Shown: positions 1 through 64,000 of the stretch, in pieces
Layout of the letters: each line of letters starts with the position of its first letter
How positions within the stretch are numbered: position 1 is the stretch's first letter
Program-made: the position numbers and the translations under genes
Source of the DNA: a virus
Virus record (IMG/VR): IMGVR_UViG_3300020048_000110
Length of the DNA: 64,000 nt
Direction: 5' to 3' (one strand)
The notes under the pieces: model-generated
Databases searched by the model: none
What the model was told of the DNA's origin: nothing
The model's input: only the letters and a program-made list of their open reading frames with translations

Positions 1-3000
1 CAAAATTAACATTTGAAGCACCAAATGAAAGTTTAGTATTCTGTAATTTTTTCAACGATACATACGAAGATTGTTCAGAAAACCCATTTGAAGGAATGGT
101 AGATGATAACGGATTTCCTATATGCAACACCCCAACAATAATAGGTACAGAATTAGTGGTATCAAGGGTAGTTGGAGAACAAACTACAAAAGTAGAAAAA
201 GTATTCCCTACGGAATATACAAGAATAACTACACAAAAGGGTTGCAACTTATATAAGAAAGATCCTAAGACAGACGATTTTATACAAGATCCGACTAACC
301 CATTAGGGTATGATCCAGACGCACCAATAGGTAGTCCTGCTAAACCAACTCCAATACCAGTATATTTAAGAGATTCTGATTTTACTAATGAAAATTGCAG
401 TTACGCTTCAGATATAACACAAATTGCAAAAGTAACATCAAATACCGCAATAGGATATTTCAACAACTATTACTTCGAAGATATAGCAAAAGAACTGCTC
501 ATAAACAAGACAGCTACTTTTGTAGATTATGTAGAAGAAATTACTTTTAAAGACGCAACTCCTGGACCAACTTCCGGAGATTTAACTGTAACTATAGGAG
601 TCTCTACATTTACACAAACCTATACTACAACCCCAACAGCATCAGCTTTAGCATTTTTTACAGCACATAAAGCCGCTATAGAAACATTAACAGGTGGAGT
701 TGTAACTATTTCTGGTCCAAAGGTAACTATAACCGATTCTACTCTTGCATATGTAGATTCTGTGATCACTACAGGTAACTTAGAGTATGAATTTAAAACC
801 AACGGTGGATTTACCAAAAAAATACATAAAGGGGCCCTTTGGTTCAATTTAGATTTTAACGGTAAAACAGACTTAATATTAGATATAGCTAAACAAAAAG
901 ATTCAGAAGGAGATGACGATATTTCTGTAGGAAGCCAAGTAAGAATTTCAATTTTTAAAAGCTGTTCAGATTCAAACGCAATATACAGCAAAGTTATAGA
1001 TTTAAATAGCCCTAGTATATACAAGATAAAAAAAGCTTCTAGTACATCATTAAATTTAGTTATTGAAGATGAAACAACAGGCTTAACACCAATAGTTATA
1101 ACTAATGGATGGAATCTAACTGAAAAGTATTATATAGCAGTAGACTGTCCTTTAGTAAAAACAGAAATAGATACAGATCCATTAGGAGTACAAATTACTG
1201 GAGGAATCCCACCCACATATACATATAACCGAGACTTTAAGGATGTATTCTATACATCACCTACAGATGGATGTTACACAATAACAAAAAGAGCAGTAGA
1301 GATAAAAAGAATAGATGTTACCTGGGATTCAATAGAGCTTGTAAAAAATATTAAAATGCAAGCTACCTGTACATTAAAACAACCAATACTACAAAACTGT
1401 AAAGCTATAGCCTATAGAAAAGGAGATTTTGCATATTGGGAAAGTACAGAAACTTATCCAGATAATAATGAACTTTACAATTCATCACTATTAGATATAA
1501 AACCGGCTGATCTAAGTGGGTTAACTATAGAAGAAATAGCAAAGTTTGAAAGTACTTTTACTGATGGTATAGAATTAGATGGAAATTATAAATGGAAAGA
1601 ATCTGAAAAAATAGAAGGAGATATATCAAGTTTACAACCAGTTGTTGACTATACTTGTAGACCGATAAGACACTTTAAATTTCCAGATAATAAAATTGCA
1701 CCATATACATACAACTCTTTACAAGTAAACTTTAATAAATCTGCTATTTTTCCATTAGGTATAACTTTGAATGAGAGTGTGATACTTAAATTTTTAGATG
1801 TAGCTGTTAAGAATGAGCTACTATCTTCAGAAGACAGAAATAAGATAAAAAGTTATGAAATTTTTAGAGGAGATCTTAATTTAAATAGAAGTATTGTAGC
1901 ATCTGGAATACTGTTCGATATGCGTAGTTACAAGGAAAATGAGAAGGATGTATTATATACAAACTATCCTTTTAACTCTTATTCAGATGACAAATTTAAT
2001 TTAGATAGTAGTAATAAGCCACTAGTAACTCCTAATTTTGGAGAGAGTAATTATAACTATACTTTCCATTCTCCAGAGACAGATTACTATAAACCAACAA
2101 TTCCTTCAGAACTATCTATACAAGGTTTCCTATTTGGAAACTCAAGAGGTAATGTAGAAGAAGTATTAAAGCATCCAAAATGGGTTATTTTAGGAGATGT
2201 AGCTAGATCTGATGCAGGTGATTTAGCAACGCTAGAGGTTTTTGCAGAAGTAACTATAATAATAGCTAATGCAGCTATACAAGCTTCTCATACTTATGAA
2301 ACTAGCTTTTTTGCTTTTGTAGCAGGAGCAGGAGGAGCTGCATCAACAACTTCAAATATAGCAGGAGCAACCACTTCTGGTATAGCTTTAGGAGCAATAG
2401 CTTTTCTTGAAATAGCAGAATCTGTTGTATATAAATGGGGAAAGTATAGATATGAGTGGCTTAAAATATTTAGAGATCTTGGAACTCCAAATAATTTTGC
2501 ATACTACTATCATGCAGAAGGCTTTTACAACTTTTTAAGAAATGATATACATACTGAAGGAGATAGTTTAAGAGGTTTAAATATAACCAAGTACATAAAA
2601 GACGCAAGGTATACTACTTTAAATGAAGTTACTCCAGAATCTATCACGATAAACAATATTGATAGAGAATATTCTGTATTTTTATCAACAGGAAAAAACA
2701 ATAGTATATCCTACCCGGACTACTACAAAAAATACGATAGCCTTCCAAATAACTCTAGTATTACATATTTAGGAGAAAATGGCATAGCGTCATCAAAAAA
2801 GAGTCCAGAAATAGTTAAACCAATTGCTTCACCATATGTACATTTAAAAAACTACATACCATCACAACATGGAACAATAAACTCTATAAAGTGGTTATCT
2901 ACTGGATTTAGAAGTAATTTTAATAATACTGGATGTTTATCTATTTTTGGAGGAGATACATATATTTCAAGACATACAGTTAAAAGGAAAAAACCTCAGT

Positions 3001-4925
3001 TCTTAGTTACAGCAATGGAACAAGCAGATCTGACACCTTTCAATTACTATTTCTATAATAATATTGGAGATAACCCAAAGTTTTATGTTAGTTATGAAAT
3101 ATCTAAGGATTTTGAAGCAGACAGTCAATTTTTTCCAGATATTCAGTATAATTATACTTTTGATAATGCGAGAGTTGTAAACTATTTTGGAGTGGATTTT
3201 ACGGCTAGTGGAAAGTATATTTCACCACCTAATAAGTTCTATTTGTATTATTACGGAGTACCAAACTATTTAGTTGAAACACGTATAAATACAAACTTTA
3301 GATACGCAGGTAAAGAGTTAAGAGATAACTTTTTTCCGCAAGTAGGAGATTTATCAAAATGGACACAAGAAAAGAATGTTCCTATAAATGAACCAGAAAC
3401 ATTTAACTATAACAATAGCTATTCAAAACAGACTAGTTTTGTAAGATCTAGAGTTTTCTCAAACACCTACAAAAAGGAAATAAACGATAAGACTCAAAAT
3501 TTACCAAACGGAGTAATCTCTAGTCTTTCAGATTCATCAGAGAATTCTACTATGGATCCTTGGTTAATATATAGGCCATTTGATTTATTTGAGTTCCCAA
3601 CTAACTTTGGAAAACTTAAAGACATTATAGACATTGAGAGCCAAGCAGTTTTAGCCAGATTTGAAAATACTTCTATGCTATATAATAAAGTAGATAGTAA
3701 GATAGATGACGGATCAACACCTACTTCTGCTTTCTTTGGAGGATCATCTTTATGGCAAAGAAGACCTATAACTTTTAACAATACGGATTTAGGTTATGGA
3801 GGTACACAAAACTTTGCAAAGATCTCTTGTGAATATGGACATTTTTGGGTAGATGCAAAAAGAGGACAAGTTCTTACAGTACAACCAAATGGAGGTACAA
3901 TGGAAGAAATATCTTCAGTAATAGGAGGTAAACCTAGCGGAATGAGAAACTGGTTTAAAGAACACTTACCATTCAAAATTCTAAAATACTTACCACATGT
4001 TAATACAGATAACCCATACAACGGAGTAGGTATAACAATGGGATGGGATAGTAGATACAGAAGAGTTTTTATAACTAAAAAAGATTACATTCCAAAGAGT
4101 TGTGTTGACTACGTACAAGGTAAAGGATTTGTATATAAACCTGCAGATTGTGATGGAAGTCCTACAGCGGAGCCAATCGCAATAGAAGCTGGAGATCCTC
4201 AATATTTTGAAGATGTATCATGGACAGTTGCTTACTCTCCAGTAATAGGTTCTTGGTTGAGCTACTACAGTTTCACACCAAACTATTACATAGGGCATAA
4301 CAACTACTTCCAAACAGGAATAAATAGTATAGTAAATACAAATGAGAATGGTCTTTGGTCACACCTCTTAACAAACAAATCTTACCAAGTTTTTTATGGT
4401 AAAAAAGAAGAGTTTATTTTAGAGTATCCAGTACAAGGAGATTATACTGAAAAGTATATAAACAACATAGAACTTTGGACTGAAGCAAAGAGATACCATA
4501 ATGATTACGACTACTACACTAATCCTGGGATTACGTTTAACAAGTCTGTACTCTATAATACAATACATTGCTCAGGAACGCTTAATCTAGTGCCGTTAAA
4601 AACGAACTATATGAGTGCAAAAGACTTCCCTAAAACTAACCTAAATAACACACAGGATATAGGTATAAGAACAGGAGGAACTTTAATCTGGACTTATGAT
4701 TATTTTTATAATAGAGTAAAGAATGGTACTAGTAATATACCATTTTTAATACAAGATTCAAATCAAATTAAGAAATATGTGAACAGTCAGATAGTGAGTT
4801 TTAAAGGCAAACCTCTACTTGAAAGGATGGTAGGAGATTGGTTTTTAAACAGACTTACCTACGATAAAGATAGTAGGTATAGTTTAAGTTTCATATTTTC
4901 TATCACAGATACTTCTAAAATTTAA
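1..4925 (+). CDS. Giant virion, tail or ejected structural protein. The ORF is open to the window edge, so it is 5'-partial and longer than 1640 aa
   Basis: The frame starting at nt 3 has no stop upstream of the ATG at 96. The protein is rich in N, T, Y and S and looks beta-rich, with no recognisable catalytic motif. It is the first of nine consecutive giant + strand ORFs. Confidence 0.6.
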   Translation, partial: KLTFEAPNESLVFCNFFNDTYEDCSENPFEGMVDDNGFPICNTPTIIGTELVVSRVVGEQTTKVEKVFPTEYTRITTQKGCNLYKKDPKTDDFIQDPTNPLGYDPDAPIGSPAKPTPIPVYLRDSDFTNENCSYASDITQIAKVTSNTAIGYFNNYYFEDIAKELLINKTATFVDYVEEITFKDATPGPTSGDLTVTIGVSTFTQTYTTTPTASALAFFTAHKAAIETLTGGVVTISGPKVTITDSTLAYVDSVITTGNLEYEFKTNGGFTKKIHKGALWFNLDFNGKTDLILDIAKQKDSEGDDDISVGSQVRISIFKSCSDSNAIYSKVIDLNSPSIYKIKKASSTSLNLVIEDETTGLTPIVITNGWNLTEKYYIAVDCPLVKTEIDTDPLGVQITGGIPPTYTYNRDFKDVFYTSPTDGCYTITKRAVEIKRIDVTWDSIELVKNIKMQATCTLKQPILQNCKAIAYRKGDFAYWESTETYPDNNELYNSSLLDIKPADLSGLTIEEIAKFESTFTDGIELDGNYKWKESEKIEGDISSLQPVVDYTCRPIRHFKFPDNKIAPYTYNSLQVNFNKSAIFPLGITLNESVILKFLDVAVKNELLSSEDRNKIKSYEIFRGDLNLNRSIVASGILFDMRSYKENEKDVLYTNYPFNSYSDDKFNLDSSNKPLVTPNFGESNYNYTFHSPETDYYKPTIPSELSIQGFLFGNSRGNVEEVLKHPKWVILGDVARSDAGDLATLEVFAEVTIIIANAAIQASHTYETSFFAFVAGAGGAASTTSNIAGATTSGIALGAIAFLEIAESVVYKWGKYRYEWLKIFRDLGTPNNFAYYYHAEGFYNFLRNDIHTEGDSLRGLNITKYIKDARYTTLNEVTPESITINNIDREYSVFLSTGKNNSISYPDYYKKYDSLPNNSSITYLGENGIASSKKSPEIVKPIASPYVHLKNYIPSQHGTINSIKWLSTGFRSNFNNTGCLSIFGGDTYISRHTVKRKKPQFLVTAMEQADLTPFNYYFYNNIGDNPKFYVSYEISKDFEADSQFFPDIQYNYTFDNARVVNYFGVDFTASGKYISPPNKFYLYYYGVPNYLVETRINTNFRYAGKELRDNFFPQVGDLSKWTQEKNVPINEPETFNYNNSYSKQTSFVRSRVFSNTYKKEINDKTQNLPNGVISSLSDSSENSTMDPWLIYRPFDLFEFPTNFGKLKDIIDIESQAVLARFENTSMLYNKVDSKIDDGSTPTSAFFGGSSLWQRRPITFNNTDLGYGGTQNFAKISCEYGHFWVDAKRGQVLTVQPNGGTMEEISSVIGGKPSGMRNWFKEHLPFKILKYLPHVNTDNPYNGVGITMGWDSRYRRVFITKKDYIPKSCVDYVQGKGFVYKPADCDGSPTAEPIAIEAGDPQYFEDVSWTVAYSPVIGSWLSYYSFTPNYYIGHNNYFQTGINSIVNTNENGLWSHLLTNKSYQVFYGKKEEFILEYPVQGDYTEKYINNIELWTEAKRYHNDYDYYTNPGITFNKSVLYNTIHCSGTLNLVPLKTNYMSAKDFPKTNLNNTQDIGIRTGGTLIWTYDYFYNRVKNGTSNIPFLIQDSNQIKKYVNSQIVSFKGKPLLERMVGDWFLNRLTYDKDSRYSLSFIFSITDTSKI

Positions 4926-4929
4926 TTAA

Positions 4930-4961
4930 TTTGGTAAAGTCTAAAATTTTAAGTAATTTTG
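4930..4961 (+). promoter_or_regulatory. Bacteroidetes-type sigma promoter upstream of the 1352-aa ORF
   Basis: TTTG at 4930-4933, a 20-nt spacer, then TAATTTTG at 4954-4961. This matches the -33 TTTG / -7 TAnnTTTG consensus and abuts the terminator hairpin. Confidence 0.5.
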
Positions 4962-4992
4962 CCCCTACATTGAGATAGTGTAGGGGTTTTTT
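4962..4992 (+). terminator. Rho-independent terminator after giant ORF 1
   Basis: Perfect 8-bp stem cccctaca / tgtagggg with a 9-nt loop, followed by TTTTTT. Confidence 0.7.
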
Positions 4993-5003
4993 AAATTAAT
5001 AAT

Positions 5004-8000
5004 ATGCCAATAGATAGAGAAGAATATTTAAGAAGGATAAAAGCCGCAGAAAGCGGAGGAAATCCTTATGCTAAAAGTCCGTTAAGTTCAGCATCTGGAC
5101 TTTACGGGTTTACAAAAGGTGCTTTTGAAGGACTAGGTTACAAGTGGGAAGACAGATTCAACCCTAAAGTACAAGAAGAGGCAGCAAGAAAACTTACAGA
5201 CCAAACTTATAACTACCTACAAAAGAAAGGTATTAAGGACCCAACATTTACAGATTTGTATGGAGCACATTGGTTTGGACCACAAGGCTACACAAAATTA
5301 GCTAGTACTCCAGACAACACGAGTATAGCAAACGTATTTTCAAGTGGTGTGTTAAAAGCAAACCCTAATCTGCTTAAAAAAGACGGTACACCAAAAACAG
5401 TAGGTGAAGTAAAAGGACTAATAGCACAAAAAGTAGGTGGCCAACCAACACAAGATAACTCTTCAATTGGCTATACAGACTATACGTTAGGGCTAGCACC
5501 TTTGCCTGGACAAATGGCAGGGTACAGAAGAGATGTAACTGAAGAAGTTAGTAATGATCCTTTTTCAAAATTAGCAGAAAAGCAACAAGAAGAAGATTTT
5601 ACAAACGAGGTTAGACAACAACAAGAACAACAAGAACGACCACAAGTTCAACCTAATCCACTATACGCTGCAGAGAACTACCAACTACAACAATTCCAAC
5701 CTACACAATACCAAGGACAGATTTTTTCTGAGGGATTTTTCCAAGAGGGTGGTATAAAAGGCAGTACTGGAAATAACCCAAAAAGATACAATGAATTAAT
5801 TATTGATACAAGTAATAAACAGGTAATGGATACCTTAAATAAGAAGTTCAATACCTTACATTACAAAAGTAAAATGTCATGTACTGCAGGATCTTTAAAT
5901 TGCTTAACTGATTTTGTGCAACCTATATTAAATTCAGACTCTGTTAGAACCTTGACACAACAAAATACTAGCAAGTATAAGATTCCAAGTAAACCTTACT
6001 CTTGGATTGGAGATACATATGTACCTAACAATTCAATAGATGCATGGGAGATACATAGCCAATTATCTGGAGAAGGTTTAGGAACTAACTTAATTAATCC
6101 TAAAAGTAAACTAACATACAAGAAAGATAAAAAAGGCACTAATATAAGTCAAATACCAGATCAATTAGACTATAAGAACTTACCTGTTGGTACAATTTTA
6201 GGACAAGGTGACAGTTCAAATGCCTATACAGACCCTAAATACGGCACTAAATCAAGACATGCCATGACTATAATAGGTTATGATAAAAAAGATGGTGAAC
6301 CTTTAGTCTATGACTACGGTGAAATAAGAAGACTATCTGATAATACAGGTATTTTAAAAAGTGCTCCTATAAACAATGTTACAATACCTAAAGGATATGA
6401 GAAATACACAATGGGTAATTTAGTAAGAGAGTATAATAATTACTCAACTAAATTAGGGTACGGTAAAAGTGTTCCTGTAAATTATAATTCAAAAAAAGAA
6501 CACATCCTAGCAATTCAAAATGGTGTTAATGATGTTAAAGATCAAATAGGTTTTGATTATAATATACCACAAACTGTAATAAATAAAATGGCACTTATGT
6601 TGCCAGGACTAGCATACCAAGAAACAGGTATTAACAACAATGAAAAACTTACTAAATCCGCCATAGCTGACAATATAGTAGGAAACTATGTAGGTAAACC
6701 TGGATTGAAAATCATAAAAAATACAGCTAATTTTATTGGTAATACATTTAAAGAAGAAGGCTCTAGAAAAAAAGGATATGAGTTAGAGATAGAAGCTTAT
6801 AAAAAGTATCCTAATGATCCGGCAAAAAGAAAAGCATACCAAAATCAATTAATAAATGAGAATAGTAATTTAAAAAATACTAACTACGAAGAGTTAACAT
6901 CATCTGTAGGACCATTCTCTGTTAAAAATATCCCTGCATATTCTGAAAATAAGCTGAAGGTTAAAAAAAGCGACATGTTTGGTGTTGATTTCAGCAATAA
7001 GTCAGAGTTAAAAAACGGTTCAAAAGTAGCCTTAAACATTCTAGCAGAAAATTATGCTAGAGCAAAGAAACAAAATCCTAATTTAGATCCAGATGAGTTA
7101 ATTGATTTAAGCTTAGCATCTTATAATAGTGGATCTAAATTAAAAGATAAGCGTTATATACAGTATTTTATAAATAAAGATACACGCACACTTAACGACA
7201 CATACTTAGAAAAGATTAAAAACTTTAAGTTACAAGATGGCGGAGAATGGTTTGGAGAAACTGTATTTGAAAAAGAACAGCCTCTAATGGCCGCTAAAGA
7301 TACCCAAGAGTATCAAGATGCAATGACAGGTATGATGAAGTCTAAAATAGGTATGGGTAACGCTTTAGGTAGCCCATCTATTAAAAGGATGTCAAGAGCT
7401 ATGCCTAAGACAGGCATGACTCCAGAAGGTATGGGTACACATTATATGGGATCTGTTGATAATTATGCTAGACCATTTTTACAAGATACAGGAAAAGATC
7501 AACTAGAATATTTTGAAAATCCAAGACCTTCTAGAGAAGACATTAGATTTAATTCTCCAGAAGAAGCACAATACTTTGCAGAACGTTACAAAGAAGTGGC
7601 ACCTATGTCTACAACTTACAGTGGTTTACAAGAATATCAAGATGGTGGATTAAAAGCTAAAGCCGATAGAGCATACGCTCAAGAAATATACGATCAAATA
7701 CGCCCTAGTGACTATACATCACTTAATAACTATGCTAGATATATTTTTAGTGTAAAACGTGATGATTATGATGATGCAAGAAGCGAGGAGGCATTTAAAC
7801 AATACTTAGGTCTAAATGACAAACCGAAGTATTTAAGTCCATCAAAATACGCACCGTCAATAAAAGCAAAAGGCAAAGAGGGTGAATATTATAGAGTAGA
7901 CCCAGAATTAGAGAACGACATATTTCATTCATACAAAGATAAAGTAAAATTGAATGAAGTAGTTCCAGTAGATGAGATCAATATAAAAAGTGAATGGCCT

Positions 8001-9062
8001 GTAGGAACACCTTTAACTCAGGATGGATATGTAAAATTAGATCCTTATGATGATAACATAATCGTTGGTAGACCAATGGCAAGTAGAGCAAGGATGTTAG
8101 GTAGATTTACTGTAAGTAGAGGAAAAGATAAAAAAGGAGAATACTTATCATACTCTGATCAATATGACTTTCCAGATACATTTCAAAATAAAATGAAAGG
8201 GAAGCCATACAATGTTTACAATAGGATCTACTACAAGGACATGAAACAGATGGGTGGTACAATTGAAAACAACGAAAAGTCTTTTTTACAAGAGTACCAA
8301 GTAGGTGGGCCATTTAGCAAAGCAAAAACAAAAAAGGTTAAACCTTACAACTCTAATAAGATAGAGAAAAGTATAATGGATAACCTAGGGGTAAATGACT
8401 TTAGAGATAGTGTAGAAGAAGAAGCAGAAAAACAAGGCATAAGCGGAGTACATAATGGAGGCTTAGACGCAATAAGACACGCATCTTCTGCCGCAAAAGT
8501 TTCATCACAAATCCCACTTGGCCTTGGAGTATTATCAGCAAACGTATTAGGTTTAATTCACGAAATATCTCCAGAGAGTAATTGGAGAGAAACAAAATCA
8601 GATTTGTATAATAATTTTGCAGGAAGTTTAGTAGGCGGTATTCCTTTTATAAGTGACAAAACTAGAAGTAACATACTAATAGAAGCACAAAAAAGAGGAT
8701 ATTTGAGCGATTTAGGAGAGAAAGATGAACCTTTAAATACAAAAAGACCTACTTTAAAAAAGAAAAGTGAAGGAGGTACTATCACAGATAATGAAAAAGC
8801 TTTCTTACAAGAATTTCGACAAGGAGGTACAATACCAGTATCAAGCAATGGAGTTTATGATTATCCCGGACAAGAAGTTATCGTACCAACTAACTCTGGT
8901 AGAATTACCATGAAAAATGTACCCTACGATATTTTAGGTATAGATGAATACGGTAATCAGCAAATGATGCAATCTAACGGTGAATACCAATATCCAGGAA
9001 AAATTATACACGAGATACCACAAACAAAAAAGAAAATTTCAATAAAAAGTAAATTAAAATGA
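5004..9062 (+). CDS. Giant internal or ejection protein with an N-terminal lytic transglycosylase (SLT-like) domain
   Basis: Residues 15-40 read AESGGNPYAKSPLSSASGLYGF, which fits the SLT family ES..N..A.S....GLMQ signature. Two internal copies of GGTI(E/T)(N/D)NEK(S/A)FLQE. The ATGA overlap links its stop to the next ORF. Confidence 0.6.
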   Translation: MPIDREEYLRRIKAAESGGNPYAKSPLSSASGLYGFTKGAFEGLGYKWEDRFNPKVQEEAARKLTDQTYNYLQKKGIKDPTFTDLYGAHWFGPQGYTKLASTPDNTSIANVFSSGVLKANPNLLKKDGTPKTVGEVKGLIAQKVGGQPTQDNSSIGYTDYTLGLAPLPGQMAGYRRDVTEEVSNDPFSKLAEKQQEEDFTNEVRQQQEQQERPQVQPNPLYAAENYQLQQFQPTQYQGQIFSEGFFQEGGIKGSTGNNPKRYNELIIDTSNKQVMDTLNKKFNTLHYKSKMSCTAGSLNCLTDFVQPILNSDSVRTLTQQNTSKYKIPSKPYSWIGDTYVPNNSIDAWEIHSQLSGEGLGTNLINPKSKLTYKKDKKGTNISQIPDQLDYKNLPVGTILGQGDSSNAYTDPKYGTKSRHAMTIIGYDKKDGEPLVYDYGEIRRLSDNTGILKSAPINNVTIPKGYEKYTMGNLVREYNNYSTKLGYGKSVPVNYNSKKEHILAIQNGVNDVKDQIGFDYNIPQTVINKMALMLPGLAYQETGINNNEKLTKSAIADNIVGNYVGKPGLKIIKNTANFIGNTFKEEGSRKKGYELEIEAYKKYPNDPAKRKAYQNQLINENSNLKNTNYEELTSSVGPFSVKNIPAYSENKLKVKKSDMFGVDFSNKSELKNGSKVALNILAENYARAKKQNPNLDPDELIDLSLASYNSGSKLKDKRYIQYFINKDTRTLNDTYLEKIKNFKLQDGGEWFGETVFEKEQPLMAAKDTQEYQDAMTGMMKSKIGMGNALGSPSIKRMSRAMPKTGMTPEGMGTHYMGSVDNYARPFLQDTGKDQLEYFENPRPSREDIRFNSPEEAQYFAERYKEVAPMSTTYSGLQEYQDGGLKAKADRAYAQEIYDQIRPSDYTSLNNYARYIFSVKRDDYDDARSEEAFKQYLGLNDKPKYLSPSKYAPSIKAKGKEGEYYRVDPELENDIFHSYKDKVKLNEVVPVDEINIKSEWPVGTPLTQDGYVKLDPYDDNIIVGRPMASRARMLGRFTVSRGKDKKGEYLSYSDQYDFPDTFQNKMKGKPYNVYNRIYYKDMKQMGGTIENNEKSFLQEYQVGGPFSKAKTKKVKPYNSNKIEKSIMDNLGVNDFRDSVEEEAEKQGISGVHNGGLDAIRHASSAAKVSSQIPLGLGVLSANVLGLIHEISPESNWRETKSDLYNNFAGSLVGGIPFISDKTRSNILIEAQKRGYLSDLGEKDEPLNTKRPTLKKKSEGGTITDNEKAFLQEFRQGGTIPVSSNGVYDYPGQEVIVPTNSGRITMKNVPYDILGIDEYGNQQMMQSNGEYQYPGKIIHEIPQTKKKISIKSKLK

Positions 9063-11611
9063 AAAGAAAAGTAAATACATTACAAGGTTTTAAAAAAGGA
9101 GGTAAAAAGCAGGATTGGGTATCTGAAAAGATTTCAATGTTGATGAAGGAAGGTCGCCCTCAAGATCAAGCAATTGCCATGGCACTAAGTATGTGGAGCC
9201 AAAAACATGAAGATGGTGGATACCAACTTCCAATGTACGAAGGTGGAGATATTTTTGGTGAACAAGATAGTTCTACAGGCACAATAGACCCAAACTTTAA
9301 TTTTTCAAGCCCTGTACTTCCAACCTTTAATTTCTCAAGTAAAGTAGCTCCAGATTATAAATTTGGTGAGGCAAGTAAACAAAGTGCATTTCCTACAACA
9401 ACAGGATTTCCTAGTTCAATGAATTTGTCTGCAGTAAATCCAAATAATAAACACCAACAGTTTTTTGCTAACAAATTAGCAGAATCTAGCAACATGGGAA
9501 CTTCTATAGACGGTTCTAAACAAGATAAAAAAAGAGAGGAAGCAAAAAATACTATAACTAGCTGGCAAACACCTCAACTTTATGGAGGAAAAGACATAGC
9601 AAGTTCTGCATATTCATTTGGTAACTACGCAAAAAATAAAGATGTGCCTGGCATGATATTTTCAGGGTTAAATGCCGCTTTACCACTAGTTAGAGCAGGT
9701 GCTGCTGGATATGCCACAGCAAATAGGGATAATTATATCCAGAAAAGTTTTTCAGAAAATTTAAAAGATGCTTTTACAGGAAGAGGAAGTGAAGAAGCTC
9801 TAGGAGCAAATGGAGGATACTATAGCCAAGGAGCAATCTTACCTATGTATCAAGACGGAGATATTTATGGCGACCAAGAAGGTTATAAAAATGACTTAAT
9901 TAGTAAATATGATAGATCTAAATCTTATCCAATGAATCAACAAGAGGAATCAGTTGACGCTGGAGTAGTTCCTGCACAAGAGACTTACATGGGACAAATA
10001 CCTTTGCAACAAAGATATAGTACACCAACTATAGATCCTAACTCAGCAAGAGATGTTTGGACAGCTAAAACAGGATTATCTTGGGCAGAAGCTAAAAAGA
10101 GAGGTTATACAGACGGTTCAGCAAGTGGAAACAAAGCTTTATTAGATAGATTCGGAAAAGAGAATGTTGCAAGCATCTTAGAAAACAAACCTAAAAGAGC
10201 TAGCACTAGAGTAGCAAGAGCAACACAAAATAAAACACAAACAGCACCAAAATCTACGCAAGCACCTTATACTGATAAACAAGCCGCAACTGATTATGCG
10301 AATTATATGGCAGAAAATAAAGCAAAGTATGCAACTGCTAAAAAAAGAGATATGGGAGAGATAAGAGCTGCCCCAGAAGGCAATATGATTACTAGAGCTG
10401 GTGAAATACTAGCCAATCCTATTCAAAGTTTTGGACATCTTGCAAAATATGGTGAAATGCCAGCAGAAGGCTTTTCTAAAAATAATAAAAATGCTTATGA
10501 TCAAGTAATAGGCCTTGCAAATCCACTTTATTGGGCAAATGCTGTAGGAAATGCTGCAGATTATGCTTCAGAAGGAGAATATAAAAAAGCAGCATTTGAG
10601 GCATTAGATGCTTTACCAGCTGCAGGAAAAATTAAATATGTAAGATACTTACCACTTGACAAAGCTAGTAAACTAGCAGTAGAAAAAGCAATACCACTTT
10701 TATCTAAAAAAGGAGCCTTGACTGCTGCAGAAAAAGCAATTGTATATGAAGCAAAAACAGTTAGTGATGTAGCTATAAGACAAGCTGCTAAACCTATTAC
10801 AGGAATGGCTAAGTATTATCCAAAAGGAGCTAACCAAATTGGACAAGGGCCTTTAAATATGTACTACGATCCACTACAACTTGCATCAGGAGCAAGACAA
10901 TTAACTTCCGGAGCAAAACAATTAGGTTCAGGAGCACCTCAACTTTCACAAGGAGCAAGAAGATTAGGCTTTGAAGAAGGAGGATACTATCAAGAAGGAG
11001 GTATGCAACCAGGTCCAGAAGAACAAATGGAAGGACAAATGTCAAATCCACAAGAAGAGGGTACTGAACAACAAGGAGGAGATCAAATGCAACAAATTAT
11101 GCAAGAAGTTTCTCAAGCTCTACAACAAGGAGCTAATCCACAAGAAGTTGTACAGCAACTTGTACAAATGGGAATGCCTGAGGAACAAGCAACTCAAATT
11201 GTGCAACAAGTACTGGAAATGATGCAACAACAAGAAGGCCAACAAGCTCCACCTCAATTAAGAAGAGGCGGTTACTACCAAGAGGGTGGTGAAATGATGG
11301 ATGAAGGTGCAGAAGGAGAAACTCCAAACATGGAACAAATTGAAGGACAAGTTGAACAAGCTTTAAAACAAGGAGCTGATCCACAACAAGTTTTACAACA
11401 ACTTGTTCAAATGGGTATGCCAGAAGAACAAGCAGTACAAATGATACAAGAGATTTTACAAGAAATTCAAGGTGGAGAAACAGAACAAGAAGCTCCAGAA
11501 CAACCTATGATGAGAAATGGTGGAAATTACCTTTCTGCATTAAAAGGAAAAACTATAAAAAACTACACATACAATTCAAAAACAGGAAACTATGATGTCG
11601 AATTCGAATAA
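9059..11611 (+). CDS. Giant Gln-rich repeat protein, virion-associated by context
   Basis: Internal tandem duplication in the C-terminal third: QGA(N/D)PQ(E/Q)V(V/L)QQLVQMGMPEEQA occurs twice and GGYYQEGG twice. LPMY(E/Q)(G/D)GDI(F/Y)G(E/D)Q also occurs twice nearer the N-terminus. Confidence 0.5.
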   Translation: MKRKVNTLQGFKKGGKKQDWVSEKISMLMKEGRPQDQAIAMALSMWSQKHEDGGYQLPMYEGGDIFGEQDSSTGTIDPNFNFSSPVLPTFNFSSKVAPDYKFGEASKQSAFPTTTGFPSSMNLSAVNPNNKHQQFFANKLAESSNMGTSIDGSKQDKKREEAKNTITSWQTPQLYGGKDIASSAYSFGNYAKNKDVPGMIFSGLNAALPLVRAGAAGYATANRDNYIQKSFSENLKDAFTGRGSEEALGANGGYYSQGAILPMYQDGDIYGDQEGYKNDLISKYDRSKSYPMNQQEESVDAGVVPAQETYMGQIPLQQRYSTPTIDPNSARDVWTAKTGLSWAEAKKRGYTDGSASGNKALLDRFGKENVASILENKPKRASTRVARATQNKTQTAPKSTQAPYTDKQAATDYANYMAENKAKYATAKKRDMGEIRAAPEGNMITRAGEILANPIQSFGHLAKYGEMPAEGFSKNNKNAYDQVIGLANPLYWANAVGNAADYASEGEYKKAAFEALDALPAAGKIKYVRYLPLDKASKLAVEKAIPLLSKKGALTAAEKAIVYEAKTVSDVAIRQAAKPITGMAKYYPKGANQIGQGPLNMYYDPLQLASGARQLTSGAKQLGSGAPQLSQGARRLGFEEGGYYQEGGMQPGPEEQMEGQMSNPQEEGTEQQGGDQMQQIMQEVSQALQQGANPQEVVQQLVQMGMPEEQATQIVQQVLEMMQQQEGQQAPPQLRRGGYYQEGGEMMDEGAEGETPNMEQIEGQVEQALKQGADPQQVLQQLVQMGMPEEQAVQMIQEILQEIQGGETEQEAPEQPMMRNGGNYLSALKGKTIKNYTYNSKTGNYDVEFE

Positions 11612-13397
11612 AGTATCAATACCAAAAGAAGTTTTTGAAAACATTTTCTTTAAAGAAGGTGGTCAAAAAACAACTTCTGATAAAGAACGTTTACACAAAT
11701 CATTGACAGGGGAATATCAATTCCCCTTAGATGAAAAAAATCCTATTACGGAACCTAATGCAGAGATTGAAAAAGGAGAGTATCTTTTTGATTCTAAAGG
11801 TATTAGAAAAGCCATGGGTAAAACTCATGAAAAAGGAGGAACACCTGTAAGCCTAGAAGATGGTACCAGAATACTAAGCGACCATTTAAAAATAGGAAAC
11901 ACTTTAGCTAAAGAGTTAACTAAAAACTTTGGTATAAAAGCAAATGCTACAGACACTTATGCAAAGATACTAGATAAATTTGGTAAAAAAATTGGGCTAG
12001 ATAAAGCCAATGAAGAGTTGGAAGAATATATTGCAGCTTTAGATAAACAAAAGGTAAACATCAAAGAAGAAGAAACCTATAGTTTAAACAAAGAATACTT
12101 GACAAAAGAAATAAATGAGTATTCTAAGAAAAAAGAACCGTTAGAAAAACAAAGAGAGCAGTTTTTTAACTATATTTTCTCAAAACAAGAAGACGGTAAA
12201 AAGCAAGAAAGTGCTTCTAAAATGCAATTTGGTGGAGAGTTTATGGACTTAGCTAATAAGTACGGTATCTCCAAAGAAAGAGCTATGGAGTTAATGCACA
12301 CTTTACCAAAGCACCAAACTGGTACAGCAGGTACAATAGATGGAGAAAATCCAGAATTAGTACTTAAAGCAAACGAACAAGCAAGTTGGGAGAAAAAACC
12401 TTTTGGAGAAGGGAGATTACCACACACTACAATAGAAACTTCCGATAATGATGTATGGAAAGGAGAAAACTACGGTAAAGTATGGAAGCCATGGGTGGAG
12501 ACTTCCTTAGCAGATCCAGCAAAAGCTAAAAAAGTAGATGACTACTTGACTAATTATTCCGGAGAGTATGCAGATAGAGTTAAGTCTAACTTAAAAGGTC
12601 TAACAGGACAAGCAAGAATAGACAGAATTAGACAACTAGCTACAGATTCAAAACCGGGGCCATTTCATAATGCAGTTTTAGCAGCCTTGAGATCTACACA
12701 AAAAGCTCCTCCAACAGAAGGTGTAGTAACACCTGAAGCACCAGATCCTTTTCCAGATGTAAATGTAGTAAAGAAGAGATACGCATTAAACTTACCAGAT
12801 CAAACTCCATTATTTCCATCTTCTGCGGATATGCACTATATGGCAAACAGAGAATATGGTTTTGTAGAACCTAGCCTTATCTCTCCAGAGAAGCAATTAG
12901 AAGAGATGGATAGAAATAGGTTAGCAGCTGAAGCTAGAAGCCAAGACTTACCAGACTATCTAAGAGCTGGACAAGGAGCTGCATTAACAGCAAACGCAAA
13001 CGAAGGAACAAATAAAGTAATTGCTGATGTAAACAAATTTAATGCTCAAGCTAAACACTCTACTAATATCTTTAACCAAGGGCAAAGAGATAGAACTACA
13101 GACGCAAAAGCTGCAGATGCTATGGACTTAGAGAGAAAAACCCTTATGGCTAAAAATATTACAGAACAAAACCGTATAGGTTTCTATGACAGGTTAGCAG
13201 AAAATCAATCTAGAAATTGGGACACAGTTAATAAGTTCAATGCTTACAATGCTTTAAATCCAGATGTACAGTTCACCGGAGAAGGTTATGAGGTAAACCC
13301 ATTAAAAATTACAGCTAATCAAAAAGACTGGTTAGAAAAACTTTATGGACAAACTAAAACACCAAAAGTAAAGTTCGGAGGAAGATTTAAAAAATAA
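11592..13397 (+). CDS. Large hypothetical structural protein, 601 aa
   Basis: Long ORF whose start overlaps the previous stop. No motif recognised. Confidence 0.5.
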   Translation: MMSNSNKVSIPKEVFENIFFKEGGQKTTSDKERLHKSLTGEYQFPLDEKNPITEPNAEIEKGEYLFDSKGIRKAMGKTHEKGGTPVSLEDGTRILSDHLKIGNTLAKELTKNFGIKANATDTYAKILDKFGKKIGLDKANEELEEYIAALDKQKVNIKEEETYSLNKEYLTKEINEYSKKKEPLEKQREQFFNYIFSKQEDGKKQESASKMQFGGEFMDLANKYGISKERAMELMHTLPKHQTGTAGTIDGENPELVLKANEQASWEKKPFGEGRLPHTTIETSDNDVWKGENYGKVWKPWVETSLADPAKAKKVDDYLTNYSGEYADRVKSNLKGLTGQARIDRIRQLATDSKPGPFHNAVLAALRSTQKAPPTEGVVTPEAPDPFPDVNVVKKRYALNLPDQTPLFPSSADMHYMANREYGFVEPSLISPEKQLEEMDRNRLAAEARSQDLPDYLRAGQGAALTANANEGTNKVIADVNKFNAQAKHSTNIFNQGQRDRTTDAKAADAMDLERKTLMAKNITEQNRIGFYDRLAENQSRNWDTVNKFNAYNALNPDVQFTGEGYEVNPLKITANQKDWLEKLYGQTKTPKVKFGGRFKK

Positions 13398-13410
13398 AAA
13401 GTTTAATTAA

Positions 13411-13442
13411 TTTGCATATAAGTAAAAAAAGAGTTACTTTTG
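13411..13442 (+). promoter_or_regulatory. Bacteroidetes-type sigma promoter upstream of the 899-aa ORF
   Basis: TTTG at 13411-13414, a 20-nt spacer, then TACTTTTG at 13435-13442. A TTTGCATAAAATT motif is shared with the 31.5 kb intergenic region. Confidence 0.55.
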
Positions 13443-13459
13443 CATAAAATTATTAATAA

Positions 13460-16159
13460 ATGGCTAACGCATATTCAGCACCGATAAATTACGGAAGATA
13501 TATAGAACATGATAGTGTCCAACTAATAGGACAGGTACAAACAGCACTACAACAAAGATATGATGCAAATACCGCTAAGGTAGATGAAATGATATCTATG
13601 GTGTCAAATGTTCCATTGATAAGAGAAGAAGATAAAAAGTACCTTGGAGAAAAAATCCAAGGTCTTTTGTCTATGGTTGATGCCAATTCAAAAATAGATC
13701 TTACAAGCAATAACATTACTAGACAAATAACTAACTACATTAGTACAGCAATAGACGGCAATGTAAAAAAACAAGTAGCTAATTCTCAAAAGATAATGTC
13801 TTTCCAAAAAGACATGGAAGACTTACTCACTAAAGACCCAAAATTATACAACGAAGGTAATGTAGCTTATGCTCAAGATAAAGCTGGATACTCTGATTAT
13901 ATTAGTGGAAAAACTAACGACTTAGGTAACCTTTCCTACAATCCATACGTAGACTATAAAACTACAACTATGGAGAAAGCTATAAAACTAAAGCAGTTAA
14001 AAGGTGATCAAGAGATAGAGACCGTAATGAATGACGAGGATGGGAATCCTACAATCAAGCAAAAAGTTAAAATCAGCGGTTTAACACCAGAGGAAATTAT
14101 CAAATACTTTCCAGAGATGTTGACAGCACAAGAAGAAAAACAGATGGCTATAGATGGTTGGAATTCATTAAGAGGAGCTAAACCAGACCAAATAAAAAAA
14201 ATAGCAGATGACTACTTTAGCAAAATGAAGTCGGGTGTATCTGAGAAAATAAAAGAATTAGATAATATTATAAATAGCGGAAATACTTTTTCTCAAGCAA
14301 AAAGAGAAGAAGCAGCTAGGATAAAAAAACAATACGAATCAGACTTAACAAACATAGGGAGTAAAGAGAAAAACGTAGATAAGTCTAATCCAGAAGCAGT
14401 TGGTTATATGGTCAATAGGTCTGAGTTTATGAATTCTGCAACAGGTTTATTCTCAGGAAGACAATCTGTAACTTATGAAACAAATGAAGTATACTTTAAG
14501 AAGCAAGATTTAGAAATAAAAAGAGAAGAGTTAGCTCAAAAGAAAATAGAGCACGCTGCTAAAATGAAGAAGGAGTATGGACAAGCCGCTGATGGATCTA
14601 CTTTACCTTCAGCAGATTCTGGAAGTTTTGTAAGCTCTGCTATTGCAAATCAAGAAGTTGCACCTTCAGATTTTTATGCAACTACAAAAGAAGCTTTTAA
14701 TAAAGCATATGATACAATTGTATCTACAGGAGAAGCAGTATATAATGACCCAACTATAAACGCTAGTAATAAAGATGCTTATAAAAAAGGTTTAGAGAAG
14801 TTTAACTATACCATAAAAGGTGGAAAGGTTGTTTCAACACTACCAGAAGGTCAAAATAAAAATTCAAAAGCAGCAGCTATAGAAATAGCTTTTCATGAGA
14901 GTGGTATAAGTAAAATTAATAATGGTTACGATAAAGTAATTAGTGACGCTAGTGAAGTAAGATCTCATTTATCAGATGCTTTAGTGAAAGCAGAAAAAAA
15001 TATAGGAAAAGATTTTGACACAGATGATTATGTAAGTAGTTTTGAAGATGTATATAAGAAAATGAATTTCCAAAACACAGAAGGAGGATTCTTATCATCT
15101 CTATACAAAGATACTCCTGAAGAAAAAGCAAAGTATTCTCAAAAATTTAAATCTTTTATAGACAGCCATGGAGGAATAGAAGGTATTAAAAAAAGAGCAA
15201 AAACTGATAGAAGTCTTTTAGTAACTATGAAAAACTTATGGGATGAAGCAGCAGATAACTTAAAAGAGGTTACTAACATATTTGCTCCAGACCCAACAAA
15301 AACTACAAATAAAATAGGAGAAAGCTTGCAAAACTCAGGTATAAAAAATTATGTTGATGCTAAAAAAAGCGTAAATATAACTACTGAAGATTCAAGAGCT
15401 AAATTAATAAACATGTTGCCTCAACAAATTAGAGATATCAAAGGGAATGTGACTGCTTCAGGAGTAGGAGATTTTGACCCTAAATCAGGTATGACTATAG
15501 AAAAAGGAACTGATTATTATGATATCATACAAGACAGAGGTACCAAAACAGACATTAAAGGAAGTACAGTAGGGGTACCATCTGCAACAGCTAGAGTATA
15601 CAAAGGTAGTGAAGCTTACAAGTATATAGAAGCAAACACTGAAAAACCAGGGTATAAAATAGATGTTAAAGGAGTAAATGACAGCTATAGAATAAAACCT
15701 CTAGTAAAACCAGAGTTTTATAGCAGTAATGATAGGGAGATTGTATCAGAAATGAAGGGTAAATATAATGACCATGTGAATAATGAAGTAAAAACAGCTT
15801 TAACAAACATGGTAGGTATTAACCCTACAGTATTTTTAACTAAAGAAAGTACAAGAGCCTACATGGAAAATATGTTTAATGGTAGAATAGAGCCTGCTAA
15901 AATAGAGATTTTATTAAATAAGATAGAAGCAAATTTTAGTAAATATAAAGTAGAGCTTTTACCAAATAGAAGTAAAGATTGTTGGTCAGTAAGTTTTAAA
16001 TCTCCATACGCAGCTTCTGCTTATATTAGTAATTTTAACGATAAGCCAGAATTAAATTCTGATTTTGCGTATGTTTTAAAAACTATGCCACAAATACCTA
16101 TTATGATAGAAGTTGTAAAAGTATTGAATAGAGATGTAAAAAATATAGATAAGATATAA
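13460..16159 (+). CDS. Large hypothetical structural protein, 899 aa
   Basis: Long ORF preceded by a promoter. No motif recognised. Confidence 0.5.
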   Translation: MANAYSAPINYGRYIEHDSVQLIGQVQTALQQRYDANTAKVDEMISMVSNVPLIREEDKKYLGEKIQGLLSMVDANSKIDLTSNNITRQITNYISTAIDGNVKKQVANSQKIMSFQKDMEDLLTKDPKLYNEGNVAYAQDKAGYSDYISGKTNDLGNLSYNPYVDYKTTTMEKAIKLKQLKGDQEIETVMNDEDGNPTIKQKVKISGLTPEEIIKYFPEMLTAQEEKQMAIDGWNSLRGAKPDQIKKIADDYFSKMKSGVSEKIKELDNIINSGNTFSQAKREEAARIKKQYESDLTNIGSKEKNVDKSNPEAVGYMVNRSEFMNSATGLFSGRQSVTYETNEVYFKKQDLEIKREELAQKKIEHAAKMKKEYGQAADGSTLPSADSGSFVSSAIANQEVAPSDFYATTKEAFNKAYDTIVSTGEAVYNDPTINASNKDAYKKGLEKFNYTIKGGKVVSTLPEGQNKNSKAAAIEIAFHESGISKINNGYDKVISDASEVRSHLSDALVKAEKNIGKDFDTDDYVSSFEDVYKKMNFQNTEGGFLSSLYKDTPEEKAKYSQKFKSFIDSHGGIEGIKKRAKTDRSLLVTMKNLWDEAADNLKEVTNIFAPDPTKTTNKIGESLQNSGIKNYVDAKKSVNITTEDSRAKLINMLPQQIRDIKGNVTASGVGDFDPKSGMTIEKGTDYYDIIQDRGTKTDIKGSTVGVPSATARVYKGSEAYKYIEANTEKPGYKIDVKGVNDSYRIKPLVKPEFYSSNDREIVSEMKGKYNDHVNNEVKTALTNMVGINPTVFLTKESTRAYMENMFNGRIEPAKIEILLNKIEANFSKYKVELLPNRSKDCWSVSFKSPYAASAYISNFNDKPELNSDFAYVLKTMPQIPIMIEVVKVLNRDVKNIDKI

Positions 16160-16160
16160 T

Positions 16161-19100
16161 ATGCCAGACTATAATAAAAAAGATGTTTATTTACAGAATT
16201 TTGATGCGGAAAATGCCGCAGCAAGTGGCTTTACAGGGCTTGATAATTTTAGCACAAATGATGTAGCACAAAGTATAAGAAATTCTTATCTTCCACAAAA
16301 AGACAATAGACAAAAGAAAAACAAGGAAGTACTAAATGACTTCCTTTCTATACAACCTGCTAGTTCATATACCTATGGAGCACCAGTAAAAGTAGAAGAG
16401 AAAGCAGGATTCACAGAAAAGAATTATAATGTTGGAGAGCTTTACACTACACTTAGAGATGGAGAAGTAGTAAAAAACTTTGAAACTTATACTCCTGGGA
16501 TAGACAACTACGAAAACCATGCACAAAACCAATCTACTGCTGAAAAGTGGAAGAATGGTGCTATTAAATTTGCAGGGCAAACTGTTACAGGTATAATAGG
16601 TGGAACATTAGGTACGGTCTATGGAATAGAAGAAGGTATAAGACAAGGATCTTTTAGAGCTACTTATGATAATGACTTTGGAAACTACTTAGATGACTTA
16701 AATGAAAAGTGGAACATAGAACTCCCTAATTATTACAAACAGTCTGAAAAAGAAATGGGATTTGTAGAAAGTATGGGTACTGCTAATTTCTGGGCTAAAG
16801 ACGTACTTGGTGGTGCAGCTTTTACAGTTTCTGCAATTGGTTCAGAGCTTATATGGGATTATGCTACAGGAGGTGCTGCTTTAGCTACTTCTGCAGCTAG
16901 ACTTGGTGCTAAATTTGAAAGATATTTAGGAAAAGGAGCAAGTGCATTAGGAAAACTTGATGATGTAGCGAGAGCTAAAAATCTAACTATTGCACCAATA
17001 AGGAATACCTTTAACAAAACAACAGAAACTGCTAAGATGTTTTCCACAGCAAAGATGCCTACATGGTATGCTACAGCTTTTGGTAAAGCCGGTGCTTTAG
17101 CTAATACAGCAAGGTTTGTATATACTTCTGCAGGATTTGAAGCAGGATTCGAAGCAAGACATTATATAAGAGAAGAAGAAGATAAGTTCTTTGCGGATTT
17201 TGAAAAAAAGAACGGCAAGAAACCTGAAGAAGCAGACATAGCAGAGTTTCAAAAAAACTTGACAGATTCAGCAAATTCACTTTACGGTTTTAATTTAGCA
17301 GTAGTAGGTACTTCTAACTTAGCAACAATCGGTAAAATCTTTAATTTTAAGAGCCCACTTAAAGCTCCTAGTTCATGGGTTAATTCAAAACTATTCGGTG
17401 TTGGAGCAAAAGCAGAAGCTGGAGAAATTATTGCAAAACAAGCAACAAAAGCTCAAAAGATAAGTCAGTATGCTTATAGTATAACTAAACCTATGTTTGT
17501 TGAAGGTTTATATGAGGAAGGTATGCAATCAGTAGGTAGTAACACTGCTAAAAAATGGATTGAATCAAAATACGATCCTAAGTTAACAGAAGGAACTTAC
17601 AGTTTAGGTAACGCTTGGAATGATAGTCTTTCACAAACTTATGGCACTAAAGAAGGGTTCAAAGAAGTTGGTATAGGTATGATTGTCGGTATGATTGCTG
17701 GACATGGAGTAAACTTAGTAAAAGGAAGAGGTTTAAATGCAGAGTTCTCTAACGAGAAATACAAAGCAGAAGCATTAGCAAACATGTCTAAGTACTATTC
17801 TCCTAAAAAAATGGCAGAGACTTTTGCATACGGCAATAGAGTGCAGATGGCCACAAATTCAGAAAGTACTGCAAAGAGAAAAGGAGATTTTACAGGGGAG
17901 GAATTAGCAAGACAGTCTTCAGTAATAGCACAAATGAACTATGCATATAACTTAGACTATTTTAAAGAAGTAAAAGAAGACTCTATTATAGCAATAAAAA
18001 ATATTGATAATGAGACTTTAATGGACCAATACGGAGTAGACGAATCTGGAGCAGAGGCCCTTAAAAAGTCTATGATAGAGGAGTATAAAGAAACTGCCGA
18101 TACTTATAAAAAGTATAGAGACTTTGCAGAATACTATGTAGGAGACAACTTAAAAGCCGAAGAATCTTTAATAGGAAAAGGTGGTACTTTAGGAGAACAT
18201 GATTCAAAAAGCATAAAAGAGGCTATAGCTTACGAACTTACTTTAGGAGAAAAAGCACACAGTTTTTCTGGAGATCTTCTTCAAGCTATAAAAGAGAAAG
18301 TAGCTAGTACTATTGTTGGAGAAGGTATATCAGAAGCATTAACTATTGATGATATCTTAGCAAAAGCTGGAAAAGATGCAAAAATTCAAGCAGACAATAA
18401 AATAAATCAAATTGAAAAAGTCAATAAGGAAGTAGAAACTATAGAAAAAGACTACAAGCAACTTAAAAAGACTTATGATGATTCTGTTTCAGAAGAAGAA
18501 AAGAAATCTATTCTTGGTAAATTAGATGCTTTAACTTCTAAAAAACAAGAACTTACTCAAGAAAAAGAGCAGTTGAGAAAAGAGTTTGAAATTTTAGTAA
18601 ATACTTCTAAAATGAAAAATCCTTTTGGTAAAGACAAAGGTACTGTAATGATATCTGGAGATACTCTAGATAACTTTAGAAGTAGAACTCAACAAGTAAA
18701 AGATTTAATAGATGGTTATGATAAGATAAACCTACAAGACTCTTTACAACTAAAGAAATTAATACAAGAGTACGGAAAGTCTTTAAATGCTTTTCAAAGA
18801 TACTCAGACCTTTCAAAACAGCTATCTGATCCTAAATTAGGGCTTAGAGGTAGAAGAAACTTAATTGCAGAAATAAGAAGAGATAAAACTCCTTCAGAAG
18901 CAACTGTAGAGACATTACAAGGCCTACTAGACAAAGATAGATTAACTGAGAGAGGAGAACAAGCTTTAGTAGAAAGAGCTGGGGAAATCGAAGGATTAAA
19001 AGCAGAAGTAGAAAAGATAAAAGAAGCAGCTAAAGCTGGTGCCTCTATTCCTAAACCTACTGCTGAACAAATACAAGTTACCAAAGAAGAAGAAATACAA

Positions 19101-22100
19101 GCTATAAAAGATGAGTATGATGTAAAGATAGCAGAACTGTCTAAATCTACTGTTAATACAAACCAGCCTGGTAAAATAATTAATGGGCAGTTTATTCCTG
19201 ATAATTTAGGTACACAAATGGCTGAATCTATGGTTGCAGGACTTTCAAGACTTTCGATAGTTGCTAAACTAAGAGAGCAAGAAGAAAAAGAGCTACTTTC
19301 AAAAATACCAAATGCAAAAAATGCTTTAACAAATGGCGTTGTAGACAAAAACAAACTAACTGATCCAGAAGATATAGCTAAGTTTGAAGAAATCTACGAT
19401 AAATACGATAATTTAATAACTCCTTTACTAGAATATCAAAAAAATATTGATATAATATCTACTCCAGTAGCTGATATAGTAGAAGAGTTAAGTACATTAA
19501 GTACCTTAGAAGAAAAACTAAATTGGTTAAAAGATAATAATTTATTATCTACAATCAATGTTAAAGGCAAAGAGTACAATGTAGTTGATTACTCAGATAG
19601 AGTAATGGTAATGATGAAAATAGGTCAATACAATATACCTTTTTACATTAGCACCGGTCAAGCAGGTAAGAAAAATGTAAAAGCAGGTAATTGGTATGCT
19701 GTTTTTGGTATTGGAGTAGAAGCTGGATGGATAAATAAAGGTTCAGAAGAGCAGATAAACGACAGTTATGGATTTAAATTATTTGAAAAACTATCTAAAA
19801 TACTTAACGAAGGTATAGGTACTATAGAGAGTAGAGAAGATAATGGTAATGGTAGATTAAAAGATGGAATAGGTTTTTTAAGCGACTCTAAACAAGATTT
19901 AGAAGCCTTTAACGATATCATGAACTTACCTACAAAACCAGCTGGAAGAAATACTTATGTTAGTGAATTCTATGACCATGTTAACAGTACGTTATCTTTA
20001 TTAAATAATGAGTTATCTAAAATAGGTACACCTACAAAAACAGTAGATAACAATAAAGAAATTAACGAACTTAAAAAAGAGAGACAAGCTAAACTTGCAG
20101 AAGTAGAGAAAAAATACCCTAAGTCTACAGAAGAAAGAAAAACTCTTACAGAAGAGATAGTTGATATTTTAGAAAACAGTCCTTACTTAGTAGAATATGT
20201 AGGAACTAACGTATCAGAATTACAACCTACAGAAGAAGAGATAACTGAGTTTAGAGATTTAGCAGAAAAAGCAATAAACGATCCAAAAGTAAAACTTGAT
20301 GCTATTGCTTTTAAAAATCCTTACGGAGTTAGTGATTTACCAATGGGTAGAAAAATCATATCACTTTCTAAAGAAGAAGTTAATAGATTACAAGAGCTGA
20401 ATAACAAAATGGCCAATTGGCAACTTTTACAAGCTGCTGCAAATCAAGCCGGGGTTTCAATAAAACAAATTATTGAACAAGACATAGCTAGAAAAGCAAA
20501 AGCTGCAGAAAAAGGTATAGGTACAAAGTTAACAGATACTGAATTAGTAACTAATACTACTATTCAAGAAGACGAGAGTAACTTAGATAAAGAAGGAGCT
20601 AAAAATAGAAATGAGGAAGTTCTACAAGTAGCAGAAGGTTCTTTTATAAGTAGAGGAAGAGGTGGAAAAATGAATATTCATTACCACACTTTGCCAGGAC
20701 TTTTAAAAAGAATGGTTGATGTAAAACCTAGAATTACTGTTTTTAAAACTGAAAAAGTAGGGAATAAAGAAGTAGTAGTAGATAGTACAAGAAAAGAAAT
20801 ACTAAATACAGAACTGTCAAATTATCTAGTCCCAGGATACCACTATCAATTAGCTTTTGAAGATGGTACATCAGTAGAGATTACAATGGAAAAGAGTTCT
20901 GCTCTTTCTTTCAAAAACAGAGAAGATCTAGAAAAAGTTTTATATAGTGCTGATTTAGAGTATGTAGAAAGCACTTTAAATAGAAACGGTGGATATATAC
21001 CAATCTATGACACTCTTACAGGAAGAAAAGTAGCTACAGATTTTCAAGTAGAAGATAACTACTCTCCAGGCCAAATTTACGATATAGCTTCTGGTGAATC
21101 TGTATTCTTTAACTTAGATATGTCAGACCCATACAATTTACAATTGTTAGAGGAGTACAATCAAGAGATTAGAGATAACGTAAGAGATCCAAAAGAAGTA
21201 TTGTCCGATTTCAAAGATTCTATAAAAGTAAATATTACAGACTCTTCTGATAATTCATTAGGGATATTAAAAGCAAATTATGATACTAGAGATCTAAGTA
21301 ACTTCTTAATCCTTAGAGAAAAAGCAGCAGAGTTAGCTTTGGAACCGGCAAATCTTGGTAAAAAAACTGCGATACCTTATACAACAACTGTTAAACATAT
21401 ATTCTTAGGAGCACCTAATCATTCTTTTGAAGATGGTATCTTGAAATATTACGATATAAAACCAGAGTTAGTAAAAGGTTACGGTTATATAAGCAATGGA
21501 GAATTAGTATTAAAAGGAGTTAAAGCATCAACTGTAAGAAAAGAGTATGTTAAAAAACTGTATAATAGAGAAGGTACTCCAGTAGTAGTTTTACAACAAG
21601 GTAAGTACTTAGTAGCTTTTCCTTTGAACTTAATAGAGACAGAAGCAAATCTTGGAGATGAATTCAAAGAGAAACTTCTAGAATCTACTAATATAGCAAA
21701 TACAGTTTTAGAACTAAACCAAAAATTATTAGAGAAAGGCTTATCTCCTAGAAAATACAATTTGTATTTTGTTAGTGAAGAAAACCAAACACTCTTCGAT
21801 GAAAATGGGGATAGTTCAGAAAAGCTAACAGAAGCTATTAATGACCTTAATGCTATAAAAGAAACTGCCGATGTTAAGACTTGGATGGATAGAAATCATA
21901 CAGCCAAAGATTTAGCAGAACAAGCAAATATAGGACTAGATATGACTAGAGACGCATTCTCTTCTCCTAAGCCGATAATTGATTTTATGGGAGATACTTT
22001 TGTAGCTACAGAAGTAGACCAAGATTATTCTGATACTCAGAAAGCATTAAATGCAGCAGAAGTAGTATTGGCAATAGCAGAGAAATCTACAGCTACTACC

Positions 22101-22343
22101 AGAGAAGAAGCAGAAAAAGCAGCAGAAAAGAAAGCAAAAGCTGCAGCTGCTAAAAGAGCTAGAGCTAGGGTAAATAAAACTAAACAAGAAGTTCAAGATA
22201 TGGCAGAACAACAAGAAGAAACACAAGATGTAAATGAAGAAATTATTAATGATTTTGATATAGAAGCTGCAGCAGATGAAATTGCAAAAGAAGATAAATC
22301 TTCAGAAGACTATAGAAAAAATAAACCTAAATTTGACTGCTAA
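16161..22343 (+). CDS. Giant structural or ejected protein, 2060 aa, with Gly/Ala-rich hydrophobic N-terminal segments and a long charged coiled-coil-like middle
   Basis: ORF with a long run of E, K, A and L-rich heptad-like sequence. No catalytic motif seen. Confidence 0.5.
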   Translation: MPDYNKKDVYLQNFDAENAAASGFTGLDNFSTNDVAQSIRNSYLPQKDNRQKKNKEVLNDFLSIQPASSYTYGAPVKVEEKAGFTEKNYNVGELYTTLRDGEVVKNFETYTPGIDNYENHAQNQSTAEKWKNGAIKFAGQTVTGIIGGTLGTVYGIEEGIRQGSFRATYDNDFGNYLDDLNEKWNIELPNYYKQSEKEMGFVESMGTANFWAKDVLGGAAFTVSAIGSELIWDYATGGAALATSAARLGAKFERYLGKGASALGKLDDVARAKNLTIAPIRNTFNKTTETAKMFSTAKMPTWYATAFGKAGALANTARFVYTSAGFEAGFEARHYIREEEDKFFADFEKKNGKKPEEADIAEFQKNLTDSANSLYGFNLAVVGTSNLATIGKIFNFKSPLKAPSSWVNSKLFGVGAKAEAGEIIAKQATKAQKISQYAYSITKPMFVEGLYEEGMQSVGSNTAKKWIESKYDPKLTEGTYSLGNAWNDSLSQTYGTKEGFKEVGIGMIVGMIAGHGVNLVKGRGLNAEFSNEKYKAEALANMSKYYSPKKMAETFAYGNRVQMATNSESTAKRKGDFTGEELARQSSVIAQMNYAYNLDYFKEVKEDSIIAIKNIDNETLMDQYGVDESGAEALKKSMIEEYKETADTYKKYRDFAEYYVGDNLKAEESLIGKGGTLGEHDSKSIKEAIAYELTLGEKAHSFSGDLLQAIKEKVASTIVGEGISEALTIDDILAKAGKDAKIQADNKINQIEKVNKEVETIEKDYKQLKKTYDDSVSEEEKKSILGKLDALTSKKQELTQEKEQLRKEFEILVNTSKMKNPFGKDKGTVMISGDTLDNFRSRTQQVKDLIDGYDKINLQDSLQLKKLIQEYGKSLNAFQRYSDLSKQLSDPKLGLRGRRNLIAEIRRDKTPSEATVETLQGLLDKDRLTERGEQALVERAGEIEGLKAEVEKIKEAAKAGASIPKPTAEQIQVTKEEEIQAIKDEYDVKIAELSKSTVNTNQPGKIINGQFIPDNLGTQMAESMVAGLSRLSIVAKLREQEEKELLSKIPNAKNALTNGVVDKNKLTDPEDIAKFEEIYDKYDNLITPLLEYQKNIDIISTPVADIVEELSTLSTLEEKLNWLKDNNLLSTINVKGKEYNVVDYSDRVMVMMKIGQYNIPFYISTGQAGKKNVKAGNWYAVFGIGVEAGWINKGSEEQINDSYGFKLFEKLSKILNEGIGTIESREDNGNGRLKDGIGFLSDSKQDLEAFNDIMNLPTKPAGRNTYVSEFYDHVNSTLSLLNNELSKIGTPTKTVDNNKEINELKKERQAKLAEVEKKYPKSTEERKTLTEEIVDILENSPYLVEYVGTNVSELQPTEEEITEFRDLAEKAINDPKVKLDAIAFKNPYGVSDLPMGRKIISLSKEEVNRLQELNNKMANWQLLQAAANQAGVSIKQIIEQDIARKAKAAEKGIGTKLTDTELVTNTTIQEDESNLDKEGAKNRNEEVLQVAEGSFISRGRGGKMNIHYHTLPGLLKRMVDVKPRITVFKTEKVGNKEVVVDSTRKEILNTELSNYLVPGYHYQLAFEDGTSVEITMEKSSALSFKNREDLEKVLYSADLEYVESTLNRNGGYIPIYDTLTGRKVATDFQVEDNYSPGQIYDIASGESVFFNLDMSDPYNLQLLEEYNQEIRDNVRDPKEVLSDFKDSIKVNITDSSDNSLGILKANYDTRDLSNFLILREKAAELALEPANLGKKTAIPYTTTVKHIFLGAPNHSFEDGILKYYDIKPELVKGYGYISNGELVLKGVKASTVRKEYVKKLYNREGTPVVVLQQGKYLVAFPLNLIETEANLGDEFKEKLLESTNIANTVLELNQKLLEKGLSPRKYNLYFVSEENQTLFDENGDSSEKLTEAINDLNAIKETADVKTWMDRNHTAKDLAEQANIGLDMTRDAFSSPKPIIDFMGDTFVATEVDQDYSDTQKALNAAEVVLAIAEKSTATTREEAEKAAEKKAKAAAAKRARARVNKTKQEVQDMAEQQEETQDVNEEIINDFDIEAAADEIAKEDKSSEDYRKNKPKFDC

Positions 22344-25318
22344 TGGCATTTTGTGAAGTAAAACCAGAACATTTAAAATGGGTCATGGGCTATGCTCATA
22401 CTCTGATGAAAGAGGGTAAAACAATAGAACAGATTATCTCGGAAGTAAGACAAGAACTTCCGGGAAATCAACCCTTTTTGACTAATACATTATTATCTAA
22501 GATTCCAGCATTTATGCAAATGCTAATGTCTAAAAATTCAGTTTTAGGCAGACAGTACGGAGCAAACTTTTTAGAGATTCAAGACATAAAGGATAGATTT
22601 GAAGGACCTGAAGGATACAATGAAGTAGCTAAATTCAACAACAACGTACAATTAAAAGACGAAGTAGAAGCTGAGATATTAGATATCAAAGAAGAAGTCG
22701 AAGAAGAAGTAACTCCTGAAAAAGAACCTGTTACTCTATTAAAACCTAAAGTAAAAAGAAAATCACCAGGACTATCTAGAGAAGCTAAAAAAGCCATGAG
22801 CTATGAAACTTTTGATCCTTATGGAGAAACTATTAAGTATTTCCTATTAGGGGGTAAGTTACATGAAAGTGGATTATTAGATATATTCAAAGATAATGTT
22901 TTAGCAGAAAAGAACGCCAGAATTAAGTATATATCTTCAGATAAAAAACTGTTAAAAAATGGAGATTTAGAGTCAGCAAGTGGAGTAGACTCATTAGCAC
23001 ATTATTTGTGGGAAGGTACAGATTTAAGACAAGAAGACGGATTTCCAATATATAGCACAGAAGATTATAAAGCAGCCGTTATAGAAATAGTTAGAGGAAC
23101 TACAGATCTAAAAGAACTTGCACTTGACTTTATAGCTATAAATAATATGAAAGCTGCGGAAGAAGAGTACTACAGATCTAGACTAGGAGAACTTACAGAA
23201 GAAGAGCAAGACAGAGAAGATTTTCCAGATGCATATTTAGAAACCTACTTTAGAGAAAGACAAGCCGCAGAAAAAGAGTTAGGAGTTCTCATTGAAATAG
23301 GAGATGGGATAAAATTAGAAATTAAAACACAAACTTATGAAACAAAACAAGAAAAAGGAGAAACTAGAGAAGGTGAAAAAGACTCTGGAAAACAAAATGG
23401 TCAAAGAGTTATACAAGACTTCGGAAAGAATTTCCAACCCAAATTTAGCAATGCAGTACCTTATGGGCTTGAGGGAAAACTAGCAGATCACCAAAAAACA
23501 GGTGTAAATGCAATAGTTCAAGCAGTTTCAAGTAATAATAGTTTCTTATTAGCAGATGGTGCCGGAGCTGGAAAAACCAGAATCTTACTTACTTCAGCTA
23601 GAGTCCTTAAAGAAAGAGGAAGAAAAGTTATTATTGTAACCCAAAACAAGGATATTATACAAGGTAGTTTTAAAGCTGATTCAGCAACTCTTGGTATGTC
23701 TTTTATAAAAGGTAAAAATGATGCTGTAGAAATAGGTGGGGTGCCTGTTGTAACTATTGATAATTTCTCTAAAGTTTTAGATCCTAGAGGTTTTGATACC
23801 ATAATATTAGATGAGAGTCATAAAGCTAGCGGTCTTGTAAGTGAAGCTTCAAAGAAACTTAGAGGTTTTGAAGGGCAAGTAGTTTACGCTAGTGCTACAC
23901 CATTTGATACAGAAAGTAAGACTTTATACATACTTCCTAGATTATTAGGTATGAATGAAGAGTCTTATTTAGAAACAATAGGTGGTAAACTTAAAAAGAT
24001 TCCTAGAAGGGCCGAGCCAGATTTGATATATGATACTGCCAAGTTTAATTCTTTGATGAATACAGTTCACTCTAGATTTATATCTGAGGGTAAAATGTTA
24101 CATAGAAGATTTGAATTTTATGGAAATGACAAGCTAGACTTGAACACAATAGGTAATGCAGATGAGTTTGGAGGAGGTTACTCTATAGAGGAATTAGAAG
24201 AAAGAATCAGAGAATTAGCTAGAGAAAAAGCCAAAAAGGTATTCTTGACAGACGCAGATGTAAGAGCAGGAGAAACCGTAGAATCCAAAAAAAGGAAAGT
24301 CTATGAACAAACTGCTAACCAAATTAAGTCGGTACCAGAAACTTTCAAAGCTAACAATGATATGATAGCCCAAGTACAAAAAGATTTAGCAGATGGGAAA
24401 CAAGTCATAATCTACAGTGTAAACGTAAAAGAAGATGGAATGTCTTATAAAATTCTAAACCGAGAAGGAGAAGAAGAAACGGTAAATAGGCCTGCTATGA
24501 TTACACAAATGGAAAAAAAGCTGAAAGATAGAAATATAGACTTTGGAGTTGTAACTGGAAAAATAAGAAACAGACCGGCTATTGTAGATAAGTTTCAAAA
24601 AGGAGAACTAAAAGTACTCTTGATAAACGAGTCTGGAACAACAGGTATTAACTTAAACGATACAGTAGGTAACGCACCAAGAAAGTTATATATTGCAGGA
24701 GCTTTACCAAGTGCTATTCAATTAGAACAAGTTAAGGGTAGGGTAAGTAGGATCAATAATGCATCTGCTGCAGAAGTTTCTTATGTATCCGTAAACTCAT
24801 CAGCAGAAGGTAGAAACAGAGAAAAATTAATAGCTAAAATGGCTATTATGAATAGTATCTTAACCGGAGAGCAATTAAACAATGTTATTGGAAAACAGAA
24901 TAAAATCGAAGAGATTAAAAAAACTGTTAAAGATGGGTTCATAGAACCTTATCTAGAAGATACTGATGGTGGTGCAAAGTTCTTAGTAAAAGGAAGTACT
25001 CAAGAAATAAAAGACATACTTAAAACATTAGGAGCTAGAGGTATATACAGTGCACCTAAAGTATTTTCTGGATGGGAATTTCCAGCTATAAGAAAGCAAG
25101 AGATTCAAGATTTTCTTAATACTACATTTAACAAAGTTGCGGATATAAATAAAGGTATAGGAAGAGTAAATGAAGAGATCAGTGCGATAGGACAAGAGGC
25201 TCCAACTACAACTAAACCAGAAGTACCAAACAGAATACAGAATATATTAGGCGATATAGTTTCTCCAAGCGAAGAGATGATTAGAAAATCTCAAGACGAA
25301 CAAAATAAAAGATGCTAA
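22343..25318 (+). CDS. SF2 (DEAD/DEAH-like) helicase-domain protein, 991 aa, embedded in the giant structural block
   Basis: Motif I LADGAGAGKT at about 23548-23579. Motif II IILDESHKA at about 23800. Motif III YASATP. Motif VI QVKGRVSRI at about 24730. Confidence 0.65.
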   Translation: MAFCEVKPEHLKWVMGYAHTLMKEGKTIEQIISEVRQELPGNQPFLTNTLLSKIPAFMQMLMSKNSVLGRQYGANFLEIQDIKDRFEGPEGYNEVAKFNNNVQLKDEVEAEILDIKEEVEEEVTPEKEPVTLLKPKVKRKSPGLSREAKKAMSYETFDPYGETIKYFLLGGKLHESGLLDIFKDNVLAEKNARIKYISSDKKLLKNGDLESASGVDSLAHYLWEGTDLRQEDGFPIYSTEDYKAAVIEIVRGTTDLKELALDFIAINNMKAAEEEYYRSRLGELTEEEQDREDFPDAYLETYFRERQAAEKELGVLIEIGDGIKLEIKTQTYETKQEKGETREGEKDSGKQNGQRVIQDFGKNFQPKFSNAVPYGLEGKLADHQKTGVNAIVQAVSSNNSFLLADGAGAGKTRILLTSARVLKERGRKVIIVTQNKDIIQGSFKADSATLGMSFIKGKNDAVEIGGVPVVTIDNFSKVLDPRGFDTIILDESHKASGLVSEASKKLRGFEGQVVYASATPFDTESKTLYILPRLLGMNEESYLETIGGKLKKIPRRAEPDLIYDTAKFNSLMNTVHSRFISEGKMLHRRFEFYGNDKLDLNTIGNADEFGGGYSIEELEERIRELAREKAKKVFLTDADVRAGETVESKKRKVYEQTANQIKSVPETFKANNDMIAQVQKDLADGKQVIIYSVNVKEDGMSYKILNREGEEETVNRPAMITQMEKKLKDRNIDFGVVTGKIRNRPAIVDKFQKGELKVLLINESGTTGINLNDTVGNAPRKLYIAGALPSAIQLEQVKGRVSRINNASAAEVSYVSVNSSAEGRNREKLIAKMAIMNSILTGEQLNNVIGKQNKIEEIKKTVKDGFIEPYLEDTDGGAKFLVKGSTQEIKDILKTLGARGIYSAPKVFSGWEFPAIRKQEIQDFLNTTFNKVADINKGIGRVNEEISAIGQEAPTTTKPEVPNRIQNILGDIVSPSEEMIRKSQDEQNKRC

Positions 25319-25332
25319 AAAGTTTTAATCTA

Positions 25333-25364
25333 TTTGGTAATTACAGAAATAATCCATAAATTTG
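25333..25364 (+). promoter_or_regulatory. Bacteroidetes-type sigma promoter upstream of the 2014-aa ORF
   Basis: TTTG at 25333-25336, a 20-nt spacer, then TAAATTTG at 25357-25364. Confidence 0.55.
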
Positions 25365-25384
25365 CGTATTAAAAAAATATAAGA

Positions 25385-28300
25385 ATGGCAATAGAATGTA
25401 GAATTTTAAGAAACGAGTACGGAGAGATTGATCATGTTATAGCTAATAACGGAGAAAGAAGCGAACTATTCGACAACTTAGTAGATATATCGGGCGGTAA
25501 TAAAGATACCGCCCTAGATCTTTATGCACTAACTGAAACAGAAGAGTTTAAAGAACTTACTGAACTAAAAAGTAACGAAGAAAGAGTAAAATTTCTAAAG
25601 GAATTTCAAAAAGAGAAACCTTTTTTTGGCAAAGATGTAAAATTCCAGAAAACGGAAATAAAAAAGACAGCTATAACTCCAGAAGAACAAAAACAAGAAA
25701 TCATAAACCAACTTAAAAAGACAGGTTTAGCAGGTAATGTTTTTGAGATGTCTAACGATGAAATAGAGTCAAAACTGCAAGAGATTGGGGTAGATTCTGA
25801 AGTAGCAAAACAAGTATCAAAATATCATAAATCAAGACTTTTTGTACCTAATGTTAGAGGGGGCTGGACAAAAGAAAAGATAGTAAAGTACTTCAAATCT
25901 AAAAGTAGTCAAACTGTTACTGACTACGGTATTATACAAATGATTTCTGAATTTGACTCATTTGATGATTTTAAAAAGAATGTATTTTTTCACGGTACAA
26001 CAAATTTCATAGAGAAGGGGCTAAAACCTTCTATCACTATGAGTGAAAGAGATGCAGAAAGATATGGAGGAGGAGGTTATGGAGAAAGATATTTTGGAAT
26101 CTCCCTAACAAAGGATAAAAAAATAGCAGAATCATTTTCTGGAACAAGCAGTAGTGTTAAGGTATACCCAGTTATCTTAAAGAAAGACGCAAAGGTAATA
26201 AACAGAGAAGATTTACAAGACGCTTCTGATGTAGAAGATATAATAGTAGAACTATATGAACAAGGGGTAGATGCTGTATGGATAGGTGGAGGAGAACAAG
26301 AATTAGTAGTTGTGAACCCTTATGCTGTAAGTTTATATAAGAATGGATCAGAAAGTTTTCAAGTATATGGTGGATTCAAAAGCGTACAACCAACTGATAA
26401 AAAACTTTCACAAATCTTCAATAAAGCTAAAAAAGAAGCAGTTGGGTTAGAAAAAGAGTTTAATTCTATTTCAGGTAAAGAGAATAAAGATACCTTTTTA
26501 AGCAACATAGGTAAAACACAGTTTTCAAAAAACCTATCAGAAAAAGGTATAGGGGTAACTACTTCTGGATTTACTTTTAAAGGAGATGTATACTTAAATA
26601 ATGAATCTGCTACTGAAAATACTTCTATACATGAGTTTCAACATTTACATTTAGATTATCTAAAAGAGAATAGAAAACAAGTATATGAGCAAGGTTTATC
26701 ATTAATTCAAAATGAGTTAGCTCTTGGTGAAAATAGTGAAATAAAAGATGTAATAGATTTTGTTAATAGTACACAACCAGACCTTACAGGTGAAAAACTA
26801 CATAACGAGATACTAACAGAACTACTTGGTAGAAAAGGTCTTGACTTAATAGAAGAAACAAAAGATACAGTTAAAAAAGGAGGTATATTAGAGTGGTTGA
26901 AAAACGTATGGGCCGATATAAAATCTATGTGGGGAATCTCTAAGATGAGTAACTCTGAAGTTAAAAAGTTAACATTAGGTAAATATGTTAGAGCTATGAA
27001 CATAGATATCTTAGGTGGAGAAAAATTAATTGGAGATCAAGCACAAGAGTATTTTGCAAGAAATGCAGATAGGCTTCCTCTTACACTTTCAGTATTCCGA
27101 AGACCAGAATTTATAAAACTACAAGGCAAAGAGATTAATCCTATCACGGTTTTAAATTCATTAAATCAAACAGGTATTAAGCAGATTGAAAAAGAACTTA
27201 TAAAAAACGTAATAGAAAAAAACTATCAAGGGCAAAATAAAATATCATACGATGAATTAGAAGCAACTGTAAGAGCAAATATAATGCCTTTAGAGAGGAT
27301 ATTTACAACCAGTTATTCAGATTATGGTATGGAGAGGCTTAGTGATGGAAATTATGGAGAGGCAACTACTATAATATTAAACTCTCCAATAGATCATGGT
27401 ATTGTAGGGCATTTTTCAGGGTCTTTTGTAACATCTGGAAGAAAGAATATAAAATATATGCCAAAACAACTTAATGGTAGTACTTGGGTGGCAGTTGAAG
27501 AAGGATATGAAAGCCAAGCAAATGATAATAACATTTACCAATTTGTAGGAACAGCTGGTACAAAAGAAGCTGTTGATGAGTGGATTAGCAAGTATAAAAA
27601 CCCAAATAACTTATTAAGTATAGATGACAAATCTCTTATAATAGAAGTTTCTGAAGTATCTCAAAGTACAAAAGAACAGTTTCCAGATTCGGACATAGTA
27701 GATGTACAGTTATTAAGAAATGGAGAAGTTTTAAAAACATCAAGAAGAATGCTTAGGAATTCTGAAGAGAATATGAGAGCTAATATAATTGATAATTATA
27801 ACATAGAAAAAGATTCATTATCAGAAACAACTATAAACAAAGGAATGTTTGGTCATATACGTGTATGGCAAGATGGAGATATATTTAATGTTGCAGAACT
27901 TCAATCAGATTACTTTCAAAAAAGTAATGCTAAAAAAGAGATAGTACCTAACGCACCTGAATATACTAAAAAACTAATAGAATTACAAAGTAAGTATAAA
28001 AAAATAGCGGTAGAGAATCTTAGAAGAATAGGTATTACAACTAGGGAAGAAGCGTTAACTTCACTAAATTTATCAACACCTTTGCAAATTAGAAGAGCAG
28101 TTGAAGCTAAAACTATAATAATAGATAAAAATAGTGAAATACAAAAACTTTTAGACACAATAGAGGAAGGGCTTAAAAGCAATGATATTGAAGTACGTAG
28201 ACAGATAGATAAAGATGTATCTAGAGTTATTGAAATAGTTGGTAAAAATCCTGACATTACATCTAATGATAGTTACATAAAAGAGTTAAATCAATTAAAA

Positions 28301-31300
28301 GATAACTATCTCTCACTACAAGAAAAGCAATTTATAGCATCTCAAAAAGAGTTTGAAAAAAGAATGGTTAGAGAAGCAATAAAAGAAGCATCTCTATCAG
28401 GGGCCACAGAACTCCGTTTTCCTACACCATATACCTTGAGTGTTATTGAGGGATACCTATCAGAAAATGGTGGCATGCCTTATGAAATAGAAAGTGCGGA
28501 AGATAGTAGTCGTTTAGAATCTGGTGACACAATTTACTATGCAGGAGAAGAATACACTGTATTAAATTCTTGGTATGAAAATATAGAAGTAGCACAAACT
28601 AGCTCCTTATATTCAACAGAAATAGATTCTTTTATAGAAGAACAAGTTAGTTCTGAAGTTGATGAAATTATGGACTACGGACTTGATGTTGATATTACAA
28701 AATTTTATACCCAAGAAGAGTGGGACAATGAAGATAAATATCGTGCACTAGAAGACACACAATTAGAAGATTTAGGAAAAGAGATTGAAGACGGTGTATA
28801 CGAATTATCAGAAACTAAAATAAGAAATTTAATAGAAGAGGATAAGAGAGATTACTACAATTCAGAGAGTATAGAAAGTATACTCGAAGATATGGGATAT
28901 GAGAATGTAGTTGTAAAGGGAGATACCGCATATTACACACCATACGGAACATCAACAGAAACTTTTGGACAACCTGATACATACGATAATGAAAGCGACA
29001 AAGAATCTTTTACTATAGAAGGCAGCCTAGATGACACACAACAAACAGTTGCTCGTAAGTACGAACAAATTGCTAAAATTCTAGAACAAGAAAGAGGAGA
29101 AGATAACTTTGAGATAATTACAGATGACAGTGGTTTTGATTGGTACTCAACAAAAATAGATCCGAGTGAAACAGACAACCCTGTAGTAGCTTTCCAAAAA
29201 CAAGAAGAAAAACCAACTGTAACCTATAAAAACTCTAAAATATATTCTGCACAAAGAACAAATCCTATTACAGGAGAGCCAACTGGAGAAATAGAATTAA
29301 AAACAATAGAAACTGATAAATTATCTAGAGGTAAAGGTCAAGCAAGAGCAGCTTTAAAGGAATTCCTTAATTATACAGACGCTATAGGAAAAGATGTTTA
29401 TTTAGTAGTTACTCCTAGAGATAGCAGTACTAGATTCACTAGCCTAGTAGACTTTTACAAATCTGAAGGTTTTGAAATGGAACCTACAGAATTCGAAATG
29501 GTAAGGAAAGCAAAACGTGTTAAGGCAGCTAATTTTGATGTTAATGGAGAACCAGATATAAAAACTGTTCTAGACTTTTCTAACAGAAGTAGTGATGGAC
29601 TTACCTCAGAAGAGAAAGTACAAGCCATGAATTTCTTAGTTAGTACAGGATTAAAAACTTCTACAGAACTTCTTTCTAAGCTAGAAGATACGTTTTTCAA
29701 GAATGGTCTATTTGTAGCTAACAAAGTTAAGATGTCTAAAAGCGGATTATACAACAAGTTTGAAATATCTGAAATTACACAATCTCCTATTTTACAGAAA
29801 GAGATAAAAGAATTAGTACTTGCACTTAGGAATACAGAAGAGATGTCAATAGATTATGACAGCAAATTTGTAAAAGGCGAAACTACCAGTTTAAATAATT
29901 TTGGAAAACAGACAGTATCTAATCCTTACATCTTAGAAAAGGAAATTGCTACAGAAATCGCAGGAGTACCTTTAGAGGATGTAAGACAGTACTTATCTTC
30001 TGATATGTCATCTAAATATAAAACTGATTCTGCTTTTAAAAAGGTAGTAGATAGAATTGCTACAGAAAATAAATTAGCAAGTGTTAAGAAGATAGTTAAT
30101 GGAGAATTAGTAGATAAAACTTCAGATACTTCTGAAAAACTAAACCTTACTTTAATAAAAGAAATAGATCAAGAGTTATTAGAAAAGTTATATTATCTGA
30201 CAAACTCTATTTCTGAAAACGTATGGAATCAAAACTTGGATTTAGTATCTAAGTCAATAGAAGATGTATCAAGTTTAGCTAAACAAAACGGTATAGATTT
30301 TTCAAACTTATCTACAAAAGTATATAGCATACCAAGACAAGAAGTAGTAAATTTACTGAACTCTTTTGTAGAGCTAGTTGCAAGTGAAGATAGTCAGAAT
30401 TTAGAAGAGTTTTCTAGTTTATATGACAACATGTTTGATACAACTCAGCCACAAAAAGAGTTGATTAAAACAGATAGTGAATTCGATGTTGTATTAGATA
30501 CTAATTTATCAGAGCAAGAATTATTTTCTAGTTATGATTTAGTAAAAAAAGCAGATGGTATCTACAGAAAAATAGACCCTACTACTTTAGACGATTTATA
30601 CGACTCTTTCTTCAACTATAAAAATTTATTCCCTAGCAGTATAGCTGATATAGAACAATTAAAAAGCTACGTACAAGAAAAGTCTATAGACAACGTAGAA
30701 AACGGTTTTTCTATAGAAGAGGGAGATATGGAGAAAATGTGGATGTACAAAAAGTTCTTTAACTTTCCGATGAATATTTCAAAAGAAAGAGTAGAAGTAG
30801 AGAGGACTAAAAATATAACCCTTGATTCTGAGTATCTGACCGGGGATTTTATAAAAGATTTCAATGTGTACTTACTAGAGTCTGGAAACAAGTATTTCAA
30901 AGTTACAGAAAAAGGTATTGAATTAGAGAATAATGATCCAATATCAAAAGAGGAAGCTAAATTGTCTCTTTCAGAAGAACTAACAGAAGTACTAGCTCAA
31001 TACGATGCGTTATCTAGACATTTAAATTTAGGATTAGAATCTAAGTTGGATACCTATGAAGATTTTAACACTGAAAACGCACAAAGAGTTAACGCTGTAA
31101 ATAACCCTGATTCTGTGCCTAAATTAACTGGAGAGTATACTTATGTAGAAGAAGGCATTTTAGCAGCTAAGAATGAAGCTAATGCGTTTGTAAGGACTCC
31201 AGTGGGGGTATTTGAATTAGTCTATGAAGTGAACAATGTAAAATTCTTCAATAAACTTCCAGATGCAGATCCTAACTACAAATTGTACGAGTTAGAAAAG

Positions 31301-31429
31301 CCACTAACAAATGTAGATTTCAACAATTACTTCTACCTACAAAATTCAGTAGAAGTGTTCAAAGAGGCTAAAAAGAATTATAATAAAAAAGAATTAGAAA
31401 AAATCAATAAAGATTATTTCGACTGTTAA
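25385..31429 (+). CDS. Giant multi-domain protein, 2014 aa, with a zincin HExxH motif and a GNAT-like motif. Candidate ejected effector
   Basis: HEFQH at residues 416-420 (nt 26630-26644). RGKGQARAAL at about residue 1313 (nt ~29321-29370) fits the GNAT motif A (Q/R)xxGx(G/A). FFHGTT at residues 201-206. Confidence 0.45.
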   Translation: MAIECRILRNEYGEIDHVIANNGERSELFDNLVDISGGNKDTALDLYALTETEEFKELTELKSNEERVKFLKEFQKEKPFFGKDVKFQKTEIKKTAITPEEQKQEIINQLKKTGLAGNVFEMSNDEIESKLQEIGVDSEVAKQVSKYHKSRLFVPNVRGGWTKEKIVKYFKSKSSQTVTDYGIIQMISEFDSFDDFKKNVFFHGTTNFIEKGLKPSITMSERDAERYGGGGYGERYFGISLTKDKKIAESFSGTSSSVKVYPVILKKDAKVINREDLQDASDVEDIIVELYEQGVDAVWIGGGEQELVVVNPYAVSLYKNGSESFQVYGGFKSVQPTDKKLSQIFNKAKKEAVGLEKEFNSISGKENKDTFLSNIGKTQFSKNLSEKGIGVTTSGFTFKGDVYLNNESATENTSIHEFQHLHLDYLKENRKQVYEQGLSLIQNELALGENSEIKDVIDFVNSTQPDLTGEKLHNEILTELLGRKGLDLIEETKDTVKKGGILEWLKNVWADIKSMWGISKMSNSEVKKLTLGKYVRAMNIDILGGEKLIGDQAQEYFARNADRLPLTLSVFRRPEFIKLQGKEINPITVLNSLNQTGIKQIEKELIKNVIEKNYQGQNKISYDELEATVRANIMPLERIFTTSYSDYGMERLSDGNYGEATTIILNSPIDHGIVGHFSGSFVTSGRKNIKYMPKQLNGSTWVAVEEGYESQANDNNIYQFVGTAGTKEAVDEWISKYKNPNNLLSIDDKSLIIEVSEVSQSTKEQFPDSDIVDVQLLRNGEVLKTSRRMLRNSEENMRANIIDNYNIEKDSLSETTINKGMFGHIRVWQDGDIFNVAELQSDYFQKSNAKKEIVPNAPEYTKKLIELQSKYKKIAVENLRRIGITTREEALTSLNLSTPLQIRRAVEAKTIIIDKNSEIQKLLDTIEEGLKSNDIEVRRQIDKDVSRVIEIVGKNPDITSNDSYIKELNQLKDNYLSLQEKQFIASQKEFEKRMVREAIKEASLSGATELRFPTPYTLSVIEGYLSENGGMPYEIESAEDSSRLESGDTIYYAGEEYTVLNSWYENIEVAQTSSLYSTEIDSFIEEQVSSEVDEIMDYGLDVDITKFYTQEEWDNEDKYRALEDTQLEDLGKEIEDGVYELSETKIRNLIEEDKRDYYNSESIESILEDMGYENVVVKGDTAYYTPYGTSTETFGQPDTYDNESDKESFTIEGSLDDTQQTVARKYEQIAKILEQERGEDNFEIITDDSGFDWYSTKIDPSETDNPVVAFQKQEEKPTVTYKNSKIYSAQRTNPITGEPTGEIELKTIETDKLSRGKGQARAALKEFLNYTDAIGKDVYLVVTPRDSSTRFTSLVDFYKSEGFEMEPTEFEMVRKAKRVKAANFDVNGEPDIKTVLDFSNRSSDGLTSEEKVQAMNFLVSTGLKTSTELLSKLEDTFFKNGLFVANKVKMSKSGLYNKFEISEITQSPILQKEIKELVLALRNTEEMSIDYDSKFVKGETTSLNNFGKQTVSNPYILEKEIATEIAGVPLEDVRQYLSSDMSSKYKTDSAFKKVVDRIATENKLASVKKIVNGELVDKTSDTSEKLNLTLIKEIDQELLEKLYYLTNSISENVWNQNLDLVSKSIEDVSSLAKQNGIDFSNLSTKVYSIPRQEVVNLLNSFVELVASEDSQNLEEFSSLYDNMFDTTQPQKELIKTDSEFDVVLDTNLSEQELFSSYDLVKKADGIYRKIDPTTLDDLYDSFFNYKNLFPSSIADIEQLKSYVQEKSIDNVENGFSIEEGDMEKMWMYKKFFNFPMNISKERVEVERTKNITLDSEYLTGDFIKDFNVYLLESGNKYFKVTEKGIELENNDPISKEEAKLSLSEELTEVLAQYDALSRHLNLGLESKLDTYEDFNTENAQRVNAVNNPDSVPKLTGEYTYVEEGILAAKNEANAFVRTPVGVFELVYEVNNVKFFNKLPDADPNYKLYELEKPLTNVDFNNYFYLQNSVEVFKEAKKNYNKKELEKINKDYFDC

Positions 31430-31435
31430 GAAGAG

Positions 31436-31466
31436 AGGCTGTCAAAAAAAGGCAGCCTTATCTTTT
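31436..31466 (+). terminator. Rho-independent terminator after the 2014-aa ORF
   Basis: Stem aggctgtc / ggcagcct (8 bp with one G-U pair) around an aaaaaaa loop, followed by tatctttt. Confidence 0.6.
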
Positions 31467-31480
31467 AATTAATTTTTTTA

Positions 31481-31504
31481 TTTGAAAAAAAAGGTTTAAA
31501 TTTG
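31481..31504 (+). promoter_or_regulatory. Putative promoter for the 1915-aa ORF. The -7 element is canonical and the -33 is weak
   Basis: TAAATTTG at 31497-31504. The only TTTG upstream lies 12 nt away instead of about 20. It shares TTTGCATAAAATT with the 13.4 kb promoter. Confidence 0.35.
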
Positions 31505-31524
31505 CATAAAATTTTAGTAAAAAT

Positions 31525-34500
31525 ATGAATTGTACAATTAAGTTTAATAAAGATAGGAGCATATACAATGTACTTACTCCAGAAGGAAAAGAAAGTAGGC
31601 TATTTAAAAGCATAGCTAAACTTCCACATGTAAATAATTTAGAAGAGGCGTTAGAACTGTTTAAGAATGTATATTCAGATGCTGTAAAAAAAGATGCAGT
31701 GGAACCTATTTTAGCATTTAAATCTGATAAAGGTGTTTCTGCTAATTCTTATAAAGAAGCTCTTAAAAATTCTTCAGGTGGAGATATTCAAATAGGATTA
31801 GATAGCCCAGAAAAAGGCTTTGTTTCTATTTTAGCAGTATCATCTAATACAAACCCATCTACAAAAGAAGGTTTTATAAATAATATGATCTCTGAAGGGA
31901 TTATGTCTGATGAAAAACTTATACAAGATGGTAAGTCTTATCATAAAGCTGCAGGTAATGACCAAAAATTACAATTGGCCAATGAGGTAGTGATGTATAT
32001 AGAGGGTCTAGAGAGTTTAGGTAAAAGTGGTATTAGTATAGCAAAAGATGGTAGAGTCGAAATAAGTGATAAAATCAAATCTGTTACAGTAAATGGTGTA
32101 GACTTAACCATAGAAGAAATAAGAAGTTCATCTTATAGAGAACTTGTTGAAAAAGTAGGAGAGCCAGATGCTTTATCTTTAGCAATAAACAACGCAACAA
32201 AATCTGTAATTGACACAAAATTAGAGACTGAGAAACTCACAGTAAATGATAAAGACCTAAAACTAAAGCTTTTAGATTTACTAAAAAAGATGAATGTCTC
32301 TACAATGTCTATAAATGACTACGTTAAGAAGTTTACAGACAAGAATGGAGTAGAACCTTCTGCAGCAGCTTTGGTAGATATAGCGAACCAAGTAGTAGCT
32401 TTTAGAGATGGGGTTATCGGATTAGAAGACTTGGCAGAAGAAACTGTACACTTCGTGGTAGAGACTTGGGACCAAGCAGAGATTGAAAACTTAGTTAGAA
32501 ACGCACATAAAACTGATGCTTACAAGGAATTTTCTGCAATATATAGAGATATCTATACAAGAGAAAATCCAGGAATGACAGAAGTGGAAATTGAAAACTT
32601 AGTTAGAAGAGAGATTCTAGGAAAAGAGTTGGCTAAATCTTTAAGAGAGAATTTCAATTTAGAAGAAAAAACAGAAATACAAAAAAGTATTCTTCAAAAT
32701 TTATTTGATAGGTTTGTAAACTTCTTTAGATCTTTAATAGTAGAAGATAGTTTTTACAAAGACTTAGCTAATCTATCTACTAAAGTTCAAGATTTAGTTT
32801 TAACACAAGACATTTCTAAGTACCTTGATTTGAATCAAGCAGCTACAAAGAAATTTAGAATGTACAACCAAAATAGTGGTGATCCAGCTATAGATACTAA
32901 ATCAGTAGTAGCCAAGCAGTTAGTTTCAACACTGTTAGAACAAGAGAAAAACCTTAGAGCCACAGGTAGAGGTTCAGCAGCACAGATACAAAGGTTAAAC
33001 ACCCTAGCTACAAAAGCACTTACTGCAAACTCTACATTAGAGATTTTAAAATTAGCAAAAAGACAAGCTAGATACATAGAGGAGTCTATTACCTCTGCCA
33101 CTAAAAAAGGTAGAACTCTTAACAACGAAGAGTCTATTGTATTTGAAGGATTGAAAGAACATGTTGCACCTCTTTTAGAAAGACTAAAAGTTATAATTAA
33201 AGATGATGCAGAACTTTCAAACTTATATCCAGATATCGAAAAAGTATTGTCTGAAATTGGGTGGGTAAAAGGTAAAGTGTTAGATACAGAAAATCAAATT
33301 TTAGAAAGTATCATTGATAGGATTATAGTTAGGGATAACTTACCAGAAACTATAATGGAGGATGGAAGAGAAGTCAACGTTAGATCTAGACTTTTAAATT
33401 CTATTAGTAACGCAACTAAAGACACCAATTACCTATATGCTTTATATGGACAACTTACACATGCTAGTGACCCTTTATTGGGTGCATTGGGATCTGTCAT
33501 ATCAGATATGTCAGTTATTGCTTCACAGAATTTTAATACTAGAGCAAAAACTTTTCAAAAGAAAATAAGAGAATTAGGTTTTGATGAAAAAGATCTATCT
33601 TCTTTTTATGACAAAGATGGGTATATTTTAAGCATGTATGATTGGAGTAGGTTTGAAGAAGATATCAATCAAATTAAAGCAGAAGAATACAAAACTATAA
33701 CTGGCAATACATCTTCTATTGAAGAGTTAAAAGTTATGGTTAAAGCTGGAACACTTCCAGAAATAGCCGATTCAACACAAGCACAAGAGTACCAAAACTC
33801 TGTAACTAAAAAGACTAATGAAAAAATCGAAAGAAGTTTTACAGAAGAATTTTATGAGCAAAGAGAACAAAGGTATAAGGATTTAGGTATATCAGAAGCA
33901 ACTAAAATAGAATTAAGACTTTTAGGTATTGACCTTGGACAAATTATCGCTAGATCAAAAACTGAAGATGGTAAAGTAAAATACTCTTTTCAAGATAAGT
34001 ATGATTTAGATGGTTACAACCTAAAAAGAAAAAGACTTAAATCTCTTTATGACGAATTCGGAGAACTAAAAGCAGGGATAGAAGTATCTGATTTTGCAAC
34101 CCAAGACAGCTTAGAGATAAACGGACAGTTTTATTCTCTTATACCGGGAACACCTAATGAAGAAGCCATTGTAGCAATGGACATAAATAAGCTGGACCAA
34201 AAAGTATTAGAAGAGAAAAAGGCCGAAGCTTTAAGATCTGGATTTAGTGTAGATACAGAAAAACTTTCTGCAAACTTCTTGAAAGAGTTAGAGAAAATAG
34301 AAGACGGAGGAAACAGAGAGGAAGCCCTTGAGTTTTTCATGATGAATACAACAGTTGGTTTTTCTAACAACTTCTGGAACAATTTTGACAATTCTACTAC
34401 CTTCTCATCTGTAATAGATAGAGTAGAAAAAGACAGTAAGACTGAAATGGATACGCTAATGGCGATCTCTACATTCAAAAAATACAGTAACCAAAGAAAA

Positions 34501-37272
34501 GCTATTTTAAAACAATATCAAGATTCTAGGAACTATACTAATACGATGGCAGAAGAAATGCCAGAGAATGTAAAACTTGAAGTTATAAGACTATCTGAAG
34601 ATATTGATAGACTGTACAACGGTTTGTACAACAAGTTTAAAGATGAACTTCCAGAAAGAGATGTTGAAGTACCCCTAGCTTACGAATCAAAACCTAATCA
34701 AGCTTATTACGAAGCATTAGATGACGAAAGAATAACAGGAGATAAGGAAAAGGAATATGATTTTATTCTGAAGCATGTAACTAAAGATAACAAACAAAAA
34801 ATAGCTAATTTTTCTGAAGCTATTGGTCTTTTAAGAAGAGGAAGATTCTTGACTGAATCACAAAGGTTCATGATTGAAAATGTTACAGGGCTTGCTGCAG
34901 AAGAGATTTTACCAGAAGAATTTGATAACATTAAGTTAGATTATGCTAAAAAGAAATTGGCTCCTTATTACAGAGCTTTTTCTCCAAAAGGTATAGAAGA
35001 GTTTTACGACAAACTTAAAAATTCAGACGAAAATATTCTTGATTTAGCAAAAGAGTTAAATGAGAATGAGAATGTAAAACTAAGTAATAACTTTTCTTAC
35101 TATGAAGTTGGTGAGGTAAAATTCAAGAATAAGAATTACATAGATAGTTTTGAGGGAGGAATGAAACAACCAAAACTAAAACAGTACTTAAACCAAAAAT
35201 TTGTAGATACCTTTGGTCCAATATTAGATGTAGAGAATAACCCTATCCTTAAAGATGGAGAAATTCAAGTAACTAAGAATCAAAAAATGTACGATCTATA
35301 TAAAGAGTATATCTCTTTCCAAAAAGACACTATGAAGTCTTATAAAGAAGAGAACATGCAAAATATATATTTAGCACCACAAGTTACTAGAACTGGAATG
35401 GAGAGAACAGAGAAGTTCTTGAAGGATGAAAACAAGGCTAAAGTAGTAAAAGATATTTGGAAAGATATAACTCAATATAGAGTTGACGAACAAGTGTTTG
35501 GAGAAGAGGTTAACGGAGAGTCTTTGATTAAAAAATCTGGATTTAGAGTTATACCTAAATACTTCTTAAAGAAACTAGAAGATAGCTCTTTTGTTTCTAC
35601 AGATTTATTTTATAGTTCTATGTTAATGGCACAACAATCAGAGTTGTATAAAGCCAGAAGAGAGAAGTATTCAGAGTTTGCTACCTTACATGATAAAGTA
35701 TTATCTAGAAGTTATCCAAACGGTAAAGCAGCTTCTTCTACTAATACGTACAAAATGTTTAAGTCTTTCTTAGATAGTAACTTATTCGGTGTTGTAGAAT
35801 CAAGACAATGGAGGGTAGATTTGCCAGTAATAGGACAAGTAGATATGTCAAAATTAATTACGGTTTTACACAACTGGGTTAAAAATACATCTTTGGCTTT
35901 GAACCCTATTATTCCATTTACTTCTTGGCTTACCGCAGAATCTCAAATTTTAATGGAGAGATTGATAGGACAGTATGTAGATAAAAACTCTATGAAAAAG
36001 GCAAACAGTGAACTTAGAAAAATTTCAACTGCTGCTGTAAAAGAGAATCTTGAAATTAATTCTACTTCTAGATTATCACTATTAGGAGAATGGTTTGGAG
36101 TATTTGATTTGAAAAATAGATATGAGAACTCTAAGTACAGTAAGACTACTAGATTTTTAGGAAAAGCAGGTTATGCAATGCATACTGCAGGTAACTTCTT
36201 ACCTCTTTCAAGAGTTATGTTGTCTGCACTGTACGGAAATAGAGTTTACAAAGGAAAAATAGTAGATTTTAATTCTTTCTCTAGATTATCAAAATTAGAG
36301 AATAAAAATGCATCAGATAAAGATATCGAAATTGCTTGGGAATCAATATCTGACAAAGCTATATACAACTATCTACAAACTGATAGTGGAGTAGTAACTT
36401 ATAACTATGATCAATTAGCTACTGATATGGGTAGAGTAAATGATGACAAGTTTAAAGAAGATTTCAAGAATATAGAGTTAGGAGTAATGTCTAAGATCAA
36501 AAAGATAGTAGAAAGAGTAGACGGTCAAATCAAAGAAGAGGAGAGAACTTTATTACAAAGGGATGTACTTGGTAGATTTACCATGACACACAAAGGTTGG
36601 ATGTCAATCGCTTTATCAAACAGGTTAAAGAATAGACATATCAGTTTTGCTACTGGAGATGTAGAAGAGGGAAGTTATAGAACTCTATTAAGAGTTATAA
36701 AAGAGTCTGTAAATAAAGGAGTATCACAAAAAAGCTTTTCAGCTTCTATCAAGAATATTAGAGAAGCTTATTCTGGTGCACAAACAGAACTTGAAAGAAC
36801 TAACCTTAGAAGAACACTTATAGAATTTTCTTTCTTACAAGCATTATTCTTAGTCAGTTTAGCTCTAGGTAAATGGGCCGATGATGACAAAGACGAGGGA
36901 GTAGCAGGATGGACTGCACAAATGGTAGCCTACTTAGCAGAAAGAACCGCTAGTGAAACATCTTCTTCTCAATTCGGAGTATCTGGAGAGATCTACAAGA
37001 CTATCAAAGAACCTCTAGTAGGTTTAAACAAAATAGAAAACCTTGTAAAAGTAGGAAATCTATTTGATTTTGATACTATCCAAACAGGTCGATTTGCAGG
37101 ATTAACAAATAGCCAAAGCTACTTAATTAAAAACGTAGTTGGACTTAAATCTTTTTATGACTTAGCTAATGCTAAAAATTTAAGATCTTTACGAGATACA
37201 TACGACTTTTTCGATGATCAAGAGATCTATACTTTAATAGCATCATTTATAGATGAAGAAGATTTAGAATAA
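31525..37272 (+). CDS. Giant hypothetical structural or ejected protein, 1915 aa
   Basis: Long ORF with no recognisable motif. It is the last gene of the + block. Confidence 0.5.
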   Translation: MNCTIKFNKDRSIYNVLTPEGKESRLFKSIAKLPHVNNLEEALELFKNVYSDAVKKDAVEPILAFKSDKGVSANSYKEALKNSSGGDIQIGLDSPEKGFVSILAVSSNTNPSTKEGFINNMISEGIMSDEKLIQDGKSYHKAAGNDQKLQLANEVVMYIEGLESLGKSGISIAKDGRVEISDKIKSVTVNGVDLTIEEIRSSSYRELVEKVGEPDALSLAINNATKSVIDTKLETEKLTVNDKDLKLKLLDLLKKMNVSTMSINDYVKKFTDKNGVEPSAAALVDIANQVVAFRDGVIGLEDLAEETVHFVVETWDQAEIENLVRNAHKTDAYKEFSAIYRDIYTRENPGMTEVEIENLVRREILGKELAKSLRENFNLEEKTEIQKSILQNLFDRFVNFFRSLIVEDSFYKDLANLSTKVQDLVLTQDISKYLDLNQAATKKFRMYNQNSGDPAIDTKSVVAKQLVSTLLEQEKNLRATGRGSAAQIQRLNTLATKALTANSTLEILKLAKRQARYIEESITSATKKGRTLNNEESIVFEGLKEHVAPLLERLKVIIKDDAELSNLYPDIEKVLSEIGWVKGKVLDTENQILESIIDRIIVRDNLPETIMEDGREVNVRSRLLNSISNATKDTNYLYALYGQLTHASDPLLGALGSVISDMSVIASQNFNTRAKTFQKKIRELGFDEKDLSSFYDKDGYILSMYDWSRFEEDINQIKAEEYKTITGNTSSIEELKVMVKAGTLPEIADSTQAQEYQNSVTKKTNEKIERSFTEEFYEQREQRYKDLGISEATKIELRLLGIDLGQIIARSKTEDGKVKYSFQDKYDLDGYNLKRKRLKSLYDEFGELKAGIEVSDFATQDSLEINGQFYSLIPGTPNEEAIVAMDINKLDQKVLEEKKAEALRSGFSVDTEKLSANFLKELEKIEDGGNREEALEFFMMNTTVGFSNNFWNNFDNSTTFSSVIDRVEKDSKTEMDTLMAISTFKKYSNQRKAILKQYQDSRNYTNTMAEEMPENVKLEVIRLSEDIDRLYNGLYNKFKDELPERDVEVPLAYESKPNQAYYEALDDERITGDKEKEYDFILKHVTKDNKQKIANFSEAIGLLRRGRFLTESQRFMIENVTGLAAEEILPEEFDNIKLDYAKKKLAPYYRAFSPKGIEEFYDKLKNSDENILDLAKELNENENVKLSNNFSYYEVGEVKFKNKNYIDSFEGGMKQPKLKQYLNQKFVDTFGPILDVENNPILKDGEIQVTKNQKMYDLYKEYISFQKDTMKSYKEENMQNIYLAPQVTRTGMERTEKFLKDENKAKVVKDIWKDITQYRVDEQVFGEEVNGESLIKKSGFRVIPKYFLKKLEDSSFVSTDLFYSSMLMAQQSELYKARREKYSEFATLHDKVLSRSYPNGKAASSTNTYKMFKSFLDSNLFGVVESRQWRVDLPVIGQVDMSKLITVLHNWVKNTSLALNPIIPFTSWLTAESQILMERLIGQYVDKNSMKKANSELRKISTAAVKENLEINSTSRLSLLGEWFGVFDLKNRYENSKYSKTTRFLGKAGYAMHTAGNFLPLSRVMLSALYGNRVYKGKIVDFNSFSRLSKLENKNASDKDIEIAWESISDKAIYNYLQTDSGVVTYNYDQLATDMGRVNDDKFKEDFKNIELGVMSKIKKIVERVDGQIKEEERTLLQRDVLGRFTMTHKGWMSIALSNRLKNRHISFATGDVEEGSYRTLLRVIKESVNKGVSQKSFSASIKNIREAYSGAQTELERTNLRRTLIEFSFLQALFLVSLALGKWADDDKDEGVAGWTAQMVAYLAERTASETSSSQFGVSGEIYKTIKEPLVGLNKIENLVKVGNLFDFDTIQTGRFAGLTNSQSYLIKNVVGLKSFYDLANAKNLRSLRDTYDFFDDQEIYTLIASFIDEEDLE

Positions 37273-37277
37273 AAGAA

Positions 37278-37317
37278 AACCCCTAAGGACCTAAAAATCC
37301 AAGGGGGTTATTTTTTG
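37278..37317 (+). terminator. Rho-independent terminator ending the + strand block
   Basis: aacccc ... ggggtt stem followed by attttttg. Confidence 0.6.
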
Positions 37318-37335
37318 CTTAGAAATTACTAGACA

Positions 37336-37379
37336 TAAAAAATCCCTGCTTTCACGAGAGTATCGTTACTAACAGGGAT
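37336..37379 (-). terminator. Rho-independent terminator ending the - strand array. It faces the + terminator
   Basis: 7-bp stem atccctg / cagggat. On the - strand it is followed by TTTTT (the plus-strand a-run at 37337-37341). Confidence 0.55.
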
Positions 37380-37384
37380 CTTTA

Positions 37385-38683
37385 CTAAGAGTTAAACCAA
37401 TACGGAATTGTAATTCTTATATTTTCGTCTCTACTTATATTATAAAATCTAAATCCAGACTTGCTTTTGCCAAAGTTGGTCTTTACCCAATTCGATGGAG
37501 GACTAAAAGCAGGGTAATTATAATAATGAAAATCATTACTAGTAGTATCATCATAGATAGCTTGATGACTATCCCCTTTAGAAAACTCGATAAAATTACC
37601 ATTGTAAAGCTTATGTTCTTTACAGTACTGATCTATCTTGTCTGCTTGTACAGCATCTAGCTTAGGTTTTAGGCCAAACTTCATTTCTCCGCCATCTTTT
37701 CCATGACAGAGTATAAAAGTATGCTTACCTACACTATAATGGTCCATAAACCTCTTAATAGAGTTTACAGTAACTATTCCAGGATATCTTTGTTCTAGAA
37801 TGCTTTTTGTAGAAGAAGATACAAAATAAGAAAAAGCACCACTATGATTATCATTAGTGATATTATTACAAATAATAGTATCATAAATACCCACAAGTGA
37901 ATCTATTAATTTTATTTTAAACTCCAAAGCTAAATCAAAAGCTTCTAAATCATTCATATTTTGAGGCAATTCATGACCTTTTCTAGTGGTTTGTCCACCA
38001 AGACCATCCATAAAATCACCTAAGTCATCAATAACAAGTGTATTAGATCTCCTATAAACGATAGCATGGTTTATCATAACATCTAACCTCTTTAAAATTT
38101 CTTCTTTATCCCACTTACCATCATATAATGGATCCCCATCTTTACCTTGTACATCCATAGCGATGTGTACATCTGAATAAACTAATCTATCAAAAAATAC
38201 AGACTCAGAAAAGTTATTTTTACTTTTATCTAAAGTTATTGGCTTTACATATTTTTGAACTATCTTCTCAAAATTATTTTCTATATCTAATATAGCTTCT
38301 TCCTCATCCGTAAAAAATGCAATGTTATAAACCATATGAGAAGCATTGTGAGATACAAGCTTAGAGCTTTTAACAGAGTTTTTATCTAACCCATAAGTAT
38401 CACAATATTCTTCTATTGTATAGAATCTATTTTTTTCAGAAGACCATGCAGATGGCATAGCAGCTAAATTTATCGACTTTTCATATTGATTTGTTTCAGT
38501 AGAAGTTACAATATCTAAATCTGGATCCCTAGAACGCTCTTCTTTTATAATAATAGCATTTGCCTTTTTACGAAAAGTTTCATCATACAAAATACCTAAT
38601 TCTTCACAATAAGCTTTAGCTGCTAAAGTCTTACTTTGTTCTTGCTCATATAGCTCTATGAGTCTTACTTTGTTAAATTCCAT
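37385..38683 (-). CDS. Calcineurin-like metallophosphoesterase, 432 aa
   Basis: Motif order DVH (SDVHIAMD), GD (DDLGDF), NH (NDNHSG), H (LCHGKD), GDSH. Confidence 0.5.
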   Translation of the reverse strand: MEFNKVRLIELYEQEQSKTLAAKAYCEELGILYDETFRKKANAIIIKEERSRDPDLDIVTSTETNQYEKSINLAAMPSAWSSEKNRFYTIEEYCDTYGLDKNSVKSSKLVSHNASHMVYNIAFFTDEEEAILDIENNFEKIVQKYVKPITLDKSKNNFSESVFFDRLVYSDVHIAMDVQGKDGDPLYDGKWDKEEILKRLDVMINHAIVYRRSNTLVIDDLGDFMDGLGGQTTRKGHELPQNMNDLEAFDLALEFKIKLIDSLVGIYDTIICNNITNDNHSGAFSYFVSSSTKSILEQRYPGIVTVNSIKRFMDHYSVGKHTFILCHGKDGGEMKFGLKPKLDAVQADKIDQYCKEHKLYNGNFIEFSKGDSHQAIYDDTTSNDFHYYNYPAFSPPSNWVKTNFGKSKSGFRFYNISRDENIRITIPYWFNS

Positions 38684-38818
38684 TTATTTATTTTAGTTGG
38701 TTCAAATTTACAATCCATGCAAAGTAGCACAAATTTGTTGTCTTCTTTTTTCTTGTTAAAAATCTCTTTTAAATCCATAGTGTAAAATTATAAAAAATTA
38801 TTCAATCTACCAAAAAGG

Positions 38819-39721
38819 TTAATCATTCGCTAGGTATAATGGACTTGTCATTCCCTTTTTTAACATCTCAGAGGCTGTTTTTTTATAACCTCTTATGTTT
38901 TTAGAGCAATAATCACTAGAATCTATCAAGTCATACAATATATCTAACATTTCATCATGTTGGTAATATCCTGCAGCAACATAACCTCCAGCTGATAATG
39001 CTGTTGATCTAACTATAGGATGTCCAGAGTCTTCTATTCTGCTCATGGATTTAGTCACTATATGTCTGACCCTCTTTTTATCATGCTCTGTTATATTTTC
39101 TGCTTCTACAATATCCCCAACATAGGATTTAAATTCATCTATCTTCTTACCTCTTCTTCTCCAAATTTTAGCATCTTCTCTGTATAACATATCTGGATCC
39201 CAACTTATAAAAAGTGGCAATGAAGGGTTTTGTGCAGACAAATCATATCCCGGCAATCTAGAAAGGTAGTAAGAAAGACCGTAAAAATACTCTTTAAATT
39301 CTTCTACACTTTTAACAACAGGTATTTTAAATAAAAATTTAACACCTTTTCCACTAGGAGATAGATAAGCACAGATACAACTCTTAAAGAAATTAAAGAC
39401 TTCATGTTTTAATTCATTAGCGTTTTCTAACTTATCAAAATCCATAACTAGCAGACCCGTAAATCCAGTTATGTTATTATAACTTCTACCTTTACCATCC
39501 GTAATAATACAAGGGTTAAAATAAAACAGTTTACTTTGCTTTAACTCGTCTTTTTTCTTTATATCTCCTATAGAGACAGCTTCAAATATCTGTTTAAAAA
39601 CATCTTGTATTTCTTTCTTAGGACTCTTATTAGCCAAGATAAATCTCTCTAAAGATATTTCACCTAAAGGTTCAGTGATGTAAACATTTGCTGGATAATA
39701 TTGAAATTTAATATCCTTCAT
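38819..39721 (-). CDS. Putative DNA primase of the archaeo-eukaryotic primase (Prim-Pol / BT4734-like) fold
   Basis: LLVMDFD matches the hhhDhD motif. SPSGKGVKFLF matches the sGxGxH-type motif with K in place of H. It lies in the replication module. Confidence 0.4.
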   Translation of the reverse strand: MKDIKFQYYPANVYITEPLGEISLERFILANKSPKKEIQDVFKQIFEAVSIGDIKKKDELKQSKLFYFNPCIITDGKGRSYNNITGFTGLLVMDFDKLENANELKHEVFNFFKSCICAYLSPSGKGVKFLFKIPVVKSVEEFKEYFYGLSYYLSRLPGYDLSAQNPSLPLFISWDPDMLYREDAKIWRRRGKKIDEFKSYVGDIVEAENITEHDKKRVRHIVTKSMSRIEDSGHPIVRSTALSAGGYVAAGYYQHDEMLDILYDLIDSSDYCSKNIRGYKKTASEMLKKGMTSPLYLAND

Positions 39722-39985
39722 TTACTCTTCACAAAATTTAGGAGATACACCTAGCATAACCGTATTTCTAATTTTTACCTTAGATAATTTTGTTAAACGC
39801 TTACCCTTTAAATTCCTTTCAATAATCTCTTCCGACTTTTCAATTGGTATACATAAGTCATTCCAAAAAGGGATACCTGTACCAGCATACAATAATACCA
39901 TTTGATTAAAATCTCTAGGTGGGTTAGCATTCTCGTACATTTCTTTGTAGATCTGTTTTATTATTACTTCTAATTTATCACTCAT
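39722..39985 (-). CDS. Hypothetical protein, 87 aa
   Basis: ORF contiguous with the neighbouring genes. Confidence 0.45.
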   Translation of the reverse strand: MSDKLEVIIKQIYKEMYENANPPRDFNQMVLLYAGTGIPFWNDLCIPIEKSEEIIERNLKGKRLTKLSKVKIRNTVMLGVSPKFCEE

Positions 39986-40042
39986 AACGTATTTATTTTT
40001 GACAAAGATACAAATTTATATCGAATAAAAAAACTTTATAAC

Positions 40043-40073
40043 AAAAAAAACGACAACTATTTCTAATTGCCGT
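40043..40073 (-). terminator. Rho-independent terminator on the - strand after the Cys-rich gene
   Basis: acgacaa / ttgccgt stem (6 of 7 bp) with a T-run on the - strand (plus-strand a-run at 40043-40049). Confidence 0.45.
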
Positions 40074-40086
40074 TTTAATAACTATT

Positions 40087-40389
40087 TTAATCTTTATACC
40101 TATAATCTAACTCTTCATCATAAATCTTCATAAACTCTTCTTTTTTGCCAAACCAATTATTCTTTTCTAGCAGGTCCCAAAATCTCTCAAAGGAACGATA
40201 GCCCAATTTAAGATCTGCTGTATAAGTCTTTGGGTATTGGCAAAGGATATTGTCCGGGGTGCAGTTTATTGGACCACAACAACCAGATTCTCCACAACCA
40301 TTGCATACTGGACAGTAAGGATTATAATCTTCAATATTTCCCTCTTCTTCCAATAAGTAGCTTTGTTCTAACGATTCTTCTTCTGTCAT
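40087..40389 (-). CDS. Small Cys-rich protein, 100 aa, probably metal-binding
   Basis: Ten Cys within the 24-residue stretch CPVCNGCGESGCCGPINCTPDNILC. Confidence 0.45.
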   Translation of the reverse strand: MTEEESLEQSYLLEEEGNIEDYNPYCPVCNGCGESGCCGPINCTPDNILCQYPKTYTADLKLGYRSFERFWDLLEKNNWFGKKEEFMKIYDEELDYRYKD

Positions 40390-40658
40390 TATTTTTTTCT
40401 TATTAATTTATACTCCGAATTTTCTGTCTTGAATGTGACAGTATACTTTGTCTTTCTAATTATTTTTGTAACTAAAGTTGTTTGCCAAGTGAAAGAGGAA
40501 TCAAAAGGGCTCATTAACAGACTTCTTCCGATTGCTGGTTCTAAAAATTTCTCTTTGAATCTACCTTTATCTTCAAATGTAATCCATAAAACATTCTCAG
40601 ACTCTTTTACTAAGCCATCTGACTTTCTAATTAATCTATAATTCATATTAGTGTACAT
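40389..40658 (-). CDS. Hypothetical protein, 89 aa
   Basis: ORF overlapping its neighbours by 1 to 11 nt. Confidence 0.45.
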   Translation of the reverse strand: MYTNMNYRLIRKSDGLVKESENVLWITFEDKGRFKEKFLEPAIGRSLLMSPFDSSFTWQTTLVTKIIRKTKYTVTFKTENSEYKLIRKK

Positions 40659-42660
40659 CTTTATAAGTTTTTCCTATTTTATAATCAATCTCAATTGGAA
40701 CCGGTGGGTTAAACATTTTATTCAAGGAGGTTACACTATTTTTCAGTATCTCCATGTGCTTATCTACATCTTCCTCTTTACAATACCAAAAAGCCTCATC
40801 ATGCCATTGGCCTGAAATAGGAATACCCCTATCCATCAATATCCATAACCAAACATCAAAAATCTTCACACCAAAGTTTTGATTACAAGCTGAAAATCTA
40901 TCTTTATCATTCTTCAAGAATAACCATAGATTAGAGTACTCATTCCAAACCCAATTGGTAGTTTTAACTTCTACTAAACCTCCTGCTTTTTTATGTAACC
41001 TCATCCAGTTAGTGCCGTTTACTGACTTTACATTTCTAGTTTTAGCAAATTCTTTAACGGACCAATTCATATCCCAATAACCAGTGTGCAGTTTCTTAGC
41101 ATCTTTTAAGGGCATATCTGCAGACTCAGCTATCTTAGGAGCCCCGGCTCCATAAGTACAAGCATAATTAGTAGTTTTAGCAACAGCTCTCCTTTTATCT
41201 AAAGCATGATATAAATGATCCATTTCCTCTTCATTCATAGAAGTAATAGATTCTGGACAAACATAAGGATTATCTGCTTTAGATTTATTTTTGAACCATT
41301 TATAAAACTCTACTTCATCCTCAGTAAACATACCTGATTTTAATCCTAGAGCTAAGTGTGCATCCCAACCTTTTGTATTCATGGAATGTACATACTCAGG
41401 ATCTAAATTGTAGATAGAAATTTGCTTACATTTATCCTCTATAGAAGACAAATCTGCTCCGATACATACATAACCCTCAGGAGCTATCATAACGCCTCTT
41501 ACAAGCTCTCCATATTGTGCAGAAGGCTTAGGCAAGTTAACAAAAGGATTACTATGTTTTAATCTTAGTGTTCTTGTATAAGAATGTGCCCAAGCTTTAG
41601 CATAACCTTTTTCATCAGAGTTACTTAAAAATGCTTTAAGGTATCCAGATCTATGTTGTGCTACAGAAAGACCATCTAGTGCTTTTAATTCAGGATGCGT
41701 TTCAAATAGCTTCTGAATACTAGGGCATAGATTTTTATCATCATCCCTAAGTTGAGCAACTTTACCATTAGCACCATCTTTAAATATTGTAGGCTTCCAT
41801 CCTAGAGAAAGTAAAAAATCTTTCATTTGACTACTACTCTGACAATTTGGTTCATCGTATCCTAGAATAACTTCTATATCCTCAGTGTGTGTTTTAGGGA
41901 GGCCACAATGCTCTAGTAAGGTAATCCACTTTTCTCCATTTGTAGAAAGGGTACCGTCTTTTTTAAACATAACCTTTGGCATCGACTTTTTACCTTTTAT
42001 AGGGACTTTTGGAAGAATACCGTTTAGCTCTGTTTCTTTTTCTTTAATAATGTTTTCTAAAAAGTCTAAGTTTTTATTACACTGCTCTATATCAATAAGA
42101 ATAGGATTTTGATCTTGAGAAAAAAGAGTATTTGCTTTATGATTCAGATATTTTATAGTATTTATGATTTTAATATCATCATTATCATACAACTCTCTCA
42201 GATATTTTAACATCATTACCCAAAGGTTAGTATTAATCTTGACATCTTCTTCACATCTAACTTTATACTCCTCAAAAGACAGCCCTTGCCAATCTTTAAT
42301 CTTAGGTTTTGGCACACCAAAATATTCACCCCATGATTCAAGACCGTGCTTATCTCTTTCACTGTATAAATAATAACTTAATGCCAGAGTATCTATTATC
42401 TCAGCATTAAATTCTAAACCCATTTGTTTTAAAGCTGGTTTATCATAACAAATACCATTATGAAAAACTAAGATGTTATCTTTATTACCTATGATTTTTT
42501 GAATATCTTCTCTTTTATTGGTACTAATAATAGTCCATTTACCTTCTTTATTTTTATAAGAGCAAGATAGTACATGTAAATCATCAAAAGACTTGATTAC
42601 ATCTAAAAAACCTTTGGTCTCAATATCCGCTACATAAACACTATCTAAATTATAACTCAT
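40648..42660 (-). CDS. DNA polymerase, family A (Pol I / T7-like), with a 3'-5' exonuclease domain
   Basis: Exo I VADIETKG, Exo II VFHNGICYD, Pol motif A GADLSSIEDK, motif B RRAVAKTTNYACTYGAG, motif C QWHDEAF. Confidence 0.85.
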   Translation of the reverse strand: MSYNLDSVYVADIETKGFLDVIKSFDDLHVLSCSYKNKEGKWTIISTNKREDIQKIIGNKDNILVFHNGICYDKPALKQMGLEFNAEIIDTLALSYYLYSERDKHGLESWGEYFGVPKPKIKDWQGLSFEEYKVRCEEDVKINTNLWVMMLKYLRELYDNDDIKIINTIKYLNHKANTLFSQDQNPILIDIEQCNKNLDFLENIIKEKETELNGILPKVPIKGKKSMPKVMFKKDGTLSTNGEKWITLLEHCGLPKTHTEDIEVILGYDEPNCQSSSQMKDFLLSLGWKPTIFKDGANGKVAQLRDDDKNLCPSIQKLFETHPELKALDGLSVAQHRSGYLKAFLSNSDEKGYAKAWAHSYTRTLRLKHSNPFVNLPKPSAQYGELVRGVMIAPEGYVCIGADLSSIEDKCKQISIYNLDPEYVHSMNTKGWDAHLALGLKSGMFTEDEVEFYKWFKNKSKADNPYVCPESITSMNEEEMDHLYHALDKRRAVAKTTNYACTYGAGAPKIAESADMPLKDAKKLHTGYWDMNWSVKEFAKTRNVKSVNGTNWMRLHKKAGGLVEVKTTNWVWNEYSNLWLFLKNDKDRFSACNQNFGVKIFDVWLWILMDRGIPISGQWHDEAFWYCKEEDVDKHMEILKNSVTSLNKMFNPPVPIEIDYKIGKTYKDVH

Positions 42661-42666
42661 ACTTTT

Positions 42667-42840
42667 TTATTTTATTAAATTTTTAAAGAGTTTATAAAAC
42701 TCTACTTTATTCCTTACATACCTTCTGCCACTCTCTAGAGAAATGTAAATAATACATTCTTCCCATTCTCTAGTTTGTGGATTCTTCATCTCCGCTTCTT
42801 CTACAATGTAATAATCTTTTGACTTGTATGTATATTTCAT
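42667..42840 (-). CDS. Small hypothetical protein. The ORF track extends it to 42876; a start at the internal MKYTYK avoids overlap
   Basis: The downstream Met gives a tight junction with the next gene. Confidence 0.35.
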   Translation of the reverse strand: MKYTYKSKDYYIVEEAEMKNPQTREWEECIIYISLESGRRYVRNKVEFYKLFKNLIK

Positions 42841-42841
42841 A

Positions 42842-43126
42842 TTACTTACAAAAAACCTTGAGTGTAGTTCCACCATCTTGGTATTGGAGCTCTACCTCTG
42901 TTGCAAAACGGTTTGTGTATGCTCTACCATTATATGGGGGGGAGTGTTGTATTAATTCTACCCTAGAAACTTTTTCAGCAGCTTTTAGAGCCATCTCAAA
43001 GCCTCTCATATAACCTTCACGAAAATCCCTTTCTCTTCTCTTTTCGATTATTTTATTTAAGAATTCACTTTCCTGCCAAGTTTCTTTCCAATTATCAAAC
43101 TCTTCGTTTATTGCTATATATTCCAT
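42842..43126 (-). CDS. Hypothetical protein, 94 aa
   Basis: ORF. Confidence 0.45.
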   Translation of the reverse strand: MEYIAINEEFDNWKETWQESEFLNKIIEKRRERDFREGYMRGFEMALKAAEKVSRVELIQHSPPYNGRAYTNRFATEVELQYQDGGTTLKVFCK

Positions 43127-43851
43127 TATTTTTTAATTATATTTTCAGTTATTAAAATAGTTCTTACTTTTTGTACTAATTCTTCTATTGTACCATCGTT
43201 ATTTATTGTGTAATCAAAATCAGCTTTATCAAGAGATGTTTCTGATGGATGTAATCTTGCAATATTTTTACTCTTTTCAACAGGTCTTGTTACCCTAATG
43301 GTAATACCCCCTCTTTTAACTATGGCTTCCATCTCATTTGGAAATCTCAAATCCGTAATGATCCAACTAGGGTATTCTCTATATTTAGGATTATATTTAT
43401 CTTCTTTAGAAACAGGAATCATTTTTCCACCAATACATTTATAATCAGCAAACAAAGCATTTACCCAAACATTTATATGTAAACCATCACGCATTGCATC
43501 TGTACCAAGCTTTTGTAGAAATTCTCTATATGTCATTTTATGATGATGGTCGACTTTTCCAATACCTTCTAAAAGAGTACTATTAAAATAATCCCACTCT
43601 TCTCCCATATTAAGTTTCTTAAACTCTTGATCTTCAAAACTTTCTGTATCAATTCCTGTGAGAAGTGAAGCAGTTTGTTTTAACTTTCCAGCAAACTTCT
43701 TAATTTCAAAGTTGGGGCCTTCATTTGTAGCACACAGCTTTTGAATAATCTCTCCTACGGTATCTTTACCTGACCCGATCCTACCACTAATCCCAAAGAG
43801 ATTAGGTGGATAACTTCTGTTCTGTTTTTCCATGCTGTTAATTTTTAACAA
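43126..43851 (-). CDS. P-loop nucleotide kinase, dNMP-kinase-like
   Basis: GISGRIGSGKDT matches the GxxGxGKDT Walker A typical of T4 gp1-type dNMP kinases. Confidence 0.5.
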   Translation of the reverse strand: MLKINSMEKQNRSYPPNLFGISGRIGSGKDTVGEIIQKLCATNEGPNFEIKKFAGKLKQTASLLTGIDTESFEDQEFKKLNMGEEWDYFNSTLLEGIGKVDHHHKMTYREFLQKLGTDAMRDGLHINVWVNALFADYKCIGGKMIPVSKEDKYNPKYREYPSWIITDLRFPNEMEAIVKRGGITIRVTRPVEKSKNIARLHPSETSLDKADFDYTINNDGTIEELVQKVRTILITENIIKK

Positions 43852-43954
43852 AGATATAAATAAGTTTTTGTTACTGCAAGTTTTTGTTCAAAAATTTAAC
43901 TAATTTTTTTAATCTATTTTTTATTCATAATTTTGTGAACAAATAAATTATGCT

Positions 43955-44404
43955 ATGTGTGATAAAATAAATTGCTCAAAATGTGGGCTAGACAAAGAAA
44001 AAGGCTTTTTTAGGAAAAGGCCATCATTAAAAAGAGGATACCAGTCTTGGTGTAAAGATTGTGAAAGTTTTGCTAGTAAATCTAGATATATCCCAAAACC
44101 TAAAAAAGAGGTCATAGAAAAAGAAAAAAAACTCTCCGAAAAAAAGAGGCAATTAAAGATAAGATATGATTTGTCTTATGAAGAATACTTGTTAATGTAT
44201 GAAAAGCAAGAAGAAAAATGCCTAATATGTGAAAAAAATAAAGTATTAGGTACTAAAAAAGGGTTATTTGTTGACCATTGTCATACTACAGGTAGAGTTA
44301 GAGGATTACTATGCTCTAGATGTAATACTTTACTTGGTTATATAGAAAACAGTGATAATATATTAGATAACATAAAAAAATACTTAACAAAAAAACCCGA
44401 CTAA
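43955..44404 (+). CDS. Endonuclease VII-like (T4 gp49 family, HNH-related) nuclease
   Basis: CLICEKNKVLGTKKGLFVDHCHTTGRVRGLLCSRCNTLLG matches the DH.H...G.VRGLLC..CN..LG signature. It is the only + strand gene inside the - array. Confidence 0.75.
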   Translation: MCDKINCSKCGLDKEKGFFRKRPSLKRGYQSWCKDCESFASKSRYIPKPKKEVIEKEKKLSEKKRQLKIRYDLSYEEYLLMYEKQEEKCLICEKNKVLGTKKGLFVDHCHTTGRVRGLLCSRCNTLLGYIENSDNILDNIKKYLTKKPD

Positions 44405-44417
44405 GTTAATAGCCGGG
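44389..44417 (-). terminator. Rho-independent terminator on the - strand after the helicase gene. It overlaps the 3' end of the + strand nuclease gene
   Basis: cccgact / agccggg stem (6 of 7 bp) with a T-run on the - strand. Confidence 0.4.
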
Positions 44418-44464
44418 CTTACAATATAATGCACAATAAAGTAGACTGGTTTATTACCACTTTA

Positions 44465-45577
44465 TTAAAACGGAGCATTTTCATCTCCAAAAGCATCTTG
44501 AAGAGTACCTAATGGAACAGGAGCCTCTACTTCTACAACCATAGGTTTAGCAAATAAATCAGAAGGTATTTCATATACTCTTTTAGGAGCATCTGATTCT
44601 TCAGGTATATCTCTATATTTCTCTTTATCTTTAACACCTACATCTTCTATAAAGATATCTTTGAACATAACATCTGACTCCCTGCTCTTTAACACTATAT
44701 AAAACATTTTGCCTAGAGTATCAAAAGAAGCTTTTCCATTCTTCTCTTCACAGAAATGCTTTTCTAGATAATCATAAGCTTCAGAGTTAACTCTAGAGAA
44801 TTGTTTAATACCAAGTCTATATGGATTATGACAAACATAAAGATAGTCAGAGATAAAGAACATCGAGTCTGATTGGAAAATATCGGATCTATTTGGCATA
44901 GCATTTATATCCTTATCTTTTATTCTCCCTAGAATATTTCTATTCATCTGAGTTAAAACAATCCAATAAGTATTTGGGTACAGTTTCTTTAACCGGTTTA
45001 TGATCTCAATAATATTATCAACCGTATTTTTCTTCTCTCCATTTTCATCCATAGCTAAAGCAATGTGGTCAATAGATATAAATACAGCTTTTTTATCTTT
45101 GTGGTTGTCTAAAAACTCTCTGGCCTCTCTCTCGAATACCTTTGGAGTTATAGTTTCTTCGTTTATAAAAAATCTACCATCAGATAAATTATCAGAATAG
45201 TTTTTAACTAACTCTTTTTCTTCTTCTGTAAACTCTTTTGTAAGAATCTCTTTTTTAGTCTTTTTTAAATCTCTGTTTAGATCACGTAAGATATTAGACA
45301 TGAAACGCATCTCCCAAGCATAGTCTAACCATATATATTCTTCAGCTTCTTCATTCTTCTCTACATTCATTACAAAGTTTTTAACTCTTTGTACTTCAAA
45401 TGATTTACCACCACCACTCGCTCCAGCTATTGTAGTAATATCTCCCGGAAGAAGTCCTCCAAAAATATCATCTAACCATTCTCTGCCAGTCTTAACAGGT
45501 TTGTTTTTACCTAATTGATATTTTTTTAAGTCTTTAAATGACTGTAATGCTACTTCTCCTAAAGGTCTAATCGCCAT
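44465..45577 (-). CDS. DnaB / gp4-like replicative helicase, RecA-fold C-terminal domain
   Basis: KTGREWLDDIFGGLLPGDITTIAGASGGGKS matches the DnaB pattern TG...LD...GGL..G.L..IA..P..GKT. Confidence 0.6.
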   Translation of the reverse strand: MAIRPLGEVALQSFKDLKKYQLGKNKPVKTGREWLDDIFGGLLPGDITTIAGASGGGKSFEVQRVKNFVMNVEKNEEAEEYIWLDYAWEMRFMSNILRDLNRDLKKTKKEILTKEFTEEEKELVKNYSDNLSDGRFFINEETITPKVFEREAREFLDNHKDKKAVFISIDHIALAMDENGEKKNTVDNIIEIINRLKKLYPNTYWIVLTQMNRNILGRIKDKDINAMPNRSDIFQSDSMFFISDYLYVCHNPYRLGIKQFSRVNSEAYDYLEKHFCEEKNGKASFDTLGKMFYIVLKSRESDVMFKDIFIEDVGVKDKEKYRDIPEESDAPKRVYEIPSDLFAKPMVVEVEAPVPLGTLQDAFGDENAPF

Positions 45578-46166
45578 CTTGTTCTATTTTTGCAAATTTG
45601 TTATCAAAATCTTCTTGGTATTTAATATAGTACTGATATAATCTAGACTGCTCTAAATCAAATCTTACTGAAAAGCTATTACTAGGTTTAAAAAATAAAT
45701 ACTCTAACCTTTTAGACCACTCAAATTGACTACTGTCATTCATGAATGTCTTACAGAGAAGAGCTAATTTATTTCTATCAATACCTGAGTTAGCCCTAAA
45801 CAAAGAAACATAAAGTTTAGTCTTCTTCCTGTTACCAAGTTCTTTACCCTCTTTTTTATAAGTAGCTTCTAGCCAATTATAAAGCTTTAAATCATCTTCG
45901 TTAATCTCAGGAACTTGTAGGTCTTCTAATAAATCATGCCCTTTAGAACTTAGTCTAATTCTATTCTGTATAGAATCTCTTTTGTTTTTAGCTTTTATTA
46001 ATACCACAAGTCCCCGATCTTGATAACTATCTAAAGTACCTAAACTAATACTCTCAGTTATAATCTCCTCTAGACTTTCATTCTTATTCTGGGAAATAAG
46101 TTGTAAGTTAACTACATCTGTCAATGTTAACTCTTTCTTTTTTACAAGATCAAAATTTATATACAT
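45567..46166 (-). CDS. Hypothetical protein, 199 aa
   Basis: ORF. Confidence 0.45.
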   Translation of the reverse strand: MYINFDLVKKKELTLTDVVNLQLISQNKNESLEEIITESISLGTLDSYQDRGLVVLIKAKNKRDSIQNRIRLSSKGHDLLEDLQVPEINEDDLKLYNWLEATYKKEGKELGNRKKTKLYVSLFRANSGIDRNKLALLCKTFMNDSSQFEWSKRLEYLFFKPSNSFSVRFDLEQSRLYQYYIKYQEDFDNKFAKIEQDGD

Positions 46167-46316
46167 ACAATTAAATATTTTTTATAATCCAATAAATACC
46201 ATATATTTCAATTGCTATAAGCAACAAATATGGAATTATCATTAATACTGTTTTTGCTAATCTTTTTGCTCGGTAAAGGTACAACTTATTTTTCACTTAA
46301 TATAATTAAATTTTAT

Positions 46317-46808
46317 TTATTTTCCAGTACTACCATACCCACCATTTCCACGCTCTGTAGAAGATAATTCTGGAACCTCTTCAAACGTTATTTGAGGGTA
46401 AGGCATAATGATAATTTGACCAACCCTATCACCTACTTCATACGCATCAATACTGTAGGTATTAATACCTTGTACTTTTGAATTTTCCTCGTGAGAAACA
46501 AGGTCTGATTTAAAGTCATAAAATTTAGCAGTCGGTTTAAATTTAAACATTACTTCCCCTCTATAGCCACTATCAATCACACCTACTGAATTAGTCAGGG
46601 TCAATCCTTTTTTAGCATTAGAGCTTCTAGGAAACAACAAACCTACATAACCTTCTGGAATCTCGAAAGCTAATCCTGTTCCATAGACTATATTTCCATC
46701 TGAGTCAAATATTTTACTGGTACAAGTAAGATCTTGTCCAGCATCTCCTGGTTTTCCATAAGCAGGTACTACTGCATTTTCTAATAATTTTTTTACTTTT
46801 ACTTCCAT
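46317..46808 (-). CDS. dut: dUTP pyrophosphatase
   Basis: DAGQDL (motif AGxDL) and GVIDSGYRGEV (dUTPase motif III). Confidence 0.85.
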   Translation of the reverse strand: MEVKVKKLLENAVVPAYGKPGDAGQDLTCTSKIFDSDGNIVYGTGLAFEIPEGYVGLLFPRSSNAKKGLTLTNSVGVIDSGYRGEVMFKFKPTAKFYDFKSDLVSHEENSKVQGINTYSIDAYEVGDRVGQIIIMPYPQITFEEVPELSSTERGNGGYGSTGK

Positions 46809-46809
46809 C

Positions 46810-47235
46810 TTAGATTATTTTTTTTTCTATTAATAATTGTTCTACTTTTTCCCAATCTACAAAAGGTCTATGTGAGATGCTTGTATCATACTTCAATGGA
46901 CAGCCAAGAGCTGAATCATCAATCATTAACTCTGCATAACTTTTAGGACTCTCTGTCCAATTATGTTGGTCCGGATTAGACTGTACACCGTATAAAGGAA
47001 TATCATTGTCTATAAACCATTGTATTGCATCATTCAAGAATGTACCCTTTGTATCTGGTGTTATATGCTCACCAATACTTTTAAATGTGATCCTGTTACT
47101 TCTCATAGTAAAAAGGATTAATTGGTGTCCAGCACGAACTAACTTTTTTAACACAGGTGCTGCACCTATGCTATTACCAATCTTTGGAAAACTATGTGTT
47201 ACACAAGTTCCATCAAAATCTATGTTTATTGTCAT
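46810..47235 (-). CDS. HAD-superfamily phosphatase / 5'-nucleotidase-like protein
   Basis: N-terminal INIDFDGT matches the HAD motif I DxDGT. Confidence 0.4.
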   Translation of the reverse strand: MTINIDFDGTCVTHSFPKIGNSIGAAPVLKKLVRAGHQLILFTMRSNRITFKSIGEHITPDTKGTFLNDAIQWFIDNDIPLYGVQSNPDQHNWTESPKSYAELMIDDSALGCPLKYDTSISHRPFVDWEKVEQLLIEKKII

Positions 47236-47257
47236 ATAATTTAATTTTTTTGCAAAG

Positions 47258-47431
47258 TTAAGAATTACTTTTTAGTTCCACAAGCTTTTCTTCTAAAACT
47301 TTTATTTCTTTTTCTAGAGCAAAGATTCTCTGGTTATCAAAATGAGATTTACCCATTTTTGGCTGGTTTAAAAAAGACAGTTCTGATTTCAAATGATTTA
47401 ATCTATCTCTTACTGTTTTGATGCTATCCAT
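47258..47431 (-). CDS. Small coiled-coil-like ORF of 57 aa, not in the ORF track
   Basis: MDSIKTVRDRLNHLKSELSF... fills an otherwise empty 170-nt gap. Its start overlaps the 3' end of the upstream gene by 22 nt. Confidence 0.3.
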   Translation of the reverse strand: MDSIKTVRDRLNHLKSELSFLNQPKMGKSHFDNQRIFALEKEIKVLEEKLVELKSNS

Positions 47432-47925
47432 TCTTCAAATTTATGTTTAAATTTAGTTTCTTCTTTTACCAATGGTAATAACAATCTCATTCTACCTTTA
47501 GCAGAAGCCCAAGCATTTGGGAACTCATCCTCTAACTTCTCGAATTCATGACTGTATAACAACTGATCAAACCTTGTATGCTCATCTAAAGTCAAGTAAA
47601 CAAAGTTTGTTAAATTACTCTGTACACTTGGGTGCCGGGCCTTATCAAAAAGATGACAACAGTTAGCTCTAGTAGGGATAACAATAGGAAAACCACTTTC
47701 TTGTGAACTGCTACAATTAGCTATGTGGTACTCAAAGTAAGTATCTCGTATCTCAGATTGCGATTTACGATATAGTTTGTTCTTTTCAGTTTGTTTCTTA
47801 ATAGTAGAACCCCTTTTAAGGGGCTTACTGTCTTCTATTGTCGCACAGTTTTTACAACGTTTTTTTGAGAACCAAGGTTGGTCATCTCTTCCACAAGATG
47901 TACATTTTTTACATTTTTGTAACAT
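47410..47925 (-). CDS. Cys-rich zinc-ribbon-like protein, 171 aa
   Basis: N-terminal CKKCTSCG...CKNC, then ANCCHLFDKARH. Confidence 0.4.
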   Translation of the reverse strand: MLQKCKKCTSCGRDDQPWFSKKRCKNCATIEDSKPLKRGSTIKKQTEKNKLYRKSQSEIRDTYFEYHIANCSSSQESGFPIVIPTRANCCHLFDKARHPSVQSNLTNFVYLTLDEHTRFDQLLYSHEFEKLEDEFPNAWASAKGRMRLLLPLVKEETKFKHKFEEWIASKQ

Positions 47926-48997
47926 TATCTACTATGTATCTGTAAGGAATAAATCCTTTAAAGTTATTACACCAACCTAAAGCTTTTTCTTCACAAGCTC
48001 CACTTAAAGGAGTATAGCCAGTCATTGCAGCAAACTCAGTCTGGAATTCTCTATCATTTATAAGATTAATTTTTCCTTTAATATTGCCCCTATATTCATC
48101 TTCACTCATAGCTCTAGCACAATGCTCTAAAGGAGAGCTATGAGGAGGGTCCCAAGCAAGAAGTCTATCATGTAAGCCTATTAAAGCATGAGCATTAAGC
48201 TCTTTTTCTTCTCCTACTACAGTATAAGAAGTTCTAGCTGCCATAGCTACAGACATAAAAACTTTATCTTCTGTAGTACACTTTTCTTTATAATCTAACC
48301 CATCATCAGTATATGCTACTTTTAAAGTAGGTAATTTATTTTCAAAAGGAATATGCCACTCTTCAGCTTTTAATACTTTAGGAGTACTTTCATTATAAGC
48401 ATCATAAATCTTTTCAGCTAAGTCCATAATGTGAATTTCAGCTTGACCTTTATTAATATTTCTTAATTCTTCTATGTTCCAGTCTCTTCCTGTAGCTTTA
48501 GATAAATCTATTGCAGATTTAAAAATACCATTACCCATAACATACTGAGGGCATCTTAAATTAAAGAAATTATCCCAACCTGATTTAGGTCCTGTAATTA
48601 ACATAGTAGTCCACATAAAAGGTTCTAACAATCTGTTAGCTAATTGCTTAGTTACTCCTGTTTCAGTTAAAAATTTAGCAGAAGATATAGCTTGTTCTCT
48701 TGCTCTTAACCAATCTTGTTTAAGACTTTCTACATTTTCACCCTCAAAATACTCAGTACCTTGCATACCTGAGTGTGCTTTTTGCCATGCAATAGGAATA
48801 AAAGTATCATTCTGGACAGATTCTACCATTTTAGCAAATGGAATAGCTCTTGAGCTAGATGTGTTCTTAGAAAGCATCCTGTGAGTATTTACCTCAGCTA
48901 AGATAATTCTAGGAAATGTAGCAAGGACTGAGATTAACTCATCTCCTTGTGTGTTTACAGAGTGTGCCACTATTTTGGCATTAATTGTTGTTTTCAT
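47909..48997 (-). CDS. thyX: Flavin-dependent thymidylate synthase
   Basis: NTHRMLSKNTSSSRA matches the ThyX signature RHRxxSxxxxSxR(Y). Confidence 0.65.
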   Translation of the reverse strand: MKTTINAKIVAHSVNTQGDELISVLATFPRIILAEVNTHRMLSKNTSSSRAIPFAKMVESVQNDTFIPIAWQKAHSGMQGTEYFEGENVESLKQDWLRAREQAISSAKFLTETGVTKQLANRLLEPFMWTTMLITGPKSGWDNFFNLRCPQYVMGNGIFKSAIDLSKATGRDWNIEELRNINKGQAEIHIMDLAEKIYDAYNESTPKVLKAEEWHIPFENKLPTLKVAYTDDGLDYKEKCTTEDKVFMSVAMAARTSYTVVGEEKELNAHALIGLHDRLLAWDPPHSSPLEHCARAMSEDEYRGNIKGKINLINDREFQTEFAAMTGYTPLSGACEEKALGWCNNFKGFIPYRYIVDNVTKM

Positions 48998-49164
48998 TTT
49001 TTAAACGGGTTTTTCTTTCCTAAGTACTTACTTTTTACTCCTTTATTTTTCTCAAACCTCTCTTTGGCTCTTAAAGCATTTCTCTCTGTTTTACCATCTC
49101 CAAATTCAACTTTGTCTTTTTGGGATTGTGTATTATCCATATCGTGTCTTAAATCTACTCTCAT
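48994..49164 (-). CDS. Small basic ORF of 56 aa, not in the ORF track. Its stop overlaps the thyX start as ATGA
   Basis: MRVDLRHDMDNTQSQKDKVEFGDGKTERNALRAKERFEKNKGVKSKYLGKKNPFKK fills the gap. TGA at 48996-48994 overlaps the ATG at 48997-48995. Confidence 0.35.
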   Translation of the reverse strand: MRVDLRHDMDNTQSQKDKVEFGDGKTERNALRAKERFEKNKGVKSKYLGKKNPFKK

Positions 49165-49169
49165 ACTAT

Positions 49170-49352
49170 TTACTCTTTTTTATCATCTTCAATATACGCA
49201 AAAACAATTGCACAAACTAAAGCCCATAACCAAGAAAGTAAATTCCAGTATAGAGGAATTCTTTTATTTGTGTATTTTTGGTGGTTACCGTACTCTGATA
49301 AAAGTAGGGCCACGGTTACTCCAGAAAGGTAAATTAAAATTGTAGTTAACAT
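49170..49352 (-). CDS. Small membrane protein. The ORF track gives 49170-49424; the internal Met start avoids a 70-nt overlap
   Basis: MLTTILIYLSGVTVALLL... has one or two TM segments. Confidence 0.4.
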   Translation of the reverse strand: MLTTILIYLSGVTVALLLSEYGNHQKYTNKRIPLYWNLLSWLWALVCAIVFAYIEDDKKE

Positions 49353-49353
49353 A

Positions 49354-49536
49354 TTACTCTGATTTAGGTGTTCTCTTTTTATAAGTTCTCTTTTTCTTCT
49401 TTGCAGGAACCTCTTCTGCATCAATCACTTCAATAGATTCTACAGTATCATCAATACGATAAGATCTAACTATAGCAACGATTAAAAATAAAAATAGTGC
49501 TATACTCAGTATAACTTCAAAAATTGTTTGTATCAT
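49354..49536 (-). CDS. Small single-pass membrane protein with a Lys-rich tail, 60 aa
   Basis: IFEVILSIALFLFLIVAIV is a TM segment. The C-terminal KKKKRTYKKRTPK is basic. Confidence 0.45.
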   Translation of the reverse strand: MIQTIFEVILSIALFLFLIVAIVRSYRIDDTVESIEVIDAEEVPAKKKKRTYKKRTPKSE

Positions 49537-49555
49537 AGTATTTAATTTATTTGTT

Positions 49556-49669
49556 TAAAAGCCAGTAGTTTGAAAAAGGATTCTGGCAACCTCTCAATAT
49601 TAGTAAAAATAGAATTGTTATTATGACAGCAGTGATAATACTATCTGTTATTTTTTGACGATCTTTCAT
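49556..49669 (-). CDS. Tiny TM peptide of 37 aa, not in the ORF track
   Basis: MKDRQKITDSIITAVIITILFLLILRGCQNPFSNYWLL. Its ATG lies 2 nt after the upstream stop. Confidence 0.3.
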
Positions 49670-49671
49670 GA

Positions 49672-50037
49672 TTAAACTCTAAACTCTACATAATCATCCT
49701 GTATGTATATTCTAAACTTATTTACATAAAGACGAAGTATTACAATCTTACCAGTGTTTTCTTTAATACACTCTACTATCTGGTAACTATCTCCATTTTC
49801 ATCTGTACCTTTTTCGGAGTTAGAAATTTGAAAATAACGTACAGTAGCTTCGTTAACATTTACTATTATCTCCCCCCTACCACCGGGATGAAATATAACA
49901 ACAGTTTTAGACTCTTCAAAATCAGTTTTTACACCTTCTATCTCTGTAACAAATCCTTTATAGACTTGTACAGAAGTGTCGTTCTGACAAAAAACTTGAC
50001 TGCTAACTAATAGCAGTACTAAAATTAATTTCTTCAT
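49672..50037 (-). CDS. Secreted protein with an N-terminal signal peptide, 121 aa
   Basis: MKKLILVLLLVSSQVFCQ signal-like N-terminus. Confidence 0.45.
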   Translation of the reverse strand: MKKLILVLLLVSSQVFCQNDTSVQVYKGFVTEIEGVKTDFEESKTVVIFHPGGRGEIIVNVNEATVRYFQISNSEKGTDENGDSYQIVECIKENTGKIVILRLYVNKFRIYIQDDYVEFRV

Positions 50038-50098
50038 ATCTTATATATTTTTTTCAAAGGTAATACAATAATTTGAATAATCCTAGTACTTACTAAAA

Positions 50099-50671
50099 TT
50101 ATTTTATTGTTACGTTAATTTTATTCTTAATCCTATCATCTACAGAGCTATCTACTGTTGCACTAGACCTAGTAGGATTTAATTTCCAAAACTCATGCCT
50201 AATAACTTGTATAAGATTAAATGCTTCTCTACAAGATTCATCAACTTTATCATTATAGATACCCCAACTACCATTTGTACCAACAGAACGATCTTGTATT
50301 AAATGATTTCTAGCATCTGTAAACATTACATCTGCTACATCTCTAATATGATGGTATTTACTATAATCAGTTGATAGTTCAACATCTTTTAGTTTTTTCC
50401 ATTCTGTTTTATCACACCATCCACCTTTCTTTTTATCAATAGAACCATTAATTAATGCTTTACCATCTTTAATTTCAAGTATATTACCTTGTGGTGTTCT
50501 ATCACCCACTTCTGGTGTTTTGTCTGGGGCACACACTTTATACAAATGATTTTCAAATGTAGGATGTTCTTTAATTACAGTAAATTGTCCTATACCTACT
50601 CTACTATAAAAGTCTAAAGCTCTTTGGATTAATTGTAATTGTTCTTTGTTACATTCTATTGTACAGTCCAT
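50099..50671 (-). CDS. Hypothetical protein, 190 aa
   Basis: ORF. Confidence 0.45.
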   Translation of the reverse strand: MDCTIECNKEQLQLIQRALDFYSRVGIGQFTVIKEHPTFENHLYKVCAPDKTPEVGDRTPQGNILEIKDGKALINGSIDKKKGGWCDKTEWKKLKDVELSTDYSKYHHIRDVADVMFTDARNHLIQDRSVGTNGSWGIYNDKVDESCREAFNLIQVIRHEFWKLNPTRSSATVDSSVDDRIKNKINVTIK

Positions 50672-50964
50672 TATTTTTCTACATTAATTTTTAGTTCTAT
50701 ATCTGAGTTCTTTGCATGGAATTTCATATAGTTTATAATATCTACTGCTTGGCTGTACTGTTCTGCCTCATTATCCATTAGTAGTACTACTTCTCTTCTA
50801 ATCTTTCCATTTTTTTGTTGTAGTTTGATAGCTTCAATATGTCCAATCTCTTTTCCTTTGAAGTACAATACGTTCTCTTTAAATTTGTAATCTGCATTAC
50901 TAATTCCACTTGTTGATCCACATGATGCGAATATCAACACTAACATTATAAATAATTTTTTCAT
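50671..50964 (-). CDS. Putative lipoprotein, 97 aa
   Basis: MKKLFIMLVLIFASCGS is a signal peptide with a Cys lipobox. Confidence 0.45.
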   Translation of the reverse strand: MKKLFIMLVLIFASCGSTSGISNADYKFKENVLYFKGKEIGHIEAIKLQQKNGKIRREVVLLMDNEAEQYSQAVDIINYMKFHAKNSDIELKINVEK

Positions 50965-51215
50965 AGCCCTTTTTCTTTTTTATATATTTCTAATAGTTCT
51001 TCTCTTGTATATGCATCATCGTGAATTTCATTATCTCTAATAAAAAATAAAGATTCTGAACCCATAACTAAATAACAGTTTTTGTCTTTCCACTTTGTAA
51101 ATCCAATAGCAAAATTATCTGCAACATATGCTAAATTAGTTCCAATGTCATCAATCACCTCATCCATAATTGATAAATCCATTATCTCAACTTGTAACTT
51201 ATCTTTTAGTGTCAT
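50961..51215 (-). CDS. Small hypothetical protein, paralog of 51776-51994
   Basis: MTLKDKL... ...EELLEIYKKEKGL, compared with MTLKEKL... ...DELLNIIKKEKGL in the paralog. Confidence 0.5.
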   Translation of the reverse strand: MTLKDKLQVEIMDLSIMDEVIDDIGTNLAYVADNFAIGFTKWKDKNCYLVMGSESLFFIRDNEIHDDAYTREELLEIYKKEKGL

Positions 51216-51427
51216 AATTTTTCTATTTCTTGTTTAACTTCTAAATAGAAATCTTGTATCTCAAAATTATCAATACTTTCTAATATCTCATTAACGGCTA
51301 TCAATGCACATTGCTTAGCTTCTTCATACCTTCTTGTAGTACTATTTAGTCCTTCTGTACTTCCATTATTAGGAAGTGAATAGTAGAATGTATTTACTAA
51401 GTCTTTTGCTTTTTGTTTAGGTGTCAT
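51212..51427 (-). CDS. Small hypothetical protein, 71 aa
   Basis: ORF with the conserved AAAAAAGAAAAAAGATTATG upstream motif. Confidence 0.45.
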   Translation of the reverse strand: MTPKQKAKDLVNTFYYSLPNNGSTEGLNSTTRRYEEAKQCALIAVNEILESIDNFEIQDFYLEVKQEIEKL

Positions 51428-51531
51428 AATCTTTTTTCTTTTTTATAAAACAATTTTGCAATAGTAAATCCAATAAAACCACTAAGCAAAGATAATATTA
51501 TTAAGTTTATAATTGTATTATATTCATTCAT
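51424..51531 (-). CDS. Tiny TM peptide of 35 aa, not in the ORF track, coupled by ATGA
   Basis: MNEYNTIINLIILSLLSGFIGFTIAKLFYKKEKRL has the same upstream motif as its neighbours. TGA at 51426-51424 overlaps the ATG at 51427-51425. Confidence 0.4.
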   Translation of the reverse strand: MNEYNTIINLIILSLLSGFIGFTIAKLFYKKEKRL

Positions 51532-51548
51532 AATCTTTTTTCTTTTAA

Positions 51549-51779
51549 TTAAAATACTTCAACGATAATTCCTTCTTTTAAGCAGTCATCAATATTTCTT
51601 GAACATCCATTGTCATCTACAAAAAAAGGGGCAGAGCATTTAGCTTGTTTATCCCAGTATTTTGTATCTTGTTGTGTATATATTTTACCTTCAATTAATT
51701 GGTCAGCTTCAAAAGTTATACCAGATGTTCCGAAATCATCTCTTCCTTTTTCGCTCTTTAATGCTTTGAATTTTCTCAT
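51549..51779 (-). CDS. Small hypothetical protein, 76 aa
   Basis: ORF. Confidence 0.45.
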   Translation of the reverse strand: MRKFKALKSEKGRDDFGTSGITFEADQLIEGKIYTQQDTKYWDKQAKCSAPFFVDDNGCSRNIDDCLKEGIIVEVF

Positions 51780-51994
51780 AATCCTTTTTCTTTTTTAATA
51801 ATATTTAATAACTCGTCTAAACTATAATCTCCTTGACTTTGTTTATATTGTAAAGCTTTATTACTTATATAAGTTCTCAAAACTTCTTTAGCGAAATCAT
51901 CTGCTATTTTTTCTACTTCAGGTATTATTCTGTCTTCTTTGTGTTCCCAAAGGTTATCAAATATTACATTGAATAATTTTTCTTTTAATGTCAT
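51776..51994 (-). CDS. Small hypothetical protein, paralog of 50961-51215
   Basis: Shares the N- and C-terminal peptides. It is preceded by an SD-like AAGGAGGAG rather than the A-rich motif. Confidence 0.5.
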   Translation of the reverse strand: MTLKEKLFNVIFDNLWEHKEDRIIPEVEKIADDFAKEVLRTYISNKALQYKQSQGDYSLDELLNIIKKEKGL

Positions 51995-52093
51995 AAGTCT
52001 CCTCCTTTTCTAATTAAATAATTCCATAACCAAATTGCTTTTGGCCTTACTACTTCGTAACCTAACCATAGTAATACTATCTTTAACATAGCT

Positions 52094-52315
52094 CTATTTT
52101 AATATTGTTACTTTATCTTCAGTTTCTATCCAAACATGAGCACCACAACTTAGTGGTTTATCAGGAGAATAGCATACTTTGCTTATACCTAATATTTCAA
52201 CTTCATGTGCGTAGGTATTACTTTTATAAGTCTTAACAGTTAATACTGGATTATTAGTTCCATTCTTTCTGTTAGCTTTTATTACATGCTGATTTACGTG
52301 TATGATTGTTTTCAT
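52094..52315 (-). CDS. Small hypothetical protein, 73 aa
   Basis: ORF. Confidence 0.4.
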   Translation of the reverse strand: MKTIIHVNQHVIKANRKNGTNNPVLTVKTYKSNTYAHEVEILGISKVCYSPDKPLSCGAHVWIETEDKVTILK

Positions 52316-52714
52316 TTACTCTATTATTATTTTATATCCTGTTTTTATCCATTCAAAATCTTTAACTTTAGTACCTTTAAAACCAAAACTACTTAAATAC
52401 ATACCCCTTGAAATATAAGGTCCTCCAGAAGGATCTACCATTTCAATTTCATCTTTTAAAGAATCTACCATCTTAACATACTTATCACTTAAAATATATT
52501 CTCTTTTTATATCATCATACTGATGCACTGCTTTTTTAAACTCTTCTAAAGAAAGTTTAGGTTTTTTATCAGCACAATACTCAGCATAAGCTCTTGTGTA
52601 GTCATTTGGCATACCAATTCTACAATACTCAAAATTTCCTTCCCACAAAATATTTCCATCTTCGTCTGGAGTAAATGTGTATTTATCTCCGTACCTATTT
52701 ATATACTTTTCCAT
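52316..52714 (-). CDS. Hypothetical protein, 132 aa
   Basis: ORF. Confidence 0.45.
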   Translation of the reverse strand: MEKYINRYGDKYTFTPDEDGNILWEGNFEYCRIGMPNDYTRAYAEYCADKKPKLSLEEFKKAVHQYDDIKREYILSDKYVKMVDSLKDEIEMVDPSGGPYISRGMYLSSFGFKGTKVKDFEWIKTGYKIIIE

Positions 52715-52717
52715 ATT

Positions 52718-52909
52718 TTATCCTACTTTAATTCCAGCCTTTTTAAGGATTTGCATTATTTTTTGATACTCTTCTTCTTTTTCTCTAATATATTCATAAT
52801 CACTTAACATAGCTTTAGCCATATTCATAAATTCATCAGATACTTTTATTCTTGCTACACTGTAATCTTCAGCCATAATTAAAGATTTCATTATTTCTCC
52901 TACTGTCAT
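52718..52909 (-). CDS. Small hypothetical protein. A start at the internal MTVGEIMK avoids the 80-nt overlap implied by the ORF track
   Basis: The downstream Met abuts the stop of the next gene. Confidence 0.35.
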   Translation of the reverse strand: MTVGEIMKSLIMAEDYSVARIKVSDEFMNMAKAMLSDYEYIREKEEEYQKIMQILKKAGIKVG

Positions 52910-52913
52910 ATTT

Positions 52914-53225
52914 TTATTTTTCAATTGTGTTAAACCATTTATCAAAAATTTCTTCAGCCTCATCTGTATTGTCAGTAACACACCTACACACATTATGACC
53001 TTCCATATATGCTTCTTTTATAATTTCTATTATATTAAAAGGATTTTCTAAATATAAAGAATCGTATTTATCTCTACAGCCCCATTTACCTTCTACCGTA
53101 TAAGAAGCCCAACCATCTACTAATATTGGATAATTTATAGTATCACTTATACTTGTCACTTTGGCATATCCTGTCTGTATAGTCCATACAGTATCACCAA
53201 CTTTTAAATCTTTAAATTTACTCAT
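52914..53225 (-). CDS. Hypothetical protein, 103 aa
   Basis: ORF. Confidence 0.45.
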   Translation of the reverse strand: MSKFKDLKVGDTVWTIQTGYAKVTSISDTINYPILVDGWASYTVEGKWGCRDKYDSLYLENPFNIIEIIKEAYMEGHNVCRCVTDNTDEAEEIFDKWFNTIEK

Positions 53226-53385
53226 AATTTTTATTTTTCATTAATAGCGTTACCCAGAATATCATTAAAAGTAACATACCGGTCATATATACTTTATTTT
53301 CTAGTGTAAAAGCTGGGGCACAATTAGGATGGCCTGGGTGCTCTATGCACCAACAATCACTTTTCGGAGGACAAGGTGGTTTCAT
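53218..53385 (-). CDS. Small Cys-rich membrane-anchored ORF of 55 aa, not in the ORF track, coupled by ATGA to the phosphoesterase gene
   Basis: MKPPCPPKSDCWCIEHPGHPNCAPAFTLENKVYMTGMLLLMIFWVTLLMKNKNYE. ATG at 53385-53383 overlaps the TGA at 53384-53382. Its own stop overlaps codons 2-3 of the next gene. Confidence 0.4.
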   Translation of the reverse strand: MKPPCPPKSDCWCIEHPGHPNCAPAFTLENKVYMTGMLLLMIFWVTLLMKNKNYE

Positions 53386-53855
53386 ATTAACTCTGTTATT
53401 AATTTTGGTGTATAATCTACTACTTCACAAGATACATTTACATACCTTCCATCATCAAGACTGTTCTCATGAACATGTCCGTGTATATTGTAAGAGTATC
53501 TAAACTCTAATTGTGATGGATGTACTGGGCAGTGTGTTAAAATGTAGTTGTCTTTAAAATCAATCATTCCTGCTACACTGTTTACGTATTTAAGCAGTTC
53601 TGGAATATCTTGTCTTCTATCGTGATTTCCTAAGATCACATTAATAACACCGTTCAATCTACTTAGAATAGGATAGAAGTTCTTTGTTTCCATAGCTACA
53701 TCTCCTAGTAGGTAAGTAACATCCTTTTTATTTACAACAGAATTCCATTTTGTTACAATGTATTCAGTCATTTCACCTGCTGAGGAAAAACCTCTTTTTA
53801 TTGCCATGTTTTTATGGCCAAAGTGTGTATCACTTATAAATCTTACATTTCCCAT
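53382..53855 (-). CDS. Calcineurin-like metallophosphoesterase / Ser-Thr phosphatase-like, 157 aa
   Basis: Complete motif set: SDTHFGH, LGDV, LGNHDRR, THCP, HGHVHE. Confidence 0.8.
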   Translation of the reverse strand: MGNVRFISDTHFGHKNMAIKRGFSSAGEMTEYIVTKWNSVVNKKDVTYLLGDVAMETKNFYPILSRLNGVINVILGNHDRRQDIPELLKYVNSVAGMIDFKDNYILTHCPVHPSQLEFRYSYNIHGHVHENSLDDGRYVNVSCEVVDYTPKLITELI

Positions 53856-53858
53856 AAT

Positions 53859-54062
53859 TTATTTCTTTTTAAATGTTTTGTTGTAGTATTGTTCCTCGTC
53901 TGGACTTTTGCCATTTCTTTCATCAAAAAAACCTTGTTCATAAGCATCAATAATCTGCTGTTTTTCCATTTCTTTGGCTTTATCGAGTAATTTATTTGCA
54001 AACTTTTGGTCTTTATTTGGATTATTAATCATTAAGAATAACCATTCTACTGCTGTCTTCAT
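53859..54062 (-). CDS. Small hypothetical protein, 67 aa
   Basis: ORF. Confidence 0.4.
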   Translation of the reverse strand: MKTAVEWLFLMINNPNKDQKFANKLLDKAKEMEKQQIIDAYEQGFFDERNGKSPDEEQYYNKTFKKK

Positions 54063-54067
54063 AACTA

Positions 54068-54598
54068 CTATAATTTATTTAATTGTATTACTTTTTTTAA
54101 TAATGTACTATATTGTGGGCCTGTAGCATAAGTTTGATCTAAATAAGAAAAGTACTGTTCTCTAGAAAGTTTAGATAGGTACTGTGCTTCATATAAGGCT
54201 CTGTCAGCCACACAATCCTTCCAGCTATCATAATAGGCATGATTTAAATTTGAGCCCTGTGCAGTGGTTATTCTGACCATTGCTTGTTTCATACCAAACA
54301 TATTGTGGTTTTGCTTAAAAACAGGAGATTTAAAATAACCGCTCTCTACAAAAGCCTGAGCCATTACAATATCTGGATATTTAAAAGAGTACTTTTGTAC
54401 CTCTACTAATAGTTTATCTCTAGAGAACTCTTCGTTTGTTTTTAGAGTAACCTCCGCTTCTGCTCTTACTACTATAACCTCTTTAAATACAAAAGAGCTA
54501 AGTGTAATTACCAATACTAATAGAAATGACATCATCCCGATGTATTTCCAAATGTTAACTTTTTCATAAGCTAACAAATCTTTGTTAAATCTATACAT
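54068..54598 (-). CDS. Peptidoglycan hydrolase (glucosaminidase / FlgJ-like domain) with an N-terminal TM anchor. Candidate signal-anchor-release endolysin
   Basis: MAQAFVESGYFKSPVFKQNHNMFGMK matches the glucosaminidase family AQAALESGWG.S...NNLFGIK. It is preceded by the hydrophobic KYIGMMSFLLVLVITLSSFVF. Confidence 0.7.
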   Translation of the reverse strand: MYRFNKDLLAYEKVNIWKYIGMMSFLLVLVITLSSFVFKEVIVVRAEAEVTLKTNEEFSRDKLLVEVQKYSFKYPDIVMAQAFVESGYFKSPVFKQNHNMFGMKQAMVRITTAQGSNLNHAYYDSWKDCVADRALYEAQYLSKLSREQYFSYLDQTYATGPQYSTLLKKVIQLNKL

Positions 54599-54602
54599 AA
54601 TT

Positions 54603-54687
54603 ATTTATTATCTTTTTTTACATAACCTACTAAAATAAACTTTCCATAACACCATTTATAATATGGTACTGTCTCTTCTTTTTTCAT
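54603..54687 (-). CDS. Tiny ORF of 28 aa, not in the ORF track, coupled by ATGA
   Basis: MKKEETVPYYKWCYGKFILVGYVKKDNK. ATG at 54687-54685 overlaps the upstream TGA. Confidence 0.2.
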
Positions 54688-54998
54688 CTTATTAATTTTT
54701 CTACGTTTTCTAATTGATCCATTAACCTATGACGCTCATCTGTTAAACTTTCTACATCTCTGTGTAATTCATTACCCCAATCCCTAAGTTCCTTATTAGC
54801 ATCTCTGATATCTTCTATTAAAGAGAATACTATTTCAAAATCGTACTCATTATCATCGTTTAAAAAGTCTCTTTTAAATCCTTCTAAGTACATTAATAAC
54901 TCGTTAATACTCGGACAAGTATTTTTTACTGGTGCTTTATCAATCATAATTTCTAATTTTATTTCAGCAAAGATATAATTAAAATACAATATACGCAA
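54684..54998 (-). CDS. Hypothetical protein, 104 aa
   Basis: ORF. Confidence 0.45.
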   Translation of the reverse strand: MRILYFNYIFAEIKLEIMIDKAPVKNTCPSINELLMYLEGFKRDFLNDDNEYDFEIVFSLIEDIRDANKELRDWGNELHRDVESLTDERHRLMDQLENVEKLIR

Positions 54999-55021
54999 GA
55001 AAAAATAAAAAAATTTTTAAA

Positions 55022-55048
55022 AATAAAAAACCCCCCATTTCTGGAGGG
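55022..55048 (-). terminator. Rho-independent terminator on the - strand after the RNR large subunit gene
   Basis: cccccc / ggaggg stem with one G-U pair, followed by a T-run on the - strand. Confidence 0.45.
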
Positions 55049-55078
55049 CTAAAAACAAAAATAATAAATGATAAAAAA

Positions 55079-56725
55079 TTAGGCTTCACATGAACTACAA
55101 TTCATAAGATCCCTACTAACTTCCTGTGCTATATTTACACTTCTTTGATAGTAAAGAGTCTTAATTCCCAAATTCCACGCTTCAAAAAATAAAGCATTCA
55201 CATCTTTTAACGATGCGTCTGGGTGAATCATTAAATTTAACGATTGTCCTTGATCTATAAAAACTTGTCTTTGGGCAGCTTGTTGTACTATCTCTAATTG
55301 GCTTATTTCACCAAAAGTTTTAAATACACTACGCTCTCTTTCATCTAAAAATTCTAGATGTTGTACAGAACCTCCTTTAGACAAAATGCTTCTCCATGCC
55401 TCTGGAGTATCTTGATCCTTATCTTTTAACAACTGTTTCAAGTAAGGGTTTACATATACAAATTTACCTTTAGCTAAATCTTTAATGAAATAGTTTGAGT
55501 GTAAAGGCTCAATACTAGGGCTAACTTGTCCAAGGATGAAAGAAGAACTAGTAGTTGGTGCAATAGCTACTCTAGTAGTAAACCTCTCTCCATAACCCTC
55601 TAACATCTTAGGCTCTCCAAACATAGTAGCTAATTCTTTACTAGCATTTAACGTTTTTTGATTGATAGTTTTAAAGATACCGTTGTTTAACATCTTAGCT
55701 TCTAATCCTTCAAAAGGAATTAACTTAGACTGTAAAAAACTATGCCATCCTAAAACTCCAATACCAATACTTCTATGCTCTTTAGCAAAAAGAAGAGCTT
55801 TTTCCATGAATAAAATCCCTTCAGCTTTCTCTATAAACTCAGAATAAACTGCATCTAAGAAATACGTTAAAGTTTCAACTGCATCCGTTTCTTTAATCTC
55901 ATCCCAATGTAATAAGTTAACTGAAGATAAACAACAAACAAAAGATTTAAACTCATCTGTATATTCTAGAATCTCACTACACATTTGACTGTGATTGATC
56001 TCCATATCTTTATCTACATAAACTTTTGGTTTGCTTTTATTAACGTTACCGGTAAAGAAGATATAAGGAAACCCTGTTTCAGCTCTCTTTTGGTGTATCT
56101 TAGCTAAGATCTTTCTTTTGTCTTTATCTCCATTCTGAACTGCTTCCATCCATTCATCTGAGATACAAACTCCTAAAGCAATATCTTGGATCTCGTTACC
56201 CTCTTCTCTACATTGTAAAAACTCTTCAATATCTGGCCCATCTACTGGGTAGTATGCTGCAAAATAACCTCTTCTAGCTTGACCTTGAGTAATAGTATTT
56301 GTAGTAGTTTGAAACAATGTCATAAAACTAACTGCTCCATTAGATACCCCATTATTTTTAATAGGTGCACCTCTACCTCTAAGTTTACCAAAATACCCTG
56401 CTGTACCACCTCCCATTTTAGTAAGTGCTCCAATCTCAGCAGTAGATCTTAAAATGTCTAGTGTATCATCTTGTATGTCTATTCCGTAACAAGAAATAGG
56501 TAATCCTCTATCTAATCCAAAGTTCATCCAAACTGGTGTAGCAAGAGAGTAAAAACCTTTCTCCATGTAACCCTCAAACTTATCTGCGAAACCTTCTATC
56601 TTTAATATTTTTTCTGCGGTTTCTGCTATCTCTCTAACTCTTTGTTCTGGTGTGACTCCTTCAATTAAGTAATCTTTACTTAAAAAAGCTCTGGAGTCTT
56701 GGTTTAACCAATAATATTTTTCCAT
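55079..56725 (-). CDS. nrdA: Ribonucleotide reductase large subunit, class I, with no ATP-cone
   Basis: Catalytic NHSQMCSEI, C-terminal Cys pair CSSCEA, and an adjacent small-subunit gene. Confidence 0.8.
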   Translation of the reverse strand: MEKYYWLNQDSRAFLSKDYLIEGVTPEQRVREIAETAEKILKIEGFADKFEGYMEKGFYSLATPVWMNFGLDRGLPISCYGIDIQDDTLDILRSTAEIGALTKMGGGTAGYFGKLRGRGAPIKNNGVSNGAVSFMTLFQTTTNTITQGQARRGYFAAYYPVDGPDIEEFLQCREEGNEIQDIALGVCISDEWMEAVQNGDKDKRKILAKIHQKRAETGFPYIFFTGNVNKSKPKVYVDKDMEINHSQMCSEILEYTDEFKSFVCCLSSVNLLHWDEIKETDAVETLTYFLDAVYSEFIEKAEGILFMEKALLFAKEHRSIGIGVLGWHSFLQSKLIPFEGLEAKMLNNGIFKTINQKTLNASKELATMFGEPKMLEGYGERFTTRVAIAPTTSSSFILGQVSPSIEPLHSNYFIKDLAKGKFVYVNPYLKQLLKDKDQDTPEAWRSILSKGGSVQHLEFLDERERSVFKTFGEISQLEIVQQAAQRQVFIDQGQSLNLMIHPDASLKDVNALFFEAWNLGIKTLYYQRSVNIAQEVSRDLMNCSSCEA

Positions 56726-56726
56726 G

Positions 56727-57704
56727 TTAAAATAATTCTTCTTCGTTATACGCTTTCATTTTCTTACTATAATCTATTGGCTTTTTGTGGAAAAAATCTG
56801 TCAAAGCACTTGCGTAAACTTCTTCTTCCATCCATAAAGTTTTATCTTTGATTTCAGAGTCAACTTCAAAAGCCGGAACCATTCCAATTTTAGTCAAGGA
56901 ATCGTTTAATCTTATCTTAATGTAACCCTTTAAGATTGCAGGGGACAAGAACTCATTTTCATATCCAGATAAAATCCAATCAATCAAATCAGATTCTGCT
57001 TTAAAAGCTTCTTGAACTTCATCTTGGATCTTTTGTGAAAACTCCTCATCAAATAATTCTGGGTGCTCTAATCTAATTTGATTAAGTAAAGCAATACCAC
57101 CCTCTGCATGTAAATTCTCTTCTTTTGATGTGTACTGTACAACATTAGCTACATCTTTTAATACACCTCTAAATCTATTGAACCCTAAGATAGTGTAGAA
57201 CTGAGAAAAGAGTGCTGTGTATTCTGTAAATAGGGTAAACAAAACCAAAGAGTAACAAATATTCTTATGGTCGTTTTTATAAATCTTGTTGATATACTTA
57301 GATAAATAATTTACTCTACCTAATACAACCGGCTCGTTAAAAATATCATTAAATTGATCTTCTAAACCTAACTTAGATAAAATCTCTGCATACGCTTTTG
57401 AATGTACAACTTCTACACCACCAAATACTGCTCCCATATCAGCTATCTCTGGCTTAGGCAAAAGCTTCCCAATATTAGCCCAATAAGATTTCACAGCTAC
57501 CTCTACTTGAGAAGTTAATAATATAGCTCTTTTAATCACTTCTTGCTCCTCTGGAGACAACTTTGTTTTGTAATCTTGGACATCATTTAAAAAATTAAAT
57601 TCGTTGTGAGTCCAATGTCCTGCCCACATTGCGTTAATTAGTGGATCTGTAATACCATTATATTCAAATGGTTTGTAGTTTTTTCTTTCTGTAAAAATGC
57701 TCAT
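56727..57704 (-). CDS. nrdB: Ribonucleotide reductase small subunit (di-iron / tyrosyl radical)
   Basis: E..H ligand pairs (EVVHSKAY, EENLHAEGG) and an FTEYT region. It lies immediately downstream of nrdA. Confidence 0.75.
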   Translation of the reverse strand: MSIFTERKNYKPFEYNGITDPLINAMWAGHWTHNEFNFLNDVQDYKTKLSPEEQEVIKRAILLTSQVEVAVKSYWANIGKLLPKPEIADMGAVFGGVEVVHSKAYAEILSKLGLEDQFNDIFNEPVVLGRVNYLSKYINKIYKNDHKNICYSLVLFTLFTEYTALFSQFYTILGFNRFRGVLKDVANVVQYTSKEENLHAEGGIALLNQIRLEHPELFDEEFSQKIQDEVQEAFKAESDLIDWILSGYENEFLSPAILKGYIKIRLNDSLTKIGMVPAFEVDSEIKDKTLWMEEEVYASALTDFFHKKPIDYSKKMKAYNEEELF

Positions 57705-57727
57705 TTTTTGTTTTTTATAATTAGAGA

Positions 57728-57760
57728 TAAAAAAAGTACCTCCTAATTAAAAGAGGTACT
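57728..57760 (-). terminator. Rho-independent terminator on the - strand upstream of the RNR operon
   Basis: Perfect 8-bp stem agtacctc / gaggtact with a T-run on the - strand. Confidence 0.6.
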
Positions 57761-57793
57761 CTGATCTTAAAGTGCAAAGATATAAAAAATATA

Positions 57794-58105
57794 TTATTTT
57801 TGCAAATTGGTTAAATCTTTTATTAATAATTTAACCTCTTGTATTTTCATTAAAATACCTTCAATACTTTCGACATCTTCTATTTCTAAAGACAAAAACT
57901 TGTTAAGACACTGCTCTACAGTACTATAGTAGTAAATATCTTTAACAACATAATCTACTATTTTACCTGTTTTAACTTTGTCTACGACCTCTTCTTTCTG
58001 TTTTGTATGTACTGCTACTAAAGAGCAACCGTCTCTCGATGTATTTATCGAGTAATTTTCATTAATTTTTATCATGGTTTTTGTTTTTAATTTGTAGTTG
58101 GCCAA
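57794..58105 (-). CDS. Hypothetical protein, 103 aa
   Basis: ORF. Confidence 0.45.
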   Translation of the reverse strand: MANYKLKTKTMIKINENYSINTSRDGCSLVAVHTKQKEEVVDKVKTGKIVDYVVKDIYYYSTVEQCLNKFLSLEIEDVESIEGILMKIQEVKLLIKDLTNLQK

Positions 58106-58143
58106 ATCTACACTTTTTATACATCATTTGGCTGATGTTATTG

Positions 58144-58215
58144 TGGTCCCGGAGGATTACGATACCCCGACCTTGTTCTTATGAGGAACCTGCTCTTCCG
58201 CTGAGCTACGAGACC
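58144..58215 (-). tRNA. tRNA-Met (CAU)-like, 72 nt, with a degenerate T-arm
   Basis: The - strand reads GGTCTCG-TA-GCTCAGCGGAAGAGC-A-GGTTC-CTCATAA-GAACA-AGGTC-GGGGTATCGTAATCCTC-CGGGACC-A. The acceptor stem has 7 pairs including one G-U. The D-arm is perfect. The anticodon is CAU. The T-stem has a closing T-T in place of G53-C61. Confidence 0.45.
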
Positions 58216-58527
58216 AAAGTAGGGAGATTTCGCTCTCCCTAGGCGTGGTTAAGCTGCAATCCTTTGCACCCCACCAATGTTAAAAACGTTGCCGTTTGTG
58301 TTTAAAGTATATTCTCCTTATTACCTACTTATTGCCAGTCAAAACCAGTCACCCCCATAAAAGATTGTTTAAAGTACAACCAGTAAAACTTATAAGGTCA
58401 ACTGATAAATCAGTAGACTCCACCAGACTGTTTCTTAATTCAAGCATACAGACAAACAAACGTGGAGGTGCCGAGAGTCGAACTCGGGTGTTGGTCAACT
58501 TCAATAATATATCAACGAACTACTTCG

Positions 58528-58675
58528 TAATCAGGACAGGACTCGAACCTGTAAATAAGAGAGGTCACTTAACACTAATGGGACTCATACCATTACCCTC
58601 TGTATTGCCATACCGTGTTGCGTCTACCACGAGCAGGGACACCCCACTCCTTTCGCCACCTGATTATTTACTTGT
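58528..58675 (-). ncRNA. Oversized tRNA-like element E1, about 148 nt, homologous to E2
   Basis: 5' AATCAGG pairs with 3' CCTGATT. It has the GGTGGCG...GTGGTAGACGC D-arm with an inserted hairpin GGGGTGTCCC. At the 3' end, ACAGG-TTCGAGT-CCTGT forms a T-arm. Confidence 0.4.
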
Positions 58676-59007
58676 CTTTCCAAGTTGTCAATCCGTTTTA
58701 ATCTCTCGGTGGACCTCCCATCAACCTACATACAGATTACAGTTGTAGATATTTTATCTATAATCCTCTGTCTTTCCAGTGTCCACAACTTATGTGTTAG
58801 CCTCACACATCAATCACTAGGTTGTCAGCTTTGCAACCAAGACAGGATTTGAACCTGCAACCCTTTCTGCCTTTCGACAAAATGTTATACCTCTTTAACT
58901 TACTTGATCTCCAGGTACTCTATAAGCTACTACCCTTGGAGCTACGAATCGTATCATTGAATCTATTCTAGACTAGAGACAACAACATCTTATAGAGTTT
59001 TATTTCG

Positions 59008-59123
59008 TGATTGAGACAGGACTCGAACCTGTAATTCATACTGTTAACTATATGGTGTGTTTATACTTCACACTCTGCTTTTACCCTCTTCGGGTGTGTG
59101 TCTAGCCGTTTCACCACTCAATC
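59008..59123 (-). ncRNA. Oversized tRNA-like element E4, about 116 nt
   Basis: Acceptor GATTGAG / CTCAATC (7 bp). D-arm TG-GTG-AAACGGCTAGA-CAC. A 66-nt insert with hairpins ACCCGAAGAGGGT and GTGTGAAGTATAAACACAC. T-arm ACAGG-TTCGAGT-CCTGT. Confidence 0.4.
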
Positions 59124-59217
59124 ATTTCCCCTCGGGTGAGGGCACTCGTCAGTTTCGGTAGCATCCCCTAGACTACTCTAATTAAATCAAAGTAGATGGG
59201 GTCGAACTGTAAATACC

Positions 59218-59499
59218 TTACAAAGGTTTTTTAGAACCTATTTCATATTCACTTGGAGTATTGATCAACTTCAATAAGATGTATATATACTCTGCTTCAC
59301 TATAATCCATTCTATTTTTCTCTGCAAATTTAGTTAGAAGACTTAAACCGTTACCGTCATCCTCTATTTGAAATGCGATCCTATCTCTTATATGACTTGA
59401 CCAACTACTATCATTAGAAAAGTACAGTGTGTGTTTAGTATCATCTACTATTTCATAGTCAAAATCATATCTACCATCTACAAAAATCTGCTGTTTCAT
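59218..59499 (-). CDS. Hypothetical protein inside the tRNA-like cluster. Start set at the internal Met, because the ORF track N-terminus overlaps element E2
   Basis: MKQQIFVDGRYDFDYEIV... The longer ORF would run into the tRNA-like gene. Confidence 0.4.
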   Translation of the reverse strand: MKQQIFVDGRYDFDYEIVDDTKHTLYFSNDSSWSSHIRDRIAFQIEDDGNGLSLLTKFAEKNRMDYSEAEYIYILLKLINTPSEYEIGSKKPL

Positions 59500-59519
59500 T
59501 TTTATCTGTTTTAAATTTG

Positions 59520-59668
59520 TTGTCAGGACAGGATTCGAACCTGCAATTGTGGATTTCCAAGTAAGGACTCGTATGGGCTTTTTCCATTCCACACCCACGA
59601 TGAAACTATCCTTATCTTTTTGCGTCTACCACGTCAGGGAGAAACCCCTAACCTTCCGCCACCTGACT
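59520..59668 (-). ncRNA. Oversized tRNA-like element E2, about 149 nt
   Basis: AGTCAGGTGGCGG-AAGGTTAGGGGTTTCTCCCTGACGTGGTAGA-CGC ... GCAGG-TTCGAAT-CCTGT-CCTGACA. The D-loop carries a GGGG..CCC hairpin as in E1. It is alignable with E1 over its full length. Confidence 0.4.
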
Positions 59669-59675
59669 GTAAAAT

Positions 59676-59894
59676 TTACTTTTTAAAAGAAAACTTTTGC
59701 CCTAAAATCTCCAATCTTTGACCTAAAACTTGCAAATACTCATTCATCAATCTTGATTGTTTGTAAAGTAAATCTTTGTTTTGACGGTCTAAATCAACAA
59801 ATGCTTGAGTACGCATAAAATCGTTTAAGGCATTTGTCTTTATTGCTAATTCCTGTGCTTCAATAAGAAGTCTTTCGTAAAATGATTCTCCCAT
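59676..59894 (-). CDS. Small hypothetical protein, 72 aa, between tRNA-like genes
   Basis: ORF. Confidence 0.4.
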   Translation of the reverse strand: MGESFYERLLIEAQELAIKTNALNDFMRTQAFVDLDRQNKDLLYKQSRLMNEYLQVLGQRLEILGQKFSFKK

Positions 59895-59915
59895 TTTTAT
59901 TTAATTTAAAGTTAG

Positions 59916-60002
59916 TAGTCAGAACAGGATTTGAACCTGTATTGTTGAATTACCCAGCTTCAACTGCATAAGTATAGCGTCTACCAATTCCGCCACCTGA
60001 CT
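59916..60002 (-). tRNA. Class-II-type (Leu-like D-arm) tRNA or tRNA-like gene, 87 nt. I could not fold a canonical anticodon arm
   Basis: AGTCAGG-TG-GCGGAATTGGTAGACGC matches the bacterial tRNA-Leu D-arm, which I recall as GGUGGCGGAAUUGGUAGACGC (not checked here). It has a GTTGAA/TTCAAC hairpin with a 9-nt loop, T-arm ACAGG-TTCAAAT-CCTGT and acceptor 3' strand TCTGACT-A. Confidence 0.5.
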
Positions 60003-60009
60003 ATTTTTC

Positions 60010-60550
60010 GCTAATGTTAAAAACTGATTCAATCCTCCTAAAACACATTAACTTGGTACTTACTCTATATAGGCTCCCCAATCCTTTATATATCTTTACC
60101 TGAAACTTCTTTGGGTTGTTGATTGACCACTCCCACTTACTCAAGTAGTTTTTATTTAGCACCCTTTCTTATAGCTTACCGAGTTATCAGTTACGGAGCT
60201 TGTATAAGAGTAGGGTCACGTAGCTATACTAAATGTAAGGGTCTCTTACTAACTACTTGCTGAGAACTCATTTGTGTTAGTCTTTACTAGTTGTCGCAAC
60301 AACCTTGTAGCCACTCTATTTTCCTTTCTCAAGGGAACAACACATCTACCATTACTGATAGTATCTTTATGTAAAGTAGTCGCTCGAGGGCCTTTACTCC
60401 TATGGAGACTCAAGTGTTATTTTTAAGTTACCGACTTTTTACAAAGGATCAATGTTTAGCCTTTTATTAAAGCATTCTAGCTACATTGGGAGAACTGCCT
60501 TTCCCACGTTATTTAAGAGTATATCTTGCAGCGTATCTCACTAGGTTATG
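60010..60550. ncRNA. Candidate structured non-coding RNA: 540 nt with no ORF over 30 aa on either strand, and more GC-rich than its surroundings
   Basis: No ORF in six frames. It lies next to the tRNA-like cluster and is flanked by - strand genes. Confidence 0.25.
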
Positions 60551-60552
60551 CT

Positions 60553-61356
60553 TTATTTTACATTCTTTACAAACGGTAAACTACTTCCGGCAAATGTTGT
60601 TGGTAATACACCATTCCATTTGTTGATTGCTTTTTCTTGCATAATCTCTGCTGTTAAACCTCTTGAACGGATAACCAACTGTTCGGTTTTTAGTAACTCT
60701 AATTCATTCTTCTTACGTTGCTCTGAAATCTGTTGATCAAGTACTGAGATATTAGTATTTACTTCATTCCTACTATCAATCTTAGCTTTTACTTTGCTAG
60801 AAAAATCTAAATTCAAACTGAAACTCACTAATTCTAAACCAGCTTTATCAAATTCTTTCTTAACAATATCTTGAACATATTGTTCAAATTTTAAACTGCC
60901 ACCATTAACCATTAATTGGTCAGTAGTATAACCTCTTGAAGCTTCTTTAATAATATCATAAATTCTAGGCTCTAGTACGTTATCTTGTAGTGCAGTCATA
61001 AAATCTGATCCTGATCCTAACCTTGCGTTTTGGAATACTACATCTACTACTCTATTTTCCATTACTTTAAAAGAATAAATAGGTTTTGATGTGAATGCGG
61101 TATTATCTGCCGCTTTGATCTGCAAAACTCTGTCTGTACCCTCATCAGTAGTAAACTGCCCTCTTTGTTCCCAGGCCGGTACTTGAAATAACTCTGTGCC
61201 CGGTGGGAAGGTGCTAACCTTACCTTGTTGTTTGGTGTAATCAGATTTACCATTTTTACCATAATCTTCCATTAATACACCATAATAATTTGGTGCCACT
61301 CTCTCACAAGAAGTTAGTAATACAACTCCTAAAACCAATAATGCTAATTTTTTCAT
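60553..61356 (-). CDS. SPFH (band-7 / prohibitin-like) domain lipoprotein
   Basis: Signal plus lipobox LLTSC. The central region is consistent with the SPFH fold and has a C-terminal coiled coil (EQRKKNELELLKTEQL). Confidence 0.45.
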   Translation of the reverse strand: MKKLALLVLGVVLLTSCERVAPNYYGVLMEDYGKNGKSDYTKQQGKVSTFPPGTELFQVPAWEQRGQFTTDEGTDRVLQIKAADNTAFTSKPIYSFKVMENRVVDVVFQNARLGSGSDFMTALQDNVLEPRIYDIIKEASRGYTTDQLMVNGGSLKFEQYVQDIVKKEFDKAGLELVSFSLNLDFSSKVKAKIDSRNEVNTNISVLDQQISEQRKKNELELLKTEQLVIRSRGLTAEIMQEKAINKWNGVLPTTFAGSSLPFVKNVK

Positions 61357-61360
61357 TCTT

Positions 61361-61518
61361 CTATTTTTTTGTTTTAAATATTAATTTTGCTGAGATATAT
61401 AATCCTAACACAAAAACACCAATCCCAACCCAAGCGTTTATGTGGTTAAAAGTCCAAACTGTAATGTACAAGTAAATAGGTACTGATACGATCCTTAAAA
61501 AAAATCTCTCTATATTCA
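61361..61518 (-). CDS. Small two-TM membrane protein of 52 aa, not in the ORF track, immediately upstream of the SPFH gene. NfeD-like partner by position
   Basis: MNIERFFLRIVSVPIYLYITVWTFNHINAWVGIGVFVLGLYISAKLIFKTKK. Its stop lies 4 nt before the SPFH ATG. Confidence 0.35.
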
Positions 61519-61788
61519 TATTGTTTATTTATTAAAAAATCACACAATCCATCAAGATTGGTACACTTCCACTCTATCTTGTTACGCAGTTTTAGATACT
61601 GTTTTACTCAAAGTTGCTTCATATAATACTCAACAAACATAACACTTCTTGATAGTGTTTAGAATCGTCACATTATAGGCAAATGCTATAATAGGGCGTG
61701 ATTAAATCAATTTTAATTCTATTGTTTATTTTTCTACTGTGTGATTTATTTCTGCAAAGATATAATATTTATTTTAATCCTGCAAGTC

Positions 61789-62484
61789 TTATCCAAAAAA
61801 CTTTTTATAAACTTTATAATACTCCTCGATATTTTTTGCGGTCTTATCGAAAGACTTTAAGAAAGTTTCTGCTCTTTTCTTTGAGTAAGGTGTTGGAATG
61901 TATTCAATCTCTCCCGTTAATCGAAGCGGATACTTTTCTTGACCGTTCCCTTTTCTATCAAGTAGGATCACTCCAGAGTAAGCAATATGCTCTCCCTCTA
62001 ATTCTCTTTGATAAGCATACAACGTTGTTTGTTGATACTCCGGACCTCCATAAAAATCTTTTTTAGACTTTATAGCACCGGTTTTTAAATCATCAATAAC
62101 AAGATTTCCTTCGGCATCTAAATACTCCCTATCTATAAATCCTTGGATAACATAAGAACCTCTGTCAACTACGATCTCAACCTCATACAGGCTATTTGCA
62201 GGCCTGCCTATACGTTTAATAACATCTGTATCAAACTCAGAAAGATCTGAGCCATCCGTGTCTGTTTCAAACAATTTACCACACTTACCTCCAAAGTCTG
62301 TGAAGATATTACCTTCACCTCTTATTCCTAAGAAATAGTTAGCAAAGAACTCTCCTTTATATGCGTCTTCGTTAAACGAATTGTAGGCAGAGTAACTCAA
62401 TTTAGGTTTTCCTACGTGTTGTGGGTATTTGCCACCCTCATTCTCATAGACTTTTGGTAAGTCTAACATTTTTACTTCTGCCAT
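61789..62484 (-). CDS. PD-(D/E)XK nuclease of the RecB / lambda-exonuclease / Cas4-like family
   Basis: EVEIVVDRGSY... VIDDLKTG (hhDhK motif) ... EYQQTTLYAYQ (QxxxY motif). Confidence 0.5.
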   Translation of the reverse strand: MAEVKMLDLPKVYENEGGKYPQHVGKPKLSYSAYNSFNEDAYKGEFFANYFLGIRGEGNIFTDFGGKCGKLFETDTDGSDLSEFDTDVIKRIGRPANSLYEVEIVVDRGSYVIQGFIDREYLDAEGNLVIDDLKTGAIKSKKDFYGGPEYQQTTLYAYQRELEGEHIAYSGVILLDRKGNGQEKYPLRLTGEIEYIPTPYSKKRAETFLKSFDKTAKNIEEYYKVYKKFFG

Positions 62485-63554
62485 TATAGTGTATTTAAAA
62501 TTTCAATAATTTCTCCTCTTTTAGTCGCTTGTAACTCAGGTTTGTCTGACTTGAACATCTCCTGATTAATATAAAGATTGATCAAAATGTCTTCTAAAAT
62601 AGTCTTGTCCTTTTTAGTAGGTTTTTTCTTTTTTAAGATTACACTTAACTCTTCTTTAGTTTCATCGGTCATCTCAGTAGCATTTAAGATCTTATGTAAG
62701 ATTGGTAGTTTTCCAAACAATACATCCTCAGGCTCTCTAGTGTCTACTTTCTCTTCTTTTTTGATATTTGGTTTAGGTGCAGTTGGTTTTAAAGATACCT
62801 TTTCCTCTTCTTTCTTAGCTTCTTTTACTTCTACCGCTTCATCAAACCCAAATACTTTTTCTCCCTTAATCCTACGAATCACATTGAATGTAGCAATAGT
62901 ATCTAAAGTACAATACTTTGCAATTCTTTCTACTTCTCCTCGGTAATAGGCAGATCCTACTTCATCTCCAACTAAATCTACTTTACTAATAGGTATTGCC
63001 AATGCAGTACACAATGCTTGTAAAGAACTTCCGGAACCAGATCCTCCCATCTTCCAGATGTCTTGATTAGTACAAAGGTTTCTACTTTCCCATGGCTTTA
63101 AGTGAGCTGTATCTAACAATGTAGGTATTGTTAAACTGTTAATAATATACCTTTTGCATAAGAAAGGGAAATCAAAATACTTTGAAGCATGACCTACTAA
63201 TCTATAATTCTTACCCTCTACTCCTTCTGAGATCCTTTGTAAAAAAGCACCTAAGTCTTTAAGAAGAGTTGTTTCATCCTCTCCATAAAATTCTTTATAC
63301 TTAATCTTATCTTCGCCTACCATGAACACAAGACTAACCGCACATACTTTACTAAACTCTGCATACAATGATGCTGTCTTTTCCCAAGAATCAGATAACT
63401 CTTCAAAGAACGGTACTTCTCCTGATTGTTTATTTTTATACTCCCAAGCAGATTTCCATTCCGGAGATAAGTTCTCATACTTTTCTACAATTCTAACTGT
63501 TTCAATGTCAATCGCTACAAAGTGTTTTGTAGGAATGTCTCTTAATAATTTCAT
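62484..63554 (-). CDS. DEDDh 3'-5' exonuclease (DnaQ / RNase T-like) with a Lys/Glu-rich C-terminal extension
   Basis: Exo I AIDIETVR, Exo II LVGHASKYFDFPFL, Exo III YCTLDTIATF. Confidence 0.6.
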   Translation of the reverse strand: MKLLRDIPTKHFVAIDIETVRIVEKYENLSPEWKSAWEYKNKQSGEVPFFEELSDSWEKTASLYAEFSKVCAVSLVFMVGEDKIKYKEFYGEDETTLLKDLGAFLQRISEGVEGKNYRLVGHASKYFDFPFLCKRYIINSLTIPTLLDTAHLKPWESRNLCTNQDIWKMGGSGSGSSLQALCTALAIPISKVDLVGDEVGSAYYRGEVERIAKYCTLDTIATFNVIRRIKGEKVFGFDEAVEVKEAKKEEEKVSLKPTAPKPNIKKEEKVDTREPEDVLFGKLPILHKILNATEMTDETKEELSVILKKKKPTKKDKTILEDILINLYINQEMFKSDKPELQATKRGEIIEILNTL

Positions 63555-63570
63555 AGTTTTATATTTGTTT

Positions 63571-63891
63571 TTAAATTACTTCCCAAAGTGTTGCTGGTGT
63601 GCAATGTGCTTTAACGTTCTTTACGTTTTTAAATCCTTTTCTTTTAATTACTCCGGCTTTTGATGCCTTTACTACAATTCCTCCCCATGCTCTAGTGCTA
63701 GGAGGTACAGGTACAGTGCCTTGAGATGCTTCTCTAAGATCTTCTACCATAAACTCTTTATGGTTTTTAATGTAATGTAGTAAAAAGTTGTAAGCTTGGT
63801 CTGACCAACCATTTACTTCTACATTTGCGTGTTCAACCGCTTTTTTAATTCCTAGCTTCATTAGAAGACTACCTGTAATTTTTTTAAACAT
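63571..63891 (-). CDS. Hypothetical protein, 106 aa
   Basis: ORF. Confidence 0.4.
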   Translation of the reverse strand: MFKKITGSLLMKLGIKKAVEHANVEVNGWSDQAYNFLLHYIKNHKEFMVEDLREASQGTVPVPPSTRAWGGIVVKASKAGVIKRKGFKNVKNVKAHCTPATLWEVI

Positions 63892-64000
63892 ATCTAATTA
63901 TTTTAATTTTGACAAATGTACAATCTTTATTTTACTTATGCAAGCTTTTTATTAGAAATTATAATCGTAATGGTAAATAGGGTTGTTTGACATTATGAAA

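Follow-up and report, generated by a model that had tools for sequence, protein, structure and literature searches.

Polyvalent proteins, which are found in phages and conjugative elements, were described by Iyer, Burroughs, Anand, de Souza and Aravind in 2017, and ADP-ribosyltransferase (ART), zincin-like MPTase and GNAT domains are the commonest of their protein-modifying or hub domains, with one of the two polyvalent GNAT families typically neighbouring an ART domain (PMC5512222). In this work, we analysed a 64,000-nucleotide stretch of viral DNA (IMG/VR record IMGVR_UViG_3300020048_000110, hereafter the window) and focused on one gene in it that encodes a protein of 2014 residues (Table 1). 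The open reading frame, called with the same boundaries in an initial annotation made from the DNA letters, is real: it appears in the ORF listing, and a public collection holds a 2014-residue protein that is 100% identical (P0001). In our reading, the gene encodes a polyvalent protein of the type described by Iyer et al. 2017, a phage product that would be incorporated into virions, probably enters the host and carries exchangeable enzymatic cassettes; we assign this reading a probability of roughly 75%.

The gene lies in a virion-gene context. Its neighbours on the + strand form a block of giant ORFs that match PHROG 'virion structural protein' families and include an SLT transglycosylase, and the replication genes are on the strand opposite to this block. 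The block is syntenic with gp042 to gp035 of Cellulophaga phage phi4:1, counterparts that are virion proteins by MS/MS, and the source of the window is a low-GC, marine-type phage lineage related to flavobacterial (Cellulophaga) phages. Curated models from Pfam, NCBIfam and PHROGs gave no match to any part of the 2014-residue query. Searches of PDB sequences with the query or its modules by phmmer, profile searches of PDB sequences with the query modules, and megablast against phage genomes returned nothing useful.

Table 1. Features of the 2014-residue protein and its gene, with nucleotide positions in the window.
Feature	Residues	Nucleotides	Strand	Basis
Whole ORF, polyvalent-type virion protein	2014 aa	25385..31429	+	ATG start; ORF listing
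Module A, N-terminal domain	1-70	25385..25594	+	blastp
Module B, small helical-looking segment	69-150	25589..25834	+	blastp
Module C, divergent ADP-ribosyltransferase domain	150-380	25832..26524	+	AF2 model, HHalign, conservation
FFHGTT, end of predicted strand 1 of ART fold	201-206	25985..26002	+	AF2 model, HHalign
Module D, HExxH domain, zincin-like metallopeptidase candidate	383-560	26531..27064	+	conservation, AF2 model
HEFQH	416-420	26630..26644	+	ORF translation, motif scan
E475, invariant downstream Glu, candidate third metal ligand	475	26807..26809	+	conservation, AF2 model
Region E, conserved module (~700 aa)	560-1270	27062..29194	+	homologue search
Module F, mini-GNAT-like domain	1270-1395 (core about 1300-1375)	29192..29569	+	profile comparisons
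RGKGQARAAL, candidate GNAT motif A	1315-1324	29327..29356	+	motif scan, alignment of 11 relatives
Module G, conserved C-terminal domain	1390-2014	29552..31429	+	phi4:1 comparison

Homologues of the whole protein number 126, and blastp resolves a clear modular layout from A to G. Many of the 126 carry Pfam families by which polyvalent proteins are defined, namely PF18760 (ART-PolyVal), PF18838 (LPD23), PF18763 (ddrB-ParB), PF18798, PF18819 (MuF-C), PF18823 (InPase) and PF04002 (RadC). The layout varies in the orthologue P0003, which is encoded at a syntenic locus with neighbours 83–89% identical to those in the window: both ends of the protein are kept, and the middle is swapped for an ART-PolyVal-like domain. 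Enzymatic cassettes are thus exchanged between orthologues within an otherwise conserved structural gene. Module A occurs in 27 related proteins, mostly at the extreme N-terminus and with approximately 53–65% identity in the closest ones, and possibly has a role in packaging or anchoring. In phi4:1, module G has its homologous counterpart, at 24% identity, in gp037 together with the end of gp038; both are MS/MS-detected virion proteins. This C-terminal homologue and the synteny suggest, by analogy, that the protein is present in the virion, where the conserved ends, modules A and G, would most likely serve assembly or packaging.

In other proteins, module B closely precedes module D, with or without a variable insert between the two. 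We considered whether module B is the Pfam domain LPD23 and rejected this assignment, as iterating an LPD23 profile located the domain at other places in the relatives and gave no match in the query. Region E, with conserved blocks at about residues 565–740, 810–870, 965–1100 and 1150–1270, has 325 homologues, mostly giant proteins, and no relative of it was found in Pfam or the PDB.

Module C was resolved as an ART domain. Its AF2 model, with pLDDT mostly 80–95 across the block, has the split beta-sheet of the ART fold, and HHalign matched it to the ART-PolyVal alignment, which has zero sequences in common with module C, at 94.4% probability (E 9e-8). In this comparison, the catalytic His of ART-PolyVal is matched by H203 and its conserved Asp by D296. 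H203-G204 is located at the end of a predicted strand (residues 200–205), and the invariant D296 directly precedes the strand at residues 297–300, consistent with a catalytic acid at strand 5. Among 77 homologues spanning 35–60% identity, the constant residues are H203-G204, P215-S216, G230/Y232, S240, D279, D296-A-V, E304-x-E306 and N311-P312. H203 and G204 are present in 77/77, with residue 205 being T, A or S, and Y232 (77/77), Y236 (76/77) and F251 (75/77), conserved near strand 2 (residues 239–242), are all candidates for the aromatic position of the H-Y-[EDQ] active site. An HG[ST] motif is expected by chance 0.086 times per protein of this composition, and one is observed. The initial annotation, which placed FFHGTT correctly, had related the HGT motif to H-Y-E ARTs and called the link weak; the link holds, the qualifier does not, and among the three claims made about motifs in this protein it is the best supported.

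The relationship of module C to ART-PolyVal (PF18760; Tox-ART-HYD2 clade, H-Y-D active site) is one of sister families. Hmmscan with PF18760 gave no match to the query even at E≤1; because it took profile-profile comparison and iterated searching to relate the two, we filed module C as a divergent sister family rather than as PF18760. Compared with ART-PolyVal, module C adds an N-terminal extension of approximately 50 residues with the invariant VRGGWTKEKI, a GGGGYG loop, and the invariant E-x-E just past the aligned Asp. In other proteins, module C often adjoins a bona fide ART-PolyVal domain, indicating that it is a distinct paralogous family. E304 and E306, which are as invariant as D296, are further candidates for the catalytic acid. 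The idea that E304-x-E306 corresponds to the ExE motif known from cholera toxin and other R-S-E toxins was downgraded, given that in the HHalign comparison the Asp of ART-PolyVal pairs with D296, ahead of the strand that precedes E304-x-E306.

Module D follows module C directly and is a candidate zincin-like metallopeptidase. HEFQH, for which the initial annotation gave exact residue and nucleotide positions, is the only HExxH in a protein where His makes up just 0.5% of the residues and the motif is expected 0.0066 times by chance from the protein's own composition. The initial annotation had also proposed checking whether homologues keep HExxH plus a downstream Glu. They do: with modules C and D aligned separately for the conservation counts, H416, E417 and E475 are found in 51/51 module D homologues and H420 in 50/51. 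The AF2 model (pLDDT 85) consists of a beta-hairpin, the HExxH helix and a later helix that bears E475, with HEFQH predicted inside the helix at residues 411–429 and E475 inside the helix at residues 469–495; in zincins, HExxH and the downstream Glu are likewise both helical. Foldseek found no match to the module D model in the PDB. Module D may be something other than a peptidase, namely another metal-dependent hydrolase or a structural metal-binding or helical domain, in which case the protein would be an ART effector, with or without GNAT activity, that does not process itself. We regard this as distinctly unlikely and continue to treat module D as a zincin-like metallopeptidase candidate.

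Module F, a domain of approximately 100 residues, is consistent with a GNAT-like, acetyltransferase-type domain as judged from its sequence. The motif RGKGQARAAL starts at residue 1315 rather than at about 1313 as first annotated, and it contains GNAT motif A, (Q/R)-x-x-G-x-(G/A), in the form R1315-G-K-G1318-Q-A1320. All 11 close homologues keep G1318 and A1323, and nearly all keep R1315, G1316 and A1320. The pattern (Q/R)xxGx(G/A) is uninformative by itself, since 0.70 occurrences are expected per protein by chance and three are observed (residues 226, 719 and 1315). A bridged profile of module F matched AcrVA5 (6iuf) at E 7e-8, together with dozens of GNATs, and this AcrVA5 match hinged on four more distant sequences that had been added to the close relatives. 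The profile of the 11 close relatives alone reached no GNAT in the PDB, with AcrVA5 at 12.5 bits (E about 1), and HHalign of the core-only module against AcrVA5 gave 67%. Because this close-relatives-only control was negative against the PDB, we lowered the claim of an AcrVA5/GNAT relationship. A profile search of a large protein database returned three solo homologues of module F (146–152 residues) without the parent family and was used for those three alone. Four of the 11 core members and two of the three solo members showed sub-threshold matches to five to eight GNAT-clan Pfam families (best E 0.004), and no match of either group attained the gathering score.

On this evidence, module F might instead be a small alpha/beta adaptor whose motif match is coincidental, a reading favoured by the chance rate of the pattern, the absence of GNATs among the PDB matches of the core-only profile and the sub-threshold level of every Pfam match. 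We consider it unlikely for several reasons. Independent members point, at sub-threshold level, to many different GNAT-clan families, mostly through the motif-A half where coordinates are given, and the core profile matches the Pfam-labelled GNAT regions of P0042 as well as the module-F-equivalent region of P0062. The AcrVA5 alignment retains the strand, motif A, the P-x-D motif and the L..FY.S..F helix, and the JGI name for the relatives P0005 and P0026 is 'predicted GNAT family acetyltransferase'. The GNAT-like reading of the initial annotation is therefore retained as far as the presence and conservation of motif A are concerned, with family support that is consistent yet sub-threshold and a core-only profile that is negative against the PDB. 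Its account of a three-motif protein was essentially right, and all three motifs lie inside conserved domains.

A more general alternative is that the protein is a purely structural component of the virion or ejectosome, whose enzyme-like domains have decayed into pseudo-enzymes and persist as relics that serve folding or binding. No curated enzyme model scores above threshold on the query, the C-terminal 625 residues, region E and module A are without an enzymatic signature, and the phi4:1 counterparts are annotated as structural proteins only. However, the would-be catalytic residues are exactly the invariant ones, with H203, D296 and E304/E306 held across the full divergence of the module C family and the HExxH and E475 positions of module D showing a single exception, and such residues are normally lost in relics. 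The fast swapping of cassettes between orthologues also points to a conflict-driven effector role. These observations make the structural alternative very unlikely and favour the polyvalent-protein reading.

In that reading, a giant, late-expressed polypeptide would be built into the virion and probably enter the host with the DNA, its exchangeable enzymatic cassettes sitting between the conserved ends A and G. The ART cassette, of the H-Y-D/E class, would carry out an NAD+-dependent modification of a host target. The HExxH...E domain would most likely cleave the polypeptide into active parts or, alternatively, attack a host protein. Region E may represent a third cassette, and the AcrVA5-like mini-GNAT could acetylate a host target. 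What the data show directly are the limits of the domains, the invariance of residues of catalytic type, the ART fold, the virion-gene setting and the exchange of cassettes between orthologues, whereas packaging, injection, enzymatic activity, the targets and self-processing are inferred. The earlier suggestion of a multi-enzyme effector, if injected, fits both the polyvalent-protein concept as published (PMC5512222) and the virion-gene setting. A bolder extension, which we hold only tentatively and consider improbable as a whole, is that the virion delivers the protein as a toolkit against host defences. On entry, the HExxH peptidase would free an AcrVA5-like acetyltransferase, an AcrF11-like ART and an enzyme-like region E, which would covalently disable CRISPR-Cas, restriction or other immunity before phage gene expression; cassette swapping would track host defences, and hundreds of giant proteins would share, in region E, an effector family that is new.

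To our knowledge, polyvalent proteins are a computational prediction of 2017 that is experimentally still largely untried. The class has been known since then, and the particular domain families of the query are missing from standard catalogues. Pfam, NCBIfam and PHROGs miss its three enzyme-like domains as well as the 700-residue module that it shares with over 300 giant proteins, so that standard annotation leaves the whole 2014-residue gene 'hypothetical'. The candidates offered here are a new ART subfamily (H203 / D296 / E304-x-E306), a new HExxH clade and an AcrVA5-like mini-GNAT; if their targets are host defence proteins, they could lead to enzymatic activities against host defence that are new.

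Among the known systems, T4 Alt is a functional analogue: a head-packaged ART that is delivered with the DNA and modifies host proteins (PMC5512222), as an injected query might. In contrast to the query, Alt carries a single enzyme, of the R-S-E clade, and the two proteins are not homologous in sequence. AcrVA5 (PDB 6IUF), a GNAT anti-CRISPR of approximately 90 residues that ranked first among the PDB matches when the bridged profile was used, shares with module F the minimal size (approximately 90–100 residues) and the motifs retained in the alignment described above, whereas the match is weak with the core-only profile and module F is embedded in a 2014-residue protein; nothing in the analysis pointed from module F to Cas12a or to another target. 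Modules C, D and F had no counterpart in phi4:1 (Lightbulbvirus) by tblastn, and the region corresponding to module G, with its low identity, is split over two genes; phi4:1 nevertheless resembles the window in its syntenic giant virion genes, in the homology of module G with gp037 and the end of gp038, and in neighbours that belong to the same PHROG families. The polyvalent proteins as a class are a further close comparison. The query differs from them in that its own domains are missed by the Pfam models derived from the work of Iyer et al., and in that it comes from a Cellulophaga-related, low-GC phage and holds a 700-residue conserved module without assignment. Like them, it joins at least two disparate biochemical domains in one polypeptide, comprising an ART fold, an HExxH/E domain, a GNAT-like domain and four more conserved modules; it is a giant phage protein encoded among late virion genes, as seen from the PHROG families, the SLT transglycosylase and the synteny with phi4:1; and its homologues carry the defining Pfam families of the class.

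The 2014-aa phage protein belongs to the polyvalent proteins, an already known class, whereas its constituent domain families are new to curated libraries: no model in Pfam, PHROGs or NCBIfam matched any segment of it. Its ORF is intact in the ORF listing of the window, and the public protein collection contains an identical entry (P0001). The database search returned 126 homologues, the majority of 1200–3500 aa, and most of them carry Pfam families derived from Aravind's polyvalent proteins, namely ART-PolyVal, LPD23, ddrB-ParB, LPD3, MuF-C, InPase, RadC and SprT-like. Mapping the local homologue matches onto the protein gave the borders of seven modules, A to G. Module B directly adjoins module D in some relatives; here module C is inserted between them. 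The three motifs singled out by the initial annotation were all located as claimed. Against chance expectations computed from the protein's own composition (His = 0.5%), HExxH was observed once (0.0066 expected) and HG[ST] once (0.086 expected). The loose GNAT motif A occurs three times for 0.7 expected and is therefore uninformative by itself.

Modules and motifs of the 2014-aa protein and neighbouring features in the window
Feature	Residues	Window position (nt, strand)	Description
Gene of the 2014-aa protein	1-2014	25385-31429 (+)	ATG start
Module A	1-70		extreme N-terminus in most of 27 relatives
Module B	69-150		in other proteins, upstream of module D
Module C	150-380		77 homologues, 35-62% identity
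Module D	383-560		53 homologues
Module E (region E)	560-1270	27062-29194	conserved
Module F	1270-1395		GNAT-like
Module G	1390-2014		C-terminus, conserved
FFHGTT	201-206		in module C
HEFQH	416-420	26630-26644	in module D
RGKGQARAAL	1315-1324		in module F
1352-aa giant protein		5004-9062 (+)	lytic transglycosylase (SLT) signature at N-terminus
850-aa protein		9059-11611 (+)	UBA/TS-N match at aa 776-794; COMMD HN domain match
991-aa protein		22343-25318 (+)	ResIII/Helicase_C superfamily-2 helicase
Strand switch		~37300 (between 37272 and 37385)	convergent

Module C lies outside the coverage of the Pfam ART-PolyVal model. In a related protein, P0034, a Pfam ART domain (aa 800–946) directly precedes the segment that matches module C (aa 934–1172). 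The AF2 model of the domain, built from 24 sequences, has a block pLDDT mostly of 80–95, and the RES toxins ParT and MbcT are listed with this ART model. Independently of the model, ART-PolyVal domains were gathered from the homologues by iterated search, and module C regions began to match the resulting profile by round three. HHalign of the module C and ART-PolyVal alignments, which share no overlapping sequence, gave 94.4% probability (E 9e-8, 106 columns) and paired FFHGT with VvYHGT and GVD296AVWIG with gyDGii. The ART-PolyVal active site comprises H on strand 1, Y on strand 2 and D on strand 5 (Iyer et al., PMC5512222). In the AF2 model, H203 is at the end of a strand (aa 200–205) and D296 immediately precedes another (aa 297–300). 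All 77 homologues keep H203, G204, P215, G230, Y232, S240, D279, D296-A-V, E304, E306 and N311-P312, and 76 of them keep Y236. The model, the HHalign match and the invariance of H203 and D296 together bear out the earlier hunch that the HGT motif points to ART or Tpt1 enzymes. We classify module C as a divergent sister family of ART-PolyVal, in which D296 and E306 are both candidates for the catalytic acid and more than one aromatic residue is a candidate for the Y position.

In module D, the HExxH motif and a downstream Glu are conserved, as the initial annotation had proposed to check: H416, E417 and E475, together with N405, G482 and G485, are kept in 51 of 51 homologues and H420 in 50. The AF2 model of this module alone (pLDDT 85, pTM 0.81) shows a β-hairpin (aa 395–404), a helix bearing HEFQH (aa 411–429), two short helices and a long helix bearing E475 (aa 469–495). 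This predicted order agrees with the layout that Iyer et al. (PMC5512222) assign to zincin-like MPTases in polyvalent proteins, where the first C-terminal helix bears HExxH, the second bears Glu, and variable inserts separate the two. Foldseek with the model and a profile search of PDB sequences returned no match, and HHalign against SprT-like/DUF6782-labelled domains of other polyvalent proteins reached 38–50%, spanning the hairpin and HExxH only. We therefore regard module D as a putative metal-binding HExxH...E domain that is likely a zincin peptidase.

Module F can be read as GNAT strand 4 (IELKTIET), motif A (RGKGQA), VYLVV and LVDFYKSEGF. A profile with four more distant relatives added retrieved AcrVA5 (6iuf; PMC11021501) at E 7e-8 and, ranked below it, dozens of GNATs, whereas a control profile restricted to the 11 close relatives retrieved no PDB GNAT and scored 12.5 bits against AcrVA5 (HHalign 67%). 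The same core profile recovered the Pfam-annotated GNAT regions of the related protein P0042. Sub-threshold matches (E 0.004–0.1) to five to eight GNAT-clan Pfam families were seen in four of the 11 core members, and such matches also in two of three solo homologues; most of those with reported coordinates cover the half of the profile that contains motif A. For one of the two polyvalent families, the ART domain is the typical neighbour of its GNATs (Iyer et al., PMC5512222). The earlier GNAT assignment draws support from the sub-threshold and bridged matches, and module F is probably a minimal, AcrVA5-like GNAT judging from sequence comparison. The solo homologues (P0270, P0271 and P0272; 146–152 aa) are stand-alone versions ending exactly at the ...KTSDFEMxR boundary. 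The P0270 contig (from GCA_041443045.1) is phage-like around this gene, with small genes, a Metallophos gene and a faint DnaG-like gene. In the jumbo Pseudomonas phage Lu11 (NC_017972.1, 159517–159705), 63 aa within a hypothetical protein are 47.6% identical to the motif-A core (aa 1303–1365), so this mini-GNAT-like module moves widely among phages that are not related to each other.

Exhaustive phmmer found 325 homologues of region E (117 at E<=1e-30), nearly all giant (1000–5700 aa), of which P0142 additionally has RadC and InPase domains. Conserved blocks cover aa ~565–740, 810–870, 965–1100 and 1150–1270, with the strongly conserved motifs N-x-P-x-x-HG-x-x-GHF, ELQSD, KQFIASQKEWEKR..REAIK, FPTPYT..IEGY and TD.NGFDWYETK. 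No relative was found in Pfam, in PDB sequences or in PDB by profile.

The positional orthologue P0003 (1646 aa; 10001–14941 of the syntenic contig L002) lies in the gene order 2059-aa protein, 989-aa helicase, P0003, 1918-aa protein, and its three neighbours are 83–89% identical to their window counterparts over full length. P0003 itself is 65% identical to the 2014-aa protein over aa 1–150, 45% over module D and 77% over aa 1268–2014. Neither module C nor region E could be aligned to any part of it, and an ART-PolyVal-like segment occupies the place of module C. The locus looks like a cassette-swap hotspot, and the pattern is what diversifying pressure on effector domains within a conserved structural scaffold would be expected to produce.

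The window is of low GC content (~32%), and strand and GC skew switch sharply near 37.3 kb, where AT skew also inverts. The + strand (96 to 37272) carries nine giant ORFs of 601–2060 aa, several of which match PHROG 'virion structural protein' families. The SLT signature of the 1352-aa protein is as in podophage ejection or internal virion proteins. The UBA/TS-N and COMMD HN matches near the C-terminus of the 850-aa protein are weak though above cutoff; they are unusual in a protein from a phage structural block and may be spurious. Amid the giant virion genes, immediately upstream of the gene under study, the 991-aa helicase may be packaged in the virion; its position is kept in L002, where the copy is 83% identical. 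The - strand encodes replication and nucleotide metabolism (DNA polymerase, DnaB-like helicase, RNR subunits, thymidylate synthase and exonucleases). A nucleotide-level search of deposited phage genomes gave no match to the window. A protein-level search matched the C-terminal 600 aa to Cellulophaga phages phi4:1 and phi17:2 (24% identity, E 6e-13), and the phi4:1 equivalent of module G is the end of gp038 together with gp037. These lie in a syntenic block of giant proteins, gp042 to gp035, annotated as virion/structural 'based on experimental MS/MS proteomics'.

The initial observation is real, and its overall interpretation as a possible injected multi-enzyme effector is essentially right. 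We infer that the protein would be made late, built into the particle via its conserved termini and ejected with the DNA to act on the host. There, module C would ADP-ribosylate and module F acetylate host targets, while module D may cleave the polypeptide into active fragments or attack host proteins. Such activities have precedents: AcrVA5 acetylates Cas12a and AcrF11 is an ART anti-CRISPR. Likewise, T4 Alt is an injected ART, and the processing of P1 DdrB offers a further parallel (PMC5512222).

Follow-up and report, generated by a model that had tools for sequence, protein, structure and literature searches.

Introduction

Phage small-gene families have reportedly been the subject of a metagenomic survey by Fremin et al. 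in 2022. Phage small genes (≤50-60 aa), among them 'moron' cassettes, are short, mostly ORFans and often endowed with a single transmembrane (TM) helix; they sit closely between larger genes, show group-limited conservation, are exchanged as cassettes and often fall under length thresholds. A catalogue of small ORFs that cites this survey has been published (PMC11364881). In Flavobacterium johnsoniae, a bacterium with mRNAs devoid of SD sequences, A at position -3 is a positive determinant of initiation (PMC6847099).

Here we analyzed a stretch of viral DNA of 64,000 nucleotides (IMGVR_UViG_3300020048_000110; hereafter, the window), in which an initial annotation had proposed at least six unannotated micro-ORFs as real genes, coupled to their neighbours through ATGA overlaps. 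These micro-ORFs resemble the phage small genes in all of the respects listed for that class.

Results

Micro-ORFs reside in a tightly packed minus-strand block

A sequence check located all six micro-ORFs on the minus strand, inside a tightly packed gene block of about 47.2-55.0 kb. Four of the six coordinate sets proposed initially were accurate, and the low ends of the other two were corrected from 49556 to 49547 and from 54603 to 54601 (Table 1).

Table 1. Micro-genes and associated elements of the block
Feature	Position	Strand	Description
m47258	47258..47431	-	57-aa helical peptide, motif RDRLN..KS.L..L.QPKMGKSHFDN
m48994	48994..49164	-	56 aa, very basic, hydrophilic; 17 K/R, 9 D/E
Membrane micro-gene	49170-49352	-	60 aa; with the next, completes tight packing of 49170..49536
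Membrane micro-gene	49354-49536	-	60 aa
m49547 (candidate)	49547..49669	-	40-aa single-pass TM peptide, unproven
Junction motif TAAAAAAGAAAAAGG(A/G)(T/C)TATGA	50961..50982	-	Encodes C-terminal KKEKGL* plus next ATG
Junction motif, further copies	51424-51445, 51776-51797	-	Same motif
m51424	51424..51531	-	35-aa single-pass TM peptide
Extra micro-gene	51991..52089	-	32 aa; stop overlaps next ATG as ATGA at 51994
m53218	53218..53385	-	55 aa: N-terminal Cys/His knuckle, one TM helix, basic tail
m54601	54601..54687	-	28 aa; belongs to the 'PYYKWCYGKFILVGY' family of beta-hairpin micro-proteins
Intrinsic terminator	55029..55050	-	9-bp stem with 5 G-C pairs, then T-run

At the junctions, the stop codon of one gene overlaps or adjoins the start codon of the next, and no terminator lies in between. 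Over 30 consecutive junctions (45.5-56.7 kb), the TAATG overlap occurs once and the ATGA overlap eight times. The recurrence of ATGA stems in part from a motif (KKEKGL*) that is repeated at the 3' ends of a single paralog family, rather than from independent selection at each junction. With a single exception of 61 nt, the spacings in the block range from -22 to +22 nt. Inspection of the junction sequences bore out the ATGA overlaps claimed at 48997, 51427, 53385, 54687 and 9059, as well as the 2-nt spacing at 49669, where m49547 starts past the stop of 49672-50037, and the 22-nt overlap at 47410-47431, where m47258 overlies the 3' end of its upstream neighbour, 47410-47925. The junction at 22343, also described as ATGA, is a 1-nt TAATG overlap. 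At 51427, an ATG of the micro-ORF had been placed over the upstream stop; actually, it is the stop of m51424 that overlaps the next ATG, and the ATG of m51424 (51531) lies 17 nt past the upstream stop. The ATGA at 51994 had escaped the initial annotation.

A single strong intrinsic terminator was found on the gene strand (55050-55029), at the upstream edge of the block, and an Rfam search matched no family. An 'ORF' running across this terminator (54979-55089) is conserved at the nucleotide level, yet interrupted by in-frame stops in relatives, and therefore serves as a non-coding negative control. The block looks polycistronic. At ATGA, TAATG and 0-5 nt junctions, ribosomes would terminate and re-initiate, and such translational coupling would suit hosts with SD-ignoring ribosomes that prefer A at -3. 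We infer both translation of the micro-genes and their coupling from the sequence.

Micro-ORFs fill gaps beyond chance and are conserved

We compared the filling of each gap with shuffled sequences, obtaining p values of 0.027, 0.012, 0.0035, 0.047, 0.001 and 0.0065. Overall, gap filling exceeded the shuffle expectation (Fisher combined p = 7e-8), indicating that the recurrence of the pattern, on which the initial annotation had based its argument, is above chance. No comparable ORF was found on the antisense strand of the same gaps. A occupies position -3 in 6/6 micro-ORFs, against 36% for other ATGs (p = 0.002); among long genes, the figure is 72%. A 3-periodic Markov score discriminates weakly at micro-ORF length, with 11-31% of null ORFs scoring as high.

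In diverged phage contigs, m47258, m48994, m51424, m53218 and m54601 are intact, uninterrupted ORFs that keep their start, stop and approximate length. Their dN/dS values of 0.02-0.29 indicate purifying selection on the peptide, and variation is in excess at the third codon position (p = 3e-4 to 0.01). For these five, the assignment as real genes stands, whereas 49547-49669 is unproven.

The exact peptides of m47258, m48994, m51424 and m53218 are present in public collections, called on a 71.5-kb contig and mostly labelled 'hypothetical protein'; a gene caller picks up three of these four on an ENA contig (99.6% identical). The term 'unannotated' thus applies to m54601 and m49547, which are uncalled, and otherwise only relative to an ORF track of ≥60 aa; since four of the six are already public, it is mostly an artefact of the length cut-off of that track.

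The estimate of at least six micro-ORFs proved to be an undercount, as 51991-52089, 49354-49536 and the TM peptide 46171-46296 are also conserved and 49170-49352 is a called gene. Homologs of 51991-52089 (48-60% identity) occur in L002, L064 and L075, and its cluster comprises 5 variants of 32 aa; it is called on L049 and has a gap-fill p of 0.004. Both 60-aa membrane micro-genes are called on L049, their exact peptides are both in public collections, and homologs of 49354-49536 with a TM segment plus basic tail were found in L054 and L056-L059.

m54601 belongs to a widespread beta-hairpin family

An ATGA overlap joins m54601 to 54684-54947, and 2 nt separate its end from the downstream endolysin-like gene 54068-54598. 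We detected 15 further variants in 20 related loci and about 70 protein clusters (25-73 aa, all 'hypothetical') matching its 'PYYKWCYGKF' family, none of which represents a domain within a larger protein. In the 15-codon core, the variable columns are distributed 3/1/13 over the three codon positions (binomial p = 3e-4), and the dN/dS is mostly 0.02-0.26. AlphaFold2 predicted a hairpin with strands at residues 5-12 and 15-23 (core pLDDT 94), and Kyte-Doolittle analysis detected no TM segment. The peptide is >80% identical across phages in which the surrounding genes have diverged beyond recognition. In other phages it adjoins unrelated, inconsistent neighbours, so guilt by association does not apply. 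Among 185,579 species genomes, it was found in only 2 MAG contigs.

Gene callers skipped m54601 on L049 and L081, as standard callers do with this peptide because it has <30 codons. The family is widespread in phages and routinely overlooked by gene finders. m54601 is likely to be a soluble beta-hairpin and probably works by engaging a conserved partner of host or phage origin. Tentatively, this peptide of 25-30 aa might be an unrecognised phage-restricted effector, for which strand addition to a highly conserved protein of the Bacteroidota host or to a core phage protein is one reading.

m47258 and m48994 accompany defined neighbours

Eight distinct full-length variants of m47258 (63-93% aa identity) were found in 13 related loci, in all of which the ORF lies downstream of a 47410-47925 homolog with an overlap of 22-34 nt. 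The dN/dS is 0.11-0.29 at a dS of about 1. The representatives P0088, P0089, P0094 and P0096 match m47258, and P0091 and P0093, proteins of 113-115 aa, contain its segment at their N-terminus. As for its role, m47258 probably encodes a helical partner for the Cys-rich product of 47410-47925.

The stop of m48994 overlaps the start of ThyX as ATGA, and this coupling to ThyX is always observed. Its 90% cluster contains 10 distinct variants, every one of which is exactly 56 aa. In L081-L083, the peptide has 93% aa identity and the same ATGA overlap with a ThyX that is 58% identical. The gap-fill p is 0.001, and the 12 nucleotide differences, 6 synonymous and 6 nonsynonymous, give a dN/dS of 0.18 (Fisher p = 0.007), a small sample. 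The DNA of m48994 is 93% conserved, versus about 76% for its neighbours, and its low dS (0.24) could reflect nucleotide-level constraint or recent transfer. m48994 probably encodes a basic, disordered peptide co-produced with ThyX.

m51424, m53218 and m49547 encode putative membrane peptides

The 17-residue Kyte-Doolittle maxima of the m49547, m51424 and m53218 peptides are 2.14-2.66, a TM-grade hydrophobicity in agreement with the three single-pass TM peptides described initially. These peptides likely insert into the host inner membrane.

The 3' end of m51424 is a copy of the junction motif, KKEK(G/R)L*. A standalone 31-aa homolog (87%) is present in L076, the cluster variants P0111-P0113 match, and the identical peptide occurs on at least five contigs with differing downstream genes. 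The dN/dS is 0.04-0.10, and 12 of its 16 variable columns fall on the third codon position. On one contig (L052), the first 25 m51424 codons are fused to a SulP-family C-terminal half; this contig, with a coverage of 1.1x, may be chimeric, and its Pfam SulP match begins only at residue 21.

m53218, whose ATG overlaps the upstream stop as ATGA, carries the knuckle pattern MKPPCPPK..CWC..HP.H..C. The Cys-rich N-terminus reported initially was found, with 4 Cys and 2 His within the first 22 residues. In an alignment of 9 members (A3), M1, K2, P4, C5, P6, P7, K8, C11, W12, C13, H16, P17 and C22 are invariant. Homologs were found in L060, L061 and L077-L080, with a dN/dS of 0.11-0.29 and, similarly, third-position bias. 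AlphaFold2 predicted a short helix at residues 10-15 and a helix at 28-54 (mean pLDDT 77). Because the C-terminal tail is basic, m53218 probably displays its small Cys/His knuckle outside.

m49547 has the highest hydropathy of the set (2.66) and A at -3, and the 135-nt gap that would remain without it is the largest non-coding gap in the block (gap-fill p = 0.047). By Markov coding score it ranks last in the set (-0.04 bits per codon), it was skipped by the gene caller on L049, and its exact peptide was not found in a public protein collection. IMG/VR, JGI metagenomes and the fetched loci yielded no homolog. No relative carries this stretch, and m49547 stays an unproven candidate; a membrane micro-gene specific to this lineage is probable but not demonstrable.

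Micro-genes behave like exchanged cassettes

The junction motif occurs in three copies in the window, versus 0.03 expected, and also on the gene strand of L062/63, L072, L077/78 (twice each) and L079/80. In both L079 and L077, homology to the window starts exactly at the m53218 ATG. L079 matches the window up to 53385 and from 53386 at different places of its own contig. In L077, the m53218 cassette is inserted at the junction that joins 50961-51215 to 50671-50964 in the window, and a partial motif copy is found on both flanks of the cassette. Since homology with relatives breaks exactly at start/stop (ATGA) junctions, the micro-genes behave as independently exchanged cassettes. The repeated motif encoding KKEKGL* plus ATG may supply micro-homology for this shuffling.

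Discussion

We consider it highly probable that the micro-ORFs represent true small genes encoding proteins, set in one long, tightly packed block of a Bacteroidota phage with a Flavobacterium-like host, and that this block falls within the region for nucleotide metabolism, replication and accessory functions. Short ORFs are common in a genome of 32% G+C, the Markov coding score does not separate the micro-ORFs cleanly from spurious ORFs, and 49547-49669 has no homolog and is uncalled, all of which would be expected if they were untranslated chance open frames in short spacers. However, five of the six persist uninterrupted in diverged relatives, with low dN/dS and third-position-biased change; gap filling is specific to the gene strand and above shuffles; A at -3 is common to all; and in a conserved non-coding element of the same block, the 55029-55050 terminator, relatives do carry in-frame stops. 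Chance frames are therefore very unlikely overall, and for 47258, 48994, 51424, 53218 and 54601 they are refuted by conservation and purifying selection. It is still less credible that the conservation is that of nucleic-acid elements such as promoters, RNA structures or recombination/junction sites, in which the frames are incidental. The strong DNA conservation and low dS of m48994, the repeated 22-nt junction motif and the breaking of homology blocks at gene junctions would fit such elements, whereas 13 of the 17 variable columns of the m54601 core fall on position 3 and the 15 residues are essentially fixed across 15 sequences. The same bias is seen in m51424, m53218 and m47258, change in the other m48994 frames is mostly nonsynonymous, no Rfam family matches, and start and stop positions are conserved.

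It is unlikely that some of the micro-ORFs are remnants of larger genes in decay; under this reading, m51424 would derive from a captured TM segment, m47258 from a severed N-terminal domain and m49547 from the split-off C-terminal anchor of 49672-50037. The SulP fusion in L052 and the presence of the m47258 segment at the N-terminus of P0091 and P0093 speak for this origin, as do the 92-94 aa proteins with C-terminal TM anchors at a comparable position in relatives. By contrast, the standalone versions retain length and start across several lineages, where they are under purifying selection, and the fusion comes from the thinly covered, possibly chimeric contig described above. Small protein-coding genes remain our preferred reading.

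Pfam, PHROG and NCBIfam searches gave no significant match for the micro-ORF peptides (PHROG holin matches were below significance, E = 0.019-0.13), a fold search gave no match supporting a function, and tblastn of the six peptides against 50,697 GenBank phage records found none. The roles suggested initially, in anti-defence or lysis regulation, are neither backed nor contradicted by these searches. Pfam, PHROGs and NCBIfam contain no named family for the PYYKWCYGKF hairpin, the CPPK..CWC..HP..C knuckle with its TM helix or the QPKMGKSHFDN helical peptide. Like holins, antiholins, spanins and other small lysis proteins, the single-pass TM peptides are short (35-55 aa), and together with m54601 they lie near an endolysin-like glucosaminidase gene (54068-54598) encoding an N-terminal TM segment. 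Unlike lysis genes, the TM micro-genes are not adjacent to it but 0.7-4.5 kb away, with neighbours that change between relatives; they significantly match no holin, antiholin or spanin family and show no conserved adjacency to an endolysin gene, and m54601 lacks a TM segment.

The nearest GenBank genomes are those of the Flavobacterium psychrophilum phages of the FpV4 / FPSV group, which share general module content and ThyX (about 75% nt identity) with the window but, apart from ThyX, have no nucleotide match in 47-55 kb. The block also resembles translationally coupled phage and bacterial operons in its stop/start overlaps (ATGA, TAATG) and spacings of otherwise 0-22 nt; the host clade here is SD-independent and prefers A at -3 (PMC6847099). 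Compared with the phage small-gene class, nothing sets the micro-ORFs apart as a class. Conserved small genes are ordinary and to be expected in phage genomes and do not constitute a new type of system; the part that stands out is the m54601 micro-protein family.

Identification of six micro-ORFs in the minus-strand block

The window has a G+C content of about 32%. From 0 to 37 kb, giant ORFs form a block on the plus strand; opposite it, a minus-strand block (37-64 kb) encodes ribonucleotide reductase (RNR) subunits, ThyX, dUTPase, a DnaB-type helicase, a family-A DNA polymerase, and a glucosaminidase that matches endolysin families and bears a hydrophobic segment at its N-terminus. At the nucleotide level, ThyX alone matched GenBank phages, with about 75% identity to Flavobacterium psychrophilum phages of the FpV4/FPSV group; we therefore infer that the window comes from an uncultured phage whose host is a Flavobacterium-like member of Bacteroidota.

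The initial annotation described six micro-ORFs filling gaps between minus-strand genes and held them to be real genes. All six were found in the sequence. Four had the right coordinates, whereas the low ends of two were wrong and are corrected here to 49547-49669 (40 aa) and 54601-54687 (28 aa). ATGA overlaps were present as described at 48997, 51427, 53385, 54687 and 9059, but the junction at 22343 is TAATG. At 51427, the stop of the micro-ORF overlaps the next ATG, but its own ATG (51531) sits 17 nt past the upstream stop. The analysis also reproduced the spacing of 2 nt at 49669, the overlap of 22 nt over 47410-47431, the TM-grade hydrophobic stretches in three peptides and the Cys-rich N-terminus of 53218-53385, the first 22 residues of which hold 4 Cys and 2 His. 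The observation was thus confirmed with minor corrections. Its reading as real genes is supported for five of the six ORFs by conservation in relatives and by dN/dS; for the candidate 49547-49669, the support is intrinsic only.

Features of the minus-strand block and the evidence for each
Feature	Position	Strand	Evidence
Micro-gene	47258-47431	minus	8 distinct full-length variants, 13 loci, 63-93% identity
Micro-gene	48994-49164	minus	10 cluster variants, each exactly 56 aa
Candidate	49547-49669	minus	
Micro-gene	51424-51531	minus	standalone 31-aa homolog in related locus L076, plus cluster variants
Micro-gene	53218-53385	minus	nine members, invariant MK.PCPPK..CWC..HP....C, then TM helix and basic tail
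Micro-gene (hairpin peptide)	54601-54687	minus	homologs in 20 further loci
22-nt junction motif	50961-50982, 51424-51445, 51776-51797		copies of TAAAAAAGAAAAAGGATTATGA in window
tRNA-like gene array	58143-60002	minus	ARAGORN and Rfam tRNA model
tRNA-Met	58143-58215	minus	ARAGORN
tRNA-His	59915-60002	minus	ARAGORN
Extra tRNA-like	58834-58909 and 59008-59123 (unusually long)	minus	Rfam tRNA model

Conservation of the micro-genes

The near-identical ENA contig L049 showed zero differences inside any micro-ORF and was uninformative on selection for that reason. IMG/VR relatives anchored on ThyX or on 50099-50671 were too diverged, and the accepted neighbor genes had no match in them either. IMG/VR scans with 48994-49164 and with 49547-49669, separately, gave no match from either; JGI metagenomes scanned for the same two ORFs, and separately for their neighbors, yielded nothing. 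No match to the concatenated peptides was found among GenBank phages by tblastn, and their sole match in a set of 5.8 billion proteins was a SulP-fusion oddity; the latter search missed homologs that single-family searches later found, so its negative outcome was set aside as unreliable. Relatives at useful distances were obtained by scanning IMG/VR with the peptides themselves and tracing protein clusters to contigs.

Each homolog of 47258-47431 is preceded by a homolog of 47410-47925, with an overlap of 22-34 nt, and dN/dS was 0.11-0.29. The product of 47410-47925 had no match in Pfam, PHROG, NCBIfam or PDB. In the related contigs L081-L083, 48994-49164 is 93% identical and retains its ATGA coupling to a ThyX gene whose product is just 58% identical; dN/dS, calculated from 12 differences, was 0.18 (p = 0.007). 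For 51424-51531, dN/dS was 0.04-0.10, and the identical peptide on other contigs precedes different downstream genes. The dN/dS of 53218-53385 was 0.11-0.29, and its AlphaFold2 model consists of one short helix and one long helix at residues 28-54.

Several observations were made on flanking sequences. ThyX genes differ at the same place in close relatives: the product has 362 aa in the window (47909-48997) and 390 aa in L081; the related contigs L079 and L080 (L079 1450-2145) carry a canonical Thy1 of 231 aa. A 56-aa ORF with an ATGA overlap precedes each version, and that of L079 is unrelated in sequence to 48994-49164. At 13220-13383, L049 diverges from the window within the final codons of 47410-47925 (window ~47452); its end is a tandem duplication of a ~60-nt unit, with copies starting near 13219 and 13279, that yields a 202-aa product and removes 47258-47431. 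The divergence could reflect a real breakpoint or be an artefact of the contig's end. Protein P0001 of contig L052 (285-1112) joins codons 1-25 of 51424-51531, in frame, to the C-terminal half of a transporter of the SulP family that has a STAS domain. The fused segment is 96% identical in amino acids and 85% in nucleotides, with almost all changes synonymous; the Pfam SulP match starts at residue 21 and contig coverage is 1.1x. The fusion may be a chimera or genuine.

A 28-aa peptide predicted to form a beta-hairpin

The 54601-54687 peptide matches about 70 protein clusters, whose members have 25-73 aa, and in no case as a segment of a larger protein. Its core, PYYKWCYGKFILVGY, is almost invariant, and codons vary in 3, 1 and 13 columns at positions 1, 2 and 3, respectively. 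One relative has TTG where another carries ATG. AlphaFold2 predicted a beta-hairpin with a core pLDDT of 94; a Foldseek search of PDB with this model gave no meaningful match (E > 6) and was uninformative. Among 185,579 species genomes, the family was found in two MAG contigs only, and therefore looks phage-restricted. Its neighbors vary between phages, and in the window and closest relatives it lies directly before the endolysin-like gene.

Micro-ORFs exceed chance expectation

When each gap was shuffled with its flanks kept, the observed same-strand ORF was equalled in just 0.1-4.7% of shuffles per gap (combined p 7e-8), and the antisense strand of the six gaps had no comparable ORF. All six micro-ORF starts have A at -3, compared with 72% of long genes and 36% of other coding-strand ATGs (p = 0.002). 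In Flavobacterium johnsoniae, where mRNAs lack Shine-Dalgarno sequences, A at -3 is a positive determinant of initiation (PMC6847099). A 3-periodic Markov coding score has too little power for ORFs of 28-57 codons to be decisive.

As a negative control, we used a GTG 'ORF' at 54979-55089, the hairpin DNA of which is conserved in relatives, but stops break the frame. It spans the sole strong terminator of the gene strand (55050-55029), following the RNR large-subunit gene, and was rejected as a seventh micro-ORF, being an intrinsic terminator.

No homologs of 49547-49669 were found in IMG/VR, JGI metagenomes or the related loci, and its surroundings from 49.1 to 50.0 kb, among them the accepted gene 49672-50037, are as a whole almost lineage-specific. 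Intrinsic support comes from its TM character, A at -3 and 2-nt spacing. Without this ORF a 135-nt gap would be left in a block where, apart from one 61-nt spacing, neighboring genes lie -22 to +22 nt apart. The idea that a -1 frameshift fuses 49547-49669 to 49672-50037 was set aside, as the sequence lacks a slippery site and a stop closes the -1 frame 4 codons before the ATG.

Further small genes missing from the initial annotation are a 32-aa ORF at 51991-52089, with an ATGA overlap and homologs in three related loci (L002, L064 and L075); a conserved TM peptide at 46171-46296, flanked by dUTPase and 45567-46166, with a true start that probably lies within the GTG ORF; and two 60-aa membrane genes (49354-49536 and 49170-49352).

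Probable operon organization and cassette exchange

Counting the micro-genes, there are 31 genes at 45.5-56.7 kb, of which about 13 encode at most 60 aa, and the 30 junctions include eight ATGA overlaps and one TAATG overlap. No Rfam family was found and the gene strand has just one strong terminator, which makes a single polycistronic unit, with genes that would be coupled by termination-reinitiation, the most economical reading.

Homology with relatives breaks at gene junctions to the base. L079 aligns up to window position 53385 (the end of 53382-53855), and from 53386 on (the start of 53218-53385) the match lies elsewhere in the same contig. The related contig L077 carries a 53218-type cassette inserted where, in the window, 50961-51215 joins 50671-50964, with AAAAAGGATTATGA, a partial copy of a 22-nt junction motif, on both flanks. 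Three copies of the full motif, TAAAAAAGAAAAAGGATTATGA, are present in the window (0.03 expected), and several relatives also have it. In the 50961/51776 paralog family it codes for the C-terminal KKEKGL* and includes the overlapping next ATG; it also forms the 3' end of 51424-51531, a TM peptide unrelated to those paralogs. The motif might supply micro-homology for cassette exchange, and would account for part of the ATGA recurrence. Cassettes are exchanged with base-pair precision where stop and start codons overlap.

tRNA-like array

A T-arm-like repeat, GGACAGGAyTyGAACCTG, is present in five copies in the array, and a permuted-tmRNA model scored 44.8 bits at 58249-58520, slightly under its gathering score of 47. 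The listed long ORFs 58296-58748 (plus) and 59218-59598 (minus) are probably spurious. Upstream, a 90-nt non-coding patch (60354-60441) contains 46 of the 50 alignment columns (substitutions and gap positions) that differ from L049 in 13 kb. Segments 59915-60007 and 60321-60375 are 92-100% identical in relatives diverged elsewhere.

Annotation status

The description of the ORFs as unannotated holds for 54601-54687 and 49547-49669, which alone are both uncalled and absent from the protein collection; the other four were already public, and their status is mostly a threshold artefact. L049 (99.6% identical) has gene calls for 53218-53385, 51424-51531 and 48994-49164, as well as 51991-52089 and the two 60-aa genes. 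Public protein collections contain the exact 47258, 48994, 51424 and 53218 peptides, called on a 71.5-kb contig, most as 'hypothetical protein'. At the 54601-54687/49547-49669 positions, the gene calls of L049 and L081 are interrupted for 85, 135 and 90 nt. This is a worked example of how an ORF track of at least 60 aa, and even standard gene callers, under-annotate phage genomes: within a 9.5-kb stretch, roughly 13 of 31 genes code for 60 aa or less, and the shortest micro-gene, 54601-54687, is the most strongly conserved, yet callers miss it.

Possible functions and relation to known phage genes

No micro-peptide had a significant match in Pfam, PHROGs or NCBIfam; holin matches were non-significant, and the TM micro-genes showed no linkage to the endolysin-like gene. 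The anti-defence or lysis-regulating roles suggested in the initial annotation thus found neither support nor contradiction. As working assignments from sequence, three peptides may be membrane-inserted accessory peptides, one displaying a putative Cys/His knuckle; the 47258-47431 product may be a helical partner of the 47410-47925 product; the 48994-49164 product could be a basic peptide co-expressed with ThyX; and the 54601-54687 product could be a soluble hairpin binding a conserved partner. Three micro-protein families with sharp motifs, comprising the beta-hairpin peptide, the membrane-anchored Cys/His knuckle and the helical partner of a Cys-rich protein, are directly testable; of all the items, only the PYYKWCYGKF hairpin peptide merits follow-up. 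These results leave current concepts of phage genome organization unchanged. The families themselves are uncharacterized, but the kind of feature is well known: small cassette genes in phage operons, hidden by length thresholds.

Follow-up and report, generated by a model that had tools for sequence, protein, structure and literature searches.

Oversized tRNA-Leu-like elements of a phage tRNA cluster belong to a family of structured, probably non-decoding RNAs

Five tRNA-shaped elements are packed into 1.5 kb of a 64-kb viral DNA stretch (hereafter the window, the whole of the DNA analyzed), which comes from a phage of Bacteroidota-type bacteria, its putative host group. The oversized elements among them are neither ordinary nor intron-containing tRNAs. 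They probably represent phage-borne non-decoding RNAs that derive from tRNA-Leu and act as natural tRNA scaffolds, in which a centre of 33-143 nt replaces the anticodon and variable region. Related elements are present in more than 200 IMG/VR contigs (4-344 kb) and in a few Bacteroidota MAG contigs, and the family is apparently undescribed.

The cluster and its five elements

The window was scanned with strict settings (5-bp T-stem, GTTCRANTC T-loop, at least six of seven acceptor pairs, and U8-R9). Exactly five elements were returned from all 64 kb, every one within 58528-60002 on the minus strand, as compared to a mean of 0.02 elements per window in 100 shuffled windows. The clustering of these tRNA-shaped elements is not random. 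A permuted tmRNA and a tRNA-Met(CAU) lie beside them, and all tRNA-like signatures listed in the initial annotation were recovered on the minus strand, with small corrections. The features are as follows:

59916-60002, minus strand: E0, 87-nt tRNA-Leu-like element
59520-59668, minus strand: E2, 149-nt tRNA-Leu-like element
59008-59123, minus strand: E4, 116-nt tRNA-like element
58834-58909, minus strand: E5, 76-nt tRNA-like element
58666-58691, minus strand: leader motif, directly adjoining E1 on its upstream side
58528-58665, minus strand: E1, 138-nt tRNA-Leu-like element
58249-58520, minus strand: permuted tmRNA
58144-58215, minus strand: tRNA-Met(CAU)

In E0, the D-arm is followed by a 12-nt single-stranded linker, UAUACUUAUGCA, and then by a stem of 6 bp that closes a 9-nt loop, GCUGGGUAA. 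The D-arm had been likened to that of E. coli tRNA-Leu, and nucleotides 5-26 of E0 are indeed 100% identical to the E. coli genes, the D-loop included. The initial annotation could not fold a canonical anticodon stem and described the 6-bp stem and 9-nt loop in its stead. Both observations hold, as no anticodon arm is present and the stem covaries in relatives (GTTGAA/TTCAAC vs AGAGCAA/TTGCTCT). Orthologues at three loci (L050, L090, and L095) combine the covarying stem with a conserved loop and linker, and the linker keeps CUUA(A/U)G, which resembles a remnant of a Leu(UAA) anticodon loop. The Rfam tRNA model matches E0 at 37.2 bits, with a 28-nt insert replacing the 17-nt anticodon arm. A call by ARAGORN as tRNA-His(atg) was rejected because its fold conflicts with the covariation of the real 6-bp stem, which makes the call an artefact.

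E4 is exactly as first described, with 116 nt and seven of seven acceptor pairs. Its D-arm is plain and class-II-like, and the centre (65 nt) is made up of three hairpins, of which the last, CAUAU-AGUUAACA-GUAUG, holds UUAA within its 8-nt loop and is joined to the T-arm by AAUU. The Rfam tRNA match (35.3 bits) requires a 56-nt insert. At two other loci (L201 and L229) the centre is 94% conserved, and one of its pairs has changed from U.G to C-G; the frame around it differs there, with an AGTCAGG acceptor and an E1-like D-loop hairpin. A T-arm signature at 58834-58940 that had resisted folding by hand proved to belong to E5. The Rfam tRNA match of E5 (36.2 bits) places a 13-nt insert at the anticodon arm, which in a hand fold forms a 7-bp stem closed by the tetraloop GAAA and leaves E5 with no anticodon. 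Its minimum free energy (MFE) fold is a cloverleaf, its discriminator is G (G73), and ARAGORN calls it at a lowered threshold only, as 'tRNA-?(gaaa)'.

The acceptor stem of E1 (AATCAGG/CCTGATT) is paired at all seven positions, as had been claimed, but the 5' end lies at 58665 and not at 58675, and the element is therefore 138 nt long rather than 148. Its D-loop bears an 8-bp hairpin. The 67-nt centre is pseudoknotted and comprises a hairpin (GUAU/AUAC), a helix (AGAGG/CCUCU), a second hairpin (UAAUGG/CCAUUA), and a 3-bp pseudoknot helix (CAC/GUG). Throughout nine distinct orthologous sequences the 33 proposed pairs are 100% paired, and six pairs are compensatory, including one within the pseudoknot helix; the centre is found among these orthologues both with and without the D-loop hairpin. 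The leader motif upstream of E1 consists of TTGACA, a 5-bp hairpin with the loop GAAAGA, and 5 nt. A degenerate second copy lies at 58765-58788, and motifs with a covarying stem occur at 19 loci, 4-6 nt upstream of element 5' ends. A sigma-70-like match of the window is not conserved in relatives.

E2 has the reported length of 149 nt. Its acceptor stem, previously called perfectly paired, has only six of seven pairs because pair 1-72 is A.A, which is A-U in orthologues. An 8-bp hairpin lies within the D-loop. For the 77-nt centre we propose a model of nested helices with a loop-to-3'-tail pseudoknot, UGUGGA:UCCACA, which is conserved and never varies in orthologues. At three loci the centre is ~90% conserved and is combined with a plain D-loop (L279 and L281) or with a ~45-nt insert (L280), which makes three D-loop versions in all; its support is conservation, with informative covariation absent. 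Neither the Rfam tRNA model nor default ARAGORN matches E2, and Rfam misses both E1 and E2 only because of the D-loop insert. The D-loop hairpin said to be common to these two elements is real, being present in 91 IMG/VR contigs in 39 distinct covarying versions. Their end-to-end alignability was confirmed for the frames but not for the centres, which are two different conserved types with weak residual similarity (a score reached by 1 of 500 shuffles).

Frame and centre across the family

At least 264 unique oversized members were collected from ~280 sampled loci, with up to seven copies per contig, and their context is that of tRNA/tmRNA clusters of phage contigs. No isolate genome and no GenBank phage was found to carry the family, and the cultured relative phi14:2, for which RNA-seq data exist, is without these elements. 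The frame keeps those parts of a class-II tRNA from which the acceptor/T minihelix and the D/T elbow are built. These are an acceptor stem of 7 bp, U8, a D-stem of 3 bp with a Leu-type D-loop (A14, A15, and G18G19), U48, a canonical T-arm, and in most cases A73 (213/264); U48 is present in 65/65 elements. On the 3' side the discriminator is followed by C, and CCA is not encoded.

Gathering by the D-arm pattern alone gave a set with 25 different acceptor stems (98.7% paired), a T-stem that pairs in 100%, and 39 different D-loop hairpins. Of the 24 pairs that RNAalifold recovers in the acceptor stem, D-stem, D-loop hairpin, and T-stem, 17 are compensatory. Pairing of the frame reaches 97.9% vs 76.1% in shuffles, with 222 compensatory cells vs 54, and 0 of 500 shuffles reach the observed values; sliding the pairing partners leaves 36-45% paired. 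Judged by these alignments, selection maintains the RNA structure of the frame, whose origin clearly lies in tRNA-Leu. The large set was found by frame-derived sequence patterns, and the apparent uniformity of its AGTCAGG frame is therefore inflated.

The centres are far more diverse, with ~144 unrelated clusters among 188 centres, yet phage contigs that are distantly related share every examined type in conserved form. E2-type and E4-type centres are 90-94% conserved even though their flanks and frames differ. Covarying centre helices were found for the E0, E1, and E4 types and for two further types, in sets of highly similar sequences that number 2-9 for the four types of the window and ~10 at most elsewhere. 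Centre folds are also more stable than random segments of the same loci (mean MFE z-score -0.81 vs -0.18; Mann-Whitney p ~1e-8). Taken together, the comparisons indicate that the centres are under selection. A covarying 7-8-bp hairpin in the D-loop forms an optional second expansion, and the E4 centre occurs in two frames; as read from such combinations, frames, D-loop inserts, and centres are shown to recombine as separate modules. No Rfam family matches any centre, no sequence motif shared among centres was found, and no recurrent neighbouring protein was found at family loci.

Decoding, maturation, and possible roles

The elements have the acceptor stem, D-arm, T-arm, U8, G18G19, and T-loop of a canonical tRNA, but directly after position 26 no anticodon stem of 5 bp with its 7-nt loop (U33, R37) was found, and an anticodon-arm-like terminal hairpin is absent from 170 of 256 family centres. 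The initial annotation named ordinary folds by standard predictors as the outcome that would speak against it. ARAGORN called 246 of 300 tRNA-sized elements vs only 10 of 264 oversized ones, and the Rfam tRNA matches of E0, E4, and E5 (35-37 bits) include no credible anticodon arm. Two readings had been offered, intron-containing or spliced tRNAs and a tRNA-derived family of structured RNAs. The second is supported by the covarying frame and the conserved and partly covarying centres, and now extends to hundreds of members in uncultivated phages.

The first reading, in which intron-containing or cut-and-rejoined genes would mature to decoders of 72-90 nt, is very improbable. ARAGORN does return intron models, and UUAA is present in the last hairpin loop of E4. 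The models are, however, forced and mutually inconsistent, with the D-loop hairpin taken as the 'anticodon arm', 'introns' at the non-canonical positions 31/32, 33/34, and 38/39, and the unrelated identities tRNA-Val, tRNA-Leu, and tRNA-Gly for E2, E4, and E1. They destroy the covarying D-arm and D-loop hairpin, and no removal of an insert at a consistent position restores a cloverleaf. Most centres are without anticodon-arm halves at their ends, and their length falls short of that of group I or II introns. Rfam gave no intron or ribozyme at E<=10 in the window or at E<=0.5 in relatives, and Pfam detected no ligase or endonuclease domain in 20 window ORFs. Nor is it at all likely that elements such as E0 (9-nt loop) and E4 (8-nt loop) still decode in translation, with enlarged anticodon loops and extra sequence inserted between the D-arm and the anticodon arm. 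Their 5-6-bp end hairpin and 3-4-nt variable loop have the geometry of an anticodon stem, and the loops are conserved, but the U33/R37 pattern is missing from the loops, the arm would be displaced by the 12-40 nt inserted at the 26/27 junction, and most family members have no such hairpin. Decay of duplicated tRNA-Leu genes into non-functional pseudogenes with accumulated insertions is similarly hard to credit. The origin of the frames, the remnant in the E0 linker, and the low Rfam tRNA scores (31-45 bits) would fit, but compensatory changes hold 98-100% of frame pairs over 25 acceptor stems, U48 is invariant, centres and D-loop hairpins covary, and the family spans more than 200 contigs.

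Maturation signals of the oversized elements follow those of ordinary tRNAs in the same phages. Nucleotide -1 is U in 195/264, the trailer begins with C (CAA or CTA) in 249/264, and the same pattern is seen in the ordinary tRNAs. At loci with several elements, all lie on one strand in 142 of 145 cases. An ORF starts 10-29 nt downstream of 71/200 elements (36%) vs 29/213 random positions (14%), and an ORF stops 0-9 nt upstream of 43/190 elements (23%) vs 5/186 random positions (3%). These observations suggest a route in which the elements would be co-transcribed with ordinary tRNAs, the tmRNA, and small ORFs, after which RNase P would cleave their 5' ends, and 3' trimming and CCA completion would finish their 3' ends. 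Excision would give the flanking mRNAs defined ends, and the released elements would accumulate as stable L-shaped RNAs. The tRNA frame may provide for processing and stability, perhaps also for leucylation by LeuRS; the working part would be the centre, a binding or decoy module against host or phage factors. The anticodon and variable arms are dispensable for E. coli LeuRS (PMC9976931). The leucine identity set of bacterial LeuRS substrates comprises A73, the A15-U48 Levitt pair, G18G19 and A20a of the D-loop, and an elbow of D- and T-loop that is intact. Leucylation is uncertain because ~19% of oversized elements are without A73, as is E5, and because the D-loop hairpin of E1 and E2 lies in the alpha region, which is important for LeuRS.

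Punctuation could be the whole function of the oversized elements, with the frame marking polycistronic transcripts for RNase P and 3' processing, which would cut them into mRNAs, and the centres as tolerated filler. The abutting ORF starts and stops, the tRNA-like -1 and trailer nucleotides, the minimal GAAA-capped arm of E5, and the hyperdiversity of the centres all agree with this. It is nonetheless unlikely as a full account. Filler is expected to shrink in compact phage genomes, but centres reach 143 nt. They are also conserved among contigs with different flanks and even different frames, their helices covary, pseudoknot helix included, their loops are conserved, and their folds exceed random segments in stability. 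Ordinary tRNAs already supply punctuation and are interleaved with ORFs about equally tightly, so that the role is not specific to the oversized elements. An alternative to which we assign a similarly small chance is that the elements are anticodon-less mimics acting outside translation, which soak up host factors that recognize the acceptor, T-arm, or CCA, such as Bacteroidetes Cas12a3, which cleaves tRNA tails, nucleotidyltransferase and acetyltransferase toxins of tRNA 3' ends, LeuRS, or EF-Tu; centres and D-loop hairpin would then mainly keep the RNAs off the ribosome. The elements sit among small ORFs without known function, of a kind typical of early or accessory phage regions, in as many as seven copies per contig, and they keep the leucine identity set with the decoding parts gone. 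The conserved parts are exactly those contacted by Ba1Cas12a3, namely the T-arm, acceptor stem, and CCA tail (PMC12851939), and a precedent exists in a phage tmRNA without a CDS, which inhibits host tmRNA (PMC11915505). A sponge of this type does not need a sequence-conserved, covarying centre, however, and gives no reason for ~144 different centre types.

More tentatively, the scaffold reading can be extended to a recombining library, possibly carried by freshwater Bacteroidota phages, of more than 140 RNA modules on a tRNA-Leu scaffold that serve as effectors. In that case the scaffold would hijack the tRNA maturation, and possibly the charging, machinery of the host, and the modules would be decoys or aptamers against host defence or physiology. 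If true, this would be an RNA counterpart to protein anti-defence islands, and tRNA-scaffolded RNA display would be a natural invention and not one of the laboratory only.

Among known systems, T4 species 1 RNA (rnaC) appears the closest analogue, although we do not claim that it belongs to the family. Like the window elements, this 139-nt RNA lies immediately beside phage tRNA genes and has a canonical T-arm (CCGGG-UUCGAAU-CCCGG), an acceptor-like closing stem, and an oversized centre. Unlike them, it is a single-copy RNA and no modular multi-copy family; in our own reading a Leu-type D-arm was not found and the acceptor has five of seven pairs. A blastn search of the region against 50,697 phage records gave no match. 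The elements have no sequence similarity to rnaC, and only the generic T-arm is shared. Canonical class-II tRNA-Leu shares with E0 a D-arm identical over 22 nt in E. coli. The elements keep its A73, A15-U48, G18G19, and T-loop, but have neither anticodon arm nor anticodon, a centre of 33-143 nt as compared to ~32 nt, and in some cases a hairpin in the D-loop. The same architecture is found in the engineered tRNA scaffold of Ponchon and Dardel, in which a structured RNA reportedly replaces the anticodon arm so that the chimera can be processed and protected as a tRNA would be; that scaffold is man-made, whereas the natural elements have a class-II Leu frame and an optional D-loop hairpin.

Like the elements, tmRNA joins an acceptor stem, together with a T-arm, to pseudoknotted RNA with the anticodon arm absent, and its charging synthetase ignores the anticodon. 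The elements differ in having a full Leu-type D-arm and in being without G3:U70, tag frame, and P2 architecture. They were rejected as tmRNAs in their own right, as U-A or a similar pair stands at 3-70, no centre is long enough for an ORF, and Rfam tmRNA models do not match. Cleavage signals for RNase P/Z that resemble tRNA are also known from plant-mitochondrial t-elements, mitochondrial tRNA punctuation, mascRNA, and gammaherpesvirus TMER, and a t-element-type role is consistent with the tight ORF abutment at the phage elements. In none of these systems is the tRNA-like part known to hold conserved internal cargo; the hairpins that TMER carries as cargo are located downstream of it and not within it.

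The family adds a large, previously unrecognised class of structured phage non-coding RNAs, whose oversized members are missed or mis-called by standard tRNA finders. It shows that the tRNA body tolerates expansion at two sites, the D-loop and the anticodon/variable region, both of which evolution can exploit. It also offers a comparative way into a puzzle that has stood for fifty years, that of the oversized stable RNAs encoded within tRNA clusters of phages, T4 species 1 RNA among them. Should the centres be effectors, RNA-based manipulation of the host would gain a new category, and RNA engineering a source of natural scaffolds; should the elements merely be processing signals, a large-scale tRNA punctuation of phage mRNAs would be documented.

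Genes surrounding the elements

The genes and gene pieces around the elements are:

59676-59894, minus strand: 72-aa ORF between E0 and E2
59218-59499, minus strand: 93-aa ORF between E2 and E4
58463-58520, minus strand: acceptor piece of the permuted tmRNA (RF04321)
58249-58356, minus strand: coding piece of the permuted tmRNA (Rfam alignment)
57733-57762, minus strand: intrinsic-terminator-like hairpin with T-run, after the next ORF

A second T-arm signature left without a complete gene, at 58464-58528, is the acceptor piece of the permuted tmRNA. RF04321 (tmRNA_permuted) aligns at full length with 44.8 bits (E 5.5e-7), ~2 bits under its gathering score of 47. The acceptor piece supplies a P2 strand, the T-arm (CCGAG-UUCGACU-CUCGG), CACCUCC as the 3' strand of the acceptor, and A as discriminator. 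The coding piece begins with GGGGGUG, continues with GACUGGUUUUGAC, and ends with the tag frame GNVFNIGGVQRIAA, closed by TAA (58293-58249). Pairing of GGGGGUG with CACCUCC gives G3:U70 between the two pieces, P2 also pairs, and the tRNA-like domain is thus formed in trans; the gene order is permuted, because a T-arm is absent downstream of the coding piece. The tag ends in hydrophobic residues with a final AA before the stop and resembles that of the phi14:2 tmRNA (GSSVQKLAMVA, then stop).

For the tRNA-Met(CAU), noted at the outset for its abnormal T-stem, ARAGORN agrees with the assignment and Rfam gives 42.9 bits, with a T-arm that contains non-standard pairs and whose loop is non-standard too. 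The two protein genes described as interleaved with the elements are both present. The 72-aa ORF begins 22 nt past the end of E0, and its stop lies 7 nt short of E2; its product has 30 relatives in viral contigs at 80-93% amino-acid identity and matches phrog_774, annotated as of unknown function. The ATG of the 93-aa ORF lies 20 nt past the last base of E2. The hairpin at 57733-57762 probably ends the transcription unit that holds the cluster.

A cluster of tRNA-shaped elements on the - strand

A strict scan of the whole window (T-stem of 5 bp with a GTTCRANTC loop, no fewer than 6 of the 7 acceptor pairs, and U8-R9) found five elements, as compared to 0.02 in shuffled windows. Every one of them lies within 58528-60002 on the - strand. 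In the flagged region, Rfam at gathering thresholds returned three weak tRNA matches, and ARAGORN called only two genes, at 58143-58215 (tRNA-Met(CAU)) and at 59915-60002 ('tRNA-His(atg)').

Elements found by the strict scan, with their Rfam tRNA matches, and the neighboring tmRNA
E0: 59916-60002, - strand, 87 nt; Rfam tRNA match 59916-60002, 37.2 bits, with a 28-nt unaligned insert replacing the anticodon arm
E2: 59520-59668, - strand, 149 nt
E4: 59008-59123, - strand, 116 nt; Rfam tRNA match 59008-59123, 35.3 bits, with a 56-nt unaligned insert replacing the anticodon arm
E5: 58834-58909, - strand, 76 nt; Rfam tRNA match 58834-58909, 36.2 bits, with a 13-nt unaligned insert replacing the anticodon arm
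E1: 58528-58665, - strand, 138 nt
Circularly permuted (two-piece) tmRNA: 58249-58520, - strand, RF04321, 44.8 bits (gathering 47), E 5.5e-7

The cluster of oversized tRNA-like elements reported in the initial annotation was confirmed with minor coordinate corrections. E1 is a genuine element, but its start had been placed at 58675 by counting in 10 nt of leader (true start 58665); E2 likewise stands, but the first pair of its acceptor stem, which had been described as perfectly paired, is an A.A mismatch. From 5' to 3' on the - strand, the order is E0, a 72-aa ORF, E2, a 93-aa ORF, E4, E5, a leader motif and E1, followed by the permuted tmRNA, the tRNA-Met, an ORF and a terminator-like hairpin. 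The anticodon arm of E5 is a 7-bp stem capped by GAAA. In E0, the D-arm is followed by a 12-nt linker and then by a hairpin (6-bp stem, 9-nt loop) that may resemble Cas13b direct repeats. The window resembles the genome of a crAss-like Bacteroidota phage, with giant proteins on the + strand and a replication module on the - strand (BT4734-type primase, PolA, DnaB, dUTPase, Thy1, ribonucleotide reductase and SPFH lipoprotein).

The leader motif (58666-58691, - strand; degenerate copy at 58765-58788, - strand) is also present in 19 related loci, where it lies 4-6 nt 5' of the starts of tRNA-like elements. It is built of TTGAC(N), a 4-5-bp hairpin with the loop GAAAGA and ~5 nt, and its stem covaries (GCUUG/CAAGC, GCUCG/CGAGC, UGAUG/CAUCA, GCCGG/UCGGC). 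It may act as a leader or in processing, may bind a protein through its hairpin, or may belong to a phage promoter. A sigma-70 promoter of E1 was rejected, as the -10 match varies in relatives and the start would fall inside the element. Two gaps of ~95 nt each (59124-59217 and 58910-59007, - strand) contain no ORF and have strong hairpin potential; a candidate hammerhead core in the former (CUGACGAG...GAAA at ~59130-59160) had no Rfam support and a stem II that was incomplete by hand, and it was discarded.

The extra T-arm noted at 58464-58528 is present and proved to be the acceptor piece of the circularly permuted tmRNA. This piece lies upstream of the GGGGGUG... coding piece, and the resulting acceptor GGGGGUG/CACCUCC provides G3:U70. 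The tag frame, GNVFNIGGVQRIAA*, resembles the tmRNA tag of Cellulophaga phage phi14:2. The Rfam score is 2 bits under the curated cut-off, and ARAGORN -m does not detect the window tmRNA. A one-piece standard tmRNA is found in related phages (L001, L051 and phi14:2), and two further loci, L005 and L006, carry a similar orphan tmRNA-type T-arm plus acceptor 3' strand. The tRNA-Met(CAU) at 58144-58215 (- strand) has a non-canonical T-arm, with a UAUCGUAA-like loop in place of UUCGAAU and non-standard pairs; because it has G1-C72 and an anticodon stem without GGG/CCC, it is not a bacterial initiator and may be either an elongator Met or an Ile2-type tRNA.

Extent of the family

Relatives were collected by sequence pattern, and their ascertainment is therefore pattern-based. 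Viral contigs that matched the 3' half of the frame (the tRNA-Leu-like acceptor stem, D-arm and T-arm parts) numbered at least 120, and among the matches listed there were as many as 7 copies in 5 kb; a scan for a D-arm with a hairpin insert matched 91 contigs. The 72-aa ORF has 30 relatives in IMG/VR, and the elements neighboring them share their ends and have entirely different middles. No further locus was found with the downstream 93-aa ORF as query, and the interleaved 93-aa ORF led to only 4 distant loci. Among the loci collected, 242 contained 638 T-arm/acceptor elements, 318 of them at least 92 nt long, and the deduplicated set comprised 264 oversized elements of 92-200 nt.

Among 185,579 species genomes, the frame occurred in only 25 MAG contigs, mostly from Chitinophagia, Flavobacterium, Sediminibacterium and Saprospirales, and in 0 isolates. 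The GenBank phages (50,697 records) gave no blastn match to the 2.4-kb region, and no record covered at least 80% of the 54-nt consensus frame, the only hits being generic tRNA-Leu/T-arm pieces. In 22 related loci, ordinary tRNAs scored 50-70 bits with Rfam and the oversized elements appeared as weak tRNA matches of 31-45 bits; the other matches were tmRNAs and one near-threshold freshwater-1 RNA. As Rfam finds tRNAs and tmRNAs in the same loci, the elements live in phage tRNA/tmRNA clusters.

Several of these loci have features of their own. The freshwater-1 motif (RF02979, 70.1 bits, gathering 72) lies at 4124-4186 (+ strand) of L055, inside a tRNA/tRNA-like cluster. Locus L201 carries seven tRNA-like elements in 1.4 kb (250-1700, + strand), one with a ~30-nt D-loop insert, and a Cys-rich 28-codon mini-ORF (MKRKDVYVCVCDGSCTSPEDCSPIKSKR) between two tRNA-like elements. 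A separate conserved subfamily of 156-176 nt (L051, L083, L150 and L102) has the acceptor UGUCAGG/CCUGACA-G and a long centre, ...CCCACUCGUCUCGUGGGCGCUGAA...AUAUGGGUUGACCACAAAGCCGGCU...GAAUC.CAGC.

Structural selection on the frame and conservation of the centres

The frame is under structural selection. For this analysis, only elements found via the D-arm pattern were used, as a guard against circularity. The acceptor stem of this set was 98.7% paired over 25 different sequences and the T-stem 100% paired; position 48, just 5' of the T-stem, was U in 65/65, the discriminator was A in 50/65, and the D-loop hairpin occurred in 39 versions of 7-8 bp. RNAalifold, applied to 44 frames without their centres, recovered the acceptor stem, a 3-bp D-stem, the D-loop hairpin and the T-stem, with compensatory changes in 17 of 24 frame pairs. 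When frame pairs were counted, 97.9% were paired as compared to 76.1% after shuffling, with 222 compensatory cells as compared to 54; the observed values were not reached in any of 500 shuffles, and sliding the partners lowered pairing to 36-45%. Nucleotides 5-26 of E0 are identical to E. coli tRNA-Leu genes. The true tRNA-Leu, tRNA-Ser and tRNA-Tyr genes that these phages carry form a separate cluster with normal anticodon arms.

The initial annotation had offered two readings, intron-containing tRNAs or a tRNA-derived family of structured RNAs. ARAGORN with introns does model E2, E4 and E1 as tRNA-Val, tRNA-Leu and tRNA-Gly, taking the D-loop hairpin for the anticodon arm and placing 'introns' at 38/39, 31/32 and 33/34, but these folds contradict each other and clash with the frame covariation, and the intron reading was rejected. 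An anticodon-like terminal hairpin was sought in the centres, the inserts that replace the anticodon/variable region, and was missing from most, and ARAGORN called only 10 of the 264 oversized elements as compared to 246 of 300 tRNA-sized elements. The other reading, a tRNA-derived structured RNA family, is supported, and on a much larger scale.

Centre length ranges from 33 to 143 nt (median 66.5), and the centres are diverse, with ~144 similarity clusters among 188. Their folds are more stable than those of random segments from the same loci (mean z -0.81 versus -0.18, p ~1e-8). A 6-mer search yielded no universal centre motif, with CCACAA, GGTTCGA and TAATGG modestly enriched, and a sensitive Rfam scan of the region and 22 related loci yielded no family for any centre; a weak match of E4 to skipping-rope (16.7 bits, E 2.5) was dismissed as noise. 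The idea that the centres are guide RNAs was dropped, as they match only orthologous elements in ~2 Mb of related phage DNA.

Every centre type that was followed is conserved across otherwise unrelated contexts, in orthologue sets that are small. The E1-type centre is present in 9 versions, on contigs of 8-344 kb, and in its structure, which contains a 3-bp pseudoknot helix, each of the 33 pairs is 100% paired. Compensatory changes affect six pairs, among them an A-U to G-C change within the pseudoknot helix. In the four versions of the E0-type centre, the stem covaries and the loop and linker are invariant. The E2-type centre has three metagenome orthologues that are ~90% identical, with no difference informative on the proposed pseudoknot, and the E4-type centre shows 94% identity in L201 and another related locus, L229. 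Compensatory changes were also seen by eye in two centre types from outside the window, 'GACGUAUGG...' (~10 versions) and 'AAAAAACUG...' (5 versions).

Since the same centre occurs in different frame and D-loop contexts, frames, D-loop inserts and centres recombine. The E4 centre is carried in the window by a GATTGAG frame with a plain D-loop and in L201 by an AGTCAGG frame with the D-loop hairpin of E1. The E1 centre is accompanied by a plain D-loop in 8/9 phages, and with the E2 centre the D-loop insert is absent, 20 nt or ~45 nt long.

Predicted processing, possible charging and known analogues

Nucleotide -1 is U in 195/264 oversized elements, and the trailer starts with C in 249/264 (CAA or CTA; full CCA never). 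These features are common to the ordinary tRNAs of the same phages, which suggests that both classes mature by one route. The elements share a strand with tRNAs, tmRNA and small ORFs and are packed closely with them; in 142/145 multi-element loci, a single strand carries every element. An ORF stop is located 0-9 nt upstream of 43/190 elements as compared to 5/186 random positions, and an ORF start 10-29 nt downstream of 71/200 as compared to 29/213. The elements would be co-transcribed with their neighbors, cleaved by RNase P at +1 and trimmed at the 3' end to C74 before CCA completion, and the products would accumulate as stable, L-shaped molecules. Cleavage at these sites would also set mRNA ends. 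Punctuation alone, however, does not account for the oversized class, given that the ordinary tRNAs of the same phages are about as interleaved with ORFs.

At the sequence level, the elements keep the leucine determinants A73 (in most of them), A15-U48, G18G19 and the T-loop. E. coli LeuRS needs precisely these and still charges a tRNA-Leu without its anticodon and variable arms (PMC9976931), making leucylation of the elements plausible. It is also conceivable, from the parts retained, that the elements act as decoys for tRNA-targeting factors such as Cas12a3, a Bacteroidetes tRNA-tail nuclease that contacts the same parts (PMC12851939), but a decoy would leave the conserved yet diverse centres unexplained. 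No dedicated partner protein emerged from the neighboring genes, the commonest neighboring family occurring in only 20 loci and having no assigned function.

For elements read as natural tRNA scaffolds displaying structured RNA modules, the nearest architectural analogue is the laboratory 'tRNA scaffold', in which a cargo RNA takes the place of the anticodon arm. The nearest natural analogue is T4 species 1 RNA (rnaC), a 139-nt RNA of the T4 tRNA cluster whose T-arm is canonical and whose closing stem is acceptor-like, but which has no sequence homology to the elements. tmRNA likewise joins a tRNA-like domain to pseudoknots, but its defining G3:U70 and tag ORF are absent from the oversized elements, and t-elements or tRNA punctuation have only processing logic in common with them. 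No published description of this oversized tRNA-like family was found in the literature, and a 2023 structured-RNA survey of IMG/VR lists only a few tRNA-like candidates, which overlap ARAGORN calls (PMC10690425). The oversized elements are rated as belonging with the tRNA-like non-coding RNAs of phage tRNA clusters, and they may well amount to more if the centres prove to be effectors.

No Leu-type oversized elements were found in Cellulophaga phage phi14:2, a cultured relative for which RNA-seq data exist; it does have a tmRNA, and it shares a long non-coding RNA with the window. Three blocks at ~60204-60356 (- strand) of the window are conserved with phi14:2 3119-3290 (for example AACACAAATGAGTTCTCAGCAAGTAGTTA, 29/29 identical). 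In phi14:2 they fall in the g004-g005 intergenic region, the source of a very abundant early 'long non-coding RNA' by RNA-seq (bioRxiv 10.1101/2020.03.07.982082). L001 also has the first block, as its reverse complement, and Rfam has no family for the blocks. Elsewhere in phi14:2 (NC_021806 1772-1850, + strand; locus L270), an unannotated intergenic region of this cultured crAss-like phage contains a T-arm (GAAGG-UUCGAAU-CCUUC), a 7-bp closing stem and a long hairpin with no D-arm, which may be a different kind of tRNA-like element.
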